The notes under the pieces are model-generated. The model worked only from the letters and a program-made list of their open reading frames with translations, had not been told where the DNA came from and did not search any database. From the NCBI GenBank assembly GCA_903824785.1, contig CAIJYD010000135.1:1928-65927 (forward strand): DNA of 64,000 nucleotides, written 5' to 3'. Source of the stretch: an uncultured Bacteroidota bacterium. Lineage in GTDB: Bacteria; Bacteroidota; Bacteroidia; Bacteroidales; VadinHA17. A program made the position numbers and the translations under genes. Numbering within the stretch: position 1 is the stretch's first letter; the number at the start of each line of letters is the position of its first letter. This document shows positions 1-64,000 of the stretch, one piece after another.

Positions 1-746
1 TAACTATATGTCTGTGTTGCTATTGCTCCTGTAGTCCAAACTGGCCCGTTGTTTAATGTCCCCGGGTATGAACCAGCTGTTGTATTATCGCTTAATGTAG
101 TTCCGCTCCCGTTACTCATTTTATAATAAGCCGTGAGGCCGCTTTCGCTGCCGGCAATCTCATTCGACATATTGGCCTGTATTTCTGCCTGTGTGCGGGC
201 CGTGTTCCAGATACGAACTTCGTCAATCAATCCCGGAAAATACCTGTTTTCCTGAACTCCATTTTCATATAAATTCCCAATATCAAATGTATTGAGAGCC
301 GGCGACCCATTAACAGTTCCACTTGCTTCGGAAACACCATTAATATACAAAGTTGAAATAGTGCCGTTTTTTACAACAGCAACATGCACCCAGTTTCCGG
401 TATTTATATTAGTAGCTCCGGAAACCGAATTCCAGGCATAACCAGTATTTGTTGCGTCAATTCCAAACTGGAGTCTTGCAACGCTTCCGCTTATAACTAA
501 CCTGAATTCAGCAGTATTATAAGCACCACCACCCCATGATACAATCCCAGGCTCCGCAATACTGTATCCCGAAGGAATCACAATCTTTATCCAGGCTTCG
601 ATAGTCATAGTTGAGCTATACGGAGGGATTGTGCTGAAACCAACATAATCATTAACCCCGTCGAAGCTAAGTGCATTCCCTTGTGCCGCCAGCTGCTGGC
701 CGCTCAGACATACCAAAAGCAAAAGCCAGAGGAACGATTTCTTCAT
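1..746 (-). CDS. Secreted LamG / concanavalin-A-like lectin domain protein, N-terminal part only (gene runs off the left edge)
   Basis: Absent from the ORF track because no stop codon lies in the window. Manual minus-strand translation from the ATG (complement of 744-746) gives MKKSFLWLLLLVCLSGQQLAAQGNALSFDGVNDYV...GNWVHVAVV...LYINGV...IDEVRIWNTARTQAEIQ. That is a signal peptide plus a LamG_3-type pattern. I checked the frame for stops over positions 3-182 and found none. Confidence 0.6.
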   Translation of the reverse strand, partial: MKKSFLWLLLLVCLSGQQLAAQGNALSFDGVNDYVGFSTIPPYSSTMTIEAWIKIVIPSGYSIAEPGIVSWGGGAYNTAEFRLVISGSVARLQFGIDATNTGYAWNSVSGATNINTGNWVHVAVVKNGTISTLYINGVSEASGTVNGSPALNTFDIGNLYENGVQENRYFPGLIDEVRIWNTARTQAEIQANMSNEIAGSESGLTAYYKMSNGSGTTLSDNTTAGSYPGTLNNGPVWTTGAIATQTYS

Positions 747-879
747 TCTCCCTGCTAATGCAACGATGTCTGATACTCTAACCATATATCAGTTTTACTT
801 GATCAAACTCTTTAATTAAAATTGTAACCTTCATTTAGAACCTCCCACCCCGGAACAGTTCTATACCTTTATATATATG

Positions 880-1278
880 TCAACTAATAATTACACTGTT
901 TTTATTACCATTTACCTCTTTCAGAACCATACCTGCAACAACCATCGATAGTTTATCAAAATCATCTACTTTAGTAAAGAAATAGTCGGCTCCTGCCTGA
1001 ATAGCCATTTGCCGGTGATGGTCGGAGGAATAGAAGGTAAGGATAATGATCTTAACAATCTTGTTCTCTTTCCTTATTTCACTTAATACTTCCAACCCGC
1101 TCAAGCCGGGCATCTTTATATCAACTATCGCAAGGTCCGGTTTCAAAGACCTTAAAGCAGCAAGGGCTTTTGTGCCGTCCTTATACGATCCTATCAGCTC
1201 TGCCTGCTTATACATACTAAGCATCTCCTGCAATCTGTCAAGAATTAAGCCTGAATCGTCTGCTATTAATACTTTCAT
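880..1278 (-). CDS. Stand-alone CheY-like response regulator (receiver domain only)
   Basis: 132 aa. N-terminal acidic pair (LIADDSG), phospho-acceptor context (LAIVDIKMPGLSG) and a conserved Thr/Lys region (IILTFYS...YFFTK). No output domain. Confidence 0.85.
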   Translation of the reverse strand: MKVLIADDSGLILDRLQEMLSMYKQAELIGSYKDGTKALAALRSLKPDLAIVDIKMPGLSGLEVLSEIRKENKIVKIIILTFYSSDHHRQMAIQAGADYFFTKVDDFDKLSMVVAGMVLKEVNGNKNSVIIS

Positions 1279-1330
1279 GTCAACGGTATATTTTTAACAT
1301 GGTAAAAGTAAATCCAATATATAATACTTC

Positions 1331-1363
1331 TTGTAAGGGAACTGGTAAATGTTTGTAAGGGAA
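1331..1363. repeat. Two copies of the 11-bp direct repeat TTGTAAGGGAA, spaced 22 bp start to start
   Basis: Read directly: copies at 1331-1341 and 1353-1363. They lie 53-85 nt upstream of the orphan receiver gene start at 1278. Confidence 0.7.
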
Positions 1364-1377
1364 ACGCTCAATCTTCT

Positions 1378-1419
1378 GTAGTACTTCTACTACACGATGT
1401 AGTACTTCTACTACACGAT
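1378..1419. repeat. Perfect tandem duplication of a 21-bp unit, GTAGTACTTCTACTACACGAT x2, each unit containing a palindrome
   Basis: Copies at 1378-1398 and 1399-1419 are identical. Each contains GTAGTA-cttc-TACTAC. A partial third copy (TCTACTACA) lies at 1428-1436. Confidence 0.9.
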
Positions 1420-1442
1420 GGAGGGAATCTACTACAAAGGAT

Positions 1443-1477
1443 GAGGAGTGAGGCGTGAGGCGTGAGGAGTGAGGAGG
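1443..1477. repeat. Five tandem copies of the heptamer GAGGMGT
   Basis: Reads GAGGAGT GAGGCGT GAGGCGT GAGGAGT GAGGAGG directly in the sequence. The tract is intergenic. Confidence 0.9.
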
Positions 1478-1556
1478 GTCGAAGAGCAGATGTTTGAGGA
1501 GCTACTCTAGTTTCAGGATTTGGCTGCGCCGAGCTCGTCCCGCTGGAGCGGTACGG

Positions 1557-1787
1557 TTAAGCAACTTTAGGTAACCGTATGATTTCGAATTCAGAACCTT
1601 TCTTAATAGATTCCAATGCGGCTTGATAAACCTGTTTTGATACGGCTGAAGAGTAGTAAACCTCACCACAATTATTGCAAACACTGGAAGGGACATCTTT
1701 GAAAAAAAACAAATGTCCCTTAATATCAACGGTTAATGTTGATTTTCCAATTTTTGTTGTTCCTAATTTACACACCGGGCATTTCAT
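1557..1787 (-). CDS. YgiT-type zinc-finger protein, MqsA-family antitoxin-like (zinc finger only, no HTH domain)
   Basis: MKCPVCKLGTTKIGKSTLTVDIKG...VCNNCGEVYY gives a CxxC...CxxC pattern. I chose the ATG at 1787, which lies 1 nt after the stop of the upstream DUF4258 gene. The longer track ORF (to 1841) would overlap that gene. Confidence 0.7.
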   Translation of the reverse strand: MKCPVCKLGTTKIGKSTLTVDIKGHLFFFKDVPSSVCNNCGEVYYSSAVSKQVYQAALESIKKGSEFEIIRLPKVA

Positions 1788-1788
1788 T

Positions 1789-2076
1789 TTATCTCTTTTT
1801 TGTTTTAAACCCAACATTCCAAATCTTATTATCAGGTACATAGGTTGTGATAATAATACAATTCCCTTCTATATCTTGCGAAAGCACAACATGTATCGGT
1901 CTTTTACCTATAAATCCGAGTACCAACCAACTCTTAAACGGATCATCATCAGGATATTCATTTATTATTTCTCCTGTTTTTATAGTTGCCTCCACATCAT
2001 CAGGGCTAATATTTCTACTTAAAAGTCTTTCTAAAGCATGCTTTCTGTAAATGAAGTCCTTGCAGTTAAAAACCAT
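1789..2076 (-). CDS. DUF4258-family protein, putative toxin partner of the YgiT antitoxin
   Basis: 95 aa. The pattern FIYRKHALERLLSRNISPDDVEATIKTGEIINEYPDDDP...PIHVVL is typical of DUF4258. The gene is tightly coupled to the zinc-finger gene downstream. Confidence 0.7.
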   Translation of the reverse strand: MVFNCKDFIYRKHALERLLSRNISPDDVEATIKTGEIINEYPDDDPFKSWLVLGFIGKRPIHVVLSQDIEGNCIIITTYVPDNKIWNVGFKTKKR

Positions 2077-2098
2077 TTAAAAATAGTTTAAAGATTTA

Positions 2099-2106
2099 CA
2101 AAATTA
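2099..2106 (-). promoter_or_regulatory. Candidate Bacteroidota -7 promoter box (TAATTTTG on the minus strand) for the toxin-antitoxin pair
   Basis: The plus strand reads CAAAATTA, the reverse complement of TAnnTTTG. It lies 23 nt upstream of the ATG at 2076. Confidence 0.4.
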
Positions 2107-2209
2107 CATAAAATTTTGAAAGCACTTCATCTTTAAATAATTAAAGTTTAAGATTTCAAGAACACTGACAACCGGAAGGTTAGTGAGGGCTCTGTACAGA
2201 GTCTGTGAT

Positions 2210-2845
2210 TCAGATCAGGTTATTTTCGAGGCAGTACCTTGTAAGTTCGTTGTTTTTATGAAGCTCCATTTTCGCCAGAATACGGCGTCTGTAGGTACTT
2301 ACGGTTTTATCGGATATGCAAAGTTCTTTAGATATTTCCTGAAGTGATTTTCCGTTTGCCAGCTTGATGAGTATCTCAAATTCACGTCCTGAAAGAACTT
2401 CATGTTTAAGCCGTGTTGTATCTTTATCAATATGAAGGGCAATCCTTTCAGCAAGTGACAGTGAGATGTATTTTCCCCCCTCCGATACTCTTTTTACAGC
2501 CAGAAGTAACTCCTCTGATGCAGTGTCTTTTGTAAGGTAGCCGGATGCTCCGAGATTCAGGGCACGCATTGCATACTGCTCCTGTGGATGCATGCTCAGC
2601 ATCAGTACATTTGTTGATGGCCATTTTGACCTTACTGTTTGAAGAATCTCCAGTCCGTTTTTTTCAGGTAATGTAATATCAAGAAGTATAACATCAAAGG
2701 TCTCATTTTTTAAGATGTTCAGGAGTTCATTTCCATCTCCGGCCTCTTCGATTGAAGTAACACCTTCAAGTCGTTGAAGAATCTGTCTTAAACCGTCGCG
2801 AACAATCTTATGGTCATCACAAATCAGTATTCTCATTGGAGTCAT
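2210..2845 (-). CDS. NarL/FixJ-type response regulator (REC + LuxR-type HTH)
   Basis: RILICDDH...VILLDITLPEKNG...LMLSMH receiver followed by LSGREFEILIKLANGKSLQEISKELCISDKTVSTYRRRILAKM, a LuxR HTH. Its start overlaps the kinase stop. Confidence 0.9.
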   Translation of the reverse strand: MTPMRILICDDHKIVRDGLRQILQRLEGVTSIEEAGDGNELLNILKNETFDVILLDITLPEKNGLEILQTVRSKWPSTNVLMLSMHPQEQYAMRALNLGASGYLTKDTASEELLLAVKRVSEGGKYISLSLAERIALHIDKDTTRLKHEVLSGREFEILIKLANGKSLQEISKELCISDKTVSTYRRRILAKMELHKNNELTRYCLENNLI

Positions 2846-4784
2846 TATGTGTTAACGGAAAAATAAGTTTAATCACAGTTCCGGAATTTTTCATCCGGGA
2901 TATTTTAAATGTCCCACGCAGTGAGGCAGCCCTCTCATTCATGCTGATAATTCCAAAAGATTTTTTTGATTTTATCTCACTTTCAGATATTCCAACCCCA
3001 TTATCAGAAATGGTGAAATTAATTTTGTCCTCTGTACTTTTTATCGAAATATTAACACGGGTGGCCCCGGAATGCCTGGCAATATTAGTTAGCGATTCCT
3101 GCATAATTCTGAATACAGTAAGGGAAGCATCGGGTGGTATCACTAATTCTGGTTCCAGATCAAGAATAACCTCAACTTTATTTCTCTCGGCAAACTCTTT
3201 AGTGTACCAGTCAATTGCTGCTTCGAGACCAAGGTCGTCAATAATCTGTGGCCGAAGCTGTGATGTAAGCCTCTGTACTGTCTTGATAGTTTCGCCCACA
3301 AGATCAGAGACTTTATTAATCCTAAGGGTAACAGCAGGGTCGGAAACATGATGCTTTATCGTTGCAAGATCAATTTTTACGGCTGTAAGTGCCTGACCCA
3401 GATCGTCATGCAGTTCACGGGAAATTGCCACTCTTTCAGTTTCCCGTACTTTCTCGATATATTGTGTCAGTCTGTGTTGCTGCTCAAGTGAACTCTGAAG
3501 TTCCTCTTCCACCTTCTTTTTCTCACTTATATCGGAAAAGAATCCTTCAACAGCTATAACCCTGTTTCCCGAAAATACTCCTCGTCCTTTTTCCCATACC
3601 CATTTTATATCGCCCTGCTCCGATACAATCCTGTATTCCACAGTAAAAGATATATTTTCTTCAAGAGCATTTGAAATATTTTTTATAACCCGCTCTTTGT
3701 CTTCCTTGTGTATAAGTGAAGCAAAAGATCTTACCCTGTTCATCAGAAAATCCCAGGAGGGATAACCTGTCAGCTCCCTGACACCCTCACTGATATATTC
3801 CATTGTCCGCTCAACATCGGGTTTGCATCTGAAGACAGCGCCGTTAAGATTATTAATTATTGAATTTGTTTTCCTTATACTTTCCTGAAGGGAGATCTGA
3901 AGCAGCTTCTGTTCGGTTATATCCCAGACTAACCCGTTGAGTCGTAGTGGAATCCCTTTACCGTCAGAAACTGTCCTTGCCCTGCATGTCAGAAACCTCA
4001 CTGCACCACCTGGCAGGATAACTCTGAAATCTGTTTCAAGATCTGTATTCCTGTTCACGGGTCCTGAAAGAAGCTCCTTTAACGATCCTTTGTCTTCCGG
4101 ATGAATACACTCAAAAAACTCTTTTTCAGTTCTTTTATATTGACCAGTTGAAAACCCGAGCAATCGACAGGCTTTGTTATCAAAATATCTTTTGTTTCCT
4201 GCGAGATCGAAAACCCAGGTGCCAATCCCGGCTGATTCCATAGCCATATCGAGAAGGGTGAGCTTTTCTTCAACGAGTTCATAATCTTCGAACCCGGTTC
4301 TCTCAGGTTTAAAACCTTCACCATTTTCTTTACCCCTGGTTTTATCTTTTACCAGAACCTGTTCATCTTTAGAGTGCTGCTGAGAGACATCCAGTTGTAA
4401 AAGGAAAAGATTCCGTTTAGCAAAAGCATTTTTTATTGAAGAGATAAGTTTTGTAAGGCTTGTTTTCAGGATATAATCATCTGCTCCGGCTTTAATGCAT
4501 TCAACTGCAACCTCTTCATTAACTGATCCGGTAACAACAATAAAAGGAGTCTGAGGAGCAATCTCATTCCGGAGGGATAAGGCATTCATCCCGTCAAACT
4601 GAGGAAGACAATAATCAGAGATAATCAAATCGGGAACAATGGAAACTAAAGCTTCAATATAATCACTTTTAGTCTCTACAATTCTATAGGTAAAATCTAT
4701 GTCGTTTTTTGAAATCTCATGTAAAACAAGCTCCGCCTCTGCAGGAACATCTTCCACATAAAGAATCCTGATTTTCTTAAACAT
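2817..4784 (-). CDS. Hybrid sensor histidine kinase: N-terminal REC, two PAS-like regions, HisKA_3 and HATPase_c
   Basis: REC: RILYVEDV...LIISDYCLPQFDG...ADDYILK. PAS-like repeats are present. H-box: ISRELHDDLGQALT. ATPase: QESLTNIARHS...DNGVGI. I used the ATG at 4784 rather than the TTG at 4796. Confidence 0.9.
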   Translation of the reverse strand: MFKKIRILYVEDVPAEAELVLHEISKNDIDFTYRIVETKSDYIEALVSIVPDLIISDYCLPQFDGMNALSLRNEIAPQTPFIVVTGSVNEEVAVECIKAGADDYILKTSLTKLISSIKNAFAKRNLFLLQLDVSQQHSKDEQVLVKDKTRGKENGEGFKPERTGFEDYELVEEKLTLLDMAMESAGIGTWVFDLAGNKRYFDNKACRLLGFSTGQYKRTEKEFFECIHPEDKGSLKELLSGPVNRNTDLETDFRVILPGGAVRFLTCRARTVSDGKGIPLRLNGLVWDITEQKLLQISLQESIRKTNSIINNLNGAVFRCKPDVERTMEYISEGVRELTGYPSWDFLMNRVRSFASLIHKEDKERVIKNISNALEENISFTVEYRIVSEQGDIKWVWEKGRGVFSGNRVIAVEGFFSDISEKKKVEEELQSSLEQQHRLTQYIEKVRETERVAISRELHDDLGQALTAVKIDLATIKHHVSDPAVTLRINKVSDLVGETIKTVQRLTSQLRPQIIDDLGLEAAIDWYTKEFAERNKVEVILDLEPELVIPPDASLTVFRIMQESLTNIARHSGATRVNISIKSTEDKINFTISDNGVGISESEIKSKKSFGIISMNERAASLRGTFKISRMKNSGTVIKLIFPLTHNDSNENTDL

Positions 4785-4927
4785 ATAGCAAAACAAAAAA
4801 TTCCTATTTCATTTCAAAGAAACGGATAATTCAGGAGAATTTTAATAAATCAGATGAAAATTTATTAACTGAAAACCTGAAAGGTTCGTAAGTGACGGAA
4901 GTCGAAGACTTAATACAGTCTGGAGTG

Positions 4928-5872
4928 TTAGCCTCTTTTGTTTTTCACAACAGAAGCAAGTATCGATATCAGCAGGATAGAAATAATTATTACTAAAGAG
5001 AGGATTGTTGGTATCTCAAATTTAAAAAACGCAGCCAGCATTTTCAATCCGACGAAAGTAAGAACAAAAGCAAGTCCTGTTTTCAGATAATCGAAGTATC
5101 CCATTATGCCGGATATGGCAAAATAGAGAGAGCGAAGTCCTAATATTGCAAAGATATTCGAGGTGTAAACAATGAATCTGTCCTGACTTATTGCCAGTAT
5201 TGCAGGAATACTGTCGACCGCAAAGATAAGATCCGAGGATTCAATGATAATCAGAACAAGAAACAGTGGTGTTGCATACAGCCGCCGGTTCTTTCTGACA
5301 AATAATTTATCGCCATGCAGATTATCAGTAACAGGAAGAAACTTTTTGAAAAACTTTACTATGGGATTCTTTTCAGGATCAACTTCAGCCTCTTTCGGGA
5401 AGAGCATCTTTATTCCGGTAAAAACCAGAAACCCACCGAAAATAAGAACTATCCAGTGAAAACGGTTAATGAGGGCAACACCTGCAAATATGAATATACC
5501 TCTCATTATCAAAGCTCCCATAATTCCCCAGAAGAGAATCTTATGCTGATACTGATCCTTAACGGCAAAATAGGAGAAGATGAGAATGAACACAAAAATA
5601 TTATCCACACTAAGTGAGTATTCAATTACATAACCTGTAAGAAACTCGAGAGCTTTTGAAGGACCGAAATCAGGGTCGAGATAGATAAACAGATTAAATA
5701 AAAGAGCCAGACCTACCCATACAAAACTCCAGATGACAGCCTCTTTAACAGGCACTTTGTGGGTATTTTTATGAAACACACCCAGATCCAGTGCAAGCAT
5801 TATGAATACAAACAGATGGAATCCAATCCAGAAATAAATGCTCGTTCCCATTATTTTAATTTCAGGCAGCAA
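4928..5872 (-). CDS. TerC-family integral membrane protein
   Basis: Multi-pass membrane protein with TerC-like motifs (EYSLSVDNIFVF...ESSDLIFAVDSIPAI). The start may be the ATG at 5851 (MGTSIYFW) instead of the TTG at 5872. Confidence 0.85.
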   Translation of the reverse strand: MLPEIKIMGTSIYFWIGFHLFVFIMLALDLGVFHKNTHKVPVKEAVIWSFVWVGLALLFNLFIYLDPDFGPSKALEFLTGYVIEYSLSVDNIFVFILIFSYFAVKDQYQHKILFWGIMGALIMRGIFIFAGVALINRFHWIVLIFGGFLVFTGIKMLFPKEAEVDPEKNPIVKFFKKFLPVTDNLHGDKLFVRKNRRLYATPLFLVLIIIESSDLIFAVDSIPAILAISQDRFIVYTSNIFAILGLRSLYFAISGIMGYFDYLKTGLAFVLTFVGLKMLAAFFKFEIPTILSLVIIISILLISILASVVKNKRG

Positions 5873-5947
5873 ACATATGAAAATATTTCCTTAAATCTTC
5901 ATTAACTTTACCACAATAAAAACAATTACCACGAATAGACCAGAGGT

Positions 5948-7585
5948 ATGAAAAGAAGTATAATATTGGTTATAGTCATTATATTGACTATAACCACTCC
6001 GGAATCTTTGTTCTCTCAGAAGATTGCCGGCTCAAAAAACCAGATTACATCCTCCGATCTGGAGAGCAATCTTTCCTTCCTTGCCTCTCCTCTGCTGAAA
6101 GGCAGGATGAATGGAGAAGAGGGACTTGAAATAGCGGCGCAATATCTTGCTTCACAGGCAAGATTAACAGGGTTGAAACCTGCCAATGGGTCCAGTTATT
6201 TTCAGCCATATTCTGTTTTCATGAAGACCATGGACAAGGAAAAAACTTCAGTCCGGATCATCTCGGGCAGCAAGGATACTGTAACATTAAAAGCACCTCT
6301 GCTGCAGCTGCTTCCAACCGGTCCTTCAGATTTCATTCTTGAAGGTGAAGTTGTTTTTGCAGGATATGGCATTAAGGCCGACAAGTATAAATACAATGAT
6401 TTTGAGAATCTCAAAACGGAGGGAAAGATACTGCTTGTAATGGACAGGGCTCCGATGTCGGAAGATGGCAAAAAATCTCTTTTTGAAGAGAAGAGCTGGA
6501 GTTCACCAATGAGTTTTCAGATGAAGCTTACTACCCTTATTCTCACAAAAGCAAAAGCTATTCTTATTGTTTCTGATCCTAAATCAGGGTTTCAATCCTT
6601 TGCTGAATCAAGTCCCGGTATAGCAGTAAGCCTTTCTTCAAAAGCCACACTTACAGAGGGAAAAGAAGAAAAAGTAAATCCTTTCATGTCGGCATTACCG
6701 AAGATAATCTTCATTCACAGATCTATTGCAGATGCCCTTCTTAATGGATCGGGGTTTACTCTTGAAGAGCTTCAGAATGGTATTGATGCGGCACTTAAGC
6801 CCCACTCTTTTCCTATATCAGAAAAACAGTTAAAAATCACCGAAGTATCCCTCACCGAGAAGAAAGAACTCAAAAACGTTGCAGGATATGTTGAAGGAAC
6901 AGATCCGGTATTGAAAAATGAGGTGGTTGTGTTCTCAAGCCACTATGATCATATCGGGGCTTCGGGGAATAAGGTGAATACAGGAGCCGACGATGATGCG
7001 TCCGGCTGTGTTGCACTTCTTTCGATGGCTAAAGCGTTTGAGAGTCTGGGGAAAAAGCCTTTGCGATCAGTCCTGTTTCTTTGGGTTTCAGGTGAAGAGA
7101 TCGGGTTATTTGGCTCAAAATCATATGTTAACAACCCTCTTTTCCCGATAGAAAAAACTGTTGCAGATCTTAACATGGATATGATCGGACGAATAAAAGG
7201 GATTGCCGATTCAACCTCAGAGAATCCAATGACAGAAGCCAATTCAGTATTTGTCATTACAGACAATCAGAGCAAAGAGCTCAGAAGAATTGCCGATGAC
7301 ATAGACAGGAAGAGCCCGCTTGAATTTGATTACAGCCTTAGCGGAAAAGATCACCCGCTGCAACTATTTGCCAGAAGCGATCACTATAGTTTTGTAGAAA
7401 AAGATATTCCTGTTCTATTTTTTACAACTGGTCTGCATACCGATTATCATACCCCGGAAGATGTTATCGGAAAAATCGATTTTAAGAAACTGGAACTGGT
7501 AACCAGGACAATGTATGAGATAGGGTTCACAATAGCAAACAGAAAAACAAGGTTAGTTGTCGACTATCCTTTCAGTTCGTGGTAA
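5948..7585 (+). CDS. Secreted M28-family zinc aminopeptidase with PA domain
   Basis: Signal peptide, then SSHYDHIG...GADDDASGCVALLSMAKAF...LWVSGEEIGLFGSKSY...DHYSF. Confidence 0.85.
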   Translation: MKRSIILVIVIILTITTPESLFSQKIAGSKNQITSSDLESNLSFLASPLLKGRMNGEEGLEIAAQYLASQARLTGLKPANGSSYFQPYSVFMKTMDKEKTSVRIISGSKDTVTLKAPLLQLLPTGPSDFILEGEVVFAGYGIKADKYKYNDFENLKTEGKILLVMDRAPMSEDGKKSLFEEKSWSSPMSFQMKLTTLILTKAKAILIVSDPKSGFQSFAESSPGIAVSLSSKATLTEGKEEKVNPFMSALPKIIFIHRSIADALLNGSGFTLEELQNGIDAALKPHSFPISEKQLKITEVSLTEKKELKNVAGYVEGTDPVLKNEVVVFSSHYDHIGASGNKVNTGADDDASGCVALLSMAKAFESLGKKPLRSVLFLWVSGEEIGLFGSKSYVNNPLFPIEKTVADLNMDMIGRIKGIADSTSENPMTEANSVFVITDNQSKELRRIADDIDRKSPLEFDYSLSGKDHPLQLFARSDHYSFVEKDIPVLFFTTGLHTDYHTPEDVIGKIDFKKLELVTRTMYEIGFTIANRKTRLVVDYPFSSW

Positions 7586-7614
7586 CCTGAAATAACCGTG
7601 TTTTAATATCTGGT

Positions 7615-9417
7615 TTATCTGGCAGTTACCGGGAAGAAACATTTTACCGGAACAGCATATTTCCTGTCAACATCAGGAATCCCGTTTCCATTGGTATCTT
7701 TCATTGAATGAAGAAATTCCATCAAAGCCAGCCACTCCTTGCCTTCCTGGAGGCCCTCCTTATTTTCTTCCATATCAATTATTGCATTTTTCATGTCTGT
7801 TACAGGGTTCCCTTTTGAATCTTTAGGAACAACATTTATCAAACCGAAACTCATTTTCTTTATGATCCCGATAAATTCGAGCATATAGGAATTGGCTGTT
7901 ACAGAATAGAGCGAATTGTTCTTTTTTGAAAAATCCACATTCACATTACTGCCGTCAGAATGAACTATCTCAATTTTCATTATCTTCTTAAGCAACCCTT
8001 TTGAAGGATCATAATCTACCTTCACCCCTGAGTAGTAGCAATAGTTATCAGGACTCGATTTATAAGCAACCTGCAGAATTTCAAGAATGCTCTTGAGCTC
8101 TCTGCCAGTAACATATAGCCGCGAAAGAGGATAACCCGGAACATTATCTTTACCTGATCCGAGCGACATTATTCTGAAAATATCGGGTGCCGTCTGAATA
8201 CCCGGGACAATTTTATCGCGAATAACACCTGCAGCAACCATACTCAGATCTGTCCCTTTGCCGCCATGGCTGTTAACATAATACTGGATAGCATCTGCAA
8301 CAAGCGGGCCCATGGTGCTGGCTGCCAGATCTCCCATCTCATTTCCCTCTACCGTAAAAGCAGATTCAACGGCGGGACTGCTATAATCCATTCCCAGAGG
8401 TTTCAGCACCTCGGTAGTTATCTTCTCTTTTTGCTCATCAATAAGTTGACTAATATTTTTATCTCCCGGGATCTTGTCATCGACAGGAATAAGTTTATAA
8501 TCGTCAACTCTCAGTTTACCGGCTGAATATGTTAATTTCAATCTGCCCACGAACTGGCCGTACTCCCCCGCCTGAACTATAGGAACTCCGTTTACAATCA
8601 GAGGCTGATTGAGCAGTGTATGTGTATGACCACTGATAATCAGATCTATTCCCTTCACTTTTGAAGCAAGCTCAGCGTCTTCCCCTCCATACGGACCATC
8701 TTTTACAAGAGAGAGACCCGAGTGTGAAACACAAATAATAATATCACATTTTTCACTCTTAAGCTCTTTTACCATTTTCCTGGCATAGGAGAATTGTTTT
8801 GAAAAGGTCACAGGTGAAGCATTTGGGGAGACACGTTCAGCATCCTTCCCGGATATTGAAAAAAGACCGATCTTCAAACCATCATTTATTATTATCTTTT
8901 TTCTTACGAGAATATTATCCGATAAAAGTTTTTCGAGACCATCATCCCTGCTATCTTCTTTGTCGAATACCGTATTGCCGGCAAGAAATGAGGGGATCTC
9001 TCCGTTCTGAACTGAGGAGCTTATTATTGAAGCAAGTTTTTCCGGACCAAAATCGAATTCATGGTTCCCCAAACAGGTTACATCATAACCCATTGATTTC
9101 ATAAGCCGGAGCTGAAAGCCTGTTTTTGCTTCAAGCGCCGGAAAGAGTGTGCCCATCAGAAAATCGCCGGCATCAATTGCCAGAGTGGTTCCTGGATTAC
9201 TCTCTTTTTCACTCTTAATAATGGTTGCGATCCTTGCAAATCCCCCGATTGTTTTATCGTCATTTAGTGTAAAGGGAGTATAAGCCGATTCGGGTGAATA
9301 GCCGATAAGACGCGAATGAAGATCGTTGGTATGCAGAATGGTAATCTTCTTTTCTGTTTGCCCTGCAACAGGTATTGTAAGAGCAATAGTCAATATTAAT
9401 GGCAACAGTTTTTTCAT
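7615..9417 (-). CDS. Bifunctional metallophosphatase / 5'-nucleotidase (UshA-like)
   Basis: Signal peptide, then ILHTNDLHSRL...DAGDF...GNHEFD...SGHTH and a C-terminal 5'-nucleotidase-type domain. Confidence 0.85.
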   Translation of the reverse strand: MKKLLPLILTIALTIPVAGQTEKKITILHTNDLHSRLIGYSPESAYTPFTLNDDKTIGGFARIATIIKSEKESNPGTTLAIDAGDFLMGTLFPALEAKTGFQLRLMKSMGYDVTCLGNHEFDFGPEKLASIISSSVQNGEIPSFLAGNTVFDKEDSRDDGLEKLLSDNILVRKKIIINDGLKIGLFSISGKDAERVSPNASPVTFSKQFSYARKMVKELKSEKCDIIICVSHSGLSLVKDGPYGGEDAELASKVKGIDLIISGHTHTLLNQPLIVNGVPIVQAGEYGQFVGRLKLTYSAGKLRVDDYKLIPVDDKIPGDKNISQLIDEQKEKITTEVLKPLGMDYSSPAVESAFTVEGNEMGDLAASTMGPLVADAIQYYVNSHGGKGTDLSMVAAGVIRDKIVPGIQTAPDIFRIMSLGSGKDNVPGYPLSRLYVTGRELKSILEILQVAYKSSPDNYCYYSGVKVDYDPSKGLLKKIMKIEIVHSDGSNVNVDFSKKNNSLYSVTANSYMLEFIGIIKKMSFGLINVVPKDSKGNPVTDMKNAIIDMEENKEGLQEGKEWLALMEFLHSMKDTNGNGIPDVDRKYAVPVKCFFPVTAR

Positions 9418-9489
9418 AGGTTCAAAGTTTTGATATTCACAAATCTAATTAAAATATTGGAAAATTACATCTATGCTCCTTTTCAATCT

Positions 9490-9542
9490 TCATGAACTCA
9501 CCCCCTTCGGCATCAGAATCCTCATGAACTCACCCCCTTCGG
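9490..9542. repeat. Two copies of the 21-bp direct repeat TCATGAACTCACCCCCTTCGG, 32 bp apart
   Basis: Identical copies at 9490-9510 and 9522-9542. They lie in the gap between the folC stop and the 5'-nucleotidase start. Confidence 0.85.
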
Positions 9543-9599
9543 TTCCTGCTTCGACTTCGCTCAGCAACCGCCTCTCTGCATCGCTAAGAGGGGGAATGC

Positions 9600-10889
9600 T
9601 CAGAGAACTTCCGCAACAATAAAGGTACTTCCCCCGATAAAGATAACATCAGATGCTGAGGCATTCAGACGTGCCGACTCCAGGGCAGTTTTTACATCCT
9701 TATAACACTCTCCATATAGACCATAATGAGCTGCTTCACTCTTCAGACCAGCTTCATTAAGAGCCCGGGGGATGGATGCCTTTGTGAAATAATAGCTTGC
9801 TGCAGCAGGAAAAAGAGGCAATACTGATTTCAGATCTTTATCATTCACAAAGCCAATAATGATATGCAGCCTTCTCTTTTCAATACGAAGAAGCTGATCA
9901 ATAACAAACTCCAGCCCTTCTTTATTATGTCCTGTGTCACAAATAGTTAACGGATTATGGCCAAGTATCTGCCAGCGTCCCTGAAGACCAGTGTTTTCAA
10001 CAACATTCCTTATTCCATCTGAAATATTTTTGTCTGAAATATTAAAAACCCCCTTCAGATTTTTTATAGCACTGAATACTGCAATCAGATTTTTCACCTG
10101 GTAATCGCCGCCAAGGGGAGTCTCTCCTGTGAAACACTTATTGGTCACAGAATCTGTAATTCTATAATTTCTCCTGCCTGAATGGCTGTCGCTTTCGTCG
10201 AGCCCGCAGGAAAAACTCTCATCAGCAAAGTGAATGTAAGAGTCTGTTTCAGTAGCTTTTGCAATAAATATATCTTTTGTTTCCGGATGTGTTTCACCTA
10301 TTATTACCGGAATGTTTCTCTTAATTATTCCGGCTTTTTCAGAGGCGACTTTCCCAAGGGTATCACCAAGGAGGTCCATGTGATCGTGACCAATATTGGT
10401 TATGACCGATAAAACCGGGGTGATGATATTTGTCGAATCAAGCCTTCCGCCGAGACCTACCTCAATAACTGCAACATCAACTGACTCCTCTTTAAAAAAG
10501 TTAAATGCCATTGCCACCGTCATCTCAAAGAATGATGGTTTAAGCGATTCAATAATACCCTTATGCTCCTTTACAAATTCAACGACTCTGTTTTCAGGAA
10601 TCATAACGCCGTTAATCTTTATCCGCTCTCTGAAATCCTTAAGGTGTGGGGAGGTATATAACCCTGTCTTATATCCGGCCTCATGGAGTATTGACGCAAT
10701 CATGTGAGAAACAGATCCTTTGCCATTAGTTCCTGCTACATGAATTGTAGAAAAATTACGATGAGGATTCCCAAAATATTCATCAAGTGCAATAGAATTA
10801 CTGAGGTTATTCTTATAGGCTGCCTTACCTATCCTGTGATATGCAGGAAGCTGACTGAAGAGAAATCCGAGTGTCTGTTCGTAATCCAT
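9600..10889 (-). CDS. folC: Bifunctional folylpolyglutamate synthase / dihydrofolate synthase
   Basis: Mur-ligase P-loop HVAGTNGKGSV and a typical FolC length and layout (429 aa). Confidence 0.9.
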   Translation of the reverse strand: MDYEQTLGFLFSQLPAYHRIGKAAYKNNLSNSIALDEYFGNPHRNFSTIHVAGTNGKGSVSHMIASILHEAGYKTGLYTSPHLKDFRERIKINGVMIPENRVVEFVKEHKGIIESLKPSFFEMTVAMAFNFFKEESVDVAVIEVGLGGRLDSTNIITPVLSVITNIGHDHMDLLGDTLGKVASEKAGIIKRNIPVIIGETHPETKDIFIAKATETDSYIHFADESFSCGLDESDSHSGRRNYRITDSVTNKCFTGETPLGGDYQVKNLIAVFSAIKNLKGVFNISDKNISDGIRNVVENTGLQGRWQILGHNPLTICDTGHNKEGLEFVIDQLLRIEKRRLHIIIGFVNDKDLKSVLPLFPAAASYYFTKASIPRALNEAGLKSEAAHYGLYGECYKDVKTALESARLNASASDVIFIGGSTFIVAEVL

Positions 10890-11059
10890 TTCATTATATT
10901 AGAAACCGGCTGCAGAAGTATATAACCGGTTTAAAACTTTTTCAATACAAATAAACATACTTTACAAACAGATAACAATTTGTACCTTAAATTAGTTATT
11001 TTTACAAATCAGGTAATTTTCAATTATCAAGGTTTATAATATTGATTTTTAATTGATTG

Positions 11060-12397
11060 ATGATGAAACGAAAACGCAATAAAAAACTTTTTATCATAGA
11101 CACAAACGTTTTGCTTCATGATTATAAATGCATTTATAATTTTGAGGAAAATGACGTCATTATTCCAATAGTTGTTCTTGAAGAGCTTGACAAATTCAAA
11201 AGAGGAAATGATCTTATCAATTTTCATGCCCGCGAATTCACCAGGGAATTAGACAAACTTTCAGGCGATCTGCTTCTTACAGCCAATATCCCTCTTGGAG
11301 AAAACCTTGGAAACATGCATATTGAAACAGGCAAGGATTTCTCTGAAAAGGTCAATCAATCATTTCCCGAGAGAACACCTGATCATCGCATTCTTGCAAT
11401 AGCCGATTATGTGAACAGTGCAAATAAAGATATGACAGTGGTACTTATTACGAAGGATATTAACCTTCGTATGAAAGCCAAGTCGCTGGGTATAATTGCA
11501 CAGGATTATGAAAATGATAAAGTAGCCAATATCGACGATCTCTATAAAGGGATAAGAATACTTGAAGGGGTAGGTCAGGAATCAATAAGCAAGCTTTATG
11601 AACTTCCTGAAGGGGTGAGTGGCAGTGAATTCAATCTTGATCCAAATCTGACAGGCCATCAGTTTTTTATCATGAAGAATAACGGATCGAGCGCACTTGC
11701 ACACTATAATCCTGTTAATAAGATGCTTAGCAGAGTTATTAAACAAACAACCTATGGCATCGACCCCCGGAATGCAGAGCAGACTTTTGCGTTTGAGGCT
11801 CTCTCAAACCCCGACATTCAGCTGGTATCATTAACAGGCAAGGCTGGAACCGGAAAAACATTGCTGGCGCTGGCAGCTGCTCTCCAGCAGCACAAAAGAT
11901 ACAAGCAGATTTTCCTCGCCCGTCCTATCGTTCCACTGGCGAACCGCGATCTTGGATTTCTTCCCGGTGATGTTAAGGAAAAAATGGACCCTTACATGCA
12001 GCCTTTATATGACAACCTTACTGTTATAAAACATAAATTCAGCCATCAGAGTCCTGAGTTCCTGAGGATTAACGACATGATGAAAGAAGACAAGCTTGTC
12101 ATTACTCCGCTTGCCTATATCAGAGGAAGGAGCCTTTCAAGCATCTTTTTTATTGTTGATGAAGCGCAGAACCTTACCCCTCACGAAATAAAGACCATTA
12201 TTACCAGAGCCGGGGAAGGTACCAAAATGGTCTTTACAGGTGATATTGAACAGATTGATTCACCTTATCTCGATACAGCCTCAAACGGGTTAAGTTATCT
12301 TTCCGACAAAATGAAGAATCAGGATATCTTTGCTCATGTAAACCTGGTAAAAGGAGAACGAAGCTTCCTGGCCGAACTTGCAAGTAAATTACTTTAA
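11060..12397 (+). CDS. PhoH2-type protein: N-terminal PIN domain fused to a PhoH-like ATPase
   Basis: PIN: LFIIDTNVLLHD...VVLEELD. PhoH: Walker A LTGKAGTGKT and Walker B FFIVDEAQN. I used the ATG at 11060. Confidence 0.85.
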   Translation: MMKRKRNKKLFIIDTNVLLHDYKCIYNFEENDVIIPIVVLEELDKFKRGNDLINFHAREFTRELDKLSGDLLLTANIPLGENLGNMHIETGKDFSEKVNQSFPERTPDHRILAIADYVNSANKDMTVVLITKDINLRMKAKSLGIIAQDYENDKVANIDDLYKGIRILEGVGQESISKLYELPEGVSGSEFNLDPNLTGHQFFIMKNNGSSALAHYNPVNKMLSRVIKQTTYGIDPRNAEQTFAFEALSNPDIQLVSLTGKAGTGKTLLALAAALQQHKRYKQIFLARPIVPLANRDLGFLPGDVKEKMDPYMQPLYDNLTVIKHKFSHQSPEFLRINDMMKEDKLVITPLAYIRGRSLSSIFFIVDEAQNLTPHEIKTIITRAGEGTKMVFTGDIEQIDSPYLDTASNGLSYLSDKMKNQDIFAHVNLVKGERSFLAELASKLL

Positions 12398-12408
12398 AAA
12401 CAAATATT

Positions 12409-13095
12409 ATGAGAAACAGAATCATCCTCCCAGCAGCACTTCTTATCATTTTACTATTTACAGGTAACGCTTTTGCAACAGTCCCGGCTGATGCAAAAAG
12501 TTCTGAAAATAAGAAAAAACAAAAAGAGGAAATAATCCCGCTTTTTAACGGAAAAGATCTGAGTAACTGGGAGTTTAAATTAAAAGACCCTGCAGTCGAT
12601 CCTGCCACGGTTTTTACAGTACAAAACGGTGTGATTCATATTTCAGGGAATCCGTTCGGCTATATGCGCACAAAAGGGAGCTACTCTGATTATAAACTTC
12701 ATGTCGAATGGCGCTGGCCGGTAGAACCAACCAACAGCGGAGTTTTTGTACACGGACAGCTGCCTGATGCTATCTGGCTGAAATGTGTTGAATGTCAGCT
12801 GAAAGCAGGCAATGCAGGTGACTTTGTATGCATGAACGGCGCCGGTATGAAAGAGATGAAAGACAAATCGAATATTGTCGTGGCTAAAATGGCCGCTTCA
12901 TCAGAAAAACCGGTAACCGAATGGAACACAATGGAGGTTATCTGTAATTCAAATACTATTGAGGTGTTTGTAAACGGTGTGCTTCAGAACAAAGGTACAG
13001 AGGTAAATGTTTCAGAAGGTTCGGTTTGTTTACAGAGTGAAGGTAAGGAAATTGAATTCAGAAATATATACCTGACAAAACCCGGGAAAAAATAG
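12409..13095 (+). CDS. DUF1080 (3-keto-disaccharide hydrolase-like) secreted protein
   Basis: Signal peptide, then LFNGKDLSNWEF...VQNGVIHISG...NSGVFVH...LQSEGKEIEFRNIYL. Confidence 0.75.
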   Translation: MRNRIILPAALLIILLFTGNAFATVPADAKSSENKKKQKEEIIPLFNGKDLSNWEFKLKDPAVDPATVFTVQNGVIHISGNPFGYMRTKGSYSDYKLHVEWRWPVEPTNSGVFVHGQLPDAIWLKCVECQLKAGNAGDFVCMNGAGMKEMKDKSNIVVAKMAASSEKPVTEWNTMEVICNSNTIEVFVNGVLQNKGTEVNVSEGSVCLQSEGKEIEFRNIYLTKPGKK

Positions 13096-13252
13096 TAGTA
13101 CCGGCAATAATAGTAAAGTAATCCCGGTCTACGGAAAGTTCGTCTGTTAAATTTGGGATGCCCTGACTGAAACGACTGTATGTCATTGTAAATGAAGGCA
13201 TTACAAAATATGACCTGAGTTATTGCAATACCGGCAGCCAGAGAAAAATATA

Positions 13253-14557
13253 ATGGTTATCGAAAAGAAAAAAGTAGCATTTCATACCCTTGGCTGTAAA
13301 CTGAATTTTGCCGAGACATCAACTATTTCAAGATCTTTCCCTGATGAGAAATTTGAACGGGTATCGCCTAATTCGATAGCTGATATCTATGTTATTAATA
13401 CCTGCTCGGTTACTGATGCTGCGGACAAAAAATGCCGGCAGGCGATAAAAAAATTCACCACACTCTCTCCGGGAGCTTTTATTGCTGTTGTTGGCTGTTA
13501 TGCACAGCTTAAACCACATGAGATCTCAGCCATTCCGGGAGTAGACCTTGTACTTGGCACAAATGAGAAGTTCGATATATCTGATTATCTGACCGACTTA
13601 AAAAAGAGGCCTTCAGTGGAAATTCACTCATGCAACCTCTCTTCATCAGATAACTACAACCCCTCATATTCTCTTGGCGACAGAACACGCTCATTTCTTA
13701 AGATACAGGACGGTTGCGACTATGGCTGTTCATACTGCACCATACCAATGGCTCGCGGGAAAAGCAGGAATCCTGAGATTTCGACAATTACAGCTGAAGC
13801 CGTAAAGATTGCAGAAAGAGGAGTGAAAGAGATTGTGCTTACCGGGGTTAACATTGGTGATTTTGGAAAATCGAACGGAGAATCATTTGTTTCACTTTTG
13901 AAAGAACTGGTTAAAGTACAGGGAATTGAGAGGTTCCGAATATCCTCAATTGAACCAAACCTGCTTACGGACGAACTGATTGAGCTGGCATCTTTAAATG
14001 AGAAGATACTCCCTCATTTCCATATCCCGTTGCAGAGCGGAAGCAACAGGATCCTTGGACTGATGAGAAGAAGATACGACAGGGATCTCTTTGCTTCAAG
14101 GTTAAAATCGATAAAAGAGAAGATGCCGCTGGCCGGTATCGGAGCCGATGTAATTGTGGGGTTCCCCGGAGAAACTGAGGAAGATTTTAATGATACATTC
14201 TCCTTTCTTGAAAAGATGCCTCTCTCCTATCTCCATGTTTTTTCCTTCTCGGAAAGGCCGGGTACCATTGCAGAAAAACTACCCGGAAAGGTTGCTCCAC
14301 GAGAAAAAGATATAAGAAGTAAAATGGTTATGGCGCTTTCAGAAAAGAAGAATCGTGAATTTTACGAACTTAATAACGGACAGATAACAAATGTTCTGTT
14401 TGAGAGAACCCGTAATGAAGGGTTTATAACCGGCTTTACTTCAAACTATATCAGGGTAGAACATCAATGGCAGGCAAAGCTTGCCGGACAAATAGAAAAA
14501 GTTAAATTGAACAGGATATCGGATACAGGCAGAATGGGTATTGAACTAATTGACTGA
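13253..14557 (+). CDS. mtaB: tRNA t6A37 methylthiotransferase MtaB (radical SAM, MiaB-like)
   Basis: VAFHTLGCKLNFAETS is an MtaB-type N-terminus. Radical SAM motif CDYGCSYCTIP. I used the ATG at 13253; the track ORF starts earlier at a TTG. Confidence 0.8.
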   Translation: MVIEKKKVAFHTLGCKLNFAETSTISRSFPDEKFERVSPNSIADIYVINTCSVTDAADKKCRQAIKKFTTLSPGAFIAVVGCYAQLKPHEISAIPGVDLVLGTNEKFDISDYLTDLKKRPSVEIHSCNLSSSDNYNPSYSLGDRTRSFLKIQDGCDYGCSYCTIPMARGKSRNPEISTITAEAVKIAERGVKEIVLTGVNIGDFGKSNGESFVSLLKELVKVQGIERFRISSIEPNLLTDELIELASLNEKILPHFHIPLQSGSNRILGLMRRRYDRDLFASRLKSIKEKMPLAGIGADVIVGFPGETEEDFNDTFSFLEKMPLSYLHVFSFSERPGTIAEKLPGKVAPREKDIRSKMVMALSEKKNREFYELNNGQITNVLFERTRNEGFITGFTSNYIRVEHQWQAKLAGQIEKVKLNRISDTGRMGIELID

Positions 14558-14560
14558 ACT

Positions 14561-15367
14561 ATGATCGATCTTAAAGATATTTGTAAAGAAATTGAAAAAG
14601 CTGCCATTGAAACCGGTCGGTTTATTATGAAGGAGTCGAAAAGCTTTGATGTAACGCGTACAGAGAGAAAAGGGCTTAATGATTTTGTAAGCTATGTTGA
14701 CAAGGGGGCGGAGAAAATGCTGGTTGAAAGATTAGGCCGCCTTCTGCCTGAAGCGGGGTTTAATGCCGAAGAGGGGACATCGACAAAAAAGGGAGAAAAA
14801 TACAACTGGGTAATTGACCCGCTTGATGGAACAACAAATTTCGTTCACGGCATTCACCCCTATGCAATAAGCATTGCCCTGATGGAAGAGGAGGAAATAA
14901 TTGCAGGTGTTGTGTATGAGGCTGGCGGAAACGAAACATTTATTGCCTGGAAAGATGGAGGTGCCTGGCTGAATGGCCGCCGTATTTATGTTTCAGCAGC
15001 TACAAAACTGGCTGACAGCCTTGTAGCTACCGGATTCCCCTACAGCGACTTCACCCATCTCGACAAGTATATGGAGTGTCTTACCCATTTCTGTAAACAC
15101 TCACAGGGAATAAGGCGGCTCGGATCTGCTGCAATAGACCTTGCATACGTAGCCTGCGGTAGATTTGAAGCGTTTTATGAATATGGTCTGCATCCATGGG
15201 ATGTTGCCGCAGGAATTCTGCTGGTTCGTGAAGCAGGCGGACGTGTAAGCGATTTTTCCGGAACAGAATCGAATCTTTCAGGAGAGGAAATTATTGCCTC
15301 AACAAACCATGTTTATCAGGAAATGCTGGAAAATGTTAGTATTTTTATGAAGCATCAGAAGAGATAA
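14561..15367 (+). CDS. Inositol monophosphatase family protein (SuhB-like)
   Basis: WVIDPLDGTTNF and a WDVAAG-type motif (HPWDVAAGILLV). Confidence 0.85.
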   Translation: MIDLKDICKEIEKAAIETGRFIMKESKSFDVTRTERKGLNDFVSYVDKGAEKMLVERLGRLLPEAGFNAEEGTSTKKGEKYNWVIDPLDGTTNFVHGIHPYAISIALMEEEEIIAGVVYEAGGNETFIAWKDGGAWLNGRRIYVSAATKLADSLVATGFPYSDFTHLDKYMECLTHFCKHSQGIRRLGSAAIDLAYVACGRFEAFYEYGLHPWDVAAGILLVREAGGRVSDFSGTESNLSGEEIIASTNHVYQEMLENVSIFMKHQKR

Positions 15368-15368
15368 A

Positions 15369-16256
15369 ATGATGGGAACTATCGGATTCTACATTTTTTA
15401 CGGATTTTACCGGATAATGGCACTTCTTCCACTCAGAGTCTTATATATCCTTTCCGACTTCCTCTATCTGCTGCTCTATTACTTCCCTTCTTATCGCAGA
15501 AAAATTGTCGGAAACAATCTTAAAAACTCATTTCCAGAAAAGAGTGAAGAAGAATTGAAACAGATTGAAAAGAAGTTCTATAAACATCTGGCAGACATTT
15601 GTATAGAAGTATTTAAGGTGGGAAGAATGAGTAAATCGGAGCAGATGAAGCGGTTTACAATAACCAACATGGATGTTATTGAAAATCTGCGAAAAGAAAA
15701 ACGGGATACCATTGCTGTTATGGGTCACTACAACAACTGGGAATGGCTTTCTGCCTGGCCGCTCTATTCTGATTACAAAGCTGTATCTATCTATAAACCT
15801 TTGCAGAACAAGCTATTTGACAAGTTCATATACGACACCCGCACCAGAAACGGAATGATCCTCACTTCAATGTCAAACATCATAAGGGAAATTATCAGCG
15901 ACAGAAAGAATAATATTAATACAATCTCCGCCTTTATCTCCGACCAGACCCCCATAAAGTCTGAAATTAAATACTGGACCACCTTTCTTAATCAGGATAC
16001 CCCCGTTTTTATGGGTACAGAAAAAGTTGCCTCAAAATATGATATGGCTATTGTATTTTTTCATATTCAAAAGATAAAACGGGGCTACTACAATCTTAAT
16101 ATTGAACTTCTTTTTGACCATACTGCAGGCCTCCCTGAGTATCTGATTACTGAAACACATGTCAAAAGGCTTGAGGAGATAATTATTGAAAAACCGGAAT
16201 ACTGGATCTGGAGCCATCGGCGGTGGAAACATAAAAAGCCTGTTCAGGATGAATAA
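15369..16256 (+). CDS. Lipid A biosynthesis (LpxL/HtrB-type) lysophospholipid acyltransferase family protein
   Basis: N-terminal membrane segment, an HX4E motif (GHYNNWE), and the length and layout of lauroyl/myristoyl acyltransferases. Confidence 0.7.
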   Translation: MMGTIGFYIFYGFYRIMALLPLRVLYILSDFLYLLLYYFPSYRRKIVGNNLKNSFPEKSEEELKQIEKKFYKHLADICIEVFKVGRMSKSEQMKRFTITNMDVIENLRKEKRDTIAVMGHYNNWEWLSAWPLYSDYKAVSIYKPLQNKLFDKFIYDTRTRNGMILTSMSNIIREIISDRKNNINTISAFISDQTPIKSEIKYWTTFLNQDTPVFMGTEKVASKYDMAIVFFHIQKIKRGYYNLNIELLFDHTAGLPEYLITETHVKRLEEIIIEKPEYWIWSHRRWKHKKPVQDE

Positions 16257-17277
16257 AACTGCCATTGTAATACTAAACTGGAACGGACTTGAATATCTGA
16301 AGATGTTTCTGGGGAGTGTTGTAAAGTACTCTGCAAATCCGGAAACCATCGTCGTTGTTGCAGATAATGGCTCAACTGACGGTTCACCTGAATGGGTTTC
16401 AGAAAATTTCGGGGAGGTAAAACTTATCCTTCTTGGAAAGAATCACGGGTTTGCCGGAGGCTACAATCTTGCTATTAACCAACTGGATGCCAGATATTTT
16501 GTTGTTATTAACTCAGATATTGAAGTTACCAAAGGCTGGCTTGATCCGCTCGTCAGTTTCATGGATAACAATAGCGATGTGGCTTCGTGCCAGCCAAAAA
16601 TACTCTCTTATAACCGGAAAGATCATTTCGAATACGCAGGTGCAGCAGGCAGTTTTATTGACAAATATGGCTATCCTTTTTGCCGGGGACGAATCTTTGA
16701 TAAAATTGAAAGAGACAACGGCCAGTATAATTCCGGAATTGATATTTTCTGGTCGAGTGGTGCCTGTATGATCGTTTCCGCTGAGGCCTGGAGAGCATGC
16801 GGAGGCTTTGACGATGCATTCTTTGCTCACATGGAAGAGATAGATCTCTGCTGGCGCTTTGCCAAAGCCGGATACCGTGTTCGCTTTGTACCCGAATCGG
16901 TGGTATATCATATTGGAGGTGGTTCACTGCCTTATGAATCAGCGTTTAAAACTTATCTTAACTTCAGAAACAGCCTCTTCCTTCTGTATAAAAACCTGCC
17001 TGACAATAAACTGCACTCCACCATTTTCATAAGAAAGCTTTTGGACGGTCTGGCTGCCGTTATGTTCCTATTCAATGGTAATTTCGGTAATGTGAGGTCG
17101 GTATGGAGAGCTCATATTGACTATTATAAAAGCAAAAACGAACTAAAAGTGAAAAGAGGAGCTGTAAAAAAACTGGAAAAAATGAATTCTGAGGCAATGA
17201 TTTTGAACAAGAGCATCGTTTTTGAGTTTTATATCAAAGGCATTAAAACTTATAACTGCCTGAAAACCGGAAACTAA
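16249..17277 (+). CDS. Family 2 glycosyltransferase
   Basis: TAIVILNWNG...VADNGSTDGS...INSDIEV...GACMIV. I used the ATG at 16249, which overlaps the stop of the previous gene. Confidence 0.8.
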   Translation: MNKTAIVILNWNGLEYLKMFLGSVVKYSANPETIVVVADNGSTDGSPEWVSENFGEVKLILLGKNHGFAGGYNLAINQLDARYFVVINSDIEVTKGWLDPLVSFMDNNSDVASCQPKILSYNRKDHFEYAGAAGSFIDKYGYPFCRGRIFDKIERDNGQYNSGIDIFWSSGACMIVSAEAWRACGGFDDAFFAHMEEIDLCWRFAKAGYRVRFVPESVVYHIGGGSLPYESAFKTYLNFRNSLFLLYKNLPDNKLHSTIFIRKLLDGLAAVMFLFNGNFGNVRSVWRAHIDYYKSKNELKVKRGAVKKLEKMNSEAMILNKSIVFEFYIKGIKTYNCLKTGN

Positions 17278-17283
17278 TTAATA

Positions 17284-18453
17284 ATGAAAAAATACCAAAT
17301 GCTCGTATTCTTCTCTGTCGTACTTACAATCTATTCGCTGGCAAATATTTATCTGTTTTTCAAGGGATATAACGCTTTCCCTCTCTTAAAAAACAACAGA
17401 CTCCTCTATTCAATTGCCTTTTTCCTTCTTTCTGTAATATTTATAGCTGCTAAAATTCTTGAATCAAGACACTCTTCAGTTCTCTCTGATGCACTTAATA
17501 TTGTCGGAGGTTTCTGGCTTGCCTTTATGCTTTATGGTTTTTTCCTATTTTTAATATCTGATATTCTGTTACTTACATTAAAGATACCGGGAATTATCAA
17601 TACGGAAAATATTTTAATATTTCGCAGATGGTCATTTTTTACAGTGGTTGTTATTTCAGCATTGCTGATAACCGGGGGCTTTATAAATGCGTTAATACCT
17701 GTTATTAAAGAGTATAACATCACAATTAACAAACCTGCTGGAGATATAAAAACATTACGTATTGCAGCCGTTTCCGACATTCACCTTGGCAGTGTAATAA
17801 GGAAAAGAAGTATAAGGAAGCTTTCAGGAATGCTTAAGGAGATGAACCCTGACCTTATTCTGCTTCTTGGAGATATTGTTGACGGTGAGATCGGCCCTGT
17901 TCTCAGAGGCGATCTGCTTCAATACTTCACCTTTCCTGATTGCACCGACGGCCTCTATGCCATAACAGGTAACCACGAATTTATTGGCGGTGCAGGCCGG
18001 ACAATTCCCTATATTGAAAGCAAAGGCATCAAAGTACTTAAAGATGAAATGGTTGTGCTTGATGGAGGTATTCAGCTGATTGGCAGAACCGACAGGGATT
18101 CCCGCCGTTTTTACGATAAAGAGCGACTATCTCTTGGCGAACTCATGAAACAGGCGGATACCGCTAAGCCGGTAATACTACTTGATCATCAACCGTTTAA
18201 ACTTGAAGAAACGGCAAAGTACGGTGTTGACCTTCAGCTTTCTGGACATACGCATAATGGCCAGATGTGGCCACTTAATTATGTTACTTCAAAGATCTAT
18301 GAACTAAGCTATGGCTATCTGAAAAAAGGGAACTCACAATTTATTGTCTCTTCCGGTTATGGCTTATGGGGCCCCAGGGTAAGGTCGGGCAGCCGGTCTG
18401 AAGTACTCCTTATAAATATAACATTTTCTGATGCCGGCAGAGAGGCAAAATGA
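17284..18453 (+). CDS. Membrane-anchored metallophosphoesterase (YkuE-like)
   Basis: Four N-terminal TM segments, then SDIHLG...LGDIVDG...GNHEF...GHTHNGQ. Confidence 0.8.
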   Translation: MKKYQMLVFFSVVLTIYSLANIYLFFKGYNAFPLLKNNRLLYSIAFFLLSVIFIAAKILESRHSSVLSDALNIVGGFWLAFMLYGFFLFLISDILLLTLKIPGIINTENILIFRRWSFFTVVVISALLITGGFINALIPVIKEYNITINKPAGDIKTLRIAAVSDIHLGSVIRKRSIRKLSGMLKEMNPDLILLLGDIVDGEIGPVLRGDLLQYFTFPDCTDGLYAITGNHEFIGGAGRTIPYIESKGIKVLKDEMVVLDGGIQLIGRTDRDSRRFYDKERLSLGELMKQADTAKPVILLDHQPFKLEETAKYGVDLQLSGHTHNGQMWPLNYVTSKIYELSYGYLKKGNSQFIVSSGYGLWGPRVRSGSRSEVLLINITFSDAGREAK

Positions 18454-18457
18454 ACTC

Positions 18458-19750
18458 CTAAAGCAGGTTGTAGATTTTCTCCAGCCCTATTCCTCTTGAA
18501 CCTTTTACAAGAATCGTTTTACCGGTAATGGGTTGCTTTTTGATAAATTCAATCAGCTTGCTCACATCAGAAAAAGATTTATACCCTGTTCCGGCTGATA
18601 CTTTACTGAAGAATGATCCCACCAGAAGAGCACTTGCATAACCATAAGACTGAAGTTCTTTCAAAACCTTCAGATGTTCATCCTCGCTCTTATCTCCCAG
18701 TTCGAGCATATCGCCAAGGATAACAAGCTTATGTTCAGCCTGAATTCCATTAAAAGATTCCATGGCAGAATGCATGCTTGTCGGGTTTGCATTATAAGAA
18801 TCGCATATAAGAGTATTTTTCGGCGTAGTTTTAATCTGCGACCTGTTGTTTGCAGGCTGATAGTTTTCCACCGCAACTGCAATATCCTTCATTTCCACAT
18901 CAAAGAATATCCCGGCAGCAATTGCAGCTTTAATATTCTCAACGTTATAATTGCCAAAAAGGTTTGTGGAAATATTATAGGTTTGATGGAGATATTTTAC
19001 TCTCAGCTTAAGATTCATTAAGGATTCCACAGGTTCCACCAGGAGTTCTGTTCCGGTTGGATCAGAATATGGCACTGCCCTGTTGATTATCTTGAATATT
19101 TTTTCTGTCAGCAATGGATTTTTGTCGTTATATATAGCTATTCCGTTAATTTTCCGGAGGTGTTCAAAGAGTTCTGTTTTTGCTTTAATCACCCCGTCGA
19201 CCGATCCAAAACCCTCAATATGTGCCGTTCCTATATTAGTAATCATTCCGAAATCAGGTCTGGCGATCAGACATAACGTCCTTATTTCCCCGATATGGCT
19301 GGCACCCATTTCAATTATCATCATTTCTGTTCCGGCAGGTGCAGAAAGTATTGTAAGTGGAACACCAATATGATTATTCAGATTTCCTTCTGTAGAATGT
19401 ACTTTAAGTTTTTTTGACAGTATAGCTGTAAGCAGCTCTTTTGTAGTTGTTTTACCATTGGTGCCGGTAATGGCTAGTACCGGAACCTTCATCTCTCTCC
19501 TGTGATGCCCGGCGAGAGCCTGAAGTTCCAGAAGACAGTCATCAACGAGGATTGTCTTCTCATTTTCATAGAGATGGTCATCTATTACTGCCCACGAAGC
19601 ACCTTTTTCCAATGCTTCAGCCGCATATTTATTACCGTTGTATTTTTCGCCCCAAAGTGCGAAGAATATCTTCCCCGGCCCTGCTGTTCGCGAATCAGTG
19701 GTAACTCCGGAAGAATCTTTGAAAAGGCTGTATAACTGTTCTGTCTTCAT
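18458..19750 (-). CDS. murF: UDP-N-acetylmuramoyl-tripeptide--D-alanyl-D-alanine ligase
   Basis: VTTDSR...ITGTNGKTTTK...DSYNANP. I prefer the ATG at 19750 because the longer ORF (to 19771) would include the gldJ terminator hairpin. Confidence 0.85.
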   Translation of the reverse strand: MKTEQLYSLFKDSSGVTTDSRTAGPGKIFFALWGEKYNGNKYAAEALEKGASWAVIDDHLYENEKTILVDDCLLELQALAGHHRREMKVPVLAITGTNGKTTTKELLTAILSKKLKVHSTEGNLNNHIGVPLTILSAPAGTEMMIIEMGASHIGEIRTLCLIARPDFGMITNIGTAHIEGFGSVDGVIKAKTELFEHLRKINGIAIYNDKNPLLTEKIFKIINRAVPYSDPTGTELLVEPVESLMNLKLRVKYLHQTYNISTNLFGNYNVENIKAAIAAGIFFDVEMKDIAVAVENYQPANNRSQIKTTPKNTLICDSYNANPTSMHSAMESFNGIQAEHKLVILGDMLELGDKSEDEHLKVLKELQSYGYASALLVGSFFSKVSAGTGYKSFSDVSKLIEFIKKQPITGKTILVKGSRGIGLEKIYNLL

Positions 19751-19756
19751 CTTTCG

Positions 19757-19790
19757 AAAAAAATGCCTCATTACGGGTTAATAATGAGGC
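19757..19790 (-). terminator. Rho-independent terminator downstream of gldJ
   Basis: 9-bp perfect stem GCCTCATTA / TAATGAGGC (19765-19773 and 19782-19790) with an 8-nt loop. On the minus strand it is followed by A + T7 (19757-19764). Confidence 0.6.
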
Positions 19791-19811
19791 CATATTAAGT
19801 TAAAAGCTAAC

Positions 19812-21317
19812 TTATATACCTGAAGGGCTCCCTACCCTGATCATAGCACATCTGAAACCAATATCATCACGTGAGCTTTCCTGATCGAGGAATCTTCGTG
19901 TTGATGGATTAAGCCAGTAAGCTCTGTCTTTCCATGATCCACCTTTATATACCCTGACATTATCATTTATGAGGGTAACAAAATCGCTTGTTCCGGAGGT
20001 GTTATCCTGGGAATACATCCTTTGAGAACCTTTTTTGCCATCTTCTGTGGTCCATTCGGTTCCTGCCGGAATTGCCGACTGAAGGTCGCCGTCTCTGTAA
20101 TTTCTGTAATCGCCTTTCTGATAATTATATCTGTTGGCTACATCAAGGTCTTTTACTGTATCAACATAAAGATGTCCGAGTTTGTCTTTTCCTACCAGAG
20201 CACCATTAGCATCTCTTCTGACATCGGTATAAACGTTACCTCTGAAAGGATTGAACCCATCAACATCTTCCGAAGTAAGAGGGCGGTAAACATCCTGTAC
20301 CCATTCGTTTACGTTTCCTGCCATACAAAAAAGCCCATAGTCATTTGGCCAGTACGATTTGACATCTGCTGTAATACTCCCATTGTCGTTCAGACTACCG
20401 GCTACTCCCATAAGGTCGCCTCTGCCACGAACAAAGTTTGCCATCATCTCACCTCTCGATTTTGTCGAGGAGTTTCTTACGTTATGACCATCCCATGGGA
20501 ATATCCTGCGTTCGTAAATCCTCTCCTCAAAAGTATTGCCTGTAAGTGAATAGGCAGCAAATTCCCACTCAGCTTCTGTGGGAAGCCTATAACTTGGAAG
20601 CAACTCGCCATCTTCAAAGTTTGTACGGCGTTCAGTCTGATTTGGATTAAGACTCTCGCGTAACTGATTCACTACTCCTTCATAAAGGCCTGCCAGATAA
20701 GCTTCTGTATTGAAATTTTTATCATTAAGCTGATTAGGATCGGGATTTAATTCTCCGATATCAATAAGAATCTGTTCATTAACCCTGTCTGTTCTCCAGA
20801 GACAAAACTCCGTTGCCTTCAGCCAGCTTACACCAACAACAGGATAGTTGTTATACGACGGGTGCCTGAAATAATACTGAACATAAGGATCGTTAAAACC
20901 AAGAGGGCTTCTCCATACAAGTGTATCAGGAAGAGCCCTTCTGAAAACTTCAGGATAATCTTTATATACCCTGTTCAGCCAGAAAAGGTATTCGCGGTAG
21001 TCGATATTCTTTACCTCTGTTTCATCCATATAAAATGATGATACCGTTACTGTTCTCGGCTTATTATTCCAGTCAAACATTACGTCCTGCTGCACCTGAC
21101 CCATTGTGAAACGGCCTCCTTCAATAAGTACAAGGCCCGGCCCTGTTTTCTGATCGGCTCCCAAGGCAACTTCAAATCCTCCATTATCGGGATTATTATA
21201 CTCCCAGCCTGTCGATGTAGAGACATTAGGATTGTCTCCTTTCTTTTTCTTAAAAAAACAGGATGGAAACAATAAAACGACAATAAGAACAATCGGTAAG
21301 GCTCTGAATTTATACAT
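19812..21317 (-). CDS. gldJ: Gliding-motility / T9SS-associated lipoprotein GldJ (FGE-sulfatase fold; PorK/GldK paralog family)
   Basis: Lipobox LLFPSC. Formylglycine-generating-enzyme-like motifs (YPVVGVSW...NVNEWV...RGGSW...GFRC). It neighbours porU/porV, as I recall for Flavobacterium. I cannot exclude a PorK/GldK assignment by eye. Confidence 0.65.
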   Translation of the reverse strand: MYKFRALPIVLIVVLLFPSCFFKKKKGDNPNVSTSTGWEYNNPDNGGFEVALGADQKTGPGLVLIEGGRFTMGQVQQDVMFDWNNKPRTVTVSSFYMDETEVKNIDYREYLFWLNRVYKDYPEVFRRALPDTLVWRSPLGFNDPYVQYYFRHPSYNNYPVVGVSWLKATEFCLWRTDRVNEQILIDIGELNPDPNQLNDKNFNTEAYLAGLYEGVVNQLRESLNPNQTERRTNFEDGELLPSYRLPTEAEWEFAAYSLTGNTFEERIYERRIFPWDGHNVRNSSTKSRGEMMANFVRGRGDLMGVAGSLNDNGSITADVKSYWPNDYGLFCMAGNVNEWVQDVYRPLTSEDVDGFNPFRGNVYTDVRRDANGALVGKDKLGHLYVDTVKDLDVANRYNYQKGDYRNYRDGDLQSAIPAGTEWTTEDGKKGSQRMYSQDNTSGTSDFVTLINDNVRVYKGGSWKDRAYWLNPSTRRFLDQESSRDDIGFRCAMIRVGSPSGI

Positions 21318-21348
21318 ACTGCTTTAGTTTTATGGCTTTTAAGACTTC

Positions 21349-21356
21349 CAAATATA
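21349..21356 (-). promoter_or_regulatory. Candidate -7 box (TATATTTG on the minus strand) for gldJ
   Basis: The plus strand reads CAAATATA, 32 nt upstream of the ATG at 21317. Confidence 0.4.
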
Positions 21357-21398
21357 GGAATTTTTCCTAAACCAATAATTTATTAATCTCAAATATAA

Positions 21399-22367
21399 CT
21401 ACAATTGAGGAAAATTTATTGTTTTAACTGCATTTCTTTTATCAACATTGTTTAAAATGAGAGCCATTCCTGTCTGATGAAGAAGCGATAATGGCAACAA
21501 TGAATTCCCTGAAATAATATTAAACCGGTAGTTGTAAAAAAATCTTACTCGTCCGGCATTAAATGAAAAACCTGTCTGAATATTCATATTTTTTTCGCTG
21601 CTTCCAAACAATATAGCATTGACTGACAATTTATTAGTTTCGAATGCGGCTCCTGCGCCTCCGGATATATATTCACCCTGCATCCCGACAAACCCAACAG
21701 GTCTCATTTTCAATTCTTTAGTTCTGTTAATGTCCACATCACCTGTAAGATGTAAAAATAGTTTCCGTTTTACCCTGTCGTTCGAGAGTCCTGTTTCTGT
21801 TGGATCCGGTTCTGCCAGGTGATTAACGGAAAATCCTCCTGATAATTTTCCTGAAATAAAAACAAACCCTGCGCCGATATCAAATACTGTTCGTCCCTGT
21901 GCTGCAAGCAGTTCGGAAGAAGGCAGTAACGTTCCTCCCAATGGATCAATCTGATCAGGCAAAACCGCTTTTTCAAAGTTATAACCCCGGTGATAAAAAG
22001 AAGCAGAAAGCCCGGCATTGATAAAAAGGTCTTTTCCTGCATGTAAAAAATAGGAATATGACAATCCACCTTTTAGTTCATTCACGACCCCTCCAAGGTA
22101 ATCGTCAGAGAGATAAAATCCGGCACCGCCATGCAGGGCAGGGAAATATGAATCGTAGGATAAAAACAGAGAATGAAGATTATAGTTGTTACCCGGATAA
22201 AAATTAAGATACGACATCCTTAATTTTCCATCACCCTCGCTTCCGGAAAGAGCCGGATTATTTATCATAACCATCTGGTAACCCGGACCCTCATCAATAC
22301 CTTGTCCGAAACTGTCGGCCGTGATAATGATGATAAGGAGAAATATCTGTATAAACCGGTTCAACAT
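21399..22367 (-). CDS. PorP/SprF-family type IX secretion system membrane protein
   Basis: Signal peptide followed by GPGYQMVMINNPALSG. Gly/Ser/Phe-rich beta-barrel-like repeats throughout. Length 322 aa. Confidence 0.7.
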   Translation of the reverse strand: MLNRFIQIFLLIIIITADSFGQGIDEGPGYQMVMINNPALSGSEGDGKLRMSYLNFYPGNNYNLHSLFLSYDSYFPALHGGAGFYLSDDYLGGVVNELKGGLSYSYFLHAGKDLFINAGLSASFYHRGYNFEKAVLPDQIDPLGGTLLPSSELLAAQGRTVFDIGAGFVFISGKLSGGFSVNHLAEPDPTETGLSNDRVKRKLFLHLTGDVDINRTKELKMRPVGFVGMQGEYISGGAGAAFETNKLSVNAILFGSSEKNMNIQTGFSFNAGRVRFFYNYRFNIISGNSLLPLSLLHQTGMALILNNVDKRNAVKTINFPQL

Positions 22368-22469
22368 ATTAAAATATACTGCAATATCAACGTAACGGTG
22401 TCGTTATTATTATAACCTGATAACCTGTACAAAAAAACAAAATAAGTTAGCAAACAAAAAGCACATTTC

Positions 22470-22477
22470 TATCTTTG
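22470..22477 (+). promoter_or_regulatory. Candidate -7 box TATCTTTG for porU
   Basis: Exact TAnnTTTG match, 10 nt upstream of the ATG at 22487. Confidence 0.45.
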
Positions 22478-22486
22478 TCTGTAATA

Positions 22487-25400
22487 ATGATAAGATTTCT
22501 TAAAATATTGCCGGTTTTTCTGTTGTTGCTTCCAAATAGCCTGTCAGGACAAAATTCCATTATTGGTACATCTTCTTCGTCCATCCTCTCTTCGGGCAAA
22601 TGGTTCAAAATGGCAGTAACAGCTGACGGAATTTACCGGATCGATTACTCAAAAATAAAACAGCTGGGGCTTGAATATCCTTCCAATCCAAAGATTTATT
22701 GCAACAATACCGGACAGCTTTCTTATTTTAATACTGATTCTGAACCTGATGACCTTCAGGAGTTGCCAATATATATTTCAGGAAATGATTCCATCTTCAA
22801 CGAAGAAGAATACCTTCTGTTTTTCGGAAAAAGCCCCCACAGGTGGATCTATAATGACACTACCGGAGAGTATAATTTCCTCAGACACAACTATTCCGAC
22901 ACAGCTTTTTATTTTATTACATCAGCCGTCTCAAAAGGAAAAAGAGTAATTAATGCAACTGATCCGGCAGGAGCTCCTGAAAAAATCTCATCCTCCTCAG
23001 ACGCCCTGTTCATTCATGAAATTGATATTGAAAATCTGATAAAATCGGGAAGGGAATGGTATCAGCAGATTTCGGCTATTCCCATTAATCCGGGGTTTAC
23101 AGACCTTCTTACCACTGAAAAAATAAAGTACAATATCAGGGTGGCAGCCAGAGCCTCAATTCCTACCTCATTTGGAATATATGAAGGAACATCTCTCAAA
23201 AAAAGCATTCAGGTACTTGGCACAAATCTGTATAATTATACCGGCACCTATGCCCAGACTACCTCAGATACCGGTTCATTTTTTGCCGGATCACCATTAC
23301 CTATTTATGAAATCAGGTTCGCTGATAAAGGAGAAACTGCGGCAAAGGGATGGCTTGATTATATTCAGCTAAAAGGCAGAAGATCAAATTCATTTACAGG
23401 TAATGCTATGCAATACTCTGATTCAAAATCAGTTACAAAAGGTAAAATTATCGGCTATTCAATCAGGAGTAGTGTTAATGATGCCATCGTATGGGATATT
23501 TCTGACCCTCTGAAAATTAAAAAAATCCTTTACTCAAAGAACGGAGAAAACATAACTTTCAGGGATTCTTCCAGTACCCTTAAAACATATATAGCTTTTA
23601 CTCCCGACAAAACCCTTTCTCCTGTGATAAAAACAGTTCCGCTGGCCAATCAGAATCTACATGGGTCGGATCCGGCTGATATGATAATAATAACTCATCC
23701 AATATTTAAAGATTATGCTGAAAAACTGGCAAAGATCCATCTGAATAACAGCGGAATGATTTCACAGATTGTCACTCCAGAACAGGTTTATAATGAATTT
23801 TCGGGTGGCACATCCGATATCTGTGCCTTGCGAAACTTTATAAGAATGAAATATCTCAGGCAGAAAAATTCTCTCCATCCGCTCAAATATCTTTTGCTTT
23901 TCGGAGATGGTTCCTATGAAAACAGGACTCTGCCTCCAAATAACCCGAATTTTATTCCAACCTATCAGTCGCAAAACTCAACTGTGATTGTATCTTCATT
24001 TACATCCGATGATTTCTACGGGCTTCTCGACAAAGGCGAAGGAGAGGCAGAAGGAACGGAAGATATCGGGATAGGCCGCTTTCCTGTTTCTGATACTCTC
24101 CAGGCAGGCATACTTATTTCAAAAATCATAAAATACCTCGATCCCGCAAATATGGGTGACTGGAAAAACGTTATCAGCATTGTTGCCGATGACGAAGATG
24201 GAAATATTCACATGTCTGATGCTGAAGGACTTTCTGCAATTCTTCATGACAGTGTTCCCTCTTTCAATGTTGAAAAAATATACCTTGATGCGTACAGGCA
24301 AACAACTTCCGTTAACGGCCAGACCTATCCTGAAGTCAATAAGGCTATCTCAAGCCGGATAAATTCAGGATGTCTTATTCTAAATTATGTGGGTCATGGC
24401 AGTGAAACAGGCCTTGCTGCCGAAAGGGTAATCAAGACAGACGAAATCAACTCATGGAATAACGGAGGAAGACTTCCGTTGTTCATCACTGCAACCTGTG
24501 AATTCAGCCGGTTCGATGATATTGATATTAATATTATGACAAGGAAAATGGACGGAAAAACGTCAGCCGGTGAAATGGTTCTTCTCAACCCTGACGGGGG
24601 AGGCATTGCATTAATGTCTACTACCCGGGTAGTCTACTCTGCTCCTAATCATCTACTTAACAGAAACTTATTCAATTATGCCTTTAGTCGCGACAAAGAG
24701 GGCAATACTCTCTGCCTTGGAGATATTGTAAGGATAGCCAAGAATAATTCCGGAAGCGGCCTTAACAAAAGAAACTTTACTCTTCTCGGCGATCCTGCCC
24801 TGAAACTCGCCTACCCCTGGCATGGAAATGTTATTACTGATTCCGTTAATAACGTTGCTATTTCGGATAAGATCGACAGTCTTAAGGCGCTGTCAATGAT
24901 AACTGTTTCGGGCCATATTGAAGATCCGGAAGGAAACTTGCTGAATAATTTCAATGGAGTGGTTTCCCCGCTGGTGTATGACAAAGCGAGTAAAATAAAG
25001 ACAATTTCCAACGACGGAGGGCTGATAATGGAATTTAATCTTAGAAACAATATTCTTTTCAGCGGAAAGACGATGGCAAAAAACGGGAGGTTCAGGTTTA
25101 CTTTTATTGTTCCCCGCGATATTGACTATTCCTTCGGAACAGGAAAAATAAGTTATTATGCCAGCAACTCTTCAGAAGATATGTTCGGCAACTTTTCAGA
25201 TCTTATCGTCGGAGGTTTCTCCAACACAACACTTCCCGACACAAAAGGACCTGATATTAAACTATATATGAACGATACGCTTTTCAGGGAAGGAGGAATA
25301 ACTGATAGCAATCCAAGACTTGTTGCAATAATTGAAGATAAAGGCGGAATAAATACAACGGGCTCTGGTATTGGACACGACCTGACAGGATATCTTGAAA

Positions 25401-25897
25401 ACAACCCCAACAAGTCATTTCTGCTGAATAACTATTTTGAAAATGATTTCGATAATTATATGAAGGGAAGGATTAACTATGACCTGTCGGATCTGAAAGA
25501 AGGAAGCCATACCCTTACTGTTAAAGCCTGGGATAATTATAACAACTCATCAGAAAAAACAATTATTTTTCTGGTTGAGACCGGAGGAAAATTCATAATC
25601 AAAAACCTGCTCAATTATCCGAATCCATTTATATACGAAACACAATTCAGGGCGGAACACAACCGTCCCGATACAGACTTTTCTGTCACAATTAATATCT
25701 ACAACCTGAATGGAATGATAATAAAAACCATAAATACAACCGTACCATCAACAGGATTTACCTTACCACCCTTAACCTGGGACGGGAATGACGACAGAGG
25801 GAAAAGAGCGGGCAGAGGAATGTATCCATATTCAGTAACCGTAACAACCGCAACCGGAGAGAGAGCAACGGCTTCAGGCCGAATGATCATTTTGTGA
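22487..25897 (+). CDS. porU: Type IX secretion system sortase PorU (C25 gingipain-like peptidase with its own C-terminal sorting domain)
   Basis: About 1136 aa. C25-like core (LLFGDGSYE...NYVGHGSE...ITATCEFSRFD). C-terminal T9SS-type domain (LNYPNPF...INIYNLNGMII...WDGNDDRGKRAGRGMYPYSV). porV lies immediately downstream. Confidence 0.85.
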   Translation: MIRFLKILPVFLLLLPNSLSGQNSIIGTSSSSILSSGKWFKMAVTADGIYRIDYSKIKQLGLEYPSNPKIYCNNTGQLSYFNTDSEPDDLQELPIYISGNDSIFNEEEYLLFFGKSPHRWIYNDTTGEYNFLRHNYSDTAFYFITSAVSKGKRVINATDPAGAPEKISSSSDALFIHEIDIENLIKSGREWYQQISAIPINPGFTDLLTTEKIKYNIRVAARASIPTSFGIYEGTSLKKSIQVLGTNLYNYTGTYAQTTSDTGSFFAGSPLPIYEIRFADKGETAAKGWLDYIQLKGRRSNSFTGNAMQYSDSKSVTKGKIIGYSIRSSVNDAIVWDISDPLKIKKILYSKNGENITFRDSSSTLKTYIAFTPDKTLSPVIKTVPLANQNLHGSDPADMIIITHPIFKDYAEKLAKIHLNNSGMISQIVTPEQVYNEFSGGTSDICALRNFIRMKYLRQKNSLHPLKYLLLFGDGSYENRTLPPNNPNFIPTYQSQNSTVIVSSFTSDDFYGLLDKGEGEAEGTEDIGIGRFPVSDTLQAGILISKIIKYLDPANMGDWKNVISIVADDEDGNIHMSDAEGLSAILHDSVPSFNVEKIYLDAYRQTTSVNGQTYPEVNKAISSRINSGCLILNYVGHGSETGLAAERVIKTDEINSWNNGGRLPLFITATCEFSRFDDIDINIMTRKMDGKTSAGEMVLLNPDGGGIALMSTTRVVYSAPNHLLNRNLFNYAFSRDKEGNTLCLGDIVRIAKNNSGSGLNKRNFTLLGDPALKLAYPWHGNVITDSVNNVAISDKIDSLKALSMITVSGHIEDPEGNLLNNFNGVVSPLVYDKASKIKTISNDGGLIMEFNLRNNILFSGKTMAKNGRFRFTFIVPRDIDYSFGTGKISYYASNSSEDMFGNFSDLIVGGFSNTTLPDTKGPDIKLYMNDTLFREGGITDSNPRLVAIIEDKGGINTTGSGIGHDLTGYLENNPNKSFLLNNYFENDFDNYMKGRINYDLSDLKEGSHTLTVKAWDNYNNSSEKTIIFLVETGGKFIIKNLLNYPNPFIYETQFRAEHNRPDTDFSVTINIYNLNGMIIKTINTTVPSTGFTLPPLTWDGNDDRGKRAGRGMYPYSVTVTTATGERATASGRMIIL

Positions 25898-25930
25898 CAG
25901 TTGCACAATATTTGGGCTGAAAATTTGTTT

Positions 25931-25938
25931 TATATTTG
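25931..25938 (+). promoter_or_regulatory. Candidate -7 box TATATTTG for porV
   Basis: Exact TAnnTTTG match, 13 nt upstream of the ATG at 25951. Confidence 0.45.
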
Positions 25939-25950
25939 CATAATCGTAGA

Positions 25951-27144
25951 ATGATGAAGATCAAAATGAAAAAAACCTCAATTGTAATATTATTATTCCT
26001 GGCAATAGTGGCAGGTAACAGAGAATTATTTTCACAATCAAGCTCAGGTGAGCTTAACGCAATACAGACAGTCGTTCCCTTCCTTACGATAGCTCCCGAC
26101 TCGAGGGCAGGAGGAATGGGTGATGCAGGTGTTGCTACCTCTCCCGATGTTTACAGCATGCACTGGAACCCTGCTAAATTTGCCTTCATTGACGGAAAAA
26201 GCGGAGTTGGAATTTCTTATGCCCCATGGCTCAGAAATCTGGTACCTGATATAAATATCGCATATCTTACCGGATATAAAAGGATCGATGCCAGACAGGT
26301 AGTAAGCGGCAGTCTTATCTATTCATCTCTTGGAGATGTCCCTTTCACCGATGACTTCGGGAATCTGGAAAGGGTCTTTAATCCTAATGAATTTTCACTT
26401 GATGCCGGCTATTCAAGGCTATTTTCCGATAATCTTTCAGGAGGTATTGCCTTCAGATTCATCTATTCCAATCTTACGGGCGGATTTTACTCCGGAGGCG
26501 TTGCAACAAAACCGGGAACATCATTTGCCGCTGATATTTCAGGATATTACCGGAAGGATATCTCGCTTTTAAGCAAGGACGGACAGTTAAGCTTCGGACT
26601 CAATTTCTCAAACATCGGATCGAAGATGAGTTATTCAGATCTGCAAACGGCTGACTTTATTCCGATGAATCTTCGACTCGGAACAGCCGCCACCATCCAT
26701 CTCGACACATACAATTCCGTCACGGTTTCGATTGACCTGAACAAACTGCTTGTTCCTACGTCTCCCGTTTACAGTATCACAAATTCTGATAGCATAATTG
26801 CAGGTAAAAATCCTAATGTTGCAGTACCGGTAGCAATATTCCATTCATTTTACGATGCCCCCGGCGGTTTTAAAGAAGAACTTCATGAAATAACTTATTC
26901 GTACGGGCTGGAATACTGGTATAATAACCAATTCGCTTTAAGAGGTGGATATTTTCACGAAAATGAATCGAAAGGGAACAGAAAATACTTCACCGCAGGC
27001 GCAGGGTTCAGGCTCAAGATATTTACACTTGATTTCTCATACCTGATGCCACTGGCACAAAATCATCCTCTTGCACGGACACTGCGGTTTTCACTCGCAT
27101 TCGACATTAATCCTTTAACCAATACCACCAAAACAAAAGAATGA
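25951..27144 (+). CDS. porV: Type IX secretion system outer-membrane shuttle protein PorV (LptO)
   Basis: Signal peptide, then PFLTIAPDSRAGGMGDAGVATSPD and a FadL-like beta-barrel repeat character. It sits directly after porU. The start could also be the ATG at 25966. Confidence 0.85.
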   Translation: MMKIKMKKTSIVILLFLAIVAGNRELFSQSSSGELNAIQTVVPFLTIAPDSRAGGMGDAGVATSPDVYSMHWNPAKFAFIDGKSGVGISYAPWLRNLVPDINIAYLTGYKRIDARQVVSGSLIYSSLGDVPFTDDFGNLERVFNPNEFSLDAGYSRLFSDNLSGGIAFRFIYSNLTGGFYSGGVATKPGTSFAADISGYYRKDISLLSKDGQLSFGLNFSNIGSKMSYSDLQTADFIPMNLRLGTAATIHLDTYNSVTVSIDLNKLLVPTSPVYSITNSDSIIAGKNPNVAVPVAIFHSFYDAPGGFKEELHEITYSYGLEYWYNNQFALRGGYFHENESKGNRKYFTAGAGFRLKIFTLDFSYLMPLAQNHPLARTLRFSLAFDINPLTNTTKTKE

Positions 27145-27617
27145 ATATCAGAATAGGTCAGGGTATTGACTTTCACAGGCTGGAAAAAGGTCTTGACTTA
27201 TGGCTCGGAGGTGTAAAAATTCCATCAGAAAAAGGGTGTGTTGCCCACTCCGATGGTGATGTTCTTATTCATGCAATATGCGACGCACTTCTTGGTGCGG
27301 CAGGACTGAAAGATATTGGTTATTACTTCCCGGATACAAGTGCAGAATATAAAAATATTGACAGCAGGATTCTTCTGAAAAAGACACTGTTTCTGATAAA
27401 GGAAAAAGGATTCAGTGTGGTTAATATTGACAGTACGGTATGCCTCGAGAGACCGAAGATATCTTCATTTATTTCTGAAATGAGAAACACCATTTCTGCT
27501 GTGGTCGAAACAGAACCGGAAAATATCGCCATAAAAGCTACAACCACTGAAAAGCTCGGATTCACCGGACGTGAAGAGGGTATTATTGCTATGGCAGTAG
27601 TTCTGCTTACAAAATAA
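27141..27617 (+). CDS. ispF: 2-C-methyl-D-erythritol 2,4-cyclodiphosphate synthase
   Basis: RIGQGIDFHRL...GHSDGDVLIHAICDALLGA...ATTTEKLGFTGR. It overlaps the porV stop by 4 nt (ATGA). Confidence 0.92.
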   Translation: MNIRIGQGIDFHRLEKGLDLWLGGVKIPSEKGCVAHSDGDVLIHAICDALLGAAGLKDIGYYFPDTSAEYKNIDSRILLKKTLFLIKEKGFSVVNIDSTVCLERPKISSFISEMRNTISAVVETEPENIAIKATTTEKLGFTGREEGIIAMAVVLLTK

Positions 27618-27648
27618 TTTCATCAGCAGCTGCCACCTTCTTCGAAAC

Positions 27649-29664
27649 TCACATTAGTTTAATAGCCTCATCAATTATCTCATCATCTGCAATATAAGGG
27701 ACAGTTACCTTTAATCCGGGGGTACGTTCCATCTCTCTTTTCAAAGTACTGATAGCTTTATCATTACGTGCCCAGCTGCGTCGTGCTATACCGTTGTTCA
27801 CGTCCCAGCTAACCATTTCGCGGAGTTTTTTAGCAGTATCAGCAGTTCCATCCAGAACCATTCCGAAACCGCCATTAATAACCTCCCCCCATCCTACTCC
27901 GCCTCCGTTATGCAACGAAACCCATGTAGCGCCCCTGAAGGAATCACCTATTACATTCTGAACGGCCATATCGGCTGTAAATTTCGATCCGTCGTAAATA
28001 TCTGAGGTCTCTCTGAAAGGCGAATCAGTGCCCGATACATCATGATGGTCCCTTCCGATTACAACCGGCGCCGATATTACGCCCTCCTCTACTGCCCTGT
28101 TAAAAGCCTCAGCTATAGCCACTCTGCCTTCGGCATCGGCATAGAGTATTCTTGCCTGGCTGCCAACAACCAGCCTGTTTTTTCCTGCTTCTCTTATCCA
28201 ATTAATATTATCTGCCATCTGGGTTTTAATCTGATCAGGCGAATGTTCAAGAATTTTTTCGAGTATCCCGGTTGCAAGCCTGTCGGTAGCTTCAAGATCG
28301 GCCGGATCATTTGAACAGCATACCCATCTGAATGGACCGAAACCGAAGTCGAAACACATTGGCCCCATAATATCCTGAACATAAGAAGGATACCTGAATT
28401 TGCCACTGGCATTCAAAATATCCGCACCTGCACGCGAAGCCTCAAGAAGAAAGGCGTTTCCGTAATCGAAAAAATAGGTACCCCTTTCAGTGTGCCTGTT
28501 GATCGCCTCAACCTGCCGCCTCAGCGACTTACGGACAGCCTCCTTAAAAGCATCAGGATCGTGAGCCATCATACGGTTTGATTCTTCAAAGCTCAGGGCT
28601 GAAGGATAATAACCGCCTGCCCACGGATTATGAAGTGAAGTCTGATCAGAACCTATATCAATGGTAATATTCTCATCGGCAAACCTCTCCCATACCTCAA
28701 CTATGTTACCCTCAAATGCGATTGAAGTAACCTCCTTTTTTTCTATTACCTGTTTTACTCTTGCTGCAAGCTGATCGATATTATTGAAGACCTCATCAAC
28801 CCAACCCTGTGAAAATCTGGTTTGAATAGCTTTAGGATTGACTTCAGCAATTACGGAGGTTATCCCTGCTATTCGGGCTGCCTTGGGCTGCGCTCCCGAC
28901 ATACCTCCAAGACCGGATGATACAAACAGTCTGCCTCTCATCTCTCTGCCATCTTTGCTGATCATTCTGCCTGCGTTGAGAATTGTAATTGTTGTCCCGT
29001 GAACAATACCCTGCGGTCCGATATACATATAAGAACCAGCCGTCATCTGGCCATATTGTGACACACCAAGAGCGTTGAATTTTTCCCAGTGATCCTGCGA
29101 CGAATAGTTCGGGATCACCATTCCATTGGTAACCACCAGTCTCGGAGCATTTCTGCTGGAAGGGAACAGGCCTAGAGGATGTCCTGAGTATACTACAAGA
29201 GTCTGTTCATCAGTCATTTCAGAAAGATACCTCATCGTCAGCAGATACTGGGCCCAGTTCTGAAAAACAGCACCATTACCACCGTATGTTATCAGTTCAT
29301 GCGGATGCTGTGCAACTGAATGGTCGAGATTATTCGAAATCATAAGCATGATAGCTGCAGCACTTCTTGTACGATACGGAAATTCATCAATATGCCGGGC
29401 TTTAATCTCATAATGAGGTATAAACCGGTACATGTATATTCTCCCGTAATTTGCCAGTTCCTGAGCAAACTCTCCGGCAAGAACCGGATGAAACCTCTCA
29501 GGAAAATATCTCAGAGCATTTTTTACTGCAAGCTTTTTTTCGGTAATGTTAAGAATATCCTTTCTTTTAGGGGCGTGGCTGAGGTTATAATCTAAAGTTC
29601 TCGGAGGGGGAAGTTCCTCCGGAATACCTTCTGATACTTTTCTCCTGAATTCACTATTTGTCAT
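27649..29664 (-). CDS. hutU: Urocanate hydratase (long, ~670 aa form)
   Basis: Full-length similarity pattern to urocanase (GGMSGAQ...GTDSPFRETS...). No other hut genes are nearby. Confidence 0.9.
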   Translation of the reverse strand: MTNSEFRRKVSEGIPEELPPPRTLDYNLSHAPKRKDILNITEKKLAVKNALRYFPERFHPVLAGEFAQELANYGRIYMYRFIPHYEIKARHIDEFPYRTRSAAAIMLMISNNLDHSVAQHPHELITYGGNGAVFQNWAQYLLTMRYLSEMTDEQTLVVYSGHPLGLFPSSRNAPRLVVTNGMVIPNYSSQDHWEKFNALGVSQYGQMTAGSYMYIGPQGIVHGTTITILNAGRMISKDGREMRGRLFVSSGLGGMSGAQPKAARIAGITSVIAEVNPKAIQTRFSQGWVDEVFNNIDQLAARVKQVIEKKEVTSIAFEGNIVEVWERFADENITIDIGSDQTSLHNPWAGGYYPSALSFEESNRMMAHDPDAFKEAVRKSLRRQVEAINRHTERGTYFFDYGNAFLLEASRAGADILNASGKFRYPSYVQDIMGPMCFDFGFGPFRWVCCSNDPADLEATDRLATGILEKILEHSPDQIKTQMADNINWIREAGKNRLVVGSQARILYADAEGRVAIAEAFNRAVEEGVISAPVVIGRDHHDVSGTDSPFRETSDIYDGSKFTADMAVQNVIGDSFRGATWVSLHNGGGVGWGEVINGGFGMVLDGTADTAKKLREMVSWDVNNGIARRSWARNDKAISTLKREMERTPGLKVTVPYIADDEIIDEAIKLM

Positions 29665-29698
29665 CGGTGCAAAGCTGAGATATGTTGTAAAGTTAAAT

Positions 29699-29729
29699 AA
29701 AAAAAAAGCTGACTCTTTCGGAATCAGCT
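29699..29729 (-). terminator. Rho-independent terminator after the zinc-ribbon gene
   Basis: On the minus strand the stem is AGCTGATTC / GAGTCAGCT (one G-U pair) with a 5-nt loop, followed by T9 (29699-29707). It lies 23 nt after the stop at 29752. Confidence 0.65.
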
Positions 29730-29751
29730 CTCATTGGTATAAATAATTCGT

Positions 29752-30516
29752 CTAAAGGTGACCTTCTTTTATAATCTCATCATCAACCAGAATCCGTCCG
29801 CAGTATTCACAAACAATTATTTTCCTTCTCGATTTGATGTCGAGCTGACGTTGCGGAGGGATCTGATTAAAGCATCCACCACATGCATCTCTCTGAACAG
29901 GCACAACTGCAAGTCCGTTATGTGCATTTGAACGTATTCTTTTATAAGCTGTTAACAACCGCTCCTCGATAATCCCCTCAACCTTTTCTGATTTTTTATA
30001 GAGACCCTCTTCCTCCTTCTGTGTGTCGGAAATAATCTCATCCAGTTCTGATTTCTTGTTTTCAAGGTCAGCCTTTCTGTCCGAAAGTGTACTTTCCGAT
30101 TCAGCTAATACAAGATTCTTATCTTCAATCTGATAATTAAACTCTTTAATCTTTTTATTAAATAATTCTATTTCCAGATTCTGATATTCAATCTCCTTTG
30201 AAAGAGAGTCAAATTCCCGGTTATTTCTTACATTTTTTTGCTGCTCTTCATACTTTTTTATAAGAGCTTCGGCGTCTGTTATCTCATTATTCTTCTTTGA
30301 AACAGACTTTTCGAGGTTAGTAACCTCTTCTTTAAGATTCCCCAATCTGGTCTCAAGCCCTGCAATTTCATCCTCAAGATCCTGAACCTCAAGTGGGAGC
30401 TCTCCTCTAAGTGTTTTAATCTTATCTATCTCTGAATCAACTAACTGCAAGCCATACAATGCCCTTAATCTCTCTTCTACAGAAATTTCAGATTCATGTG
30501 ATTTTGTTTTTTCCAT
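29752..30516 (-). CDS. Coiled-coil zinc-ribbon protein (COG1579 / DUF164 type)
   Basis: Long heptad-rich Glu/Lys region, then a C-terminal CGGC...CEYC zinc ribbon. It is paired with the Nif3-like gene upstream. Confidence 0.75.
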   Translation of the reverse strand: MEKTKSHESEISVEERLRALYGLQLVDSEIDKIKTLRGELPLEVQDLEDEIAGLETRLGNLKEEVTNLEKSVSKKNNEITDAEALIKKYEEQQKNVRNNREFDSLSKEIEYQNLEIELFNKKIKEFNYQIEDKNLVLAESESTLSDRKADLENKKSELDEIISDTQKEEEGLYKKSEKVEGIIEERLLTAYKRIRSNAHNGLAVVPVQRDACGGCFNQIPPQRQLDIKSRRKIIVCEYCGRILVDDEIIKEGHL

Positions 30517-30518
30517 CT

Positions 30519-31613
30519 TTACAAATAATTTATCGGATTCGTATTTGTTTCTGAAAACCGGACTGCAAATTTAGGGAATTTTTTAATAATTAAGTTGAAT
30601 AAAATTTCTGTTGCGAATTTTTCACTTTCAAAATGCCCTGCATCGACAAGAAGTATCCTTTTATCAGTATCAAAAAAATTATGATATTTAATATCTGCGG
30701 TTATAAATGCATCAGCCCCCGAAGCAATTGCAGTATTTAACAATGAAGCACCTGAACCGCCGCAGAGAGCGACCTTTTTTATTTTTTTACCCGGGAGTTT
30801 TGAGAATCTGATCCCCCTTGCTTCGAAGATAGAAGAGACAAGATTCAGAAATTCTACCTCATCCATTGCTTCGTCCATGACTCCGTAACATCCTAAACCT
30901 GCCTCAGTATTCTCATTTTCCAGCGCATAAATGTCATATGCCACCTCTTCGTAAGGGTGAACCTCCAGAAGAGCTTTAATGATTTTTGTTTTCAGATGCG
31001 AAAACATGACTGTCTCAAACCTCATCTCCTTTTCAGTATGGAAAAAACCCTTCTGGCCGGCAAATGGATTTGAGTTTTCATTTCCCTTGTAGCTGCCTGT
31101 TCCTGATGAAGTGAATCCGCACCTTTCGTAGTTGCCAATGGATCCTGCACCTGCATCGAAAAGAGCTTCACTTACTTTTTTATAATGTGATTCAGGAATA
31201 TATGTAATTAGTTTCAAGAGTCTGTTTTTCAGAGGGGATAAGACTTTGATATTCTGAAGGGAGAGCTTCTCTGCCATTTTTCTGCTTACCCCGTTGGTAA
31301 ATGCGTCCAGATTTGTATGAGAAGAATAGATTGCAATTTCCTGTTTTATTGCTTTAAGGAGAATTCTTTCTGTATAGGTGCTTCCCGTAATCTTTTTTAT
31401 TCCGTTAAAGATCAGCGGATGATGAGAAATGATCAGGTCGCATCCGGTATTAACAGCCTCATCAAGAACATCTTCAGTAACATCAAGAGTAAGGAGAGCC
31501 GAGGATATCTCTTTTCCCGGAAAACCAACCTGAAGTCCGGAATTATCATAATCTTCCTGAAATGACAACGGGACTACTGAATCGAGATATGAACTGAGAT
31601 CTAATAACTTCAT
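30519..31613 (-). CDS. Nif3-like dinuclear metal centre protein (GTP cyclohydrolase 1 type 2 homolog)
   Basis: DNSGLQVG...ISHHPLIF...HTNLD...TADIKYH...GHFESE. Confidence 0.85.
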   Translation of the reverse strand: MKLLDLSSYLDSVVPLSFQEDYDNSGLQVGFPGKEISSALLTLDVTEDVLDEAVNTGCDLIISHHPLIFNGIKKITGSTYTERILLKAIKQEIAIYSSHTNLDAFTNGVSRKMAEKLSLQNIKVLSPLKNRLLKLITYIPESHYKKVSEALFDAGAGSIGNYERCGFTSSGTGSYKGNENSNPFAGQKGFFHTEKEMRFETVMFSHLKTKIIKALLEVHPYEEVAYDIYALENENTEAGLGCYGVMDEAMDEVEFLNLVSSIFEARGIRFSKLPGKKIKKVALCGGSGASLLNTAIASGADAFITADIKYHNFFDTDKRILLVDAGHFESEKFATEILFNLIIKKFPKFAVRFSETNTNPINYL

Positions 31614-31714
31614 ATTGAACTATTTCCTTACCATTAATATGTCTCTTCTTACCGGCATTCTGTTAAAAGAATAACAAAAGATGCGATATCCGGGAACAGA
31701 GAGGCTGAGCAGCT

Positions 31715-32050
31715 TTAAATATTATCCCGTAAATCGAGAAGAATACTTTTTATCTTTTGCAGCGAATCGTTTATTTCATATTTATGATCTGCCTCGTCCC
31801 ACTTTTCCGATAGTTTCTTCTTAACCCCGGAAAGGGTCATTCCCTCCTCTTTCAAAAGGTGGTGGATGATCTTCAGATTTTTAATATCCGTTGGTGTAAA
31901 GAGTCTGTTCCCCTTTTTATTCTTCATAGGTTTCAGAACATCGAATTCATTCTCCCAGAAACGAACAGTTGAAACAGGAACTTCGAGCATCTCAGCAACT
32001 TCCCCAATAGAGTAATAGAGTTTTTCGACCTTTTTTTCCTTGTATGGCAT
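31715..32050 (-). CDS. MerR-family transcriptional regulator
   Basis: YSIGEVAEMLEVPVSTVRFWENEF...RLFTPTDI matches a MerR HTH. I used the ATG at 32050. Confidence 0.8.
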   Translation of the reverse strand: MPYKEKKVEKLYYSIGEVAEMLEVPVSTVRFWENEFDVLKPMKNKKGNRLFTPTDIKNLKIIHHLLKEEGMTLSGVKKKLSEKWDEADHKYEINDSLQKIKSILLDLRDNI

Positions 32051-32115
32051 AATAATCAAAAATAAAAGAAATAACGGATATAATAAAGGCTGAACAATTC
32101 AGCTCATGTAAAAGA

Positions 32116-33087
32116 TTAATCAAATGACTGACCGGTTTTTGAAGCAATTTCGATCATTTTTTCATATTCTTCTACAGTGAGATCATTAAAATAATAGTTT
32201 ACAGGGTCCACATTCGAGCCGTTTATTTTTATCTCGTAATGGAGATGTGGTGCCAGAGACATTCCGGTATTCCCGACAAAGCCTATTATATCTCCCCTCT
32301 GTACTTTCTGACCTGCTTTTACGTTGAACTTGTCGAGGTGTGCATAAACGCTTACATAACCAAAGCCATGATCAAGGATAAGATGATTGCCAAGGCCCCT
32401 TTTTGAAGAGAGGACATCTGAAACAATCCCATTCCCTGTAGCGTAAATATCGGTACCTGTTGACGCTGTAAAGTCCATCCCATAATGGAATTTTGTAATT
32501 TTATAATAAGGGTGAATTCTCAATCCGTAACCAGATGCTGTTCTTGTAAGATCTTTGTTTGAAATAGGAAGAATAGCCGGAATACACCTCATCATATCTT
32601 CTTTTTCCCTGGCAAGGGAGATAAGCCCGTCGAAAGATTTTGATTGTACATAAATCTTCTTCCTGATCTTATCGAGTCTGGTTGTTGTTTCAACCACTAG
32701 GTCAGTATTTTTATAACCCTCCAATGCCTTATATCTGTTTACTCCTCCGCTACCTCCTGCTCTCAAGGTGGAAGGAATTGGTTCAGCTTCAAAAATGGTT
32801 CTGTAAAGGTTATCATCGGTCTTCTGAAGACCGTCAAGGATATTTTCTATCTCACCCATCTCCCTGTGAATCAGATCGTACTGAATAGTAAGCTGGGAGA
32901 CTTCCCTTTTAAGTGCTTTCTCCCTGGGAGAATCGAAGAAGGAAGCAAAAAGAACCCAGTAAGCTACAGCGACTAATACAGAGCCTAATAAAAAACCCAA
33001 GACTCTGATCAACAGAGCTTTAATTCCAAGTCTGACTTTATCAAAACTCAGAGAATCCGGATTATATTTATATTTTATGCGTGGCAT
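32116..33087 (-). CDS. M23-family peptidoglycan metalloendopeptidase, membrane anchored (paralog 2)
   Basis: N-terminal TM and coiled-coil-like region, then HYGMDF...GNHLILDHGFGYVSVYAHL...GNTGMSLAPHLHYEI. Confidence 0.85.
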   Translation of the reverse strand: MPRIKYKYNPDSLSFDKVRLGIKALLIRVLGFLLGSVLVAVAYWVLFASFFDSPREKALKREVSQLTIQYDLIHREMGEIENILDGLQKTDDNLYRTIFEAEPIPSTLRAGGSGGVNRYKALEGYKNTDLVVETTTRLDKIRKKIYVQSKSFDGLISLAREKEDMMRCIPAILPISNKDLTRTASGYGLRIHPYYKITKFHYGMDFTASTGTDIYATGNGIVSDVLSSKRGLGNHLILDHGFGYVSVYAHLDKFNVKAGQKVQRGDIIGFVGNTGMSLAPHLHYEIKINGSNVDPVNYYFNDLTVEEYEKMIEIASKTGQSFD

Positions 33088-33094
33088 AATGGGT

Positions 33095-33102
33095 CAAAGA
33101 TA
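33095..33102 (-). promoter_or_regulatory. Candidate -7 box (TATCTTTG on the minus strand) just upstream of M23 paralog 2
   Basis: The plus strand reads CAAAGATA, only 8 nt upstream of the ATG at 33087. If real, the mRNA would be nearly leaderless. Confidence 0.3.
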
Positions 33103-33175
33103 AACAATTCTGAAAAGAATGAAAATCAGAACTTCCTCAGGAAACAGAAAAAGAGGGAAGTAAATAAAGAAAATA

Positions 33176-34144
33176 TTATCTCAACTTGGATTTGGAAGCC
33201 AGAGTCTGAATCATCTCATTATATTCTTCAACTGAAATATCATTATTAAAGAAATTGATAGGGTTCATATGCTGACCGAATTTATCAATTTGATAATGAA
33301 GATGAGGACCTGATGAAATTCCGGTACTTCCGCTCAATCCAATCAGGTCACCACGCTTAAGATTCATCCCGACGTTAACACTGATTTTACTGAGATGTCC
33401 ATATGTAGATTGTAATCCGTATCCATGATCAATTACAACACAATTCCCGAAACCTCCTGAGCTCCGGCCAGACTCAATAACTTTACCATCGCCGGTAGCA
33501 TGTACCTTTGTTCCGGGCGGTACCGGAAAATCCTGTCCGTAGTGCATCCTTGGAATGCCAAGTACAGGATGAACCTCACGGAACCTGAATCCATCGCCAA
33601 GAGGGAATTTAACCTCTACAGGACAAATAATAGGCTGGTGATTCATCTCCCTTTCCCATTCCAGCGATCGCTCTGAAACTGATTTAAAGGATTCATACTG
33701 AACATTAGCCATATTCTTTATCTCGTCAACTTTCGAACGGTATGAGATAAGAAAATCAGAATTGGCATACCCTGTAAGGTCACGGTATCTTAAAACACCT
33801 CCATAACCAGCTCTCCTGTAAGAATCCGGAACACTGTCCATATCCAGGATCGGCCGGTAACGGCTGTCGTCAGAACGTCTGAAACTATTAAGGGAATTTA
33901 AAGAATTATCAAGCTCCCTGCCAACAAGAGAGTACTGAAGCTTAAGATTTTCAACCTGCTGAATAAGCAGCTTCTCTTTCGGAGAACCAAATGTATTTTC
34001 AAAAACCGAACCATAAATTACTGCAAGAATTATAGATACAGAGGCCCATAATAAGAATTGCAGAAAAGTTTTTTTCCAGGGAAGTCTAACCTGCTTATAC
34101 TGCAGATCACTTAAATCAAGTTCATATTTCCGGTTTCGTGCCAA
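33176..34144 (-). CDS. M23-family peptidoglycan metalloendopeptidase, membrane anchored (paralog 1), TTG start
   Basis: HYGQDF...GNCVVIDHGYGLQSTYGHL...GSTGISSGPHLHYQI. The N-terminus aligns residue for residue with paralog 2, which supports the TTG start at 34144. Confidence 0.85.
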   Translation of the reverse strand: MARNRKYELDLSDLQYKQVRLPWKKTFLQFLLWASVSIILAVIYGSVFENTFGSPKEKLLIQQVENLKLQYSLVGRELDNSLNSLNSFRRSDDSRYRPILDMDSVPDSYRRAGYGGVLRYRDLTGYANSDFLISYRSKVDEIKNMANVQYESFKSVSERSLEWEREMNHQPIICPVEVKFPLGDGFRFREVHPVLGIPRMHYGQDFPVPPGTKVHATGDGKVIESGRSSGGFGNCVVIDHGYGLQSTYGHLSKISVNVGMNLKRGDLIGLSGSTGISSGPHLHYQIDKFGQHMNPINFFNNDISVEEYNEMIQTLASKSKLR

Positions 34145-34154
34145 CGATTATCTT

Positions 34155-34538
34155 TTAATAGTTTATGACTCTTTTACCTGATATAGAAATATATGCCTTA
34201 TTGGTACAACTGTATTCCTCTTTGGTATAGCAACTTACCAAATGGCATGCCAAAAAATAAATAAAACAGGAAAAATTCTGGAACATCTCCTTAACCATCT
34301 CTTTTTCAGTCACAAACAGTAAAGAAATATCTTTTGAATATTCAATTCTGCCGAAAGTCTGACGGGAGAGAAAATTAAAAATGAAGAGGAAAATCGCACA
34401 AATGTTCGAAAATGAGCTATACTTTTTAAAAATGACAATTATCCATTCGAGCACTTTAGTGTTAAAGTGTAAACGGGAAATCTTTAGAAACAAATATTTA
34501 ACCGGCTTAATGAAGCCTCTAAATTTACTGATTTTCAA
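34155..34538 (-). CDS. Doubtful hypothetical protein (127 aa)
   Basis: ORF only. It is AT-rich with a Phe/Ile/Lys/Cys-rich low-complexity translation and no recognisable motif. It ends 10 nt upstream of the M23 gene start. Confidence 0.25.
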   Translation of the reverse strand: MKISKFRGFIKPVKYLFLKISRLHFNTKVLEWIIVIFKKYSSFSNICAIFLFIFNFLSRQTFGRIEYSKDISLLFVTEKEMVKEMFQNFSCFIYFLACHLVSCYTKEEYSCTNKAYISISGKRVINY

Positions 34539-34664
34539 AATATAACTAAAAATTACAAATGGTCAAATTGAATTTTTATTTAGGTAATGGACAAAACTAA
34601 ATCAAATAAATTAATTTTACAAGCTAAATCGCATGTAATTTTACATAACACTATGATAATTAAA

Positions 34665-37295
34665 ATGAAGGCAGAGGAACTGAGGCAGATTTTTTTTGAA
34701 TTCTTCCGTTCTAAGGGTCATAATATCGTAGCCTCAGCTCCGATGACCGTAAAAAATGATCCTACCCTGATGTTTACAAACGCAGGGATGAATCAGTTTA
34801 AAGATATATTCCTGGGGAACCAGCAACCTGCCGCCAAAAGAGTTTCCAACTCACAGAAATGCCTCAGGGTTTCAGGAAAACACAATGATCTTGAAGAAGT
34901 TGGACACGACACCTATCATCACACAATGTTTGAAATGCTCGGCAACTGGTCTTTCGGGGATTATTTTAAAAAAGAGGCAATTGAATGGAGCTGGGAGCTT
35001 CTTGTTGATAAACTTGGTATACCTGAAGACAGGTTATATGCCACTATCTTTGAAGGAAGCAAAGAGGATAATGTGCCTCGCGATAATGAAGCAAATGATT
35101 ACTGGAAAAAATGTTTTTCAGATCCGGAAGGCAGAATTATTGATGGTTCAAAAAAGGATAATTTCTGGGAAATGGGTGAAACGGGGCCGTGCGGACCCTG
35201 TTCTGAGATACATGTTGACATCAGGGACGACGAAGAGAGGAAAAAAATTCCGGGCAATGAGCTGGTGAATAAAGGTCATCCTCATGTAATAGAGATCTGG
35301 AATCTTGTATTCATTCAGTATAACCGCAGGTCTGACGGAGTGCTCGAACAACTCCCTTCAAAACATGTCGACACAGGAATGGGCTTCGAACGGCTCTGTA
35401 TGGTTGTTCAGGGGAAAAAATCGAATTACGAGACTGATATTTTCCAATCGCTTATCAAAGAAATTTCTGCAATTACAGGTAAAGAATACGGTGTGGATGA
35501 GAAATGCGATATAGCCATGCGTGTTATTTCAGACCATCTCAGAGCGGTCTCTTTCTCTATTGCCGACGGGCAGCTTCCTTCGAATAATAAAGCCGGATAC
35601 GTTATAAGAAGAATTTTACGCAGAGCCGTACGCTACGGCTACACCAACCTTGGTATTGAGCAACCTTTTATCTATCAGCTTGTTCCGGTTCTTGCAACCA
35701 CAATGGGCAATCAGTATCCCGAACTTCAGTCAGGGAAAGAACATATAGCTAAAATAATTTTCGAAGAAGAAACCGCTTTCCTTAAAACTCTCGGAAAAGG
35801 TTTGAAAATGATTGAAAAAACAGTGACCGGACTGAGGAATGAAAACAAGAATATCCTTCCAGGAAAAGTAGCCTTTGAGATGTATGACACATTTGGTTTC
35901 CCTGTTGACCTTACACAACTTATTCTTAAGGAAAATGAGATGGCACTCGATCTGAAAGGGTTTGAAGAGGAGATGAAAAATCAGAAAGAGCGCTCGAGAG
36001 AGGATGCTTCAGTGCAGACAGCAGACTGGTCGGTTGTAAGAGAAGGGGAAGCAACAGAATTTACCGGTTATGAAAAGAATGAAGATGATATTCTGATCTC
36101 AAAATACCGCACTGTTAAAATAAAAGGGAAAGAATGTTTTCATCTGGTATTTGACAAAACACCGTTTTATGCCGAATCGGGAGGCCAGACAGGAGATACC
36201 GGACGGATAACAGCGGGAAATGAAATAATTTATATCACCGATACCGTAAAGGAAAATAATCTTATTGTACATATTGTAAATAAGTTGCCCTCCGCCCCCT
36301 CAGCTCCATTCAAAGCATCTGTCGATATCGAAAAACGTCTTATGACAGCCAATAACCATTCTGCTACTCACCTCTTACATTTTGCGTTACGATCAGTCCT
36401 GGGAAATCATGTGGAACAGAAAGGCTCACTTGTTTCACCAGATCGTCTTCGTTTCGACTTCAGCCATTTCAGTAAACCGGGCAGGGAAGAATTACAGAAG
36501 GTGGAAGAGCTGGTAAACCGGATGGTAAGGCAAAATCACAGTTGTAAAGTAAGTCCTGATGTAACAAAGGAAAAGGCTCAGCAAATGGGAGCAATTGCTC
36601 TCTTTGGGGAGAAATACGGCGAAACTGTAAGAGTGGTTGAGTTCGGTAATTCGGTGGAGCTGTGCGGAGGAACGCATGTTAAAGCAACCGGAAGTATCGG
36701 AATGATTAAAATAATATCAGAAGGAGCCATCGCAGCAGGAATAAGAAGAATTGAAGCCGTTACCGCCCTGAAAGCTGAGGAATATATCAATGAAAGATTA
36801 AATACAATTGATGAATTATCATCCCTTCTGAAAAGTTCAGGTTCAATCACCGAAAGTGTTGAGAAACTTATTACTGAAAACTCTGCACTGAAGAAAAGTG
36901 TTGAAAAATTCCAGTCACAAACAACATCCGCAATGATAACCGACTTTGTGGAAAAAGCTGTTATGATAAACGATATAAGGTTTGTTTCAGGTATGCTAAG
37001 GACCGATTCCCCTGATGTGCTGAAAAACATTGCCTACCAGATCCGTAATTCTTCAGATAACACCGTAATCATCATCGGGTTTGAAACGATGGGGAAAGCC
37101 AATATTATGGTGCTGGTAAGCGATAATCTTGTTAAAGAAAAGAATATAAATGCGGTAACCATAATTAAGGAGATTGCCGGAGAAATTGACGGAGGTGGTG
37201 GCGGACAGCCTTTCCTTGCAACTGCAGGAGGAAAGAAGCCTTCCGGTATACCTGGTGCCATTTCAAAAGCTGCTGTTTTTCTTCAGAAATTCTGA
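34665..37295 (+). CDS. alaS: Alanine--tRNA ligase
   Basis: FFEFFRSKGH...TNAGMNQFK...HHTMFEMLGNWSFGDYFK...CGGTH...GGGGGQP. I used the ATG at 34665. Confidence 0.95.
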   Translation: MKAEELRQIFFEFFRSKGHNIVASAPMTVKNDPTLMFTNAGMNQFKDIFLGNQQPAAKRVSNSQKCLRVSGKHNDLEEVGHDTYHHTMFEMLGNWSFGDYFKKEAIEWSWELLVDKLGIPEDRLYATIFEGSKEDNVPRDNEANDYWKKCFSDPEGRIIDGSKKDNFWEMGETGPCGPCSEIHVDIRDDEERKKIPGNELVNKGHPHVIEIWNLVFIQYNRRSDGVLEQLPSKHVDTGMGFERLCMVVQGKKSNYETDIFQSLIKEISAITGKEYGVDEKCDIAMRVISDHLRAVSFSIADGQLPSNNKAGYVIRRILRRAVRYGYTNLGIEQPFIYQLVPVLATTMGNQYPELQSGKEHIAKIIFEEETAFLKTLGKGLKMIEKTVTGLRNENKNILPGKVAFEMYDTFGFPVDLTQLILKENEMALDLKGFEEEMKNQKERSREDASVQTADWSVVREGEATEFTGYEKNEDDILISKYRTVKIKGKECFHLVFDKTPFYAESGGQTGDTGRITAGNEIIYITDTVKENNLIVHIVNKLPSAPSAPFKASVDIEKRLMTANNHSATHLLHFALRSVLGNHVEQKGSLVSPDRLRFDFSHFSKPGREELQKVEELVNRMVRQNHSCKVSPDVTKEKAQQMGAIALFGEKYGETVRVVEFGNSVELCGGTHVKATGSIGMIKIISEGAIAAGIRRIEAVTALKAEEYINERLNTIDELSSLLKSSGSITESVEKLITENSALKKSVEKFQSQTTSAMITDFVEKAVMINDIRFVSGMLRTDSPDVLKNIAYQIRNSSDNTVIIIGFETMGKANIMVLVSDNLVKEKNINAVTIIKEIAGEIDGGGGGQPFLATAGGKKPSGIPGAISKAAVFLQKF

Positions 37296-37344
37296 CGGAA
37301 ACAGAGAAGATAGAGGCTGACCATCTGGGCCAGTATTTTTTTCA

Positions 37345-37352
37345 TATCTTTG
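37345..37352 (+). promoter_or_regulatory. Candidate -7 box TATCTTTG upstream of the 37462 lipoprotein gene
   Basis: Exact TAnnTTTG match. It is 17 nt before the ATG at 37369 and 110 nt before the ATG at 37462, so start assignment is ambiguous. Confidence 0.35.
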
Positions 37353-37461
37353 GCTCTTTCTTTTTGAAATGAACCGGGCATGTGTAATTAAAAACAGAAA
37401 CTTTGGTGAACAGAATCAACATGCGGGAGCCATCCGACCTCTTAAAAATAATTTTGCGCGG

Positions 37462-37932
37462 ATGAAAAACAGGTTTTACAGGTATATCCTTAAAATGTTT
37501 CTTTTTATAGCAATAGTTCAGCTATTCTCCTGCTCCCCAAAAGCTTGCTATGAAGATACTGAATCGTTGCTTAAGGCGAATTTTTATGGCTATTCAACTT
37601 TAAAGACCGCTGCTCCGGATAGTGTTACAATGTACGGTTTGTCGATGGAATCGGATAAATTATATAACAAAACAGCAAACCTGCAGCCGGCCCGAATACC
37701 ATTAAATGCTTCCTCTCCAAAATGCACCTACATAATAAGGATAAACGGAGTAACTGATACTATTCAGCTGTGGTACAGCTCTTACCCCCACCTGATATCA
37801 AAGGAGTGCGGTTATGCTTTTTTTCATAATCTTGATTCCCTGACTTATACTAAAAATAAAATTGACTCCATATCAAAGAGTAACAGCAATATAACAACCA
37901 TCAATGTTGAGAATATCAGGATATTTTATTAG
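37462..37932 (+). CDS. Hypothetical lipoprotein
   Basis: MKNRFYRYILKMFLFIAIVQLFSC gives a signal peptide and lipobox. No family is recognisable by eye. An alternative upstream ATG lies at 37369. Confidence 0.6.
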   Translation: MKNRFYRYILKMFLFIAIVQLFSCSPKACYEDTESLLKANFYGYSTLKTAAPDSVTMYGLSMESDKLYNKTANLQPARIPLNASSPKCTYIIRINGVTDTIQLWYSSYPHLISKECGYAFFHNLDSLTYTKNKIDSISKSNSNITTINVENIRIFY

Positions 37933-38695
37933 CCTTTTGCTAATCTCTTTCTGCAGTCTGAAAACGGTTCAGGCGCAGGATACAATCCAGTTTCCGCTTA
38001 AGATAAGAGGCGGATTGGAATTATCCGGCCCTGCTATCTATCTGTCTGATAAAAATATTATGAGTTATGAGGGATATGTCTCAGGGGATATAAATGAAAA
38101 GGTTTCTGCTGTTTTTGCAGCCGGCTATCTTAACCGGAAATACTCTCAATCTGACATCGATAATAACTACGAATATCTTACAAGTGGCATGTTTTTCAGG
38201 ACAGGACTTGATTTCAATCTGGTTAACCCAAAGAAATCGATGGGAAGATACTGGGCAGGAATAGGCCTCCGTTATGGAGTGTCTGTATTCAGTTCAGAAA
38301 ATCCCTCAATAAAAAAGGAAAATTACTGGGGAATATCTGCCATGTCTGTTGCTCCTCAGACAAAATGGGGCCATTTTCTGGAGGTATCTCCCGGGGCAAG
38401 AGCTGAAATTTTCAAAAATGTCAGCATCGGATGGAATATCAGTATAAGAAGACTCCTCTATAATGGTGCAGGAGATGATCTGCGACCTGTTTATCTTCCT
38501 GGCTTCGGCAACGGCACAAAAAAATTCAGCTCGGGAGTAGCCTACTACATCGTCTGGAACATTCCTTACAAAAAAATAAGGGTAATTACCAAGGTTGAAG
38601 AACCTGAAACCAGTGATGAAACAGATGGTACCGGTACAACCGGCAGCGGACAGAACTCTCCGGGCATGGTTCAAAAGCCAATAAACAACAGATAA
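37904..38695 (+). CDS. Hypothetical secreted protein, probably an outer-membrane beta-barrel
   Basis: Signal peptide ending TVQAQ. Alternating Gly/aromatic-rich segments. Thr/Gly/Ser-rich C-terminal tail. It overlaps the previous gene by 29 nt. Confidence 0.55.
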   Translation: MLRISGYFISLLLISFCSLKTVQAQDTIQFPLKIRGGLELSGPAIYLSDKNIMSYEGYVSGDINEKVSAVFAAGYLNRKYSQSDIDNNYEYLTSGMFFRTGLDFNLVNPKKSMGRYWAGIGLRYGVSVFSSENPSIKKENYWGISAMSVAPQTKWGHFLEVSPGARAEIFKNVSIGWNISIRRLLYNGAGDDLRPVYLPGFGNGTKKFSSGVAYYIVWNIPYKKIRVITKVEEPETSDETDGTGTTGSGQNSPGMVQKPINNR

Positions 38696-38744
38696 AACCT
38701 AAGCCTGACGGTTCTAAAATCCTTCAGGGGAAATTGAAATAAGT

Positions 38745-40214
38745 TTACACAGTCTGAGTTTCAGGCTTGTCTTTTTTTCTGCTGAATATCATCAGACCGG
38801 CAAATGTCAGTAGTCCGTTAACCAGAAGCAGCTCAAATCCAAATTTATACCCGTTAAATAATACTTCAGAATAGCTGCTCAAAAGGAAACATGTAACCGG
38901 TGAAATTACAGCAATAACCGGAGTTAATTTGTCATTAACGCTTCTTGTTGTAAATAGCCCGAAAGAGAATAATCCCAGCAATGGTCCATATGTATAACCT
39001 GCGATTGTAAACAGTTTATCAATAACAGCTTTATCTTTTAATGCGCTGAATGCCAATACACTTACAAAAAATACCATTGCAATGGAAAGATGAACAAAAT
39101 ACCTTATTCTTCTCTTGGCCTGTTCACTTATCCCTTCCCGTTTATCAAGTCCGAGGAAATCGATACTAACTGAGGTTGTAAGTGAAGTCAGCGCACCGTC
39201 GGCACTGGGAAAAGCAGCAGAAATAAGCCCGATCAGAAATACGAGACCAGCCACCGGTCCAAGATGACTGATGGCAATGGTAGGAAAGAGGTCATCGCTC
39301 GATCCTATTACCAACCCTTTGGTTTGTACGTAAATAAGCAGGATAGCTCCCAGAAACAGGAAGAGGAAATTTACAAAAAAAAGTATACCGCTGAATGTGA
39401 ACATATTTTTCTGTGCTTCCCTCAGATTTTTACAACTCAGGTTTTTTTGCATCATCTCCTGGTCGAGACCCGTCATGGTAATTGTTATGAACATACCGCT
39501 AAGAAACTGCTTTAGAAAAAACCTTGGATGTTGCCAGTCCATAACGAATATCTTTGAAGCAGAGCTCTCTTTAACGATGGAACCAAGTTTAATAAGTGAG
39601 ATATCCAGACTCTTTCCGATATAAATTACAGAAAGAACCACTGCAAGAAGCATGAAAGTAGTCTGCAGGGTATCGGTCCAGATTATTGTCCGTATTCCCC
39701 CTTTCATTGTATAAAGAATTATCAGAAGAATAAAAACCATGACATTTACCCAGAATGGAATATTCCATGCATCAAATACAAAAATCTGTAAAACATTTAT
39801 AACCACAAACATACGCAACGAAGCGCCAAGTGTTCTGGAGATTATAAAAAATCCGGCTCCTGTTTTATATGACCAGAAACCAAATCGATGATTCAAATAT
39901 GTATAGATAGATGTCAGTTTCAGTTTATAGTATAACGGTAACAGGACAAGGGCAATAACAAGGTACCCGAACATGTAACCCATAACAACAACCAGATAAC
40001 TGAATTGTGTCTCTTTAACCCATCCGGGCAAGGACATAAAAGTAACACCTGAGAGTGAAGCCCCTATCATCCCGTAAGCAACAACAAACCATGGAGAGGC
40101 TTTATTTCCTATAAAAAATGACTGGTTGTCGGCTTTTCGTGATGTAAACCAGGTAACACCAAACAGCATTACCGTATAAATCAGGAATATAACAAGAATC
40201 AGAATTGGAGACAT
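38745..40214 (-). CDS. Sodium:solute symporter family transporter
   Basis: About 13 predicted TM segments and SSF-like motifs (GASLSGVTFMSLPG...TDTLQT). Confidence 0.85.
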   Translation of the reverse strand: MSPILILVIFLIYTVMLFGVTWFTSRKADNQSFFIGNKASPWFVVAYGMIGASLSGVTFMSLPGWVKETQFSYLVVVMGYMFGYLVIALVLLPLYYKLKLTSIYTYLNHRFGFWSYKTGAGFFIISRTLGASLRMFVVINVLQIFVFDAWNIPFWVNVMVFILLIILYTMKGGIRTIIWTDTLQTTFMLLAVVLSVIYIGKSLDISLIKLGSIVKESSASKIFVMDWQHPRFFLKQFLSGMFITITMTGLDQEMMQKNLSCKNLREAQKNMFTFSGILFFVNFLFLFLGAILLIYVQTKGLVIGSSDDLFPTIAISHLGPVAGLVFLIGLISAAFPSADGALTSLTTSVSIDFLGLDKREGISEQAKRRIRYFVHLSIAMVFFVSVLAFSALKDKAVIDKLFTIAGYTYGPLLGLFSFGLFTTRSVNDKLTPVIAVISPVTCFLLSSYSEVLFNGYKFGFELLLVNGLLTFAGLMIFSRKKDKPETQTV

Positions 40215-40300
40215 ATTACAATTTATTTATTTACAAGGATAATAAAAAGAAAGCAGTACAAAAAATCAGGCACCAGATTAATAACCCCGGAAAATTGAAT

Positions 40301-40308
40301 TAATTTTG
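40301..40308 (+). promoter_or_regulatory. Candidate -7 box TAATTTTG for recR
   Basis: Exact TAnnTTTG match, 17 nt upstream of the ATG at 40325. Confidence 0.45.
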
Positions 40309-40324
40309 GCAGAAAGTTTTATTT

Positions 40325-40939
40325 ATGAGTTTTACAGAATTTCCTTCCAGGCTGCTCGAAAATGCAGTTAATGAATTTGCCACCCTTCCTGGAATCGGAA
40401 GAAAAACAGCATTCAGGCTGGTAATGAATCTGTTAAGAAGAAACAATGAAGATGTAAAAAGATTCGGAGAGAGTATAATAAAGCTGCATGGAGAGATTCT
40501 TTATTGTAAGAACTGTAACAATATTTCCGATACTGAAATCTGCAGCATCTGCAATGACGAGAAGAGAGAGAAGACGGTTATATGCGTTGTGGAAAGCATT
40601 CAGGATGTTATGGCTATTGAGAACACAAGGCAATTCAAAGGATTATATCACGTTCTTGGAGGAATCATCTCGCCGATAGATGGCATCGGCCCCTCCGATC
40701 TGAAAATAGACACTCTTGAATCAAAGGTCAAAGAGGGAGGTATCAAAGAGATAATCTTTGCCTTGTCGACAACAATGGAAGGCGACACAACAAACTATTA
40801 CCTCTACAGGAGACTTAATAAATATAATATCACGCTTACAACTCTGGCACGGGGAGTGGCAATTGGGGATGAACTTGAATATACCGATGAGATTACGCTG
40901 GGAAGAGCTATCAACAACAGAAATCCCTACCAGCAATGA
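40325..40939 (+). CDS. recR: Recombination protein RecR
   Basis: [12 protein letters not shown] helix-hairpin-helix, CKNC...CSIC zinc finger, and a Toprim region ([14 protein letters not shown]). Confidence 0.93.
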
Positions 40940-40962
40940 TCGTTGAAATTAAATAGTAACGG

Positions 40963-41835
40963 ATGGATCTTTCTGTAATTATCGTAAACTACAATGTCAG
41001 GGATTTTCTGAGACAATGCCTGCTTTCGGTAAAAAAAGCTTCTGAAAACATAGAGTGCGAAATATTTGTAGTTGATAATAATTCACCCGATGATTCCTGT
41101 TTAATGGTTGAACAGGAGTTTCCCGGAATTATCCTCATTAAAAACAGGATCAACAGCGGTTTTTCCGCTGCAAACAATCAGGCTATAAAGCTGTCATCAG
41201 GCAGGTTTATCCTGCTTTTAAATCCTGATACCCTTATTGAAAAGGATACATTTATCAGGTGTATCGGCTTTATGGAAAGCCACCCTGATACCGGTGCAAT
41301 GGGAGTAAGAATGGTTAACGGAGAAGGAGTTTTTCTTCCGGAATCGAAAAGAGCCTTACCAACACCTCAGACAGCGTTTTTTAAAACTTTCGGGGTTGCA
41401 TTCATGTTTCCGCGATCAAAGATTTTGAACAGGTATTACCTCGCGCATATCAACAGCTCTGAAACATCAAAGGCTGAAGTAATTTCGGGGGCATTTATGT
41501 TTATAAGCAGCGAAGCACTCAGCAGAACGGGACCTCTTGATGAATCATTCTTTATGTATGGCGAAGATATTGATCTCAGTTACAGATTTTTAAAAGCCGG
41601 ATATAATAACTATTATTTCCCTGAAGTACAGATAATTCACTTCAAAGGGAAAAGTACCCCAAGAAATAACTTCGACGATATATTTCATTTTTACCATGCA
41701 ATGATAATCTATGTCCGGAAGAGGTCCGGAGAAGGAAAATTCCGATTTGCTCATCTTATTTTCATACCTGCCATTTACATCAGGGAAGGAGTGGCTCTCA
41801 TTAACAGGCTTTTCAGAATTATTTTTCACCGATGA
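40963..41835 (+). CDS. Family 2 glycosyltransferase
   Basis: LSVIIVNYN...VVDNNSPDDS...LNPDT...GAFMFI...GEDIDLSYR. Confidence 0.8.
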   Translation: MDLSVIIVNYNVRDFLRQCLLSVKKASENIECEIFVVDNNSPDDSCLMVEQEFPGIILIKNRINSGFSAANNQAIKLSSGRFILLLNPDTLIEKDTFIRCIGFMESHPDTGAMGVRMVNGEGVFLPESKRALPTPQTAFFKTFGVAFMFPRSKILNRYYLAHINSSETSKAEVISGAFMFISSEALSRTGPLDESFFMYGEDIDLSYRFLKAGYNNYYFPEVQIIHFKGKSTPRNNFDDIFHFYHAMIIYVRKRSGEGKFRFAHLIFIPAIYIREGVALINRLFRIIFHR

Positions 41836-41966
41836 TCATATAAACTTAAGTAACCATCCTGATTTGTTTCATGATAAAAGGATTATCAGAAACATTTCCG
41901 CCTGATATTTGTTTAGCAGATAAGGATTTTTATTCATAATTTTAATGATCCTGAAAAACTAGAGTT

Positions 41967-43265
41967 ATGGCAAGGATGAATATTATTTTACCTGCAATGG
42001 GTGAAGGAGTTATTGAAGCGACAATTAACAAATGGCTTGTTGCTGAAGGCTCAGGTTTTAAGGAAGATGATCCGCTCGTGGAAGTTGCAACCGATAAAGT
42101 GGATTCTGAAATTCCGGCACCTGCAACCGGTATACTTGTTTCTATTATTGCAAAAGAAGGCTCCGTTGCGAAAGTCGGGGATATAATTGCCCTCATTGAA
42201 AGCGATGTTCTGCAAACCCCTGAGATAACTGAGAAAGTTGAAAAGGAGGTTTTAAGAATCCGTGAGACGATTGATACTGTGCGTCTTGAAAAAAACAAAG
42301 TAGAGAAGTTATCGAATGAGATGAAGAGCAGGACCCCTTCCGGGAAATTCATATCCCCGCTTGTAAGAAGTATTGCCGCAAATGAAGGTGTCAGTTATTC
42401 TGATCTTGATAAAACAACAGGTACCGGAATGGACGGGAGAATAACCAGGGATGATATCTTAAAATTTATTGAAAACAGAAATAAAAGTAAAGAAGCCCTA
42501 CAGACTGCACTGATCCGGAAAGATACGAAGAGCGAAAACGCTCCCCGCGATCATTCTTCCGGAGATGAGATAATCCCAATGGACAGAGTTCGCAAACTCA
42601 TTGCTGACCATATGGTTTTATCAAAAAAAACATCACCTCATGTAACTTCGTTTATTGATGCCGATGTAACAAGGCTTATGAACTGGAGAAATGCCGTTAA
42701 GGATAAATTTCTTGCAACAGAGAAACAAAAGCTGACTCTGACTCCTGTTTTTATTGACGCGGTTGCAAGAGCGCTCTATGAATTTCCCCTTATAAACATC
42801 TCGGTTGAAGGCAATAATATCATTAAGAAAAAGAATATTAACATCGGAATGGCAACTGCTCTTCCCGATGGGAATCTTATAGTTCCTGTAATAAAAAATG
42901 CCAATGAAAAAAACCTTACCGGCATTGCAAAAGCAGTTAACGACCTTGCAGAAAGAGCCAGAAACAATAAATTAAAACCTGACGAAATCACAGGGGGTAC
43001 ATTTACAATTACGAATTTCGGAAGTTATAATAATCTTGCAGGCACTCCGATAATTAATCAGCCTCAGGCAGCCATTCTTGGAACCGGAGTAGTAAGAAAA
43101 ACACCGGTGGTCATAGAAACTCCGGACGGCGATATGATAGCAATCAGGCAGATAATTATTCTCTCATTAAGTTACGATCACAGGGTAATAGACGGTGCCC
43201 TGGCAGGAAGGTTCCTTCAGAAAGTTAAAGAGATCCTTGAAAACTACTCGTCTGATATCGTTTAG
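41967..43265 (+). CDS. 2-oxo-acid dehydrogenase E2 component (dihydrolipoamide acyltransferase); complex not assignable
   Basis: Lipoyl domain (EVATDKVDSEIPAP), E3-binding domain (ISPLVRSIAANEGV) and catalytic domain (LSYDHRVIDGA). No E1 or E3 genes are adjacent. Confidence 0.88.
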   Translation: MARMNIILPAMGEGVIEATINKWLVAEGSGFKEDDPLVEVATDKVDSEIPAPATGILVSIIAKEGSVAKVGDIIALIESDVLQTPEITEKVEKEVLRIRETIDTVRLEKNKVEKLSNEMKSRTPSGKFISPLVRSIAANEGVSYSDLDKTTGTGMDGRITRDDILKFIENRNKSKEALQTALIRKDTKSENAPRDHSSGDEIIPMDRVRKLIADHMVLSKKTSPHVTSFIDADVTRLMNWRNAVKDKFLATEKQKLTLTPVFIDAVARALYEFPLINISVEGNNIIKKKNINIGMATALPDGNLIVPVIKNANEKNLTGIAKAVNDLAERARNNKLKPDEITGGTFTITNFGSYNNLAGTPIINQPQAAILGTGVVRKTPVVIETPDGDMIAIRQIIILSLSYDHRVIDGALAGRFLQKVKEILENYSSDIV

Positions 43266-43569
43266 ATTGCTCGTCATTAAACCAGATAAATAGTTCCTTA
43301 AGATAAGTTTATCGAAGTGCCTAAGCAGGGATCAAGGGGGTAATTCATGAGAGAATTATTAACTGCATGAAGACCCATATTTTAATAAAATTCAGGCTAT
43401 TTAGAAAAAGAGGGCTGGCAGATAGCGGTTCTTTCTTAATTTTCCACTATATTAGTGCCTTTGAGTTTTGACCCAAATGTTATAGATTTTCTTTCTGTTG
43501 AAAATGAAAATTTAGCACTATAGTCAGACTATTGCTATTTGACATCATTCTAATCAGATCCGTTTTAAT

Positions 43570-46431
43570 ATGATGAAAAGGTATGTACTAATAACGTTGA
43601 TACTCACAGTATTTATCAATTGCGAGTTGTTTTCCCAGGCGAAAGTTGAAATAAAAAATAATTTTTATGATGCCGAAAGCTGGATTCTGTTTGAAGCATA
43701 TAAAGATGCTTTGCCATTATATCAGCAACTCCTGAAAATCTATCCGAAAAACTCAAATTTCAAATACAGGATAGGGCAATGCTATATAAACACTCCCGGA
43801 GAAAAAGTAAAAGCAATAAGTTATCTGGAAGATGCTGTCAAAAATATTAATCCAAGATACAAGGAGGGAAGATTCAGGGAAAACGGAGCTCCTTACGATG
43901 CCCTGTATTACCTTGCAAATGCCTACAGAATCAATAATCAACTCGAAAAGGCCCTTGATACTTATGAAATCTTCAAAAAAAATCTCAACCCCGAAATTTA
44001 TGATAGTGCAGTAGTCAGGCTTCAGATGCAATCGTGCCTTAATGCTCTGGAGCTTATGAGAAATCCTCTTTATGTCAGGGAGAAAAACCTTGGTAATATG
44101 ATAAATGAAGGAAACTCAGAGTTTTATCCGGTAATTTCCAACAATGAAGATCTCCTGGTTTTTTCAAGAAGTGAGCCATTTTACGATGCTATCCTCTACT
44201 CCACGAAAATTAACGGCCGTTGGTCGGCTCCGACAAATATGAATGAGGTGCTGAAAGTTGACAAAGACCTCTTCCCTACCTCCATTTCAAATGATGGAAA
44301 AACCCTTTATCTATACAGTTCTGCCGATTTCGATGGTATTATTTACACATCCCGGTTTGAAAACGGAACATGGACTCCTCTGTTAAAACTCAATGACCAT
44401 ATAAATACAAAATACTGGGAATCTCACGCAACGATCGCACACGATGATAAAAAACTTTACTTCACCAGTAACAGAAAAGGTACAATCGGAGGACTTGACA
44501 TATATGTTTCAGAAAGAGACTCTACAGGTGACTGGGGTGTTGCAGAAAACCTCGGCCCTGTTATAAATACGATCTACAATGAGGAATCTCCGTTTCTGAC
44601 CAGTGATGATAAAAATTTATTTTTCAGCTCAAGAGGTCATTTTAATATGGGTGGTTACGATATTTTCTATTCCAAAAAGAAGGAAAATAACGAATGGTCA
44701 GTACCTGTCAATGCCGGCTATCCTTTAAATACAACCGATGATGATGTGTTCTTTAAACCACTGAATGAAGGTTATCTGGGGTATATTGCAAGGGAGAATG
44801 CAAATGGCTATGGCAAACAGGATATCTACCATGTAGAGATCTTCAGCAAGGATCATCCGCGAAAATTCCTTGTAAGGGGAATGGTCAAGGTTGCTGACCT
44901 TATGCGCAGTGTAAACGACAGTGTGAGGGTAAGCGCCATGAATATTACAAATCCAAACCAGATGCTGATTGTATATTCCGACCCGAAGACAGGCGAATAT
45001 GAGTTTCAGCTACCTCAGGGCGATTTTCAGTTAACGTATGAAAGTGAAATAGGCGAAAAAATCGTCAAAAATATAGCCTTTTCACTTACAAACCCATCTG
45101 ACAGCATTATCCTTGCGGGAACAGTAATGCCAAAAACCGATTTTGTTGCCGATTTTACGGTTGAAAGCAATAAAACCATTCCATTTACAAAAGGAGACAC
45201 TATTGTCATCCCTATGAAGGTTGAACCGAACTCAATTCTCGTTGCTGAACACTGGACAACAGATGCTCTTGTCTCATCTGAGAATTTCCTGTTGAACAGC
45301 ACAGTTTTTAACTACAAAATGGTTCCCGACAGTTCATATAACAAGATAGTTTTCAAGCTTACCGACAGATTCAGTAATACCACTACTTCAGAAGTATTTA
45401 CGAATATGCAAAGAACCGTTACTGAACAACAGGTGGTAGTGCGTCCGGAATATACCAGGGTAATAGCGAAAAAACAGATCACAGCACTTACTGCAATGCT
45501 TATGAACCGCGGCGGCAACAGACTCTCCAGAATAGCAGCAGATACAACCATCAACAATCAGCAATTCGGGAAAATAGACGACATCATCTCTTATATGAAG
45601 GAGAAAGCTTCAAAGGACAATGTTAGCCCTGAGGAGCTGAACAAAATGGCGCTCAAAGTAGCTGTAATGGATAATGTGCTTACTCAGGCCGCCGTGGATC
45701 TTATAGCCAAAGATACCAGCAGTGATCTGAAAAAAGCGCTTTCAAATCTGGATATTTATAAAGCCAATCTAAAGAGCTGGAGTGATCTGCAGGAATATAT
45801 TTCGAAAAAATCGGGGAGCAGGATCAGCCCGGAAGAGTTGAATAAAATTGCAGAGGTTGCTCTGACAGAAACAGATCCGTCTATTGCACTGCTGAGAGAA
45901 AAAATGCTGGCATTCGGAGATAATTCCAAAACAGGAAAGGCTATCAGTCAATCGGTTGCAACTGCCGATCTGTTTAATGCCAAAACAAAAAGTCAATGGA
46001 TGAATGGCTTCCTGAAAGCAGCGGAATTAAATGGAGTTACAGCCGGCCAGATGACAAATATGCTGGTTCTGATAAGTTCATTACCAAATACTTCTGCTAA
46101 ACAATACCTGAGCGATTTAGCTGAAAGCTCTGATGAGCCTTTGGCATCCTTACTTAAATCACTTAATCTTGAAAAAGAAAGAATTAAAACTTCCAATGAC
46201 CTGATATTGTTTCTTCTAAAAAACAAAGAGAAAGGTAAGTATTCTGAAGAATCAGTTTATCAAGGCATTGCAAGTCTCGCGGCAGCAAAAGATATCAATA
46301 TTGCAACCATTAGCTCAGAATTGAAACCAGTGAAAAAGAGCAATATTTGGATCTTATGGACTCTTGCCGGAATTGCTGTTTTAGTTGCCTTCCTGATTTT
46401 GATGAGAAGAAAGGGGAATGTAAAAAAATAG
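43570..46431 (+). CDS. Envelope protein paralog 1: signal peptide, TPR-like region, TolB-like PD40 repeats, beta-sandwich region, long helical region, C-terminal TM anchor
   Basis: It shares with the next three genes the motifs Y..G.CYLN.PGEK, INTKYWESH, GG(L)D(I/L)Y, GP.INT..NE..PF, GH..MGGYD.F and GYP.N(T/S).DD. Its unique C-terminus contains two SPEELNK(M/I)A repeats and ends in IWILWTLAGIAVLVAFLILMRRKGNVKK. Confidence 0.8.
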   Translation: MMKRYVLITLILTVFINCELFSQAKVEIKNNFYDAESWILFEAYKDALPLYQQLLKIYPKNSNFKYRIGQCYINTPGEKVKAISYLEDAVKNINPRYKEGRFRENGAPYDALYYLANAYRINNQLEKALDTYEIFKKNLNPEIYDSAVVRLQMQSCLNALELMRNPLYVREKNLGNMINEGNSEFYPVISNNEDLLVFSRSEPFYDAILYSTKINGRWSAPTNMNEVLKVDKDLFPTSISNDGKTLYLYSSADFDGIIYTSRFENGTWTPLLKLNDHINTKYWESHATIAHDDKKLYFTSNRKGTIGGLDIYVSERDSTGDWGVAENLGPVINTIYNEESPFLTSDDKNLFFSSRGHFNMGGYDIFYSKKKENNEWSVPVNAGYPLNTTDDDVFFKPLNEGYLGYIARENANGYGKQDIYHVEIFSKDHPRKFLVRGMVKVADLMRSVNDSVRVSAMNITNPNQMLIVYSDPKTGEYEFQLPQGDFQLTYESEIGEKIVKNIAFSLTNPSDSIILAGTVMPKTDFVADFTVESNKTIPFTKGDTIVIPMKVEPNSILVAEHWTTDALVSSENFLLNSTVFNYKMVPDSSYNKIVFKLTDRFSNTTTSEVFTNMQRTVTEQQVVVRPEYTRVIAKKQITALTAMLMNRGGNRLSRIAADTTINNQQFGKIDDIISYMKEKASKDNVSPEELNKMALKVAVMDNVLTQAAVDLIAKDTSSDLKKALSNLDIYKANLKSWSDLQEYISKKSGSRISPEELNKIAEVALTETDPSIALLREKMLAFGDNSKTGKAISQSVATADLFNAKTKSQWMNGFLKAAELNGVTAGQMTNMLVLISSLPNTSAKQYLSDLAESSDEPLASLLKSLNLEKERIKTSNDLILFLLKNKEKGKYSEESVYQGIASLAAAKDINIATISSELKPVKKSNIWILWTLAGIAVLVAFLILMRRKGNVKK

Positions 46432-46561
46432 GCTGAGCAGGAACATGGTTATCAGGGATAAGGCTATATTTGTAAAGATGAAAAGTCATTTCTTTTGTTT
46501 CATTGTACTCTTTGAACTATAAAATAAGAATATCAGTTTAACCTTTTGCCATTATTTTAAT

Positions 46562-46569
46562 TAAATTTG
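46562..46569 (+). promoter_or_regulatory. Candidate -7 box TAAATTTG for paralog 2
   Basis: Exact TAnnTTTG match, 20 nt upstream of the ATG at 46589. Confidence 0.45.
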
Positions 46570-46588
46570 TTTGTCAAAATCTTTTGAT

Positions 46589-47863
46589 ATGAGCAAAAAA
46601 GCTCTCTTACTGCTTATTGTGTTCACTCTTTTCACCTCAGTTTTTGCTCAGGAGAATAAGGATCTTCAGGAAACATTCCTTGAAGCTGAATTCTTTTTAA
46701 TGAATGAAGATTATTCAGATGCGCTTACCTATTACCTGCAGCTGTATGAGAAGCTTCCTGAAAATGAGAACCTGGCTTATTGCATAGGAGTCTGCTATCT
46801 TAACCTTCCGGGGAAAAAGAATCTCTCTGTTGACTTTCTTGAAACAGCCACAAAAAACATGTCGGCAAAACACAAAGAGGGAACTGTTAACCAGATAGCT
46901 GCACCCTACGAGGCTCTCTATGAACTTGGGAAAGCCTATCGTATTAATTTCAAATTCGATAAAGCAAAAGAGACTTTAACCCGTTACTATGGAACGCTCC
47001 TCCCCGATGACCGTGAGAATCTTGATTTTATTAAACATGAAATAGAAATATGCACCACTGCAAAAGATCTTATCGCAAAACCCATTTCGTTTTCAGAGGA
47101 AAATGCAGGGCCGCTCTTTAACGACGAAAAATCAAATTTCAATCCTGTAATTTCAGCCGATGGCAAATCCTTTGCCTTTATGGTCTCTCTTAAATTCTAC
47201 GATGCTGTAATGTTCTCCCGTCTGGTTAACGGAAGATGGACCGTTCCGGTTAACATTACTCCTGAAATCCAGTCAGATGGAGATTTTTACATCTCTTGTC
47301 TCTCTGCCGATGGAAAAACACTGTTCCTTTCTAAAGATGATAATTTTAACAGTGATATTTTTTCCAGTTCATTTAATGGTACCAGCTGGTCAAAGACAGT
47401 TAAGCTAAATAAAAATATAAATACAAAATACTGGGAATCACATTGTTTTATGAATGAAGCCGGTGACAGGATTGTTTTCGCCTCTGACAGACCGGGTGGT
47501 TTCGGAGGGCTCGACCTTTATACTTCTGTTAAAGTAAACGGAGACTGGGGAGCAGCAGTAAACCTGGGACCGGAAATAAACACACCATTTAATGAGGACA
47601 GGCCATTCCTGATTAACAATGGGAAGATCCTGTTCTTCAGCTCTCAGGGGCATGAAAATATTGGCGGATATGATCTGTTCAGATCGGATCTTCAGTCAAA
47701 TGCCTTATGGAGTGAACCCATAAACTTAGGATATCCGCTTAATACTCCGGATGATAATATCTTCTTTATGCCGTTTAATGATGGCAAATCAGGTTATTGT
47801 TCAGTATTCAAACCCACAGGCGGTTTCGGAAAAGAAGATATTTACAAGATAACCCTGAAATAA
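46589..47863 (+). CDS. Envelope protein paralog 2: signal peptide, TPR-like region and PD40 repeats only (minimal core)
   Basis: It has the same core motifs as paralog 1 (CYLNLPGKK, INTKYWESH, GGLDLY, GPEINTPFNEDRPF, GHENIGGYDLF, GYPLNTPDD). I used the ATG at 46589 (MSKKALLLLIVFTLFTSVFAQ). Confidence 0.8.
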   Translation: MSKKALLLLIVFTLFTSVFAQENKDLQETFLEAEFFLMNEDYSDALTYYLQLYEKLPENENLAYCIGVCYLNLPGKKNLSVDFLETATKNMSAKHKEGTVNQIAAPYEALYELGKAYRINFKFDKAKETLTRYYGTLLPDDRENLDFIKHEIEICTTAKDLIAKPISFSEENAGPLFNDEKSNFNPVISADGKSFAFMVSLKFYDAVMFSRLVNGRWTVPVNITPEIQSDGDFYISCLSADGKTLFLSKDDNFNSDIFSSSFNGTSWSKTVKLNKNINTKYWESHCFMNEAGDRIVFASDRPGGFGGLDLYTSVKVNGDWGAAVNLGPEINTPFNEDRPFLINNGKILFFSSQGHENIGGYDLFRSDLQSNALWSEPINLGYPLNTPDDNIFFMPFNDGKSGYCSVFKPTGGFGKEDIYKITLK

Positions 47864-47903
47864 AAATTGACAGAATTTTTTTCAATTAATGTAGAAAAAT
47901 AAT

Positions 47904-47911
47904 TACATTTG
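47904..47911 (+). promoter_or_regulatory. Candidate -7 box TACATTTG for paralog 3
   Basis: Exact TAnnTTTG match. It is 27 nt upstream of the ATG at 47938 and only 6 nt before the ATG at 47917, which favours 47938 as the start. Confidence 0.45.
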
Positions 47912-47937
47912 TTTTGATGGGAATATTCAAAGTGAAA

Positions 47938-49899
47938 ATGATCTTTTTAAAACTGCAGTTTTTTATCCTGCTTCTCTTGCCTGCAATTGCTTCAGCCCAA
48001 TTAGCCGACGAGAGAAGAAAGATATTTGCACAGGCCGAGTCATATTACCTGTATGAAGAATATGAACTGGCCAATCAGCTATATCTTCTGCTGGAAGATC
48101 CTGACAATTCAAATATTAAATACAAAATAGGTACCTGTTATCTTAATATCCCGGGTGAAAAGGAAAAATCGATACCTTATTTACAGGAGGCGGTAAAAAC
48201 AGCAACCTATGATTCAAAACCAGAATCATTTAAAGAAAAAAGAGCTCCTCTTGATGCCTATTTCTCTCTGGCAAAAGCTTATATGATCAATAATGAACTT
48301 GAAAAAGGGCTGAATACACTTGTTACCTTCAATAAACTTGCACTGGAAACAAAATCCAAAGGAGGAATGAAAAACCTCGAATATATTGAACAACAGATTA
48401 AGGCATGCCGTAATGCCATTCAGTTTCGGGAGACCCCTGTTGTTTTCAATAAATCAAAACTTGGAGGCGATTTCAGCCAGGGTTCAATAAACATAAATCC
48501 TGCTATAAGTTTTGATGGGAATACAATTGTTTATACAGAAACCAGAGGTGAAGTTAATGTTATTTTCTTTTCAAGGAAGGAAAGAGGAAAATGGCAAACC
48601 CCCATTGAAATAACCGCAGAGATAAATGCCGGAGAAGATTGCTCATCATGTTCCCTTAACAAGGACGGGACGGAGCTGTTTCTATATAAAACAGATAATT
48701 ATGACGGCTCATTATATTCATCACAATATGAAAACGGAGCCTGGTCGCCTGTTAAAAAACTCAATAAAAATATTAATACAAAATTTTACGAATCCCATGC
48801 CTCAATTTCGGCTGACGGAAAAAAACTTTACTTTACCAGCAACAGGGATGGAGGCCAGGGTAACCTCGATATTTATGTTTCAGAAAAAGATGGGTCCGGT
48901 GACTGGGGCTCAGCTGTAAACCTTGGAGCTGCTGTAAATACACCATTTAATGAGGATACACCATTCATTACAAAGAATGATTCGGTACTCTATTTTTCTT
49001 CCGAAGGACATAGTTCAATGGGGGGGTTTGATAATTTCATGAGTCAGAAAACCGGATCGGGATGGAAAACCCCTGCCAACCTTGGCTATCCTATTAATTC
49101 TACTGACGATGATAAATTCTATCAGCCTCTAAACAATGGAATTAATGCCTACTATTCGATGATAACAGAATATAAAAAACGAGACATATTCTATCTGACA
49201 ATGGGAGGAGCTGAAGAGAAACAATTTTTTGAAATAAAAGGAAAATTCAGCCTTAACGACACTACTCTCACCTTTGATGAAAGCTATTCAATTCACCTTC
49301 TTGATGGAAATACAGGGGATACACTCGACGTCGGTTTCCCAAACAAATACACCGGCCTCTATAGCTTTTCTGTTACCCCCGGAAAATTCAGGTTAGTTTA
49401 TATCGGGATAGGATATTTCACTCAGAATATTGATACTGTAGTTTTGAAAGATAACCAGACCCTGGCAATAAATATTGATGTAAATCTTATACGGGATGTA
49501 ACTGTTCCCAGAATAAAAGAGCCTCCTCCACCTCCGCCACCTCCACTGCCTCCGGTCGTTTATGAAAAATTAAATCTTTCAGACATACCGGTTGTTGCAT
49601 CTATTGACACCAGTATTCTGATCAAAAACGTGAATCTCTCTGATGTCAGCGACGTTAACATAAAAGACTCTGATATTCTTTATTATACTGTTCAGGTGAT
49701 TGCGCTTCGCTCTTCAGTGGATGTAAGCTTCTTTAAATATATTACTGATATGAAAGTGATGTATAGCGAGTCTGATAAATTTTACCGCTATACCACCGGT
49801 GTGTTTGCTACCCGAGAGGAGGCCAACACCTTGAAATTAGAATTAATAATGAAAGGATATCCGGAAGAAATCTTTATCAAGAAAGTCTCGAAACAATGA
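47938..49899 (+). CDS. Envelope protein paralog 3: TPR-like region, PD40 repeats, beta-sandwich, poly-proline linker, C-terminal SPOR-like domain
   Basis: The core motifs match paralogs 1 and 2. PPPPPPPPLPP lies at nt 49522-49554. The C-terminus YYTVQVIALRS...FYRYTTGVFATREEANTLKLELIMKGYPEEIFI fits the SPOR pattern. Confidence 0.8.
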   Translation: MIFLKLQFFILLLLPAIASAQLADERRKIFAQAESYYLYEEYELANQLYLLLEDPDNSNIKYKIGTCYLNIPGEKEKSIPYLQEAVKTATYDSKPESFKEKRAPLDAYFSLAKAYMINNELEKGLNTLVTFNKLALETKSKGGMKNLEYIEQQIKACRNAIQFRETPVVFNKSKLGGDFSQGSININPAISFDGNTIVYTETRGEVNVIFFSRKERGKWQTPIEITAEINAGEDCSSCSLNKDGTELFLYKTDNYDGSLYSSQYENGAWSPVKKLNKNINTKFYESHASISADGKKLYFTSNRDGGQGNLDIYVSEKDGSGDWGSAVNLGAAVNTPFNEDTPFITKNDSVLYFSSEGHSSMGGFDNFMSQKTGSGWKTPANLGYPINSTDDDKFYQPLNNGINAYYSMITEYKKRDIFYLTMGGAEEKQFFEIKGKFSLNDTTLTFDESYSIHLLDGNTGDTLDVGFPNKYTGLYSFSVTPGKFRLVYIGIGYFTQNIDTVVLKDNQTLAINIDVNLIRDVTVPRIKEPPPPPPPPLPPVVYEKLNLSDIPVVASIDTSILIKNVNLSDVSDVNIKDSDILYYTVQVIALRSSVDVSFFKYITDMKVMYSESDKFYRYTTGVFATREEANTLKLELIMKGYPEEIFIKKVSKQ

Positions 49900-52538
49900 T
49901 AGCTGCGTTCAGGAAAATAGTTATTTTTTCTGTCCTTATTTTAAACTTTCATTCTCTCTCCTCACAGATTCTTTCCAAAAAAGAATTTATAAAAACTGTA
50001 CAGGAGGCAGATGTATTCTATTATTATAATGATGATTACGAAACGGCTTCCCATCTGTATGAAAAACTTTTTAACGTTTATCCCGATAATTGCAACCTTT
50101 CTGCAAAACTTGGAATATGCTATTTAAACATCGAGGGGAAAAAAGCTGATGCCCTACGACTTCTGGAAAAGGCAAAAGGAAATGTGGTAGCCAATGATAA
50201 TGAGTACATTGAATATGGCGAAAAAGCACCATTGGACACCTATCTCTACCTTGCAATTGCTTATCATCAGAATGATAGTCTCAATAAAGCCATTTCCCTT
50301 TTTTATGAAGCCAAAAGAAAACTGGGGAAAACTGAAGTTTTCCGTGAGGATTATATTGACAACCAGATAAGAGCCTGCAGGTACTCCATTGAAATGCAAA
50401 AAAAACCCTTGCCTGTCGTAGCTACCCTCTTCACACCCTGGCTCGACAAATATCCGGGAGCTTCAAATCCGGTAATATCAAAAAACGATTCAGTATTTGT
50501 TTTCACGCAACAGGAAAATGATACAACCCGCATATTATGTTCCTATAAATCAGGCGTATGGAAATTGCCTTCAGATATAACAGCCCAGCTTGGATCGAAA
50601 AATAAGATATACTCCAACTCTATTACAGGTGATGGAAAACTGTTAATAATTTACATGGACGAAAATGGCGACGGGAATCTCTATTTCAGTCAGAGAAAAG
50701 ACTCGGTATGGACCAGGTTAAAAAGTTTAGGTAAGAATATTAATACTATCTATTGGGAAGCTCACGGCTATATTACACCGGATGGGAAAACACTCATATT
50801 TGCAAGCAACAGGCCCGGAGGCGAAGGTGAATTAGATCTCTGGATCTCTGAAAAAGATAATAATGGTTTATGGAAAAAACCTCTCAATTGCGGCAAAATA
50901 ATTAATACCCCCTATAATGAAAACACCCCGTTCTATGACCCGGAGACAAATGAAATGCTCTTCAGTTCAGCAGGACATCCGGGTATGGGAGGATATGATA
51001 TTTTCCGGACTAAAAATATAAATGGAAACTGGTCGCATCCAATCGGATTACCTTATGCTCTGAATAATACAACAGATAATACCTTCTTTATTCCAAATGG
51101 CAATTCTGCAGGATTTATATCCAGCTTCTTTGATGTGAAAACCGGTGCACTGAATATCTATTCAATTGTCAAAGAAGACCTTGCAAATAAGAATATTCTT
51201 GTCAAAGGCTATATTTCCCTTCAGGATGGCATGCCGGTAAATCCCAGTCTTATCAACATACAACTATATGACCAGAAGAGCGGTGCCCCTCTGAAGAACA
51301 TACCTCTTGCTGAGAAATCATCGTTCAAATTCGAAATAAAACCCGGTGACTTCCGCATCCTGGTAAGCCATATCGGTTATAAGACAGATACCATTAATCT
51401 GAATATGAGAAATGATACACTGGCATCCAACAAATTGATGAGAGATACAGCATTTTTTAATTTTGAAGTCAAACCGGGTGATTATATGCTTCTTACAAGC
51501 CACACCGGATATAAGACCGATACTTTTAATCTGAACATAACTGTTAATTCCACAGGCAACTATCTCCCTGTCAATGCCGCACTGATCCCCGATAAGGTAT
51601 TCTCAGGTGAATTCCTGTCAGTTAAGAATATCCTCTTTGAATTCGACAAATCTGAACTGACAGATAAAGCTATATCTACCCTGGAAGTTATTAAGTCTGT
51701 TCTTGTAAACAATCCTGAATTAAAAATTGAAATTGCTGGTTATACCGATGAAAAAGGAAGTAACTGGTATAATATGTACCTTTCCGACAAAAGAGCTCAG
51801 ACTGCTATCAACTACCTTTCTGCTTCAGGAATCTCAGCGTCTAGACTCATAAAGAAAGCTTTTGGAAAGACAAATTTCATTTCGATTAATACCAATCCTG
51901 ACGGTACAGATAACCCTGAAGGAAGAAAATATAACAGGAGAGTCACATTTGGGATCATTGATCCGCACACCGGGGTAGTAATAAGGCAGGAAACTTATAC
52001 TCCGGAGCATCTGAGACAACCCTCCTCAATAAAATATTATATCGTTCTTGCTAAATCAGAAAAAAATCTCGCTACTTCTTATTTCAAAGAACTTGAAATG
52101 GAAGAGCTGCAGTTTATGAAATCAGTTAAGCTCGATTCAATTTCCATATACACCCTTGGGGAATTTTATAATAAGGCTGATGCTTTAAAATATCTTGTTT
52201 ATGCCCAGGAAAAAGGGTTCAAAGATGCTTATATCGTTACCCAGTATGAAATCAATAATACGTCAAAAACTTTAATGGAACCGGAACTGAAAAGCAGGAA
52301 AATCAGTGTGACAGGTTATACAATTCAGCTTAAGTCGTCAAAACAACAACTTAGTATGAATATGTTCAAAGATGTTGCAGGGGTAAAGGAAATAGCCTCT
52401 TCCGACGGATATTACAGATATATTTATGGGGATTATAAATCGTATATTAAAGCAAAAGAAGAACTTACAAAAATTCATGAATCAGGATTTAAAGATGCAT
52501 TTATAAGAGATTCCGGCCCCCTGTTAAATAATAGATAA
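49896..52538 (+). CDS. Envelope protein paralog 4: TPR-like region, PD40 repeats, two beta-sandwich repeats, OmpA/Pal-like peptidoglycan-binding domain, two SPOR-like domains
   Basis: The core motifs match the other paralogs. OmpA_C domain at about 51612-51956 (ILFEFDKSELTD...IAGYTDEKGSNWYNMYLSDKRAQ...NRRVTF). SPOR-like regions at about 52030-52250 and 52313-52515. The ATGA start overlaps the stop of paralog 3. Confidence 0.85.
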   Translation: MIAAFRKIVIFSVLILNFHSLSSQILSKKEFIKTVQEADVFYYYNDDYETASHLYEKLFNVYPDNCNLSAKLGICYLNIEGKKADALRLLEKAKGNVVANDNEYIEYGEKAPLDTYLYLAIAYHQNDSLNKAISLFYEAKRKLGKTEVFREDYIDNQIRACRYSIEMQKKPLPVVATLFTPWLDKYPGASNPVISKNDSVFVFTQQENDTTRILCSYKSGVWKLPSDITAQLGSKNKIYSNSITGDGKLLIIYMDENGDGNLYFSQRKDSVWTRLKSLGKNINTIYWEAHGYITPDGKTLIFASNRPGGEGELDLWISEKDNNGLWKKPLNCGKIINTPYNENTPFYDPETNEMLFSSAGHPGMGGYDIFRTKNINGNWSHPIGLPYALNNTTDNTFFIPNGNSAGFISSFFDVKTGALNIYSIVKEDLANKNILVKGYISLQDGMPVNPSLINIQLYDQKSGAPLKNIPLAEKSSFKFEIKPGDFRILVSHIGYKTDTINLNMRNDTLASNKLMRDTAFFNFEVKPGDYMLLTSHTGYKTDTFNLNITVNSTGNYLPVNAALIPDKVFSGEFLSVKNILFEFDKSELTDKAISTLEVIKSVLVNNPELKIEIAGYTDEKGSNWYNMYLSDKRAQTAINYLSASGISASRLIKKAFGKTNFISINTNPDGTDNPEGRKYNRRVTFGIIDPHTGVVIRQETYTPEHLRQPSSIKYYIVLAKSEKNLATSYFKELEMEELQFMKSVKLDSISIYTLGEFYNKADALKYLVYAQEKGFKDAYIVTQYEINNTSKTLMEPELKSRKISVTGYTIQLKSSKQQLSMNMFKDVAGVKEIASSDGYYRYIYGDYKSYIKAKEELTKIHESGFKDAFIRDSGPLLNNR

Positions 52539-52553
52539 TAAAGTGTGCTCATT

Positions 52554-53075
52554 ATGAAATCTAAAGAAATCAAGCTTCGTGCTCTTGAGCCGGAAGATCT
52601 GGAACTTCTTTATATCTGGGAAAATAACGATTCCTACTGGATGCTCAGCAATACCGTTACTCCATTTTCAAAGTATACTCTCAAACGATATCTTGAAAAT
52701 TCACATAAGAATATCTATGAAACAGGCCAGTTAAGGCTTATGATAGATCATATTCAGGATAAGATAACCATAGGAACAATTGATATTTTTGATTTTGACC
52801 CGTTCCATAAAAGAGCCGGACTGGGAATACTTATCGCCAACGAGGCCTACAGGAGAAAAGGGTATGCTTCCATGGCACTGAGTTCAATTATCAGTTATTG
52901 TTTCAAAACACTTCAGCTGCATCAGCTATTCTGCAACATCCTGGCAACCAACTGTGAAAGCATTGATCTGTTTAAAAAACAGGGGTTTATCCAGACCGGC
53001 GTGAAGAAGGAGTGGGTAAAGACATCTGATGGCTATCTGGACGAATCAATCTACCAGCTTATCAATAAGGATTAA
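52554..53075 (+). CDS. GNAT-family N-acetyltransferase (RimJ/RimL-like)
   Basis: LRALEPEDLELLYIWEN...GILIANEAYRRKGYASMAL...A.N..S..LF.K.GF pattern. I used the ATG at 52554. Confidence 0.8.
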   Translation: MKSKEIKLRALEPEDLELLYIWENNDSYWMLSNTVTPFSKYTLKRYLENSHKNIYETGQLRLMIDHIQDKITIGTIDIFDFDPFHKRAGLGILIANEAYRRKGYASMALSSIISYCFKTLQLHQLFCNILATNCESIDLFKKQGFIQTGVKKEWVKTSDGYLDESIYQLINKD

Positions 53076-53085
53076 CAATTTACCA

Positions 53086-54102
53086 TTATTTTAATCCGGC
53101 TGCCAGAAGTCCGCAGGCAGCTGAAATATCTGAGCCACGCGATTTGCGGACTGAGGCAGATATCCCTGAAACAATCAGGTTATGTTTGAAATACTGCATT
53201 CTTTCAGAGGAAGATGAAGTGTTTGGATCGTTCGTAACAGGATGATACGGCAGAAGGTTTACACGTATTCCTGATGATCCGACAAGAATCTTAAGCTCTT
53301 CAAGATGGCTGTCAGAATCGTTCCACGCATTTATCATTACATAAGCCAGACTGAATCTCCTTTTTTTCTCACGGGGATACCTTTTCATCATCTCAATTAT
53401 CGTGTAAACGGGATAATGAAACTCTGCCGGAACAACAGACTTCCGTTCTTCTGCAAACGGTGAGCCCAGGCTCAGTGTCAGATTGCAGAGAGAACTCCTG
53501 AGAAAAGTCTCAACACCCGATGTTAAACCAACCGTTGAAACAGTTACATTCCTTGGACTCAATGCCAGACCCCATTCTGCAGTAAGTATTTCACATGCCT
53601 TCAGAACATTTTCAATATTATCCATTGGCTCTCCCATACCCATAAATACAACATGGGTAATTTTTTCTGCATCCGGTAAACTTATTACCTGATTAATGAT
53701 CTCTCCGGCTGTAAGGTTGCCCCGGAAACCATACCTTGCCGTAGCGCAGAAACGACAACCCATGCGACAACCCGACTGGGTTGAAACACAAATTGTATTT
53801 CGTTTTGCGTCCGGAATACAAACTGTTTCATACTCCTTACCCGTATCAGTTCTGAAGAGATATTTTACTGTTTTATCGGCTGATATTTCATAAGCTGCCG
53901 GTTGGAATATTCCACTAAATGAAAATGATTCCAGCTCATCCCTGAGTTTCTGTGGAATTTTAGCGAAACCTGAAATCTCCTCTCTCCTTTTTTTGTAAAT
54001 ACTATTTGTTATTGAAACTGCATGGCTAAGGTTGAAACCTGAAGGACTGATAAGATTATAAATCTCCTCAGCAGTTAATCCACAAAGACTTTTCTTAACC
54101 AT
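53086..54102 (-). CDS. rlmN: RlmN/Cfr-family radical SAM rRNA/tRNA adenine methyltransferase, most likely housekeeping RlmN
   Basis: CVSTQSGCRMGCRFCAT...MGMGEPMDN...TVSTVG...RVNLLPYH...RKSRGSDISAACGLL. The usual SLH(A/S)P motif reads SLGSP here. Confidence 0.75.
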   Translation of the reverse strand: MVKKSLCGLTAEEIYNLISPSGFNLSHAVSITNSIYKKRREEISGFAKIPQKLRDELESFSFSGIFQPAAYEISADKTVKYLFRTDTGKEYETVCIPDAKRNTICVSTQSGCRMGCRFCATARYGFRGNLTAGEIINQVISLPDAEKITHVVFMGMGEPMDNIENVLKACEILTAEWGLALSPRNVTVSTVGLTSGVETFLRSSLCNLTLSLGSPFAEERKSVVPAEFHYPVYTIIEMMKRYPREKKRRFSLAYVMINAWNDSDSHLEELKILVGSSGIRVNLLPYHPVTNDPNTSSSSERMQYFKHNLIVSGISASVRKSRGSDISAACGLLAAGLK

Positions 54103-54195
54103 TTCTGACTGATATTTGCAAAAATAAGCCGATTATCGATATCTTGTCATTTAATATCTGAAGAGATGAGAGTATTCATTAAAAACCTGTAAAAA

Positions 54196-55266
54196 ATGAA
54201 TAACTGGAAGTCACTATATATCTACTTTATATCCGGAACCGGGAATGCTAAAGCTTCTTCAGAATGGATCGCGGATGAAGCAAAGAAAAAAGGATTAAAA
54301 ACTGTTATACAGCAGATTGACAGGCTTGAGAACATTGTCATGCCCGATTCTGATGAGAAGCCTCTTATAGGGTTTGCTTTCCCCACCCACGGTTTTAATG
54401 CGGCTCCAATAATGCTGAAATTCATTGCCGGTTTTCCTCGGGGGTTGAGCAATGAAGTTTTTCTTCTGAATACACGGGCAGGAATGAAAATTTCAAGACT
54501 ATTTCTTCCGGGATTAAGCGGTGTTGCCCTAATGCTTCCTGCCTTTATGCTCATGCTAAAGGGCTATAAATGCATTGGTTTCAGGCCGGTTGACCTTCCT
54601 TCAAACTGGATTCCTCTTCACCCGGCAATAAAGAAAAAAGTGGTTGAGTCGATTTTTGCAAGATGTGAAAAAATTGTACGAGGTTTTGCAGGGAAACTTC
54701 TTTCCGGAAAAAAGGTCTACCGCGGCCTCTTCAGTCTGCCTGTAGACCTATTGATAAGCCCTGTAGCCTTTGGTTATTACTTTGCCGGAAGGTTCTTTCT
54801 GTCGAAGACATTTATTGCCAGCTATAAATGCAATCGGTGCGGGTTATGTATCAAGGAGTGCCCGACTTCATCAATTAAGTATGTAAATGAGAGGCCCTAC
54901 TGGAAGCTGACATGTGAAAGCTGTATGAGGTGCCTTAACAGATGCCCGGAGAAAGCAATTGAGGCTGCACATGGAATGGCTGCAGTTTTCTGGCTCATCT
55001 TCACTCTAATAAATGCCCGTATCATTATCCTCATAATAAATACTCTTAATATTCAACCGGAAGTCTGGTGGTGGAAACTGGCTACCGAGGTGATTAGTAT
55101 AATAGGCATGATCCTTATAACCTCAGGATTGTACAGGATAATGCACTATGCAATGGGATTCAGGCCGGTAAAATATTTCATAAGGTTTACATCACTCACA
55201 GCCCTTCCATTCTGGAGAAGGTTTGTATTTATTAAAAAAAACAAGAAAAATCATAATCTCATCTGA
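54196..55266 (+). CDS. EFR1-like ferredoxin: flavodoxin-like N-terminus, two 4Fe-4S motifs, C-terminal membrane segments
   Basis: CNRCGLCIKECP and CESCMRCLNRCP motifs. Three hydrophobic segments follow (AVFWLIFTLINARIIILII..., VISIIGMILITSGL...). Confidence 0.7.
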   Translation: MNNWKSLYIYFISGTGNAKASSEWIADEAKKKGLKTVIQQIDRLENIVMPDSDEKPLIGFAFPTHGFNAAPIMLKFIAGFPRGLSNEVFLLNTRAGMKISRLFLPGLSGVALMLPAFMLMLKGYKCIGFRPVDLPSNWIPLHPAIKKKVVESIFARCEKIVRGFAGKLLSGKKVYRGLFSLPVDLLISPVAFGYYFAGRFFLSKTFIASYKCNRCGLCIKECPTSSIKYVNERPYWKLTCESCMRCLNRCPEKAIEAAHGMAAVFWLIFTLINARIIILIINTLNIQPEVWWWKLATEVISIIGMILITSGLYRIMHYAMGFRPVKYFIRFTSLTALPFWRRFVFIKKNKKNHNLI

Positions 55267-55319
55267 AGGCGGGAAGAAGACAAATATTTATTATTTTTGT
55301 CGGCCTTTAACGGGCAAAA

Positions 55320-55408
55320 GGAGAGATGGCAGAGTGGTCGAATGCGGCGGTCTCGAAAACCGTTGTTCGCCTTCCGGCGAACCGGGGGTTCGAATCCCTT
55401 TCTCTCCG
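55320..55408 (+). tRNA. tRNA-Ser (anticodon CGA)
   Basis: Manual fold. Acceptor GGAGAGA/TCTCTCC. 3-bp D stem. Anticodon stem GCGGT/ACCGT with loop CTCGAAA (CGA). Long variable arm TTCGCC-ttcc-GGCGAA. T loop GGTTCGAATCC. Discriminator G. CCA is not encoded. Confidence 0.9.
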
Positions 55409-55421
55409 CAACACCTGAACT

Positions 55422-55455
55422 AACCATCCGCCAAAAGGCGGATGGTTTTGTTTTT
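55422..55455 (+). terminator. Rho-independent terminator after tRNA-Ser
   Basis: 11-bp perfect stem AACCATCCGCC / GGCGGATGGTT with loop AAAA, followed by TTGTTTTT. Confidence 0.8.
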
Positions 55456-55519
55456 AAATGACCGAATAAAACAAAACATACCGCGTAGCGGGTTTGTTCA
55501 GGTGTTGCAAGGTTTCACC

Positions 55520-56797
55520 TTACAACAGTATCCCGGCAAGGGAAGCAGAAATATATGACGCCATTGTTCCGCAAAGCATCGCTTTAAACCCAAGGCTGGC
55601 AAGATCGGCTTTTCGACCCGGGACAAGCACGCCAATTCCTCCAAGTTGTATAGCTATTGAACTGAAATTGGCAAATCCGCAGAGGGCAAAGCTTGCAATT
55701 ACAACAGATTTTGCGCTCAGGGCACCTTGCTGTATCATAGGGGAGAGATCGGAATATGCAACAAACTCGTTTATCACCATTTTTGTCCCCATAAGTGACC
55801 CCACATTAAGGGATTCAGCCGGGGGCACTCCCATAAGTATTGCAAAAAGGCTAAAGAACGCTCCAACAACATCTTTGAGACGAAGATTATCAACATTCAG
55901 ACTCAAGGCATCAAGGGAGACTCCTATCCATGACAGAAAATGGCCGAAGTATCCTAAAATTGCATCCACAAAGGCTATAAGGGCAATTACACCGATGAGC
56001 ATGGCAATAACGTTGATGGAGATCTTCATTCCATCACTTGCCCCATGCGAGATGGCGTCCATAATATTTGAATGTTCCTTTTTAACCTCCAGTTTTATTA
56101 TCCCTTTTGTTTCTGACTCTTCAGTCTCGGGAAAAACAATTTTCGAAATGACCAATGCCCCCGGAGCAGCCATAAGGCTTGCTGCAAGCAGATATGATGC
56201 AGGTACTCCCATAGAAATATAAACAGCCATTACACCACCTGCGATACAGGCCATACTGCCGGTCATCGATGCAAGCAGCTCCGATTTTGTCATTCCTGAA
56301 AGATATGGACGTATCATTATCTGGGCTTCCACCTGACCAACAAAAGCGCTGGCAACATTCGACAATGCTTCACTCCCGCTGACTCTCATTGCCCAATGTA
56401 CAAAGCGTGCAATTACTGCAATTACCCTTTGCATCAGTCCAACATGGTAAGCCATTGCAACCAGTACGCAGACAAAGATTATTGTCGGAAGAAGAATGAA
56501 TATAAAGACACCGCTTTTTACAATACCTTCGGGCAGGATTTGGGTTATTCTTGTAAGGTCGCCGAAGACAAACAGTCCTCCCTCCTTTGAAAAATCCAAA
56601 AGTTTATTAATTGCTTTTCCGAGCCAGTAGAAAATATCCTGACCAATAGGAACTTTAAGTATAAAAATTGCTAAGGTGATCTGCAAAATCAACCCTGTAA
56701 TTACAAGACGGTAATTAATCTTCTTCCGGTTGTTCGACCACAAATAAGCCAGTCCGAGGATAACAATAATCCCTATAACGCCAGTAAATCTTCCCAT
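55520..56797 (-). CDS. NupC/NupG-family concentrative nucleoside transporter
   Basis: 425 aa multi-pass membrane protein with a CNT-like N-terminus (GIIVILGLAYLWSNNRKKINYRLV) and conserved C-terminal half (NEFVAY...GFANFSSI). Confidence 0.85.
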   Translation of the reverse strand: MGRFTGVIGIIVILGLAYLWSNNRKKINYRLVITGLILQITLAIFILKVPIGQDIFYWLGKAINKLLDFSKEGGLFVFGDLTRITQILPEGIVKSGVFIFILLPTIIFVCVLVAMAYHVGLMQRVIAVIARFVHWAMRVSGSEALSNVASAFVGQVEAQIMIRPYLSGMTKSELLASMTGSMACIAGGVMAVYISMGVPASYLLAASLMAAPGALVISKIVFPETEESETKGIIKLEVKKEHSNIMDAISHGASDGMKISINVIAMLIGVIALIAFVDAILGYFGHFLSWIGVSLDALSLNVDNLRLKDVVGAFFSLFAILMGVPPAESLNVGSLMGTKMVINEFVAYSDLSPMIQQGALSAKSVVIASFALCGFANFSSIAIQLGGIGVLVPGRKADLASLGFKAMLCGTMASYISASLAGILL

Positions 56798-56829
56798 TAA
56801 ATTATCGGTTAAATAAAATAGTCTTCTTC

Positions 56830-56837
56830 AAACCTAC
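56830..56837 (-). promoter_or_regulatory. Candidate -7 box (TAGGTTTG on the minus strand) for the nucleoside transporter
   Basis: The plus strand reads CAAACCTA, 33 nt upstream of the ATG at 56797. Confidence 0.4.
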
Positions 56838-57206
56838 ATCTTTTTTCGATATGTATCACCGGGATGATGAAAAAAAACAGATTTTATCTTTGGTACTATT
56901 TATTAAGAAATTCTGTCCATTTCTTAATTATCTCAGACTGCTCTATTGTTGGAATTTTTTCCGAACTATCTTCGCGGAATGACTTTGGAGGCATGGAGCC
57001 ACCAATAATTTCGGAATATATTTTTGAAGATTTTCCTTTTGTTTATGGTGTGAATATTGAGTCCATTTTTAAAAATTCACCCTTCAGACATCGGCCAATA
57101 TAGCCCGCAAGAACAGGGTCAGGAAAAGGAGAACTCAGTTACAAAAAGTTTATCTCACGATAAATGTAAGGATAAATATGCAGATGAAAATAAAAATATT
57201 CAATTG

Positions 57207-58013
57207 CTATAGAAATACAGCAATCTGGCCATGCTTTGGAATAGCTCTGTATATTATTTTAGCATCAGCACTTGGAATTTTAATCTTTATGTAAGGCTGA
57301 TATTCAGGTACCTTAAAAGCAGCGATCTCTTTCAAAGCAGCTTTAGTACTGATTAAACGATGACGCAGGTCGAACAGAAACAGATCCTTACTATCGCCAT
57401 GTTTAATTTCTTCGCTCTGGTACACTATTATTTTTATACCTCTATCTGTTTCAAAGATGTAATTTACAGGTTCATAAAAAGCTGTGTCGGGTATTGCATC
57501 GGGTTTAAATTCAGAGGTGTCTTTAGGTGCAATTTTCAGTATAATTGGTATTTTAGCTATTGAAGATGTGTCGCTTACAATCGTCAGAGGTGAAGATAAT
57601 AAGGAAGTAATAACAAATTCATCTCCATTGGTAATTATTTTACTGGCTTCAATTTCATTTATAGGTGCTGAATGAACGACAATACCACTTATTTCGATAT
57701 TAATCATCCTTTCTGACATATTTAAAGTAAGATAAACAGAATCGGTTTCAGCCATCAGAACCTTCGACTGCAAGTATGCCTGCTCTTTGAATAATGAGAG
57801 GAAAGTTGAATCAGAAGTAATATTTTTGGGAAGCTTGAGTTTTTCATAATTTGCAGAACCATATTTAGCTGATATTTCAGCCATCTTTTTGGAAGGACTC
57901 ATCATTTCCATTATACCATAATAGACAGCAAATGCTATAGCAGCCAGGATAACAATGGAAATTAAGATGATTACAAATAGATGAATTGGGTTTTTCCGAG
58001 TTTCTGCTTCCAT
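57207..58013 (-). CDS. Hypothetical single-pass membrane protein, last gene of the L,D-transpeptidase operon
   Basis: I used the ATG at 58013 (MEAETRKNPIHLFVIILISIVILAAIAF), 16 nt after the stop of the upstream gene. The longer track ORF would overlap that gene. No family is recognisable. Confidence 0.6.
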   Translation of the reverse strand: MEAETRKNPIHLFVIILISIVILAAIAFAVYYGIMEMMSPSKKMAEISAKYGSANYEKLKLPKNITSDSTFLSLFKEQAYLQSKVLMAETDSVYLTLNMSERMINIEISGIVVHSAPINEIEASKIITNGDEFVITSLLSSPLTIVSDTSSIAKIPIILKIAPKDTSEFKPDAIPDTAFYEPVNYIFETDRGIKIIVYQSEEIKHGDSKDLFLFDLRHRLISTKAALKEIAAFKVPEYQPYIKIKIPSADAKIIYRAIPKHGQIAVFL

Positions 58014-58029
58014 AATAAGTACCTCCGGG

Positions 58030-58839
58030 TCAGAATATATATACTTTAGAGCCAATATTGAGAGTATTAAATACAATCTCAAGGTCTTTATCACCAAGCC
58101 TTACGCAACCATGAGTAACAGGCATACCCATAAGACGTTTATAAATTGTTCCATGAATCATATAACCATCAACCAAATCGAGCGCATAATCTCCCAGAAC
58201 ACCCTCCTCCCATCGTGAAGGATGGTCTTTTGGGGGCACAGGAAGGCCCTGTTCAATAAAGTCCCAGTCAGATCGGTGCCAATATGGATGCTTTCTCTTC
58301 CCTGTTATTGAAAATTTTCCTTTGGGAGTTTTAAACAAATAAGTTTTTTTCTCTGTCTGAAGCATTTTATTGGCCCCCGAACTGCATAACCCTTCTCTTA
58401 CAAGCATCTTGTTTTTATAAAGGAAAAACTTATTGTCGGTAGTATTTATGACGATATATGATTGTCCGGAAGTATAAGTACTGTATTTTCTCGACAAGCG
58501 TTGAATCTCTTTCGACATCCGTACAATCTGTTTCTTGTAATCTGCATCCTTTTTAAATTCTGAGCTGGCTGAGATTTTGGACTTTCTGCCAGATGAGATT
58601 TCCTGAAGGTTTGGTGCCAGGTAAAGTACAAAAGCGAAGAGAAGAATAAATGTGAGCAGTAATGCAAATACCATCAGTAGATAGCGTAGCAAAAAAGAGA
58701 TGCCTTTTTCCTTCATTGGAGGAGTAGTCAAGGGACTTTTTGAAGAACTGATATCGGTGTTATCATTCAAAGTCCGGTCAACACCAGTATTTTCATCCTC
58801 TCGCAGCATGCCTTCATTTTTATCATTTTCATTTTCCAT
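58030..58839 (-). CDS. Membrane-anchored canonical YkuD-type L,D-transpeptidase
   Basis: Acidic N-terminal tail and a TM segment, then a YkuD domain with YMIHGT...GMPVTHGCVRLGDKD (His...(S/T)-x-G-C-(I/V)-R catalytic motif). Confidence 0.85.
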   Translation of the reverse strand: MENENDKNEGMLREDENTGVDRTLNDNTDISSSKSPLTTPPMKEKGISFLLRYLLMVFALLLTFILLFAFVLYLAPNLQEISSGRKSKISASSEFKKDADYKKQIVRMSKEIQRLSRKYSTYTSGQSYIVINTTDNKFFLYKNKMLVREGLCSSGANKMLQTEKKTYLFKTPKGKFSITGKRKHPYWHRSDWDFIEQGLPVPPKDHPSRWEEGVLGDYALDLVDGYMIHGTIYKRLMGMPVTHGCVRLGDKDLEIVFNTLNIGSKVYIF

Positions 58840-58848
58840 CTCAGATAA

Positions 58849-59961
58849 TTAACGGCTCATCACATTTTCCAGATCAACCATTGATCCTACAATTGTAACC
58901 GGAGTACCCACTTTTGCGATCCGGAAAACCACATCCATCTCCTTGTCAGTAAGGGCCACGCAACCTTCCGTCCAGTCAACCCCTTTTCCACCGTCACCAT
59001 GGATCTCAATAAGGCCGCCTATTTTTGCTGTACGCGGGAGAGAACCAAGAGCAATTTCTGATCTGAATTTCTCCTTATCCTCCTCGTTCGGATAGTCTAA
59101 TAAGAGAGCCTTATAGTATTTTGTACGATTCCGGTCGATTTTTTTTGTTATCTTATACATTCCTTCCGGAGTAGCCAGATCGCCTTTTACTCTCTTATCT
59201 CCAACCCAGTTTTTTCCCAGTTCAGCTTCGAATTCATATTTTTTTGAACCTGCCTGATAGATAAAAAATTTCCGTGAAAATTTATCAATAATTATTGAAT
59301 AATCGCTATTTTTTTTCGATTCATTTATTGTTTTATCGGCCCATTTCTTCCAGACGGTATATGACTTAAAATAGTTCTTAAGATTTGCTGATGCATTTTC
59401 GTATGAAGATGTAAGCAGGTATTCAGAATCGGTGGTTTTTCTGTTTGCCTGAATATACTGACCTTTTTCATATGCTATCTGAGCCTCTTCCAGGATCATT
59501 TTTCCCTTGGAGATCCGGTTTCTGATCTCGGCACTTAAAGGATAGGTCGTGAATAATGCATCAATTTCTGAAACAAGATTATTAAGTAATCCTATTTCCT
59601 GTTTCAGTTTTATTTTCAGATTTGATGTACTGCTTATTGAATTTTCAGTTGCTTGTCCGGCTTTTTTTGCCGAGAGTTCAGCAAACATGATAACCTTCTC
59701 ATAATCTCTGAGATAGATAAATTTTTTATTCTCCCTCTGCCAGTTAACCATTGCAGAATCGTAATTTACTTTTGCCTGGTTAAAAAGCTTTTTAGAATAG
59801 GTATCTGCTTTACTTGTTACTGCCTTTGAAAGAGTTTGACGGGCATGTTCCATCTCACCAACAGGAGGCTTTGGTGTAAGACGAATTAATAGTAAGACAA
59901 TTAATGGAACAGTAACTGCCAGTACACTAAAAACAAGAACATTTTTCCAAAATTTTTTCAT
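58849..59961 (-). CDS. Membrane-anchored YafK/DpaA-like L,D-transpeptidase-fold protein with an N-terminal helical (DUF4398-like) region
   Basis: KGDLATPEGMYKI...DYPNEED...IEIHGDGGKGVDWTEGCVALTDKEM. From memory, E. coli YafK reads GDFKSPEGFY...FPNAYD...MIHG...SIGCYAMT. The Arg after the catalytic Cys is replaced by Ala in both. The start is the ATG at 59961 or 59979. Confidence 0.75.
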   Translation of the reverse strand: MKKFWKNVLVFSVLAVTVPLIVLLLIRLTPKPPVGEMEHARQTLSKAVTSKADTYSKKLFNQAKVNYDSAMVNWQRENKKFIYLRDYEKVIMFAELSAKKAGQATENSISSTSNLKIKLKQEIGLLNNLVSEIDALFTTYPLSAEIRNRISKGKMILEEAQIAYEKGQYIQANRKTTDSEYLLTSSYENASANLKNYFKSYTVWKKWADKTINESKKNSDYSIIIDKFSRKFFIYQAGSKKYEFEAELGKNWVGDKRVKGDLATPEGMYKITKKIDRNRTKYYKALLLDYPNEEDKEKFRSEIALGSLPRTAKIGGLIEIHGDGGKGVDWTEGCVALTDKEMDVVFRIAKVGTPVTIVGSMVDLENVMSR

Positions 59962-59980
59962 TGTATTCTGTCGCAACATT

Positions 59981-60007
59981 AAAAAAAACCCCGGGAACTT
60001 CCCGGGG
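59981..60007 (-). terminator. Strong hairpin plus T8 between the lipoprotein gene and the YafK-like gene
   Basis: CCCCGGGAA-c-TTCCCGGGG (59989-60007) is followed on the minus strand by eight T (59981-59988). It lies 31 nt after the lipoprotein stop. Confidence 0.7.
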
Positions 60008-60037
60008 ATTTTATAATATTAAGAAAATAATTAAGAA

Positions 60038-60634
60038 TTATTTCCTGCCTTTTACTTTTGCGATTGCTTCTTTAAGTTCGGTATTAATACCAACTGCTCT
60101 TTCTTTTGCAGCTTTAACTTTATTGTCAGCATCCATGTAGGTACCTTTATCATACAAACCCTGAGCTTCAACAACAGAAGCTTCGATTGTAACCATTTCG
60201 GTTTTAATCTGCTCAAGAACAGCTGCTCCTTCTTTTCCTCTTGGAGCTTTTTTCATAAGAGTTGTGTTCTCTTCAATAACAGCTTTGATCTCTGTAAGTA
60301 AAGTCTCAACTTCTTTCTTAACTTCTTCTTTTTTAACAGCAGCATTGGCAGCAACCTGATTAGCAAGAGCTAATGTAGCATCAAGCTTAAGTTTAGCAGG
60401 GCCAAATTTCTTAAATAATTTTGATTCCTGAGCAGCAACGTCAGCCATAATAGCAGTCATTGAATCCTGTACAGCTGCAAATTCAGCAGGTACATAAACT
60501 GCAGCTTCAGCAGTTTTGGCAGCTTCGATAGCTGCATTAGTTGCATCAATTTCAACCTGTGGTTTTTTGCCACAACTAGAAAGGACAGCGACCATTACTA
60601 TAGCAGCTAATCCCATTAAAACTTTGTTCTTCAT
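60038..60634 (-). CDS. Ala/Lys/Glu-rich helical lipoprotein (DUF4398-like) ending in ...KVKGRK
   Basis: I used the ATG at 60634. MKNKVLMGLAAIVMVAVLSSC gives a lipobox. The mature protein is 178 aa with no further Cys. Motifs AAVYVPAEFAAVQ and EAQGLYDKGTYMDA. The C-terminal residue is Lys. Confidence 0.75.
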   Translation of the reverse strand: MKNKVLMGLAAIVMVAVLSSCGKKPQVEIDATNAAIEAAKTAEAAVYVPAEFAAVQDSMTAIMADVAAQESKLFKKFGPAKLKLDATLALANQVAANAAVKKEEVKKEVETLLTEIKAVIEENTTLMKKAPRGKEGAAVLEQIKTEMVTIEASVVEAQGLYDKGTYMDADNKVKAAKERAVGINTELKEAIAKVKGRK

Positions 60635-60715
60635 TTTTCTAATCTTTTTAATACTTTGTTTATTTAACAACTTCTGAAAAATTTAAAATTCTTTTTCGAT
60701 TTTCAAATTACGGTG

Positions 60716-60723
60716 CAAATATA
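60716..60723 (-). promoter_or_regulatory. Candidate -7 box (TATATTTG on the minus strand) for the lipoprotein operon
   Basis: The plus strand reads CAAATATA, 82 nt upstream of the ATG at 60634. Confidence 0.4.
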
Positions 60724-60939
60724 TTAAAATTATGAAACTTAGCAACATAAAATTAAAAAAATCTTAATTTTCTTTAAAAATATGTTATAAAACAGAGGCC
60801 GGATTTTTCTCTGATCAGTATGAATAACATAAATTAATGGAAATTTTCAAGTACATTGCATTCACAAAATGATCATTTGAGTAAATGTCTTATAGTCTGA
60901 AAAAGAAATACTTAAAAATTAAATCAAAGTCATTGCATA

Positions 60940-61566
60940 ATGAGATCGCTATTATTGTTTATCCTGAGATTGATTCTTCTAATAATATTAATGATTTTTA
61001 ATGGCTGTGACATAGTAACCGTTGAAATAGTATCTCCTCCTCTTCCGGTACATCAGAAAGATGAAAAACCTGATACACCTGTACCCCTTGGTTGCATCAG
61101 GGGCTATTTCGGAGACTATTACAAAACGTTTACAGATAATATTGAAAACGTTCAGCCTGTTGATAGTTTTTCGAATATTTACTTTTATGGCAGCTGCAAT
61201 AATGCTCTGAAACAGATTAATCTTAGAAGGCGCAATTCGGATTTTGTTCTTGCCATCTATATCATGGGTTATTCTTTGGATACATTGCCAGCATCACTTC
61301 CTGTGACTTCGGAGTATGGAAAGTTTTCTGAGATACAGTATTATAAATCCCAGGATTGGAATAGTACTTCTCCCGGGCACTATTCTCTGGACAACTTCTA
61401 TGGGAACAGTGTTTTTATTACTGACATATCAGATGATATAGTTACCGGCACTTTCGGAGGTATTTTAAAATCACCTGCCGGAGAGAGCGTACGTGTAACT
61501 GAAGGAGAGTTTAAATTAAAGCTCTTCAGAAAATATTTGCCCTGCGCCCAGGGTAATGGAAAATAA
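60940..61566 (+). CDS. Hypothetical lipoprotein
   Basis: Signal peptide with MIFNGC lipobox and a Pro-rich linker. No recognisable family. It ends with a ...IVTGTFGGILKSPAGESVRVTEGEFKLKL beta-rich module. Confidence 0.6.
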   Translation: MRSLLLFILRLILLIILMIFNGCDIVTVEIVSPPLPVHQKDEKPDTPVPLGCIRGYFGDYYKTFTDNIENVQPVDSFSNIYFYGSCNNALKQINLRRRNSDFVLAIYIMGYSLDTLPASLPVTSEYGKFSEIQYYKSQDWNSTSPGHYSLDNFYGNSVFITDISDDIVTGTFGGILKSPAGESVRVTEGEFKLKLFRKYLPCAQGNGK

Positions 61567-61796
61567 TTAATTCAGCCTGAACAAACCCTGACGGGTTATA
61601 TGTATTTTAATAAGTAACCCAGACGGTGGATCGATTCATTAAAACTTGGCAGAAAGGGATTACCTGCAATTCAAGATGATGCCTTTTAAAAACAAATATT
61701 TAAGAAACTGAGAAATCAGCATTTTTTTATTAGGCAAAAAGAAGTTTAAGATAAAAATGATGTGTAGTATTTCAGGTGTGTTAAGAAGTGGTAGTT

Positions 61797-62558
61797 TTAT
61801 GAAACCAATTGAATATCAATTTTTTCTTTATAAGCTTTAGCTATTTCTTCGTCTAAATTTGAATCGGTAATTATACAATGAATCTTTTCGAAAGGGTCTA
61901 CTCTTATAAAGGCCTCCTTTTCTATTTTATCGGATGTGCATACTAAAAATATTTTATCGCAATTTAGAATCATATTACGAGTTATATCAGCTTCTTTACT
62001 TTCAAAGGAACTAATACCTTTTTTTAATGACACGCCATCGGCTCCTATAAATGCTTTGTTCGCATGGTATTCGTTAACATTTTTTTCAGCAATTGAACCG
62101 GAAGTTAATTTTCTACCAAAATCAACTTCACCTCCTATCAATATGAGTTTAATTCCTTGACTATTCGACAACTGATAAATAAGGGGCAAAGAGTGAGTAA
62201 TTACAATTATATTGTTCTTATTTCTAAGATATTTATATAGATAGTACAAAGTCGTACCCCCGTCAATAAAAACAACATCATTCTCATTAATATAGCTTGC
62301 TGCAACTTTTGAAAGTTTTTCTTTTACAACTTTATCTTTACCCAATCGGGAGTCAAAATTCATAAAACCATATTGCTGCTTAACAACCATTGCTCCACCA
62401 TGAGTTCGAACTAACAAGCCCTGCTCCTCAATACTTTTCAAGTCTCTTCTGGCAGTATTCTCCGATATTTTAAAATTAGCAACAAGATCTTTAACTTCGA
62501 TTGAACCTTGAAGATTGAGTAATTCCAATATTTTTGATTCCCTGGTTTTCTTAATCAT
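61797..62558 (-). CDS. DeoR/GlpR-family transcriptional regulator
   Basis: N-terminal HTH (VKDLVANFKISENTARRDLKSIEEQGLLVRTHGGA) and a C-terminal sugar-phosphate-binding DeoR_C-like region. Confidence 0.85.
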   Translation of the reverse strand: MIKKTRESKILELLNLQGSIEVKDLVANFKISENTARRDLKSIEEQGLLVRTHGGAMVVKQQYGFMNFDSRLGKDKVVKEKLSKVAASYINENDVVFIDGGTTLYYLYKYLRNKNNIIVITHSLPLIYQLSNSQGIKLILIGGEVDFGRKLTSGSIAEKNVNEYHANKAFIGADGVSLKKGISSFESKEADITRNMILNCDKIFLVCTSDKIEKEAFIRVDPFEKIHCIITDSNLDEEIAKAYKEKIDIQLVS

Positions 62559-62618
62559 TTTATTAATGTTATTGAAAATAAAAATGGAGCCTCAGAAAAA
62601 AATAAGTATCTAAGTTTG

Positions 62619-62626
62619 CAAATATA
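62619..62626 (-). promoter_or_regulatory. Candidate -7 box (TATATTTG on the minus strand) for the DeoR regulator
   Basis: The plus strand reads CAAATATA, 61 nt upstream of the ATG at 62558. Confidence 0.4.
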
Positions 62627-62685
62627 AACGAAGAATTGAAAATCAAATTATTTAAAAATTAACCGCTGATAAAAAAACTTTAGTT

Positions 62686-63972
62686 TTAAAATTTTACCTC
62701 GAGTGCCCCATGTGAACGAATAAAAATCTCATGACAGGCCCCAGCACCAAATAAACTTTTCATTTTGCTTTTATATTCAACGGCCAAATGATTTGGAACA
62801 AAAGATTGTATTGTACCTGCAAATCCTCCTCCATGAACTCTCCAGGCTCCTTTGTCTTTCAATATTTCTTTGGTCAAAGTGAGAGCAATGCTAATTCCTT
62901 GTTTTTCAATACATTTTGATGAATAGCAGTTTTGACAAAGCATCCACGAACTGAGTCCAGATTCGTTAATTAATGAAAAAAACTTAGTTAAGTCATTTTT
63001 TTTCAATGCATTAACCTGTTCCGTTACGCGGTTGTCATCATCAAAGAAATGAAATGCCCGTAATATCGCTCTGTCGTTTATTTTTTCTCTTAAGAGTGAT
63101 ATGTTTTCAATTACTTTCTGTTTTGAAATTTCTCTTAGAACATTTCCTCCCAGAGACTTTGCAACAGTTTTCATTTCTTCTTCAAGAGCTGTATAGTCGT
63201 CGTTCATATCGGCATGGTTGCTCCCTGTATCTACTATAATAATTGAATATCCTTGTTCGGAAAAATTATAATCCATTTTTTCAATTATCGGATTGTTAAA
63301 ATCTTTAAAATCTATAAAGACTAATCCCCCAAGGGAGCATGCAGTTTGATCCATTAAGCCACAAGGCTTTCCAAAAAAATCGTTTTCTGCATATTGGGCT
63401 ATTTTTGCAATTGTTATACCATCAATCCAGTTTTGGTTATAAAGGCTATTAAGGATGGTTGCAATGAGCACTTCGAAAGCTGCTGATGAACTTAAGCCAC
63501 TCCCATTTGGAACTTTCCCATCAATTAATGCTTTAAAACCTCCAGTTTTAAATCCAAGTTGCTTGAGGCGAGAAGAAACTCCCCTTACTAATGCTGCAGA
63601 TGTAAATTTTTCTTCAGGTATAGGATTTGTTTCATTTGTATTTATTATGATATTTGCAAATCCGTCAGAATGGATGGTTATAATATCGTCATCAGATGGA
63701 GAAACAACAGCTAAAATATCCAAATCTATTGCAGCGGCCAATACCCTGCCGGCATTGTGGTCGGTATGATTACCTCCAACTTCAGTTCGGCCTGGCACAC
63801 TATAAATTTTAAAATCGGTATCAAATGGAAATGTAGCCACAAACCTGTCTAAGAGATTAGTATATCTTGTTCCCTGGTTCTCAATTCTTAAATTATTGTT
63901 TCCGTATAGCTCAGAAAATAGCAGCTTAACATTATTATTCACCAGCATTTCTTTACTTTCAGTAATAGTCAT
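62686..63972 (-). CDS. Galactokinase-family GHMP sugar kinase (substrate uncertain)
   Basis: The galactokinase-like signature GRTEVGGNHTDHNAG is a variant of GR.N.IGEHTDYN. GHMP motif PNGSGLSSSAA. GLMDQ motif present. Confidence 0.75.
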   Translation of the reverse strand: MTITESKEMLVNNNVKLLFSELYGNNNLRIENQGTRYTNLLDRFVATFPFDTDFKIYSVPGRTEVGGNHTDHNAGRVLAAAIDLDILAVVSPSDDDIITIHSDGFANIIINTNETNPIPEEKFTSAALVRGVSSRLKQLGFKTGGFKALIDGKVPNGSGLSSSAAFEVLIATILNSLYNQNWIDGITIAKIAQYAENDFFGKPCGLMDQTACSLGGLVFIDFKDFNNPIIEKMDYNFSEQGYSIIIVDTGSNHADMNDDYTALEEEMKTVAKSLGGNVLREISKQKVIENISLLREKINDRAILRAFHFFDDDNRVTEQVNALKKNDLTKFFSLINESGLSSWMLCQNCYSSKCIEKQGISIALTLTKEILKDKGAWRVHGGGFAGTIQSFVPNHLAVEYKSKMKSLFGAGACHEIFIRSHGALEVKF

Positions 63973-64000
63973 AATAAATATTTTAATAATTATCTAATAT

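What the first reader, a model, noticed from the sequence alone, without database searches (positions are those of the whole stretch)
43570..52538. Array of four paralogous TPR + TolB-like PD40 proteins whose C-termini differ (inner-membrane anchor, none, SPOR, OmpA + 2 SPOR): a Tol-Pal/CpoB-like domain set
Seen in the sequence: four consecutive same-strand genes share a ~420 aa core. The core is a signal peptide, a TPR-like segment (Y..A...Y..L....P.N.N..Y..G.CYLN.PGEK) and PD40-type repeats (INTKYWESH, GGLDIY, GP.INT..NE..PF, GH..MGGYD.F, GYP.NT.DD).

The C-termini differ systematically:
- Paralog 1 adds about 530 aa, ending in a single TM helix plus a basic tail. With an N-terminal signal peptide, this implies an inner-membrane C-terminal anchor.
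- Paralog 2 is the bare core.
- Paralog 3 adds a beta-sandwich, a P8LPP linker and a SPOR-like domain.
- Paralog 4 adds two beta-sandwich repeats, an OmpA/Pal-type domain and two SPOR-like domains.

Paralogs 3 and 4 overlap by ATGA. Paralogs 2 and 3 each have their own TAnnTTTG box.

Established knowledge: in Proteobacteria, TolB is a PD40-type beta-propeller, Pal is an OmpA-like peptidoglycan binder and CpoB/YbgF is a TPR protein. SPOR domains bind denuded septal glycan.

Inference: these domain types are fused here into single polypeptides and then diversified by anchor. The array could form a trans-envelope, division-site peptidoglycan-tethering set, functionally analogous to Tol-Pal. Single TPR-PD40-OmpA proteins are commonly annotated in Bacteroidota. 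The four-member graded array is what looks unusual.
Basis: partly seen in the sequence, partly recalled or inferred. Interest (0 to 1): 0.68.

Follow-up and report, generated by a model that had tools for sequence, protein, structure and literature searches.

The report
Conserved four-gene PorE-like envelope array
Four neighbouring genes in an uncultured freshwater Bacteroidales bacterium encode copies of one periplasmic "head" (TPR plus beta-propeller, as in the secretion and cell-wall protein PorE), each with a different way of attaching to the cell envelope; the set is conserved across many uncultured relatives and has not been described as a unit.

Summary
Four same-strand genes (43570-52538) share a core of about 420 aa (signal peptide, TPR, PD40 propeller) at 32-41% identity.

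- P1 adds two beta-sandwiches, about four 70-aa helical repeats, and a TM helix with a basic tail.
- P2 is the bare core.
- P3 adds a sandwich and one SPOR domain.
- P4 adds a sandwich, an OmpA_C domain closest to PorE's, one divergent SPOR-like module and one clear SPOR domain.

Two corrections: P4's "two sandwiches" is one sandwich with a strain-variable 44-aa partial duplication, and P3's polyproline tract is strain-specific.

The array is not strain-specific. The same order and flanking genes occur in 40 GTDB species representatives and in much more divergent metagenomic lineages, and the four orthogroups are each well supported. Anchor modules vary in copy number.

None of the four is a lipoprotein, all score far below the PorE and CHU_0125 cutoffs, and no Tol motor or porP gene is adjacent, although the window does carry T9SS genes.

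The "CpoB-TolB-Pal fusion" idea was already published for PorE. The conserved anchor-graded array is what is new. Its function as a multi-layer envelope tether with a septal bias is inferred, not shown.

The parts
43570..46431 (+). P1 gene (953 aa): signal peptide, TPR, PD40 propeller, two beta-sandwiches, helical-repeat spacer, C-terminal TM helix and basic tail
   Evidence: ORF; Pfam PD40 and TPR; more than 100 full-length orthologs at 62-68% identity; orthogroup bootstrap 90/100
43570..43635 (+). P1 type-I signal peptide (cleavage before the invariant Q23)
   Evidence: The ...FSQ/ISQ motif is conserved in 36 orthologs; a Cys is present in only 3 of 36; Q23 is invariant across all four orthogroups
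43681..44844 (+). P1 copy of the shared head: TPR-like region (aa ~38-160) and PD40 beta-propeller (aa ~170-425)
   Evidence: Pfam TPR_19/TPR_6 and PD40; aligns to the NCBIfam PorE and CHU_0125 models; 24 invariant core positions, mostly in the propeller
44866..45402 (+). P1 two beta-sandwich (Ig/CRD-like) domains, aa ~433-503 and ~545-611
   Evidence: AF2 strands; Foldseek finds only generic tandem Ig/FN3 pairs
45469..46320 (+). P1 all-alpha repeat domain (aa ~634-917), about four units of ~70 aa; no Pfam or PDB match
   Evidence: AF2 helices with pLDDT 80-92; self-hhalign off-diagonals at offsets of ~69 and ~138 residues; no Pfam family; copy number expanded 3-fold or more in P0122, P0123, P0244 and P0299
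46345..46428 (+). P1 C-terminal TM helix plus polybasic tail (IWILWTLAGIAVLVAFLILM-RRKGNVKK)
   Evidence: Hydropathy; conserved in orthologs and in distant homologs; no LPXTG, PEP or GG sorting motif is visible in the alignment consensus
46562..46569 (+). TAAATTTG, a Bacteroidota -7-type promoter box 27 nt upstream of the P2 ATG
   Evidence: Present at a fixed distance in 32/34 loci; sequence verified
46589..47863 (+). P2 gene (424 aa from the ATG; the ORF opens at TTG 46571): signal peptide plus bare TPR-propeller head, ending directly after the propeller
   Evidence: ORF; Pfam PD40; orthologs are uniformly about 424 aa at 65-80% identity; orthogroup bootstrap 100
47904..47911 (+). TACATTTG promoter-type box 13 nt upstream of the P3 ATG
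   Evidence: Present at a fixed distance in 33/35 loci; the intergenic length is fixed at about 50-53 nt
47917..49899 (+). P3 gene (660 aa from the ATG): head, beta-sandwich, linker, SPOR
   Evidence: ORF; PD40 at 68 bits; CarboxypepD_reg sub-threshold, E = 0.014; orthogroup bootstrap 100
49522..49554 (+). P3 polyproline tract (P8LPP), a strain-specific insertion in the linker
   Evidence: Absent from orthologs: the median Pro count in the linker is 3 against 12 here
49678..49896 (+). P3 C-terminal SPOR domain (aa ~589-661)
   Evidence: Pfam SPOR hit in 29/35 orthologs, best E = 2.5e-5; hhalign to P4 SPORb 97%, E = 1e-10; the beta-1 Gln is invariant
49896..52538 (+). P4 gene (880 aa), start overlapping the P3 stop (ATGA): head, sandwich, OmpA_C, SPOR-like module, SPOR
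   Evidence: ORF; junction; more than 100 full-length orthologs at 54-68% identity; orthogroup bootstrap 99
51195..51584 (+). P4 CRD-like beta-sandwich, containing a 44-aa partial internal duplication (aa 471-514, nt 51306-51437)
   Evidence: Pfam CarbopepD_reg_2 and CarboxypepD_reg sub-threshold; the duplication is absent in the orthologs of 831-839 aa; the insert has pLDDT below 50
51633..51905 (+). [quoted passage not shown]
   Evidence: Pfam OmpA 77.6 bits; the best structural match is the PorE C-terminal domain 6TOP, E = 1e-8; the three residues are present and invariant in 40 orthologs
52035..52241 (+). P4 SPORa: divergent SPOR-like module lacking the beta-1 Gln
   Evidence: hhalign to SPORb 95.6%, E = 1e-8; beta-alpha-beta-beta-alpha-beta model, block-mean pLDDT mostly 76-87; no Pfam SPOR hit in 31 orthologs; the top PDB hit is 1x60 but at E = 0.58
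52317..52511 (+). P4 SPORb: SPOR domain
   Evidence: Pfam SPOR 22.7 bits against a cutoff of 21; profile hit to the CwlC SPOR structure 1x60, E = 5e-4; model pLDDT about 83-93
52545..53075 (+). GNAT (Acetyltransf_3-type) acetyltransferase, always found directly downstream; probably co-transcribed, with an unknown functional link
   Evidence: NCBIfam PseH/SpeG/RimJ-like hits below cutoff; present after the array in 36 of 41 loci and in L045-L047, overlapping P4 in L045 and L047
43409..43434 (+). Terminator-like hairpin after the upstream E2 gene, suggesting that P1 starts a new transcription unit
   Evidence: Consensus scan only; 11 sites were found against 7.4 expected, so this is weak evidence

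Best explanation
**What is shown**
- This is an old, conserved, operon-like array of four PorE/CHU_0125-family paralogs.
- All four are exported by Sec with type-I signal peptides and are not lipidated.
- All carry the same TPR + PD40-propeller head. Each carries a different envelope anchor:
  - P1 is held in the inner membrane by a C-terminal TM helix with a cytoplasmic basic tail. A helical-repeat spacer of variable length and two Ig-like domains sit between the anchor and the head.
  - P2 has no anchor and is soluble in the periplasm.
  - P3 has one SPOR domain.
  - P4 has a PorE-type OmpA_C domain with an intact D/N/R peptide-stem binding triad, plus one degenerate and one canonical SPOR module.

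**What is inferred**
- The heads recognise a common partner, or one another. PorE's propeller binds the outer-membrane barrel PorP, so the most likely partner is an outer-membrane protein.
- The set would then couple that partner to three layers of the envelope at once: the inner membrane (P1), peptide-stem peptidoglycan (P4) and denuded glycan strands (P3 and P4).
- SPOR domains bind denuded glycans, which are enriched at constriction sites. P3 and P4 should therefore concentrate at septa and other sites of amidase activity.
- This would give a passive (motor-less) envelope tether or organiser with a bias towards the division site.
- P2 would act as an unanchored competitor or adaptor.

The outcome resembles Tol-Pal. 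The mechanism does not, and the array is not a member of that system.
For: **Anatomy**
- Paralogy and domains.
- Signal peptides without a conserved Cys, and an invariant +1 Gln.
- TM helix and basic tail conserved from close orthologs to homologs with 21% identity in the C-terminal half.
- Helical repeats whose copy number varies from about 4 to 12 or more, always ending in a TM helix.
- OmpA_C closest to PorE 6TOP, with an invariant D618/N626/R633 triad.
- SPOR assignments.

**Selection on the set**
- Four orthogroups with bootstrap 90-100.
- Same gene order in 40 species representatives.
- Same order and flanks in L045 and L047, and a five-gene variant in L046 that still has the TM-type, bare-type and SPOR-type members.
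- P3/P4 start-stop overlap in essentially all loci, and promoter-type boxes conserved upstream of P2 and P3.

**Context**
- The window encodes GldJ, a PorP/SprF-like barrel, PorU and PorV.
- PorE's WD40 domain probably contacts PorP, and its OmpA_C domain is essential: PMC12773672.
- PorE has been proposed as a compact CpoB-TolB-Pal: PMC12204202.
- Deleting CHU_0125 causes outer-membrane integrity defects and a 6-fold increase in OMVs: PMC5891637.
- SPOR domains bind denuded septal glycans: Yahashiri 2015, as cited in PMC12772221.
- Short metatranscriptome contigs at 90-98% identity map onto P1, P2 and P3.
Against: - No protein in the array has an outer-membrane anchor, and no porP-like, tolQRA or divisome gene is adjacent. 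The outer-membrane link is therefore an assumption.
- Head-to-head and head-to-partner binding were not tested.
- P4 has been cleanly deleted in 3-4 species, with the GNAT gene then abutting P3. The OmpA_C member is thus dispensable or has moved elsewhere.
- The CHU_0125 mutant showed no division defect (PMC5891637).
- SPOR domains also occur in non-division proteins, so septal localisation is a prediction only.
- All carriers are uncultured, so there are no phenotypes.
- The transcript evidence consists of a few short contigs from a related strain, and DNA carry-over cannot be excluded.
Confidence: 0.5

Rival explanations
1. These are dedicated T9SS accessories. The four proteins are PorE paralogs that fix PorP-like barrels, and the type-B cargo attached to them, to the cell wall and inner membrane. 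The array would serve secretion or gliding rather than general envelope tethering or division.
For: - The best NCBIfam hits include T9SS_PorE for all four.
- The OmpA_C domain is closest to PorE 6TOP.
- The window carries gldJ, porP/sprF-like, porU and porV genes.
- In F. johnsoniae, porE-like genes pair with porP-like genes to anchor non-mobile cargo (PMC9143113).
Against: - Scores are 116-173 bits against a PorE cutoff of 600.
- None of the four is a lipoprotein.
- No porP-like gene is adjacent in any locus; the flanks are RecR, GT2, E2, GNAT and RlmN.
- The T9SS cluster lies 21 kb away and is not part of the conserved synteny.
- SPOR domains and an inner-membrane anchor have no known role in PorE function.
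Confidence: 0.2
2. This is a peptidoglycan-remodelling hub. The TPR-propeller heads would recruit or regulate PG synthases or hydrolases, as the TPR proteins CpoB, LbcA/WthA and NlpI do. The anchors would place that regulation at the inner membrane, on stem peptides and on denuded septal glycan.
For: - The TPR module and SPOR targeting are present.
- CpoB-like TPR is noted in PorE (PMC12204202).
- TPR hub proteins that coordinate PG turnover are widespread, including in Bacteroidota (PMC12772221).
- The window is rich in envelope genes: MurF, two M23 peptidases and YkuD L,D-transpeptidases.
Against: - No PG enzyme gene is part of the conserved synteny.
- The only experimentally supported ligand of this head type is the outer-membrane barrel PorP (PMC12773672).
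- TPR Pfam scores are weak, and absent for P3.
Confidence: 0.15
3. There is no joint function. The genes are tandem duplicates that diverged to independent roles and remain adjacent only through inertia.
For: - P4 can be lost (L015, L025, L032, L042) or duplicated (L007).
- P2 and P3 have their own promoter-type boxes.
- L046 has a different membership.
Against: - Order and spacing are retained from close orthologs down to lineages with 21-32% identity in P1's C-terminal half.
- The P3-P4 overlap is near-universal.
- The four orthogroups are each strongly supported.
- TM-type, bare-type and SPOR-type members co-occur in every complete locus seen.
Confidence: 0.1

Closest known systems
PorE (PG1058/PGN_1296) of Porphyromonas gingivalis, a T9SS component
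   Same: - P4 has the same TPR, beta-propeller, CRD-like sandwich and OmpA_C order.
- P4's OmpA_C is structurally closest to PorE's (6TOP, E = 1e-8) and keeps the PG-binding residues.
- The organism has a T9SS.
   Different: - PorE is an outer-membrane lipoprotein; none of the four proteins here is.
- Scores are 116-173 bits against a cutoff of 600.
- P1-P3 lack OmpA_C.
- P3 and P4 add SPOR modules, and P1 adds a helical spacer and an inner-membrane anchor.
- There are four clustered paralogs instead of one gene.
- No porP gene is adjacent.
CHU_0125 family 'OmpA-like outer membrane integrity protein' (Cytophaga hutchinsonii)
   Same: - It is the best-scoring NCBIfam model for all four proteins (130-207 bits).
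- It has the TPR + PD40 + OmpA_C architecture.
- Its mutant phenotype (outer-membrane leakiness, more OMVs) is the kind of function inferred here (PMC5891637).
   Different: - Scores are far below the 620-bit cutoff.
- CHU_0125 is annotated as a Pal-like lipoprotein and is a single gene.
- No SPOR or inner-membrane-anchored relatives have been described for it.
Tol-Pal system (TolQRA, TolB, Pal, CpoB) of Proteobacteria
   Same: - The domain types match: PD40 propeller (TolB), OmpA_C (Pal) and TPR (CpoB).
- P1 is an inner-membrane-anchored protein with an extended helical region, like TolA in concept.
- P2 is a soluble propeller protein, like TolB in concept.
- The predicted site of action is septal.
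   Different: - There is no TolQR/ExbBD motor in the window.
- There is no lipidated Pal.
- The TolB N-terminal domain is absent (TolB model 19.5 and 23.9 bits for P2 and P3, no hit for P1 or P4, against a cutoff of 343).
- P1's topology is the reverse of TolA's, with a C-terminal rather than an N-terminal anchor.
- The domains are fused rather than being separate proteins.
SPOR-domain division proteins (FtsN, DamX, DedD, RlpA; CwlC)
   Same: - P3 and P4 end in SPOR domains. Support comes from Pfam, a profile hit to 1x60, and the beta-alpha-beta-beta-alpha-beta topology.
- The beta-1 Gln is conserved.
   Different: - Known SPOR proteins are bitopic inner-membrane proteins or lipoproteins with other N-terminal modules.
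- A SPOR domain attached to a PorE-type head was not found in the literature searched.
GspB/OutB-type scaffolds that tie an outer-membrane machine to both the inner membrane and peptidoglycan
   Same: The concept is the same: anchoring one outer-membrane-associated partner to several envelope layers (title and abstract seen).
   Different: - It is an unrelated protein family from a different secretion system.
- It is a single protein, not a set of paralogs.

Membership tests
PorE (NCBIfam NF052230, T9SS_PorE) | Full-length match at or above the curated cutoff (600 bits) | tested here: not met
   P1 115.7, P2 124.3, P3 122.1 and P4 172.6 bits
PorE | Four-domain order: TPR, WD40/PD40 propeller, CRD, OmpA_C | tested here: met
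   Met by P4 only. P1-P3 lack OmpA_C.
PorE | N-terminal lipoprotein signal (outer-membrane lipid anchor) | tested here: not met
   All four have type-I signal peptides ending in S/A-Q. There is no conserved Cys in 31-36 orthologs of each.
PorE | Peptidoglycan-binding residues in OmpA_C (Asp and Asn in PorE; Asp and Arg in OmpA-like domains) | tested here: met
   P4 has D618, N626 and R633, invariant in 40 orthologs. This is sequence-level evidence only; binding was not assayed.
PorE | Binds PorP and is required for T9SS cargo secretion | not testable with these tools
   A porP/sprF-like gene exists at 21399-22367, but no interaction or phenotype data exist.
CHU_0125 family (NCBIfam NF053607) | Full-length match at or above the curated cutoff (620 bits) | tested here: not met
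   P1 147, P2 130.4, P3 134.2 and P4 207.5 bits
Tol-Pal system | TolQ-TolR-TolA motor and transducer genes with tolB and pal | tested here: not met
   No MotA/ExbB, ExbD or TonB/TolA families were found among the window ORFs annotated or among the genes flanking the array in L001-L003, L045 and L047. The rest of the genome was not examined.
Tol-Pal system | TolB: N-terminal alpha/beta domain plus six-bladed propeller (TIGR02800, cutoff 343) | tested here: not met
   Only the propeller matches weakly: P2 19.5 and P3 23.9 bits. The N-terminal region is TPR.
Tol-Pal system | Pal: lipoprotein with an OmpA_C domain | tested here: not met
   P4's OmpA_C matches the Pal model at 64 bits against a cutoff of 125, and there is no lipobox.
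SPOR domain (PF05036) | Match at or above the gathering score (21 bits) | tested here: met
   P4 aa ~808-872 scores 22.7 bits when scanned alone. Its profile hits the 1x60 SPOR structure at E = 5e-4.
SPOR domain (PF05036) | The same, for the P3 C-terminus | tested here: inconclusive
   The window protein scores 18-18.7 bits, below 21. However, 29/35 orthologs hit SPOR at E <= 0.01, and hhalign to P4 SPORb gives 97%.
SPOR domain (PF05036) | The same, for the first P4 module (aa ~714-782) | tested here: not met
   0/31 orthologs hit SPOR at E <= 0.1. Remote homology only: hhalign 95.6%, an HMM of SPORb hits it at 3.6e-9, and the topology is SPOR-like. It lacks the beta-1 Gln.
OmpA family (PF00691) | Match at or above the gathering score (27.2 bits) | tested here: met
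   P4 scores 77.6 bits over aa 580-670.
PD40 / WD40-like beta-propeller repeat (PF07676) | Match at or above the gathering score (20.9 bits) | tested here: met
   P1 50.3, P2 50.7, P3 68.2 and P4 40.2 bits

The most novel reading that the evidence does not exclude
The array is a Bacteroidota counterpart of Tol-Pal built from one duplicated PorE-like gene.
- P1 would play the TolA-like part. It is inner-membrane anchored, and a helical-repeat "ruler" sets its reach across the periplasm.
- P2 would play the TolB-like part, as a soluble head that competes for or mobilises partners.
- P3 and P4 would play the Pal-like part, binding the wall and being drawn to the septum by SPOR domains.

Together they would couple outer-membrane constriction to septal peptidoglycan processing in a phylum where no pal gene has been found. 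This would directly support the 2025 proposal that PorE-type proteins traffic to the septum.
Probability: 0.15. Interest if true: 0.8.

Novelty: new variant of a known kind. Interest (0 to 1): 0.55.

Why it matters
**The open question**
- No pal gene was found in the Bacteroidetes genomes surveyed in the paper read here (PMC12204202), so how they tie the outer membrane to the wall and constrict it at division is open.
- PorE-type proteins were recently proposed to fill that role, with no evidence for septal targeting.

**What this array adds**
- Evolution has attached SPOR domains, the classic septal-peptidoglycan readers, and a spacer-plus-inner-membrane anchor to the same PorE-type head.
- The resulting set has been kept together in order across dozens of species and deep divergence.

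**Testable predictions**
- The SPOR modules should localise to septa.
- The heads should share a partner.
- The length of P1's spacer should matter.

**New modules described here**
- P1's helical repeat of about 70 aa is a previously unannotated module found in only 172 of 1.84 billion protein clusters.
- P3 represents a PorE-like class that has no OmpA_C domain.

**Limitation**
- All carriers found are uncultured, so the first tests must be heterologous.

Tried and rejected
1. **P1's tail as a sorting signal.** One ortholog is auto-annotated as "LPXTG-motif cell wall-anchored". I rejected a sortase, exosortase or rhombosortase signal because no LPXTG, PEP or GG motif appears in the consensus (...K...LWILW.LLGAGL....WKRKK).
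2. **Lipoproteins.** The window's P1 reads FINC, which resembles a lipobox. I rejected this because a Cys is present in only 3 of 36 orthologs and the S-Q cleavage motif is conserved.
3. **A second complete CRD domain in P4.** Rejected. It is a 44-aa partial duplication that most orthologs lack, and it is modelled poorly.
4. **A known fold for P1's helical domain.**
   - Pfam gives nothing.
   - Foldseek against the PDB gives no hit at E <= 1e-3. However, the whole two-part model was searched, so a helical-only match could have been masked.
5. **A solved structure for the bare head (P2).** Sequence search of the PDB found none.
6. **Sigma-70 promoter and terminator scan.** The counts are at or near chance and the sigma-70 model is inappropriate for Bacteroidota. 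I used conservation of TAnnTTTG instead.
7. **A cultured carrier.** Source names for distant P1-type proteins gave only "Bacteroidota bacterium" MAGs.
8. **RNA evidence for co-transcription.** Only one metatranscriptome was found, with a few short contigs from a related strain. That is too sparse to define transcription units.
9. **Rfam scan.** Nothing was found in the array.
10. **Canonical porE, pal or tolB elsewhere in the same genome.** This is not possible with the capped collection scans.

Full report
**Observation**

The window has four consecutive + strand ORFs at the reported coordinates:
- P1: 43570-46431, 953 aa.
- P2: 46571-47863. The probable ATG is at 46589, giving 424 aa.
- P3: 47914-49899. 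The probable ATG is at 47917.
- P4: 49896-52538, 880 aa.

They are clear paralogs. BLASTP identity is 32-41% over 409-541 aligned positions, with E-values from 1e-67 to 2e-116. A core HMM finds only these four ORFs in the 64-kb window.

Pfam places PD40 above threshold in all four. TPR models hit P1, P2 and P4, above threshold only in P1, and do not hit P3. OmpA scores 77.6 bits in P4 only. The P3 stop and the P4 start overlap as ATGA.

**Which family**

For all four proteins the best NCBIfam models are the CHU_0125-type "OmpA-like outer membrane integrity protein" and T9SS PorE. The scores are 116-207 bits against cutoffs of 600-620.

PorE is described as an outer-membrane lipoprotein with the order TPR, WD40, CRD, OmpA_C. 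Its OmpA_C domain is essential and its WD40 domain probably contacts PorP (PMC12773672; PMC7192894).

P4 has that domain order. Its modelled OmpA_C domain is closest to the PorE C-terminal crystal structure 6TOP (E = 1e-8). It also keeps D618, N626 and R633, which are invariant in 40 orthologs.

There is one clear difference. All four paralogs have type-I signal peptides ending in ...S/A-Q, with no conserved cysteine in 31-36 orthologs of each. The Gln is invariant across all orthogroups. From my own knowledge, this fits the Bacteroidota "Q-rule" for signal peptidase I substrates. These are therefore relatives of PorE and CHU_0125, not members of those families by the curated criteria.

**The C-terminal modules**

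*P1*
- An AF2 model of aa 430-953 has mean pLDDT 71, with 80-92 in the helical part. It shows two beta-sandwiches, an all-alpha domain of about 290 residues, and a long terminal helix.
- That helix coincides with the hydrophobic stretch at aa ~926-946, which is followed by RRKGNVKK.
- With a cleaved N-terminal signal peptide and a positive C-terminal tail, the predicted topology puts the bulk of the protein in the periplasm and the C-terminus in the cytoplasm.
- The helical domain has no Pfam match and no significant PDB fold match.
- It is internally repetitive, with self-matches at offsets of about 69 and 138 residues.
- Homologs show that it is a spacer of variable length. P0122 and P0123 carry the whole module three times. 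P0244 and P0299 carry many more units. All of them end in a TM helix and a polybasic tail.

*P2*
- It stops directly after the propeller.

*P3*
- It has a sub-threshold CRD-like sandwich, a linker and a SPOR domain.
- 29 of 35 orthologs hit Pfam SPOR and nothing else.
- Its profile aligns to P4's last module at 97% probability.
- The P8LPP tract is an insertion specific to this strain.

*P4*
- Its sandwich contains a 44-aa partial duplication that most orthologs lack and that is modelled with low confidence.
- After OmpA_C come two beta-alpha-beta-beta-alpha-beta modules.
- The last one is a bona fide SPOR domain: 22.7 bits against a cutoff of 21, and a profile hit to CwlC 1x60 at E = 5e-4.
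- The first is a divergent copy. hhalign gives 95.6% to the second, but no Pfam hit occurs in 31 orthologs, and it lacks the conserved beta-1 Gln.

**Conservation**

P4 and P1 each have more than 100 full-length orthologs in uncultured Bacteroidales and Bacteroidia, at 54-68% and 62-68% identity respectively.

A scan of GTDB species representatives with the P1-specific C-terminal half found 40 species. All are MAGs from peat, fen, soil or sediment. The order P1-P2-P3-P4 holds in essentially all of them. The exceptions are contig ends and frameshifted assemblies.

Each paralog is 51-80% identical to its own orthologs and 30-48% identical to the other paralogs. The flanks are also conserved: RecR, GT2 and a lone E2 acyltransferase upstream, and a GNAT and an RlmN-like gene downstream.

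An exhaustive search found P1's C-terminal half in only 172 of 1.84 billion representative clusters. These include full-length proteins of about 950 aa at 21-32% identity. Their loci are informative:
- L045 and L047 have the same four genes, modules and flanks.
- L046 has a five-gene variant: TM-type, two OmpA-only members, bare plus sandwich, and SPOR-type. The same GNAT gene follows it.

A neighbour-joining tree of the core gives four orthogroups with bootstrap 90, 100, 100 and 99. The deeper branching order is unresolved. The duplications therefore long predate these lineages.

The anchors are modular:
- P4 is cleanly deleted in L015, L025 and L032, and reduced to a remnant in L042.
- P4 is duplicated in L007.
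- P4 carries a third SPOR domain in L020 and L041.

**Expression signals**

TAnnTTTG boxes lie 27 nt upstream of P2 in 32/34 loci and 13 nt upstream of P3 in 33/35. They are essentially absent upstream of P4 (2/31), whose start overlaps or abuts the P3 stop in nearly every locus.

The GNAT gene begins 6-15 nt after P4 here and overlaps P4 in L045 and L047.

The genome occurs in lake and freshwater metagenomes. One lake metatranscriptome has short contigs at 90-98% identity on P1, P2 and P3. That is weak evidence for transcription in a close relative.

**Context**

The window carries a T9SS cluster about 21 kb upstream: murF, gldJ, a porP/sprF-like gene, porU and porV. It also carries two tandem M23 peptidases and a YkuD L,D-transpeptidase.

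No TolQRA or ExbBD genes were found among the window ORFs annotated. No porP-like gene is adjacent to the array in any locus examined.

**Interpretation**

What is shown is the anatomy: one head, four anchors, kept together over deep time.

The mechanism is inferred. The heads would bind a common partner, or one another. PorE's propeller probably contacts the outer-membrane barrel PorP, which makes an outer-membrane protein the best guess for the partner. The anchors would tie that partner to three places:
- the inner membrane, through P1 and its length-variable spacer;
- stem peptides, through P4's OmpA_C domain;
- denuded glycans, through the SPOR domains of P3 and P4.

SPOR domains bind denuded glycan enriched at division sites (Yahashiri 2015, cited in PMC12772221). 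P3 and P4 are therefore predicted to concentrate at septa.

The idea that PorE is a compact CpoB-TolB-Pal that might traffic to the septum is already published (PMC12204202). What the array adds is natural fusions that point the same way. It is not a Tol-Pal system: there is no motor, no lipidated Pal and no TolB N-terminal domain.

The rival readings are a T9SS-specific anchor set, a PG-remodelling hub, and independent paralogs. None is excluded. I put about 0.5 on the multi-layer tether model.

**Novelty and score**

I found no paper linking PorE-like proteins with SPOR domains, or describing such an array. Databases name these proteins hypothetical, TPR, PD40 or OmpA family.

I rate the finding as a new variant of a known kind, with interest 0.55. 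It is a well-supported, conserved and previously undescribed arrangement that makes a recent hypothesis testable. It is limited by the absence of any functional data and by all carriers being uncultured.

Noticed in passing
window 18458-27144: A T9SS and gliding cluster: murF (-), gldJ (19812-21317, -), a porP/sprF-like barrel (21399-22367, -), porU sortase (22475-25897, +) and porV (25936-27144, +). It shows the organism has a T9SS and a PorP-type protein, the kind of partner PorE is known to bind.
   Followed up: partly
window 52545-53075: A GNAT (Acetyltransf_3) gene always lies directly after the array, including in the divergent loci L045-L047, where it overlaps or closely follows the last array gene. 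It directly abuts P3 where P4 is deleted. It has no signal peptide, and its link to the array is unexplained.
   Followed up: partly
window 32116-34144 (- strand): Two tandem paralogous M23 (LytM-type) peptidase genes of 322-323 aa. They could be amidase activators or endopeptidases relevant to septal peptidoglycan.
   Followed up: no
P0122 and P0123 (homologs of P1): Close relatives of P1 (55-61% identity) are 1,505-1,570 aa because the whole helical module of about 290 aa is present in three tandem copies before the TM anchor. This is a striking length polymorphism of the periplasmic spacer.
   Followed up: partly
P0316 (2,108 aa): The same ~70-aa helical repeat (GNLK.FL..IDL...GI....EL..YL..NA..NGYTE.DV) occurs about 20 times in a protein with an unrelated N-terminus and no PorE-like head. 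The repeat is therefore a module in its own right, with no Pfam family.
   Followed up: no
L007 14959-20272; L020 and L041 P4 genes: L007 carries two tandem P4-type genes (837 and 879 aa). The P4 proteins of L020 and L041 have a third SPOR module (928-933 aa).
   Followed up: partly
L046 2101-12698: A five-gene variant of the array in a distant lineage: TM-type, two OmpA_C-only PorE-like proteins, a bare head with a sandwich, and a SPOR-type protein. Here the OmpA_C members group with or near the P2 clade rather than with P4, which hints that the bare P2 arose by loss of OmpA_C.
   Followed up: partly
window 41967-43265: A lone 2-oxoacid dehydrogenase E2 (lipoyl acyltransferase) gene with no adjacent E1 or E3 genes is the conserved upstream neighbour of the array in nearly all loci.
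   Followed up: no
window 37369-38695: Two overlapping ORFs (187 and 263 aa) have no NCBIfam match. The syntenic genes in L045 carry DUF6452 and DUF6048.
   Followed up: no
window 58849-59979 (- strand): The ORF at 58849-59979 carries a YkuD L,D-transpeptidase domain. The 269-aa ORF beside it (58030-58839) was not scanned, but its size matches the second gene of the YkuD pairs (269/370 and 279/370 aa) that lie near the array in L003 and L002.
   Followed up: no
window 55320-56222: A tRNA-Ser(CGA) lies at 55320-55409. The 242-aa ORF at 55494-56222 (+) lies antisense within the nupC-like gene (55520-56797, -) and is probably spurious.
   Followed up: no
window 43618-43623 (P1 aa 17-18): The window's P1 has a lipobox-like FINC within its signal peptide. 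Orthologs lack it: a Cys is present in only 3 of 36. This is a possible trap for automatic lipoprotein prediction.
   Followed up: yes

Follow-up and report, generated by a model that had tools for sequence, protein, structure and literature searches.

In Escherichia coli, the lipoprotein Lpp (...YRK) is attached via the epsilon-amine of its C-terminal lysine, in a system formed by this abundant lipoprotein, YkuD transpeptidases of the Cys/Arg type (LdtA-C), and an arginine-less YkuD hydrolase, DpaA (also named YafK or LdtF). L,D-transpeptidases (LDTs) attach proteins not only through a terminal lysine but also through internal or penultimate lysines or N-termini, as in the envelope proteins LimB27 of Coxiella (Lys21), Lpg1810 of Legionella (C-terminal Lys-Thr), and OutB of Dickeya, and beta-barrel outer membrane proteins of Brucella and Coxiella are LDT-attached too (PMC12729407). 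None of these proteins is known to be co-encoded with its own transpeptidase and a dedicated hydrolase (PMC12729407).

Here, we describe a conserved four-gene envelope operon that contains the same three kinds of component as the E. coli system and that may link its lipoprotein covalently to the cell wall; a literature search found no published description of such a module. The operon belongs to an uncultured Bacteroidales genome and was found in a window (the whole stretch of DNA analysed) of 64,000 nucleotides. Its four co-oriented ORFs, g1 to g4, occupy positions 57207-60634 of the minus strand and are separated by 76 (g1/g2), 9 (g2/g3), and 16 nt (g3/g4), all as described in an earlier reading of the sequence alone (hereafter, the sequence-only reading). 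The features of the locus are the following:

Putative promoter box TATATTTG, 60716..60723, minus strand: Bacteroidota-type -7 sequence (TAnnTTTG), about 82 nt 5' of the g1 ATG.
g1, 60634->60038, minus strand: 198-aa lipoprotein with lipobox LSSC, Cys21, and a basic tail, KVKGRK.
Terminator-like hairpin CCCCGGGAAGTTCCCGGGG plus T8, 60007-59981, minus strand: in the g1-g2 gap, with an 8-bp stem (7 GC pairs) and a 3-nt loop.
g2, 59961->58849, minus strand: 370 aa; N-terminal anchor, g1-like rod (about 30-215), and YkuD domain (221-357).
g3, 58839->58030, minus strand: 269 aa; cytoplasmic N-terminus, TM segment, helical linker, and canonical YkuD domain.
g4, 58013->57207, minus strand: 268 aa; TM-anchored, with helices and a YkuD-like beta domain devoid of Cys.

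Gene order and expression signals

Synteny was assessed in related genomes with enough flanking sequence, and the arrangement was present in every one of them, so it is not due to chance. At the species level, g2 was found downstream of g1 in 49/49 genomes, g3 in 46/46, and g4 in 38/43. The conserved order extends from Bacteroidales MAGs to Aminicenantes (the latter at 33-40% identity); at 30-40% identity in other phyla the g1-g2-g3 order is kept whereas the flanking genes differ, and distant members of the g1 family outside these counts show the same gene order. Thus, the lipoprotein-YafK-YkuD synteny that had been proposed as a test holds outside the source genome, and the lipoprotein and YkuD genes behave as one conserved unit. 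Median identity among orthologues was 77% for g1, compared with 63, 56, and 48% for g2, g3, and g4, respectively, so that on sequence identity g1 is the most slowly evolving of the four. The downstream gene NupC is also syntenic in Bacteroidales, which indicates that these close relatives generally share their local gene order. In one distant locus, a class A PBP gene is divergently adjacent to the operon.

The TAnnTTTG box upstream of g1, preceded by a GTTG 19 nt further upstream, occurs a single time on the minus strand between 57207 and 60940, and many orthologous loci carry an extended version, TAnnTT(T/C)GC(A/C)CCG, about 80-92 nt 5' of g1, where it presumably acts as a promoter. The hairpin noticed in the sequence-only reading is present in the g1-g2 gap, and most Bacteroidales loci have an equivalent CCCCGGG...CCCGGGG followed by T5-9, with variable stem and loop. 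It is probably an attenuator, and the box search revealed neither a promoter box nor space for a promoter between the hairpin and g2. In the Aminicenantes loci, g1 lies directly against g2 and no terminator separates them. In addition, g1 has the lowest Nc (40.2), and thus the strongest codon bias, of the 47 ORFs in the window. Taken with a promoter box of its own and the conserved terminator, this bias makes g1 appear highly expressed, supporting the earlier proposal that it is expressed above the enzymes, and these signals, together with its slower evolution, give g1 the look of a high-copy structural protein.

The lipoprotein and the three YkuD-fold proteins

The N-terminus of g1 (MKNKVLMGLAAIVMVAVLSSC) carries the LSSC lipobox, whose Cys is the only one in the protein, and the sequence ends in KVKGRK-stop, in agreement with the sequence-only reading. 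Across the family, only the lipid-anchor Cys (C21) and Lys134 are invariant, the latter within an AP(K/R)GKEG loop (A130-P-R-G-K-E-G in the window protein). Lys134 is never replaced by Arg, whereas K and R freely replace each other in the tail and at position 132; this fits a chemical rather than an electrostatic role for Lys134, although an invariant loop Lys would be just as compatible with a structural function or a contact between proteins. In the tail, the K/R exchange points to a charge interaction.

As for the fold, which had been left as a choice between coiled coil and helical bundle, the AF2 model (pLDDT 93.2; helices 26-41, 49-70, 78-129, 134-162, and 166-197) is a monomeric helical bundle with the shape of a double three-helix rod, about 78 Å in length. 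Pfam searches detected no homology to Lpp (PF04728) and no match of the window protein itself to DUF4398 (PF14346); 26 of 79 g1 relatives match PF14346 (one above the gathering threshold), at the N-terminal bundle, so the label "DUF4398-like" proposed earlier stands for the family but not for the window protein. The closest fold match that seems meaningful, as a resemblance only, is the N-terminal helical domain of Borrelia burgdorferi BB0323 (Foldseek TM about 0.42-0.54, probability 0.92), with a non-significant E-value of 0.5 and no sequence similarity. This Borrelia protein is a lipoprotein of the cell envelope and contains a LysM domain that binds peptidoglycan. HHalign aligned g1 with the N-terminal domain of g2 (98.7%, E 3.6e-16), and this profile comparison identifies g1 as paralogous to the helical, non-catalytic part of g2, whose copy of the rod has no GK loop.

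In g2, the N-terminal hydrophobic anchor, the helical region (including EEAQIAYEKGQYIQA), and the active site WTEGCVALT, with Ala at the position of the transpeptidase Arg, were all confirmed. The helical domain gave a weak Pfam match to DUF4398, and the YkuD domain (PF03734, E 1e-16, residues 221-357) contains Cys334, Ala336, Lys256, Tyr282, and Glu319, with G-C-[IV]-[AS/G]-L conserved among orthologues. The invariant Glu319 occupies the site of Csd6 Trp158 and DpaA Met133, and as the D-Ala-pocket Trp of LD-carboxypeptidases is missing, the sequence does not look like that of a D-Ala LD-carboxypeptidase. Its best NCBIfam match is DpaA, with 37 bits against an equivalog cut-off of 365; it shares at most one of the four DpaA-specific cleft residues and is no more distant from Csd6, Bd1075, and Pgp2 than from DpaA. 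By these sequence criteria, g2 is a member of the arginine-less hydrolase branch (DpaA, Csd6, Pgp2) and not a DpaA equivalog. Some g2 orthologues are named YafK in the JGI annotation.

The third protein, g3, is the TM-anchored canonical YkuD enzyme (THGCVR, E 4.7e-19) that had been recognised earlier, and VTHGC[VI]R is conserved in 46/46 orthologues; no sequence feature distinguishes protein-attaching from cross-linking LDTs, and hence its substrate cannot be inferred from sequence. The single TM segment assigned to g4 was also found; this protein matched no Pfam or NCBIfam family and has no Cys, but its AF2 model (pLDDT 80.5) retrieved L,D-transpeptidases as nearly all of the best 50 Foldseek matches in the PDB (probability up to 1.00, E from 4e-3), which makes it a probable cysteine-less YkuD-fold pseudoenzyme.

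Attachment, regulation, or neighbourhood

Our preferred explanation, to which we give a probability of roughly 0.4, is that g1-g4 form a self-contained envelope module that attaches a lipoprotein to peptidoglycan, and detaches it, through a lysine at the tip of the rod. The probably abundant, lipid-anchored g1, presumably located in the outer membrane (sorting of lipoproteins to either membrane is not predictable in these phyla), would be handled by three inner-membrane-anchored YkuD-fold proteins. In this scheme, g3 would form an acyl-enzyme with the peptidoglycan tetrapeptide and pass the carbonyl of meso-DAP on to the epsilon-amine of a lysine at the distal tip of g1, g2 would reverse this bond, and g4 would act without catalysis, as a binder or adaptor. 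A C-terminal position would not define the acceptor lysine; attachment could possibly occur via Lys134 or the last conserved tail lysine (K193 and neighbours), which, judging by helix lengths rather than coordinates, should both sit at the end of the rod away from the lipid anchor. The precedents of LimB27, Lpg1810, and OutB make a non-terminal lysine plausible, and the g1 paralogue lying directly before the catalytic domain of g2 could plausibly be a substrate-docking device. The constant pairing of transfer-type and hydrolase-type sequences also counts for the module.

The operon had originally been read as a strict analogue of the Braun lipoprotein, with g1 attached via its C-terminal lysine, g3 acting as LdtA-C, and g2 as a DpaA orthologue. 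The window protein does end in GRK, 96/120 of its closest relatives end in K, some lineages have a Pro/Ala-rich extension ending in KKK, and DpaA is the best NCBIfam match of g2. However, the proposed conservation of the terminal lysine was not borne out: among 52 operon-bearing species genomes it is Lys in 17 and Arg (25) or Phe (10) in the other 35, and among 129 diverse cluster representatives K accounts for 56 (43%), R for 32, and other residues for 41, that is, 57% without K. One family member, ending in ...SAGTAAH, lacks Lys throughout its final 15 residues and keeps the full operon. It is on the conservation of this lysine that the Lpp analogy fails. Thus, the conserved lipoprotein-YkuD unit of the earlier proposal stands, but its defining lysine does not, and C-terminal attachment as a family-wide rule is contradicted by the conservation data. 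Considering also the missing PF04728 homology, the monomeric bundle, and the low DpaA score, we regard this reading as improbable.

Nearly as likely as the attach/detach module is a non-covalent role, in which g1 would be a regulator or scaffold that pairs with the g2 rod, and perhaps with g3 and g4, to activate or position YkuD enzymes working on peptidoglycan only, g3 making 3-3 cross-links and g2 trimming or editing stem peptides, in a manner comparable to that of LpoA/LpoB with PBPs or of NlpI with hydrolases; g1 would touch peptidoglycan or membrane electrostatically through its basic tip. Paralogous helical domains often form heteromers, and the homology between g1 and the g2 N-domain points in this direction, as do the K/R interchange in the tail, the adjacent class A PBP, the fact that the best solved relatives of g2 are LD-carboxypeptidases, and the g4 pseudoenzyme, suggestive of a multi-subunit enzyme complex. 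The abutting g1-g2 genes of Aminicenantes are also more easily reconciled with a stoichiometric complex than with a substrate in large excess over its enzyme. On the other hand, the Bacteroidales terminator and codon bias indicate just such an excess of g1, unusual for a regulator, g2 is devoid of the D-Ala pocket Trp, and this model does not require a strictly invariant Lys134. Least probable of all is that g1 is a functionally independent, highly expressed envelope lipoprotein beside a peptidoglycan-remodelling operon: its own promoter box, the strong terminator, and the NupC synteny would agree with this, but not the persistence of g1-g2-g3 in other phyla with different flanks, the lack of a promoter box before g2, or the domain common to both proteins.

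Comparison with described systems

The LDT-attached proteins mentioned above all come from Proteobacteria and none is DUF4398-like. For DUF4398 itself, an uncharacterised helical domain, we found only passing mentions in the literature and no published function; g1 adds to it a second bundle with the invariant GK loop. Among solved proteins, the best sequence matches to the YkuD domain of g2 are the LD-carboxypeptidases Csd6 of H. pylori, Pgp2 of C. jejuni, and Bd1075 of Bdellovibrio (E 6e-6 to 7e-5), which, like g2, lack the Arg and carry a GDxATPxGxY motif. They differ from it in the D-Ala-pocket Trp at the position of Glu319 and in a C-terminal NTF2-like domain, as g2 ends right after the YkuD domain and has instead an N-terminal anchor and rod.

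Regarding the E. coli system, g2 retains DpaA Lys83 (as K256), the (K/R)YYKA motif with Tyr109 (as Y282), and Ala at Cys+2, although it scores far below the DpaA model cut-off. The modelled g1 rod, of about 78 Å, would be similar in length to the E. coli OM-PG distance (about 85 Å), but Lpp is a trimeric coiled coil attached by its C-terminal lysine, whereas g1 is an unrelated double helical bundle, DUF4398-related, in whose family that lysine is not conserved. Finally, the three parts dispersed in E. coli are gathered here in a single operon, with membrane-anchored enzymes, a hydrolase in which the fold of the lipoprotein is repeated, and an extra pseudo-YkuD protein, g4.

Gene order in the window and in other genomes

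Four co-oriented minus-strand ORFs were present in the window where the sequence-only reading had placed them, separated by gaps of 76 nt (g1-g2), 9 nt (g2-g3) and 16 nt (g3-g4).

Genes of the operon
g1, 60634->60038, minus strand: lipoprotein of 198 aa, starting MKNKVLMGLAAIVMVAVLSSC, with one Cys, Ala/Lys/Glu-rich, C-terminus KVKGRK
g2, 59961->58849, minus strand: protein of 370 aa with a hydrophobic N-terminal anchor, a helical region and a YkuD domain
g3, 58839->58030, minus strand: protein of 269 aa with a TM segment and a YkuD domain carrying THGCVR
g4, 58013->57207, minus strand: protein of 268 aa with one TM segment

A gene divergent from g1 (60940-61566, plus strand) encodes a 208-aa probable lipoprotein (…IFNGC) with a weak, sub-cut-off match to the NCBIfam Riean_0653 family (E 1.4e-5), and it was not conserved beside the module in the other loci checked. 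A tRNA-Ser (CGA) gene lies at 55320-55409 (plus strand), between a ferredoxin-like gene and nupC, and the short ORFs listed around it are artefacts of this tRNA. Apart from the tRNA, an Rfam scan of the 54-64 kb region returned a single match, to Leu_leader and below threshold (59981-60047, minus strand, 26 bits against a threshold of 50); it coincides with a terminator hairpin between g1 and g2 and was rejected as a chance match to the terminator part of that model.

A synteny scan using one genome per species yielded 54 loci with a g1 relative, mostly from uncultured Bacteroidales MAGs, together with a few other Bacteroidota labels (Breznakibacter, Cytophagia), several loci labelled Aminicenantes and a few labelled Eubacteriales or uncultured bacterium. 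Among the named lineages, the closest was that of a Breznakibacter (Marinilabiliales) MAG, L046. Conservation of the gene order outside this genome, which the sequence-only reading had put forward as a test of its own proposal, was found wherever enough downstream DNA was available: g2 followed g1 in 49/49 loci, g3 followed g2 in 46/46, and g4 was detectable in 38 of 43. The Aminicenantes-type loci likewise have a fourth gene, close to g4 in size, which shares with it an N-terminal strand motif and the C-terminal AK-x-IY-x-A; comparison of g4 with the fourth gene of these loci and of L059, another g1-bearing locus, gave co-linear motifs but an hhalign E of only 0.004 and a probability of 9%, a suggestive result that makes it at most a probable g4 homologue. 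The same order was kept by two still remoter metagenomic members of the g1 family, and the contigs of the distant members P0265 and P0258 were too short for a reading of gene context. We conclude that g1-g4 is a conserved, dedicated module.

Two further features of individual loci were observed. In L059 (434-3532, minus strand) and L060, a gene for a class A PBP of 1032 aa, with transglycosylase and transpeptidase domains, lies divergently upstream of the module, thus placing the L059 module in a peptidoglycan-synthesis neighbourhood. The module occurs three times in the MAG MFD02416.bin.1.219, once on each of the contigs L008, L010 and L011, with g4 truncated and nupC frame-broken in L008; these copies could be true paralogues, strain variants or errors of long-read assembly.

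The lipoprotein g1: fold, conserved lysines and expression

The lipobox of g1 (LSSC) was confirmed, its Cys21 being invariant in 129/129 relatives. The residues after this Cys (GKKPQ) are basic and the lipoprotein export signal of Bacteroidota is acidic; g1 was therefore rejected as a surface-exposed lipoprotein.

The g1 of the window had no match to DUF4398 (PF14346), although 26 of 79 relatives matched at E <= 0.01, over a span equivalent to g1 residues about 27-112, and one of the 79, the family member P0248, was alone in exceeding the gathering threshold (35.7 bits vs 27.9). An AlphaFold2 monomer model built from the family alignment (pLDDT 93.2, pTM 0.81) has helices at residues 26-41, 49-70, 78-129, 134-162 and 166-197. 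This model fits two three-helix bundles that share the 52-residue central helix, some 22 of whose residues are packed against H1 and H2 and some 30 against H4 and H5, in a predicted rod of roughly 78 Å. From the helix topology, not from coordinates, we infer that the lipid anchor would be at one end of the rod and the H3-H4 loop bearing K134 at the other, together with the C-terminal tail. No match of g1 to the Lpp family PF04728 was obtained at E <= 0.1; the family profile searched against all PDB sequences gave weak coiled-coil noise only (best E 0.007), with Lpp absent among the matches, and a Foldseek search of the model against the PDB returned nothing at E <= 0.001, the nearest resemblance, to the N-domain of Borrelia BB0323, not being significant.

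The sequence-only reading had likened the C-terminal Lys of g1 to that of Lpp and had named a lack of conservation of this Lys in orthologues as grounds for refutation; the likeness did not survive the comparison of relatives. Within the 120 nearest relatives (84% identity or more), 96 proteins terminate in K and 22 in R. Of 129 near-full-length representatives of 50%-identity clusters, 56 terminate in K, 32 in R and 41 in another residue, and the 52 operon-bearing species genomes divide into 25 with R, 17 with K and 10 with F. One member of the g1 family ends in ...IETARGMVSAGTAAH, with zero Lys in its last 15 residues, and has two YkuD genes and a fourth gene downstream. Since the terminal residue is variable and a member with a Lys-less tail keeps the operon, the feature that defines Lpp is not conserved.

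What is conserved in the tail is a basic K/R stretch with a Lys a few residues before the end: across all relatives, 82% have Lys at position 193, and a Lys was found within the last six residues in 52/52 species loci. In an alignment of 79 sequences reaching 30% identity, the only invariant residues were Cys21 and Lys134, the latter within the most conserved motif of g1, A130-P-(K/R)-G-K134-E-G; K/R exchange was tolerated in this alignment at position 132 and in the tail, and Arg never occurred at position 134. The C-terminal tails of the orthologues in L005, L007, L009, L015, L019, L022 and L031 differ by sublineage, one having a Pro/Ala-rich extension to KKK (e.g., ...PAPAPAPKKK) and another ending in ...ARIKF or ...ARIRF, so that the tail is lineage-variable, basic and sometimes like a flexible linker with a lysine tip.

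Regarding expression, g1 showed the strongest codon bias among the 47 long ORFs of the window (Nc 40.2, the others ranging from 44.4 to 58.2). A scan for sigma-70 promoters was uninformative (16 sites vs 14.8 expected), and the Bacteroidota-type -7 box TAnnTTTG was used in place of the sigma-70 model. This box was not enriched overall (67 vs 65 expected); between 57207 and 60940 it has a sole minus-strand match, which precedes g1 by about 82 nt (60716-60723) and has counterparts at 80-92 nt before g1 in many orthologous loci. The hairpin followed by T8 that had been noticed between g1 and g2 was located at 60007-59981 (stem of 8 bp, 7 of them GC pairs), and most Bacteroidales loci keep it between g1 and g2, two genes that abut in Aminicenantes with no terminator between them. 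As about 20 nt are left between the terminator and g2, expression of g2-g4 probably depends on read-through. Median identities of 77% for g1 and of 63, 56 and 48% for g2, g3 and g4 indicate that g1 evolves more slowly than the enzymes. Overall, g1 is probably an abundant rod-shaped lipoprotein.

Three YkuD-related proteins downstream of g1

The g1-like helical motif that had been spotted in g2 proved to be part of a longer resemblance, the whole mature g1 family being paralogous to g2 residues 30-185 (HHalign probability 98.7%, E 3.6e-16, 154 columns). The aligned regions of both proteins begin directly behind their own membrane anchors, and g2 thus runs from an anchor through a g1-like rod to a catalytic domain. 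The invariant GK loop of g1 is lost from the rod copy in g2 through a deletion of 7 residues at precisely that point. In L051, a g1-bearing locus with an Aminicenantes-type g2 (7568-8680, plus strand), the N-terminus of this protein reads ...LLFGHNACNTPP, possibly a lipobox and not a TM anchor, in which case this g2, like g1, would be a lipoprotein.

The YkuD domain of g2 (PF03734, E 1e-16) occupies residues 221-357 of 370, with the active site WTEGCVALT, and Ala indeed replaces the Arg that follows the catalytic Cys (C334-V-A336). The Cys was invariant, and all 40 full-length orthologues of the Bacteroidota type had either Ala or Ser at position 336, the shorter Aminicenantes-type proteins having Gly at the equivalent position. 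A YkuD catalytic Cys with Ala or Asn in place of the Arg two residues on is a criterion for DpaA (PMC8263019). The best solved relatives of g2 by sequence were the LD-carboxypeptidases Csd6, Bd1075 and Pgp2 (E 6e-6 to 7e-5), followed by the DpaA-like chain 8ikr (E 1.4e-3); its best NCBIfam match was DpaA/YafK (NF040599), at 37.2 bits against an equivalog cut-off of 365, and BLASTP against E. coli DpaA gave 27% identity over 96 residues. The diagnostic residues of DpaA and Csd6 were taken from the DpaA structure paper (PMC10653827).

Diagnostic residues of DpaA and Csd6 and their counterparts in g2
mDAP-binding Lys83 (DpaA): g2 K256, invariant
Lys-packing Tyr109 in (K/R)YYKA (DpaA): g2 Y282, in 39/40 orthologues
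Arg absent at Cys+2: g2 A336, Ala or Ser in 40/40
Csd6 Trp158 / DpaA Met133: g2 Glu319, invariant
DpaA-specific Gln86, Arg108, Lys130 and Tyr131: g2 K259, K281, G316 and L317, not matched

The assignment of g2 as YafK/DpaA-like thus stood in part: the Arg is absent and equivalents of Lys83 and Tyr109 are present, but the equivalog score and the DpaA-specific cleft residues, of which only Arg108 to Lys is a conservative change, speak against it. LD-carboxypeptidases have an aromatic D-Ala pocket (Csd6 Tyr133 and Trp158), whereas g2 has Glu319 at the position of the Trp (L-I-E-I-H-G, vs G-I-W-I-H-G in Pgp2/Csd6). Furthermore, Csd6, Pgp2 and Bd1075 carry a C-terminal NTF2-like domain after the YkuD domain, which has no counterpart in g2, there being no room for it past residue 357 of 370. 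Judging by these residues, g2 forms a branch of its own within the arginine-less YkuD clade of hydrolase type, distinct from DpaA equivalogs as well as from typical D-Ala carboxypeptidases.

The description of g3 as a canonical YkuD enzyme was borne out (PF03734, 69.9 bits vs a threshold of 23.4, E 4.7e-19, THGCVR), and VTHGC[VI]R was kept in 46/46 orthologues. Its matches in NCBIfam and the PDB all scored about 30 bits, a level at which protein-attaching and cross-linking L,D-transpeptidases (LDTs) are inseparable. The fourth protein, g4, had been described as unknown, with a single TM segment; this segment is present and no Pfam or NCBIfam family was matched, but the protein models as a YkuD fold. 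In a Foldseek search against the PDB with a structure prediction built with database homologues only (pLDDT 80.5), nearly all of the best 50 matches were LDTs (probability up to 1.00, E from 4e-3). As g4 lacks any Cys, and hence the YkuD catalytic Cys, it appears most simply, on this model, to be a YkuD-fold pseudoenzyme, a catalytically dead third YkuD member. We know of no earlier YkuD-fold pseudoenzyme, and g4 would be the first.

Possible function and comparison with known tethers

Besides the g1 lipoprotein, the module comprises three YkuD-related proteins, one of transfer type (g3), one of hydrolase type (g2) and one apparently dead (g4). The most parsimonious mechanism, to which we give a probability of roughly 0.4, generalises the tether proposed in the sequence-only reading: a tip lysine of the g1 rod would be chemically attached and detached, K134 or a tail lysine serving as acceptor and not strictly the C-terminal Lys. 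Non-terminal attachment sites have precedents in LimB27, Lpg1810 and OutB (PMC12729407). Almost as much is accounted for if g1 is a non-covalent scaffold or regulator paired with the homologous rod of g2, a reading that we consider doubtful but well worth keeping in view. The strict analogy with Lpp, with attachment through the C-terminal Lys, is improbable, as this Lys is not conserved across operon-bearing genomes, and that g1 is merely adjacent to the YkuD genes seems very improbable.

Attachment and detachment at a rod-tip lysine can be drawn out into a fuller proposal, which we regard as unlikely, if far from negligible: a covalent tether outside Proteobacteria, in Bacteroidota and Aminicenantes, in which a rod-shaped lipoprotein of DUF4398 type, unrelated to Lpp, would be linked via the invariant K134 of an internal loop and not via a C-terminal Lys, and would be encoded with its own attaching transpeptidase, a detaching hydrolase that uses its g1-like rod for substrate recognition, and a dead YkuD protein as adaptor. 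If true, this would give DUF4398, for which no functional literature was found, its first functional context, and would represent a new architecture, with a hydrolase fused to a substrate-like rod. The non-covalent reading, if true, would provide the first lipoprotein-dependent LDT complex.

To our knowledge, the coupling of envelope layers in Bacteroidota and most uncultured diderm phyla is not known beyond Pal and OmpA, and the g1-g4 operon offers a candidate that can be tested directly; no published description of a module of this kind in Bacteroidota was found in the literature searched. Covalent tethering of the Lpp type is a textbook mechanism. Lpp occurs in four gammaproteobacterial orders only (bioRxiv 10.1101/2021.05.31.446380), and every other envelope protein known to be attached by an LDT is proteobacterial, as are all those listed in a December 2025 review of LDTs, which makes no mention of Bacteroidota (PMC12729407). 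Both Lpp and g1 have a lipobox with an N-terminal lipidated Cys; however, Lpp forms a trimeric coiled-coil rod, whereas the g1 monomer is confidently predicted by AlphaFold2 as a five-helix double bundle. The parts of the module are of known kinds, and it is their combination and architecture that are new.
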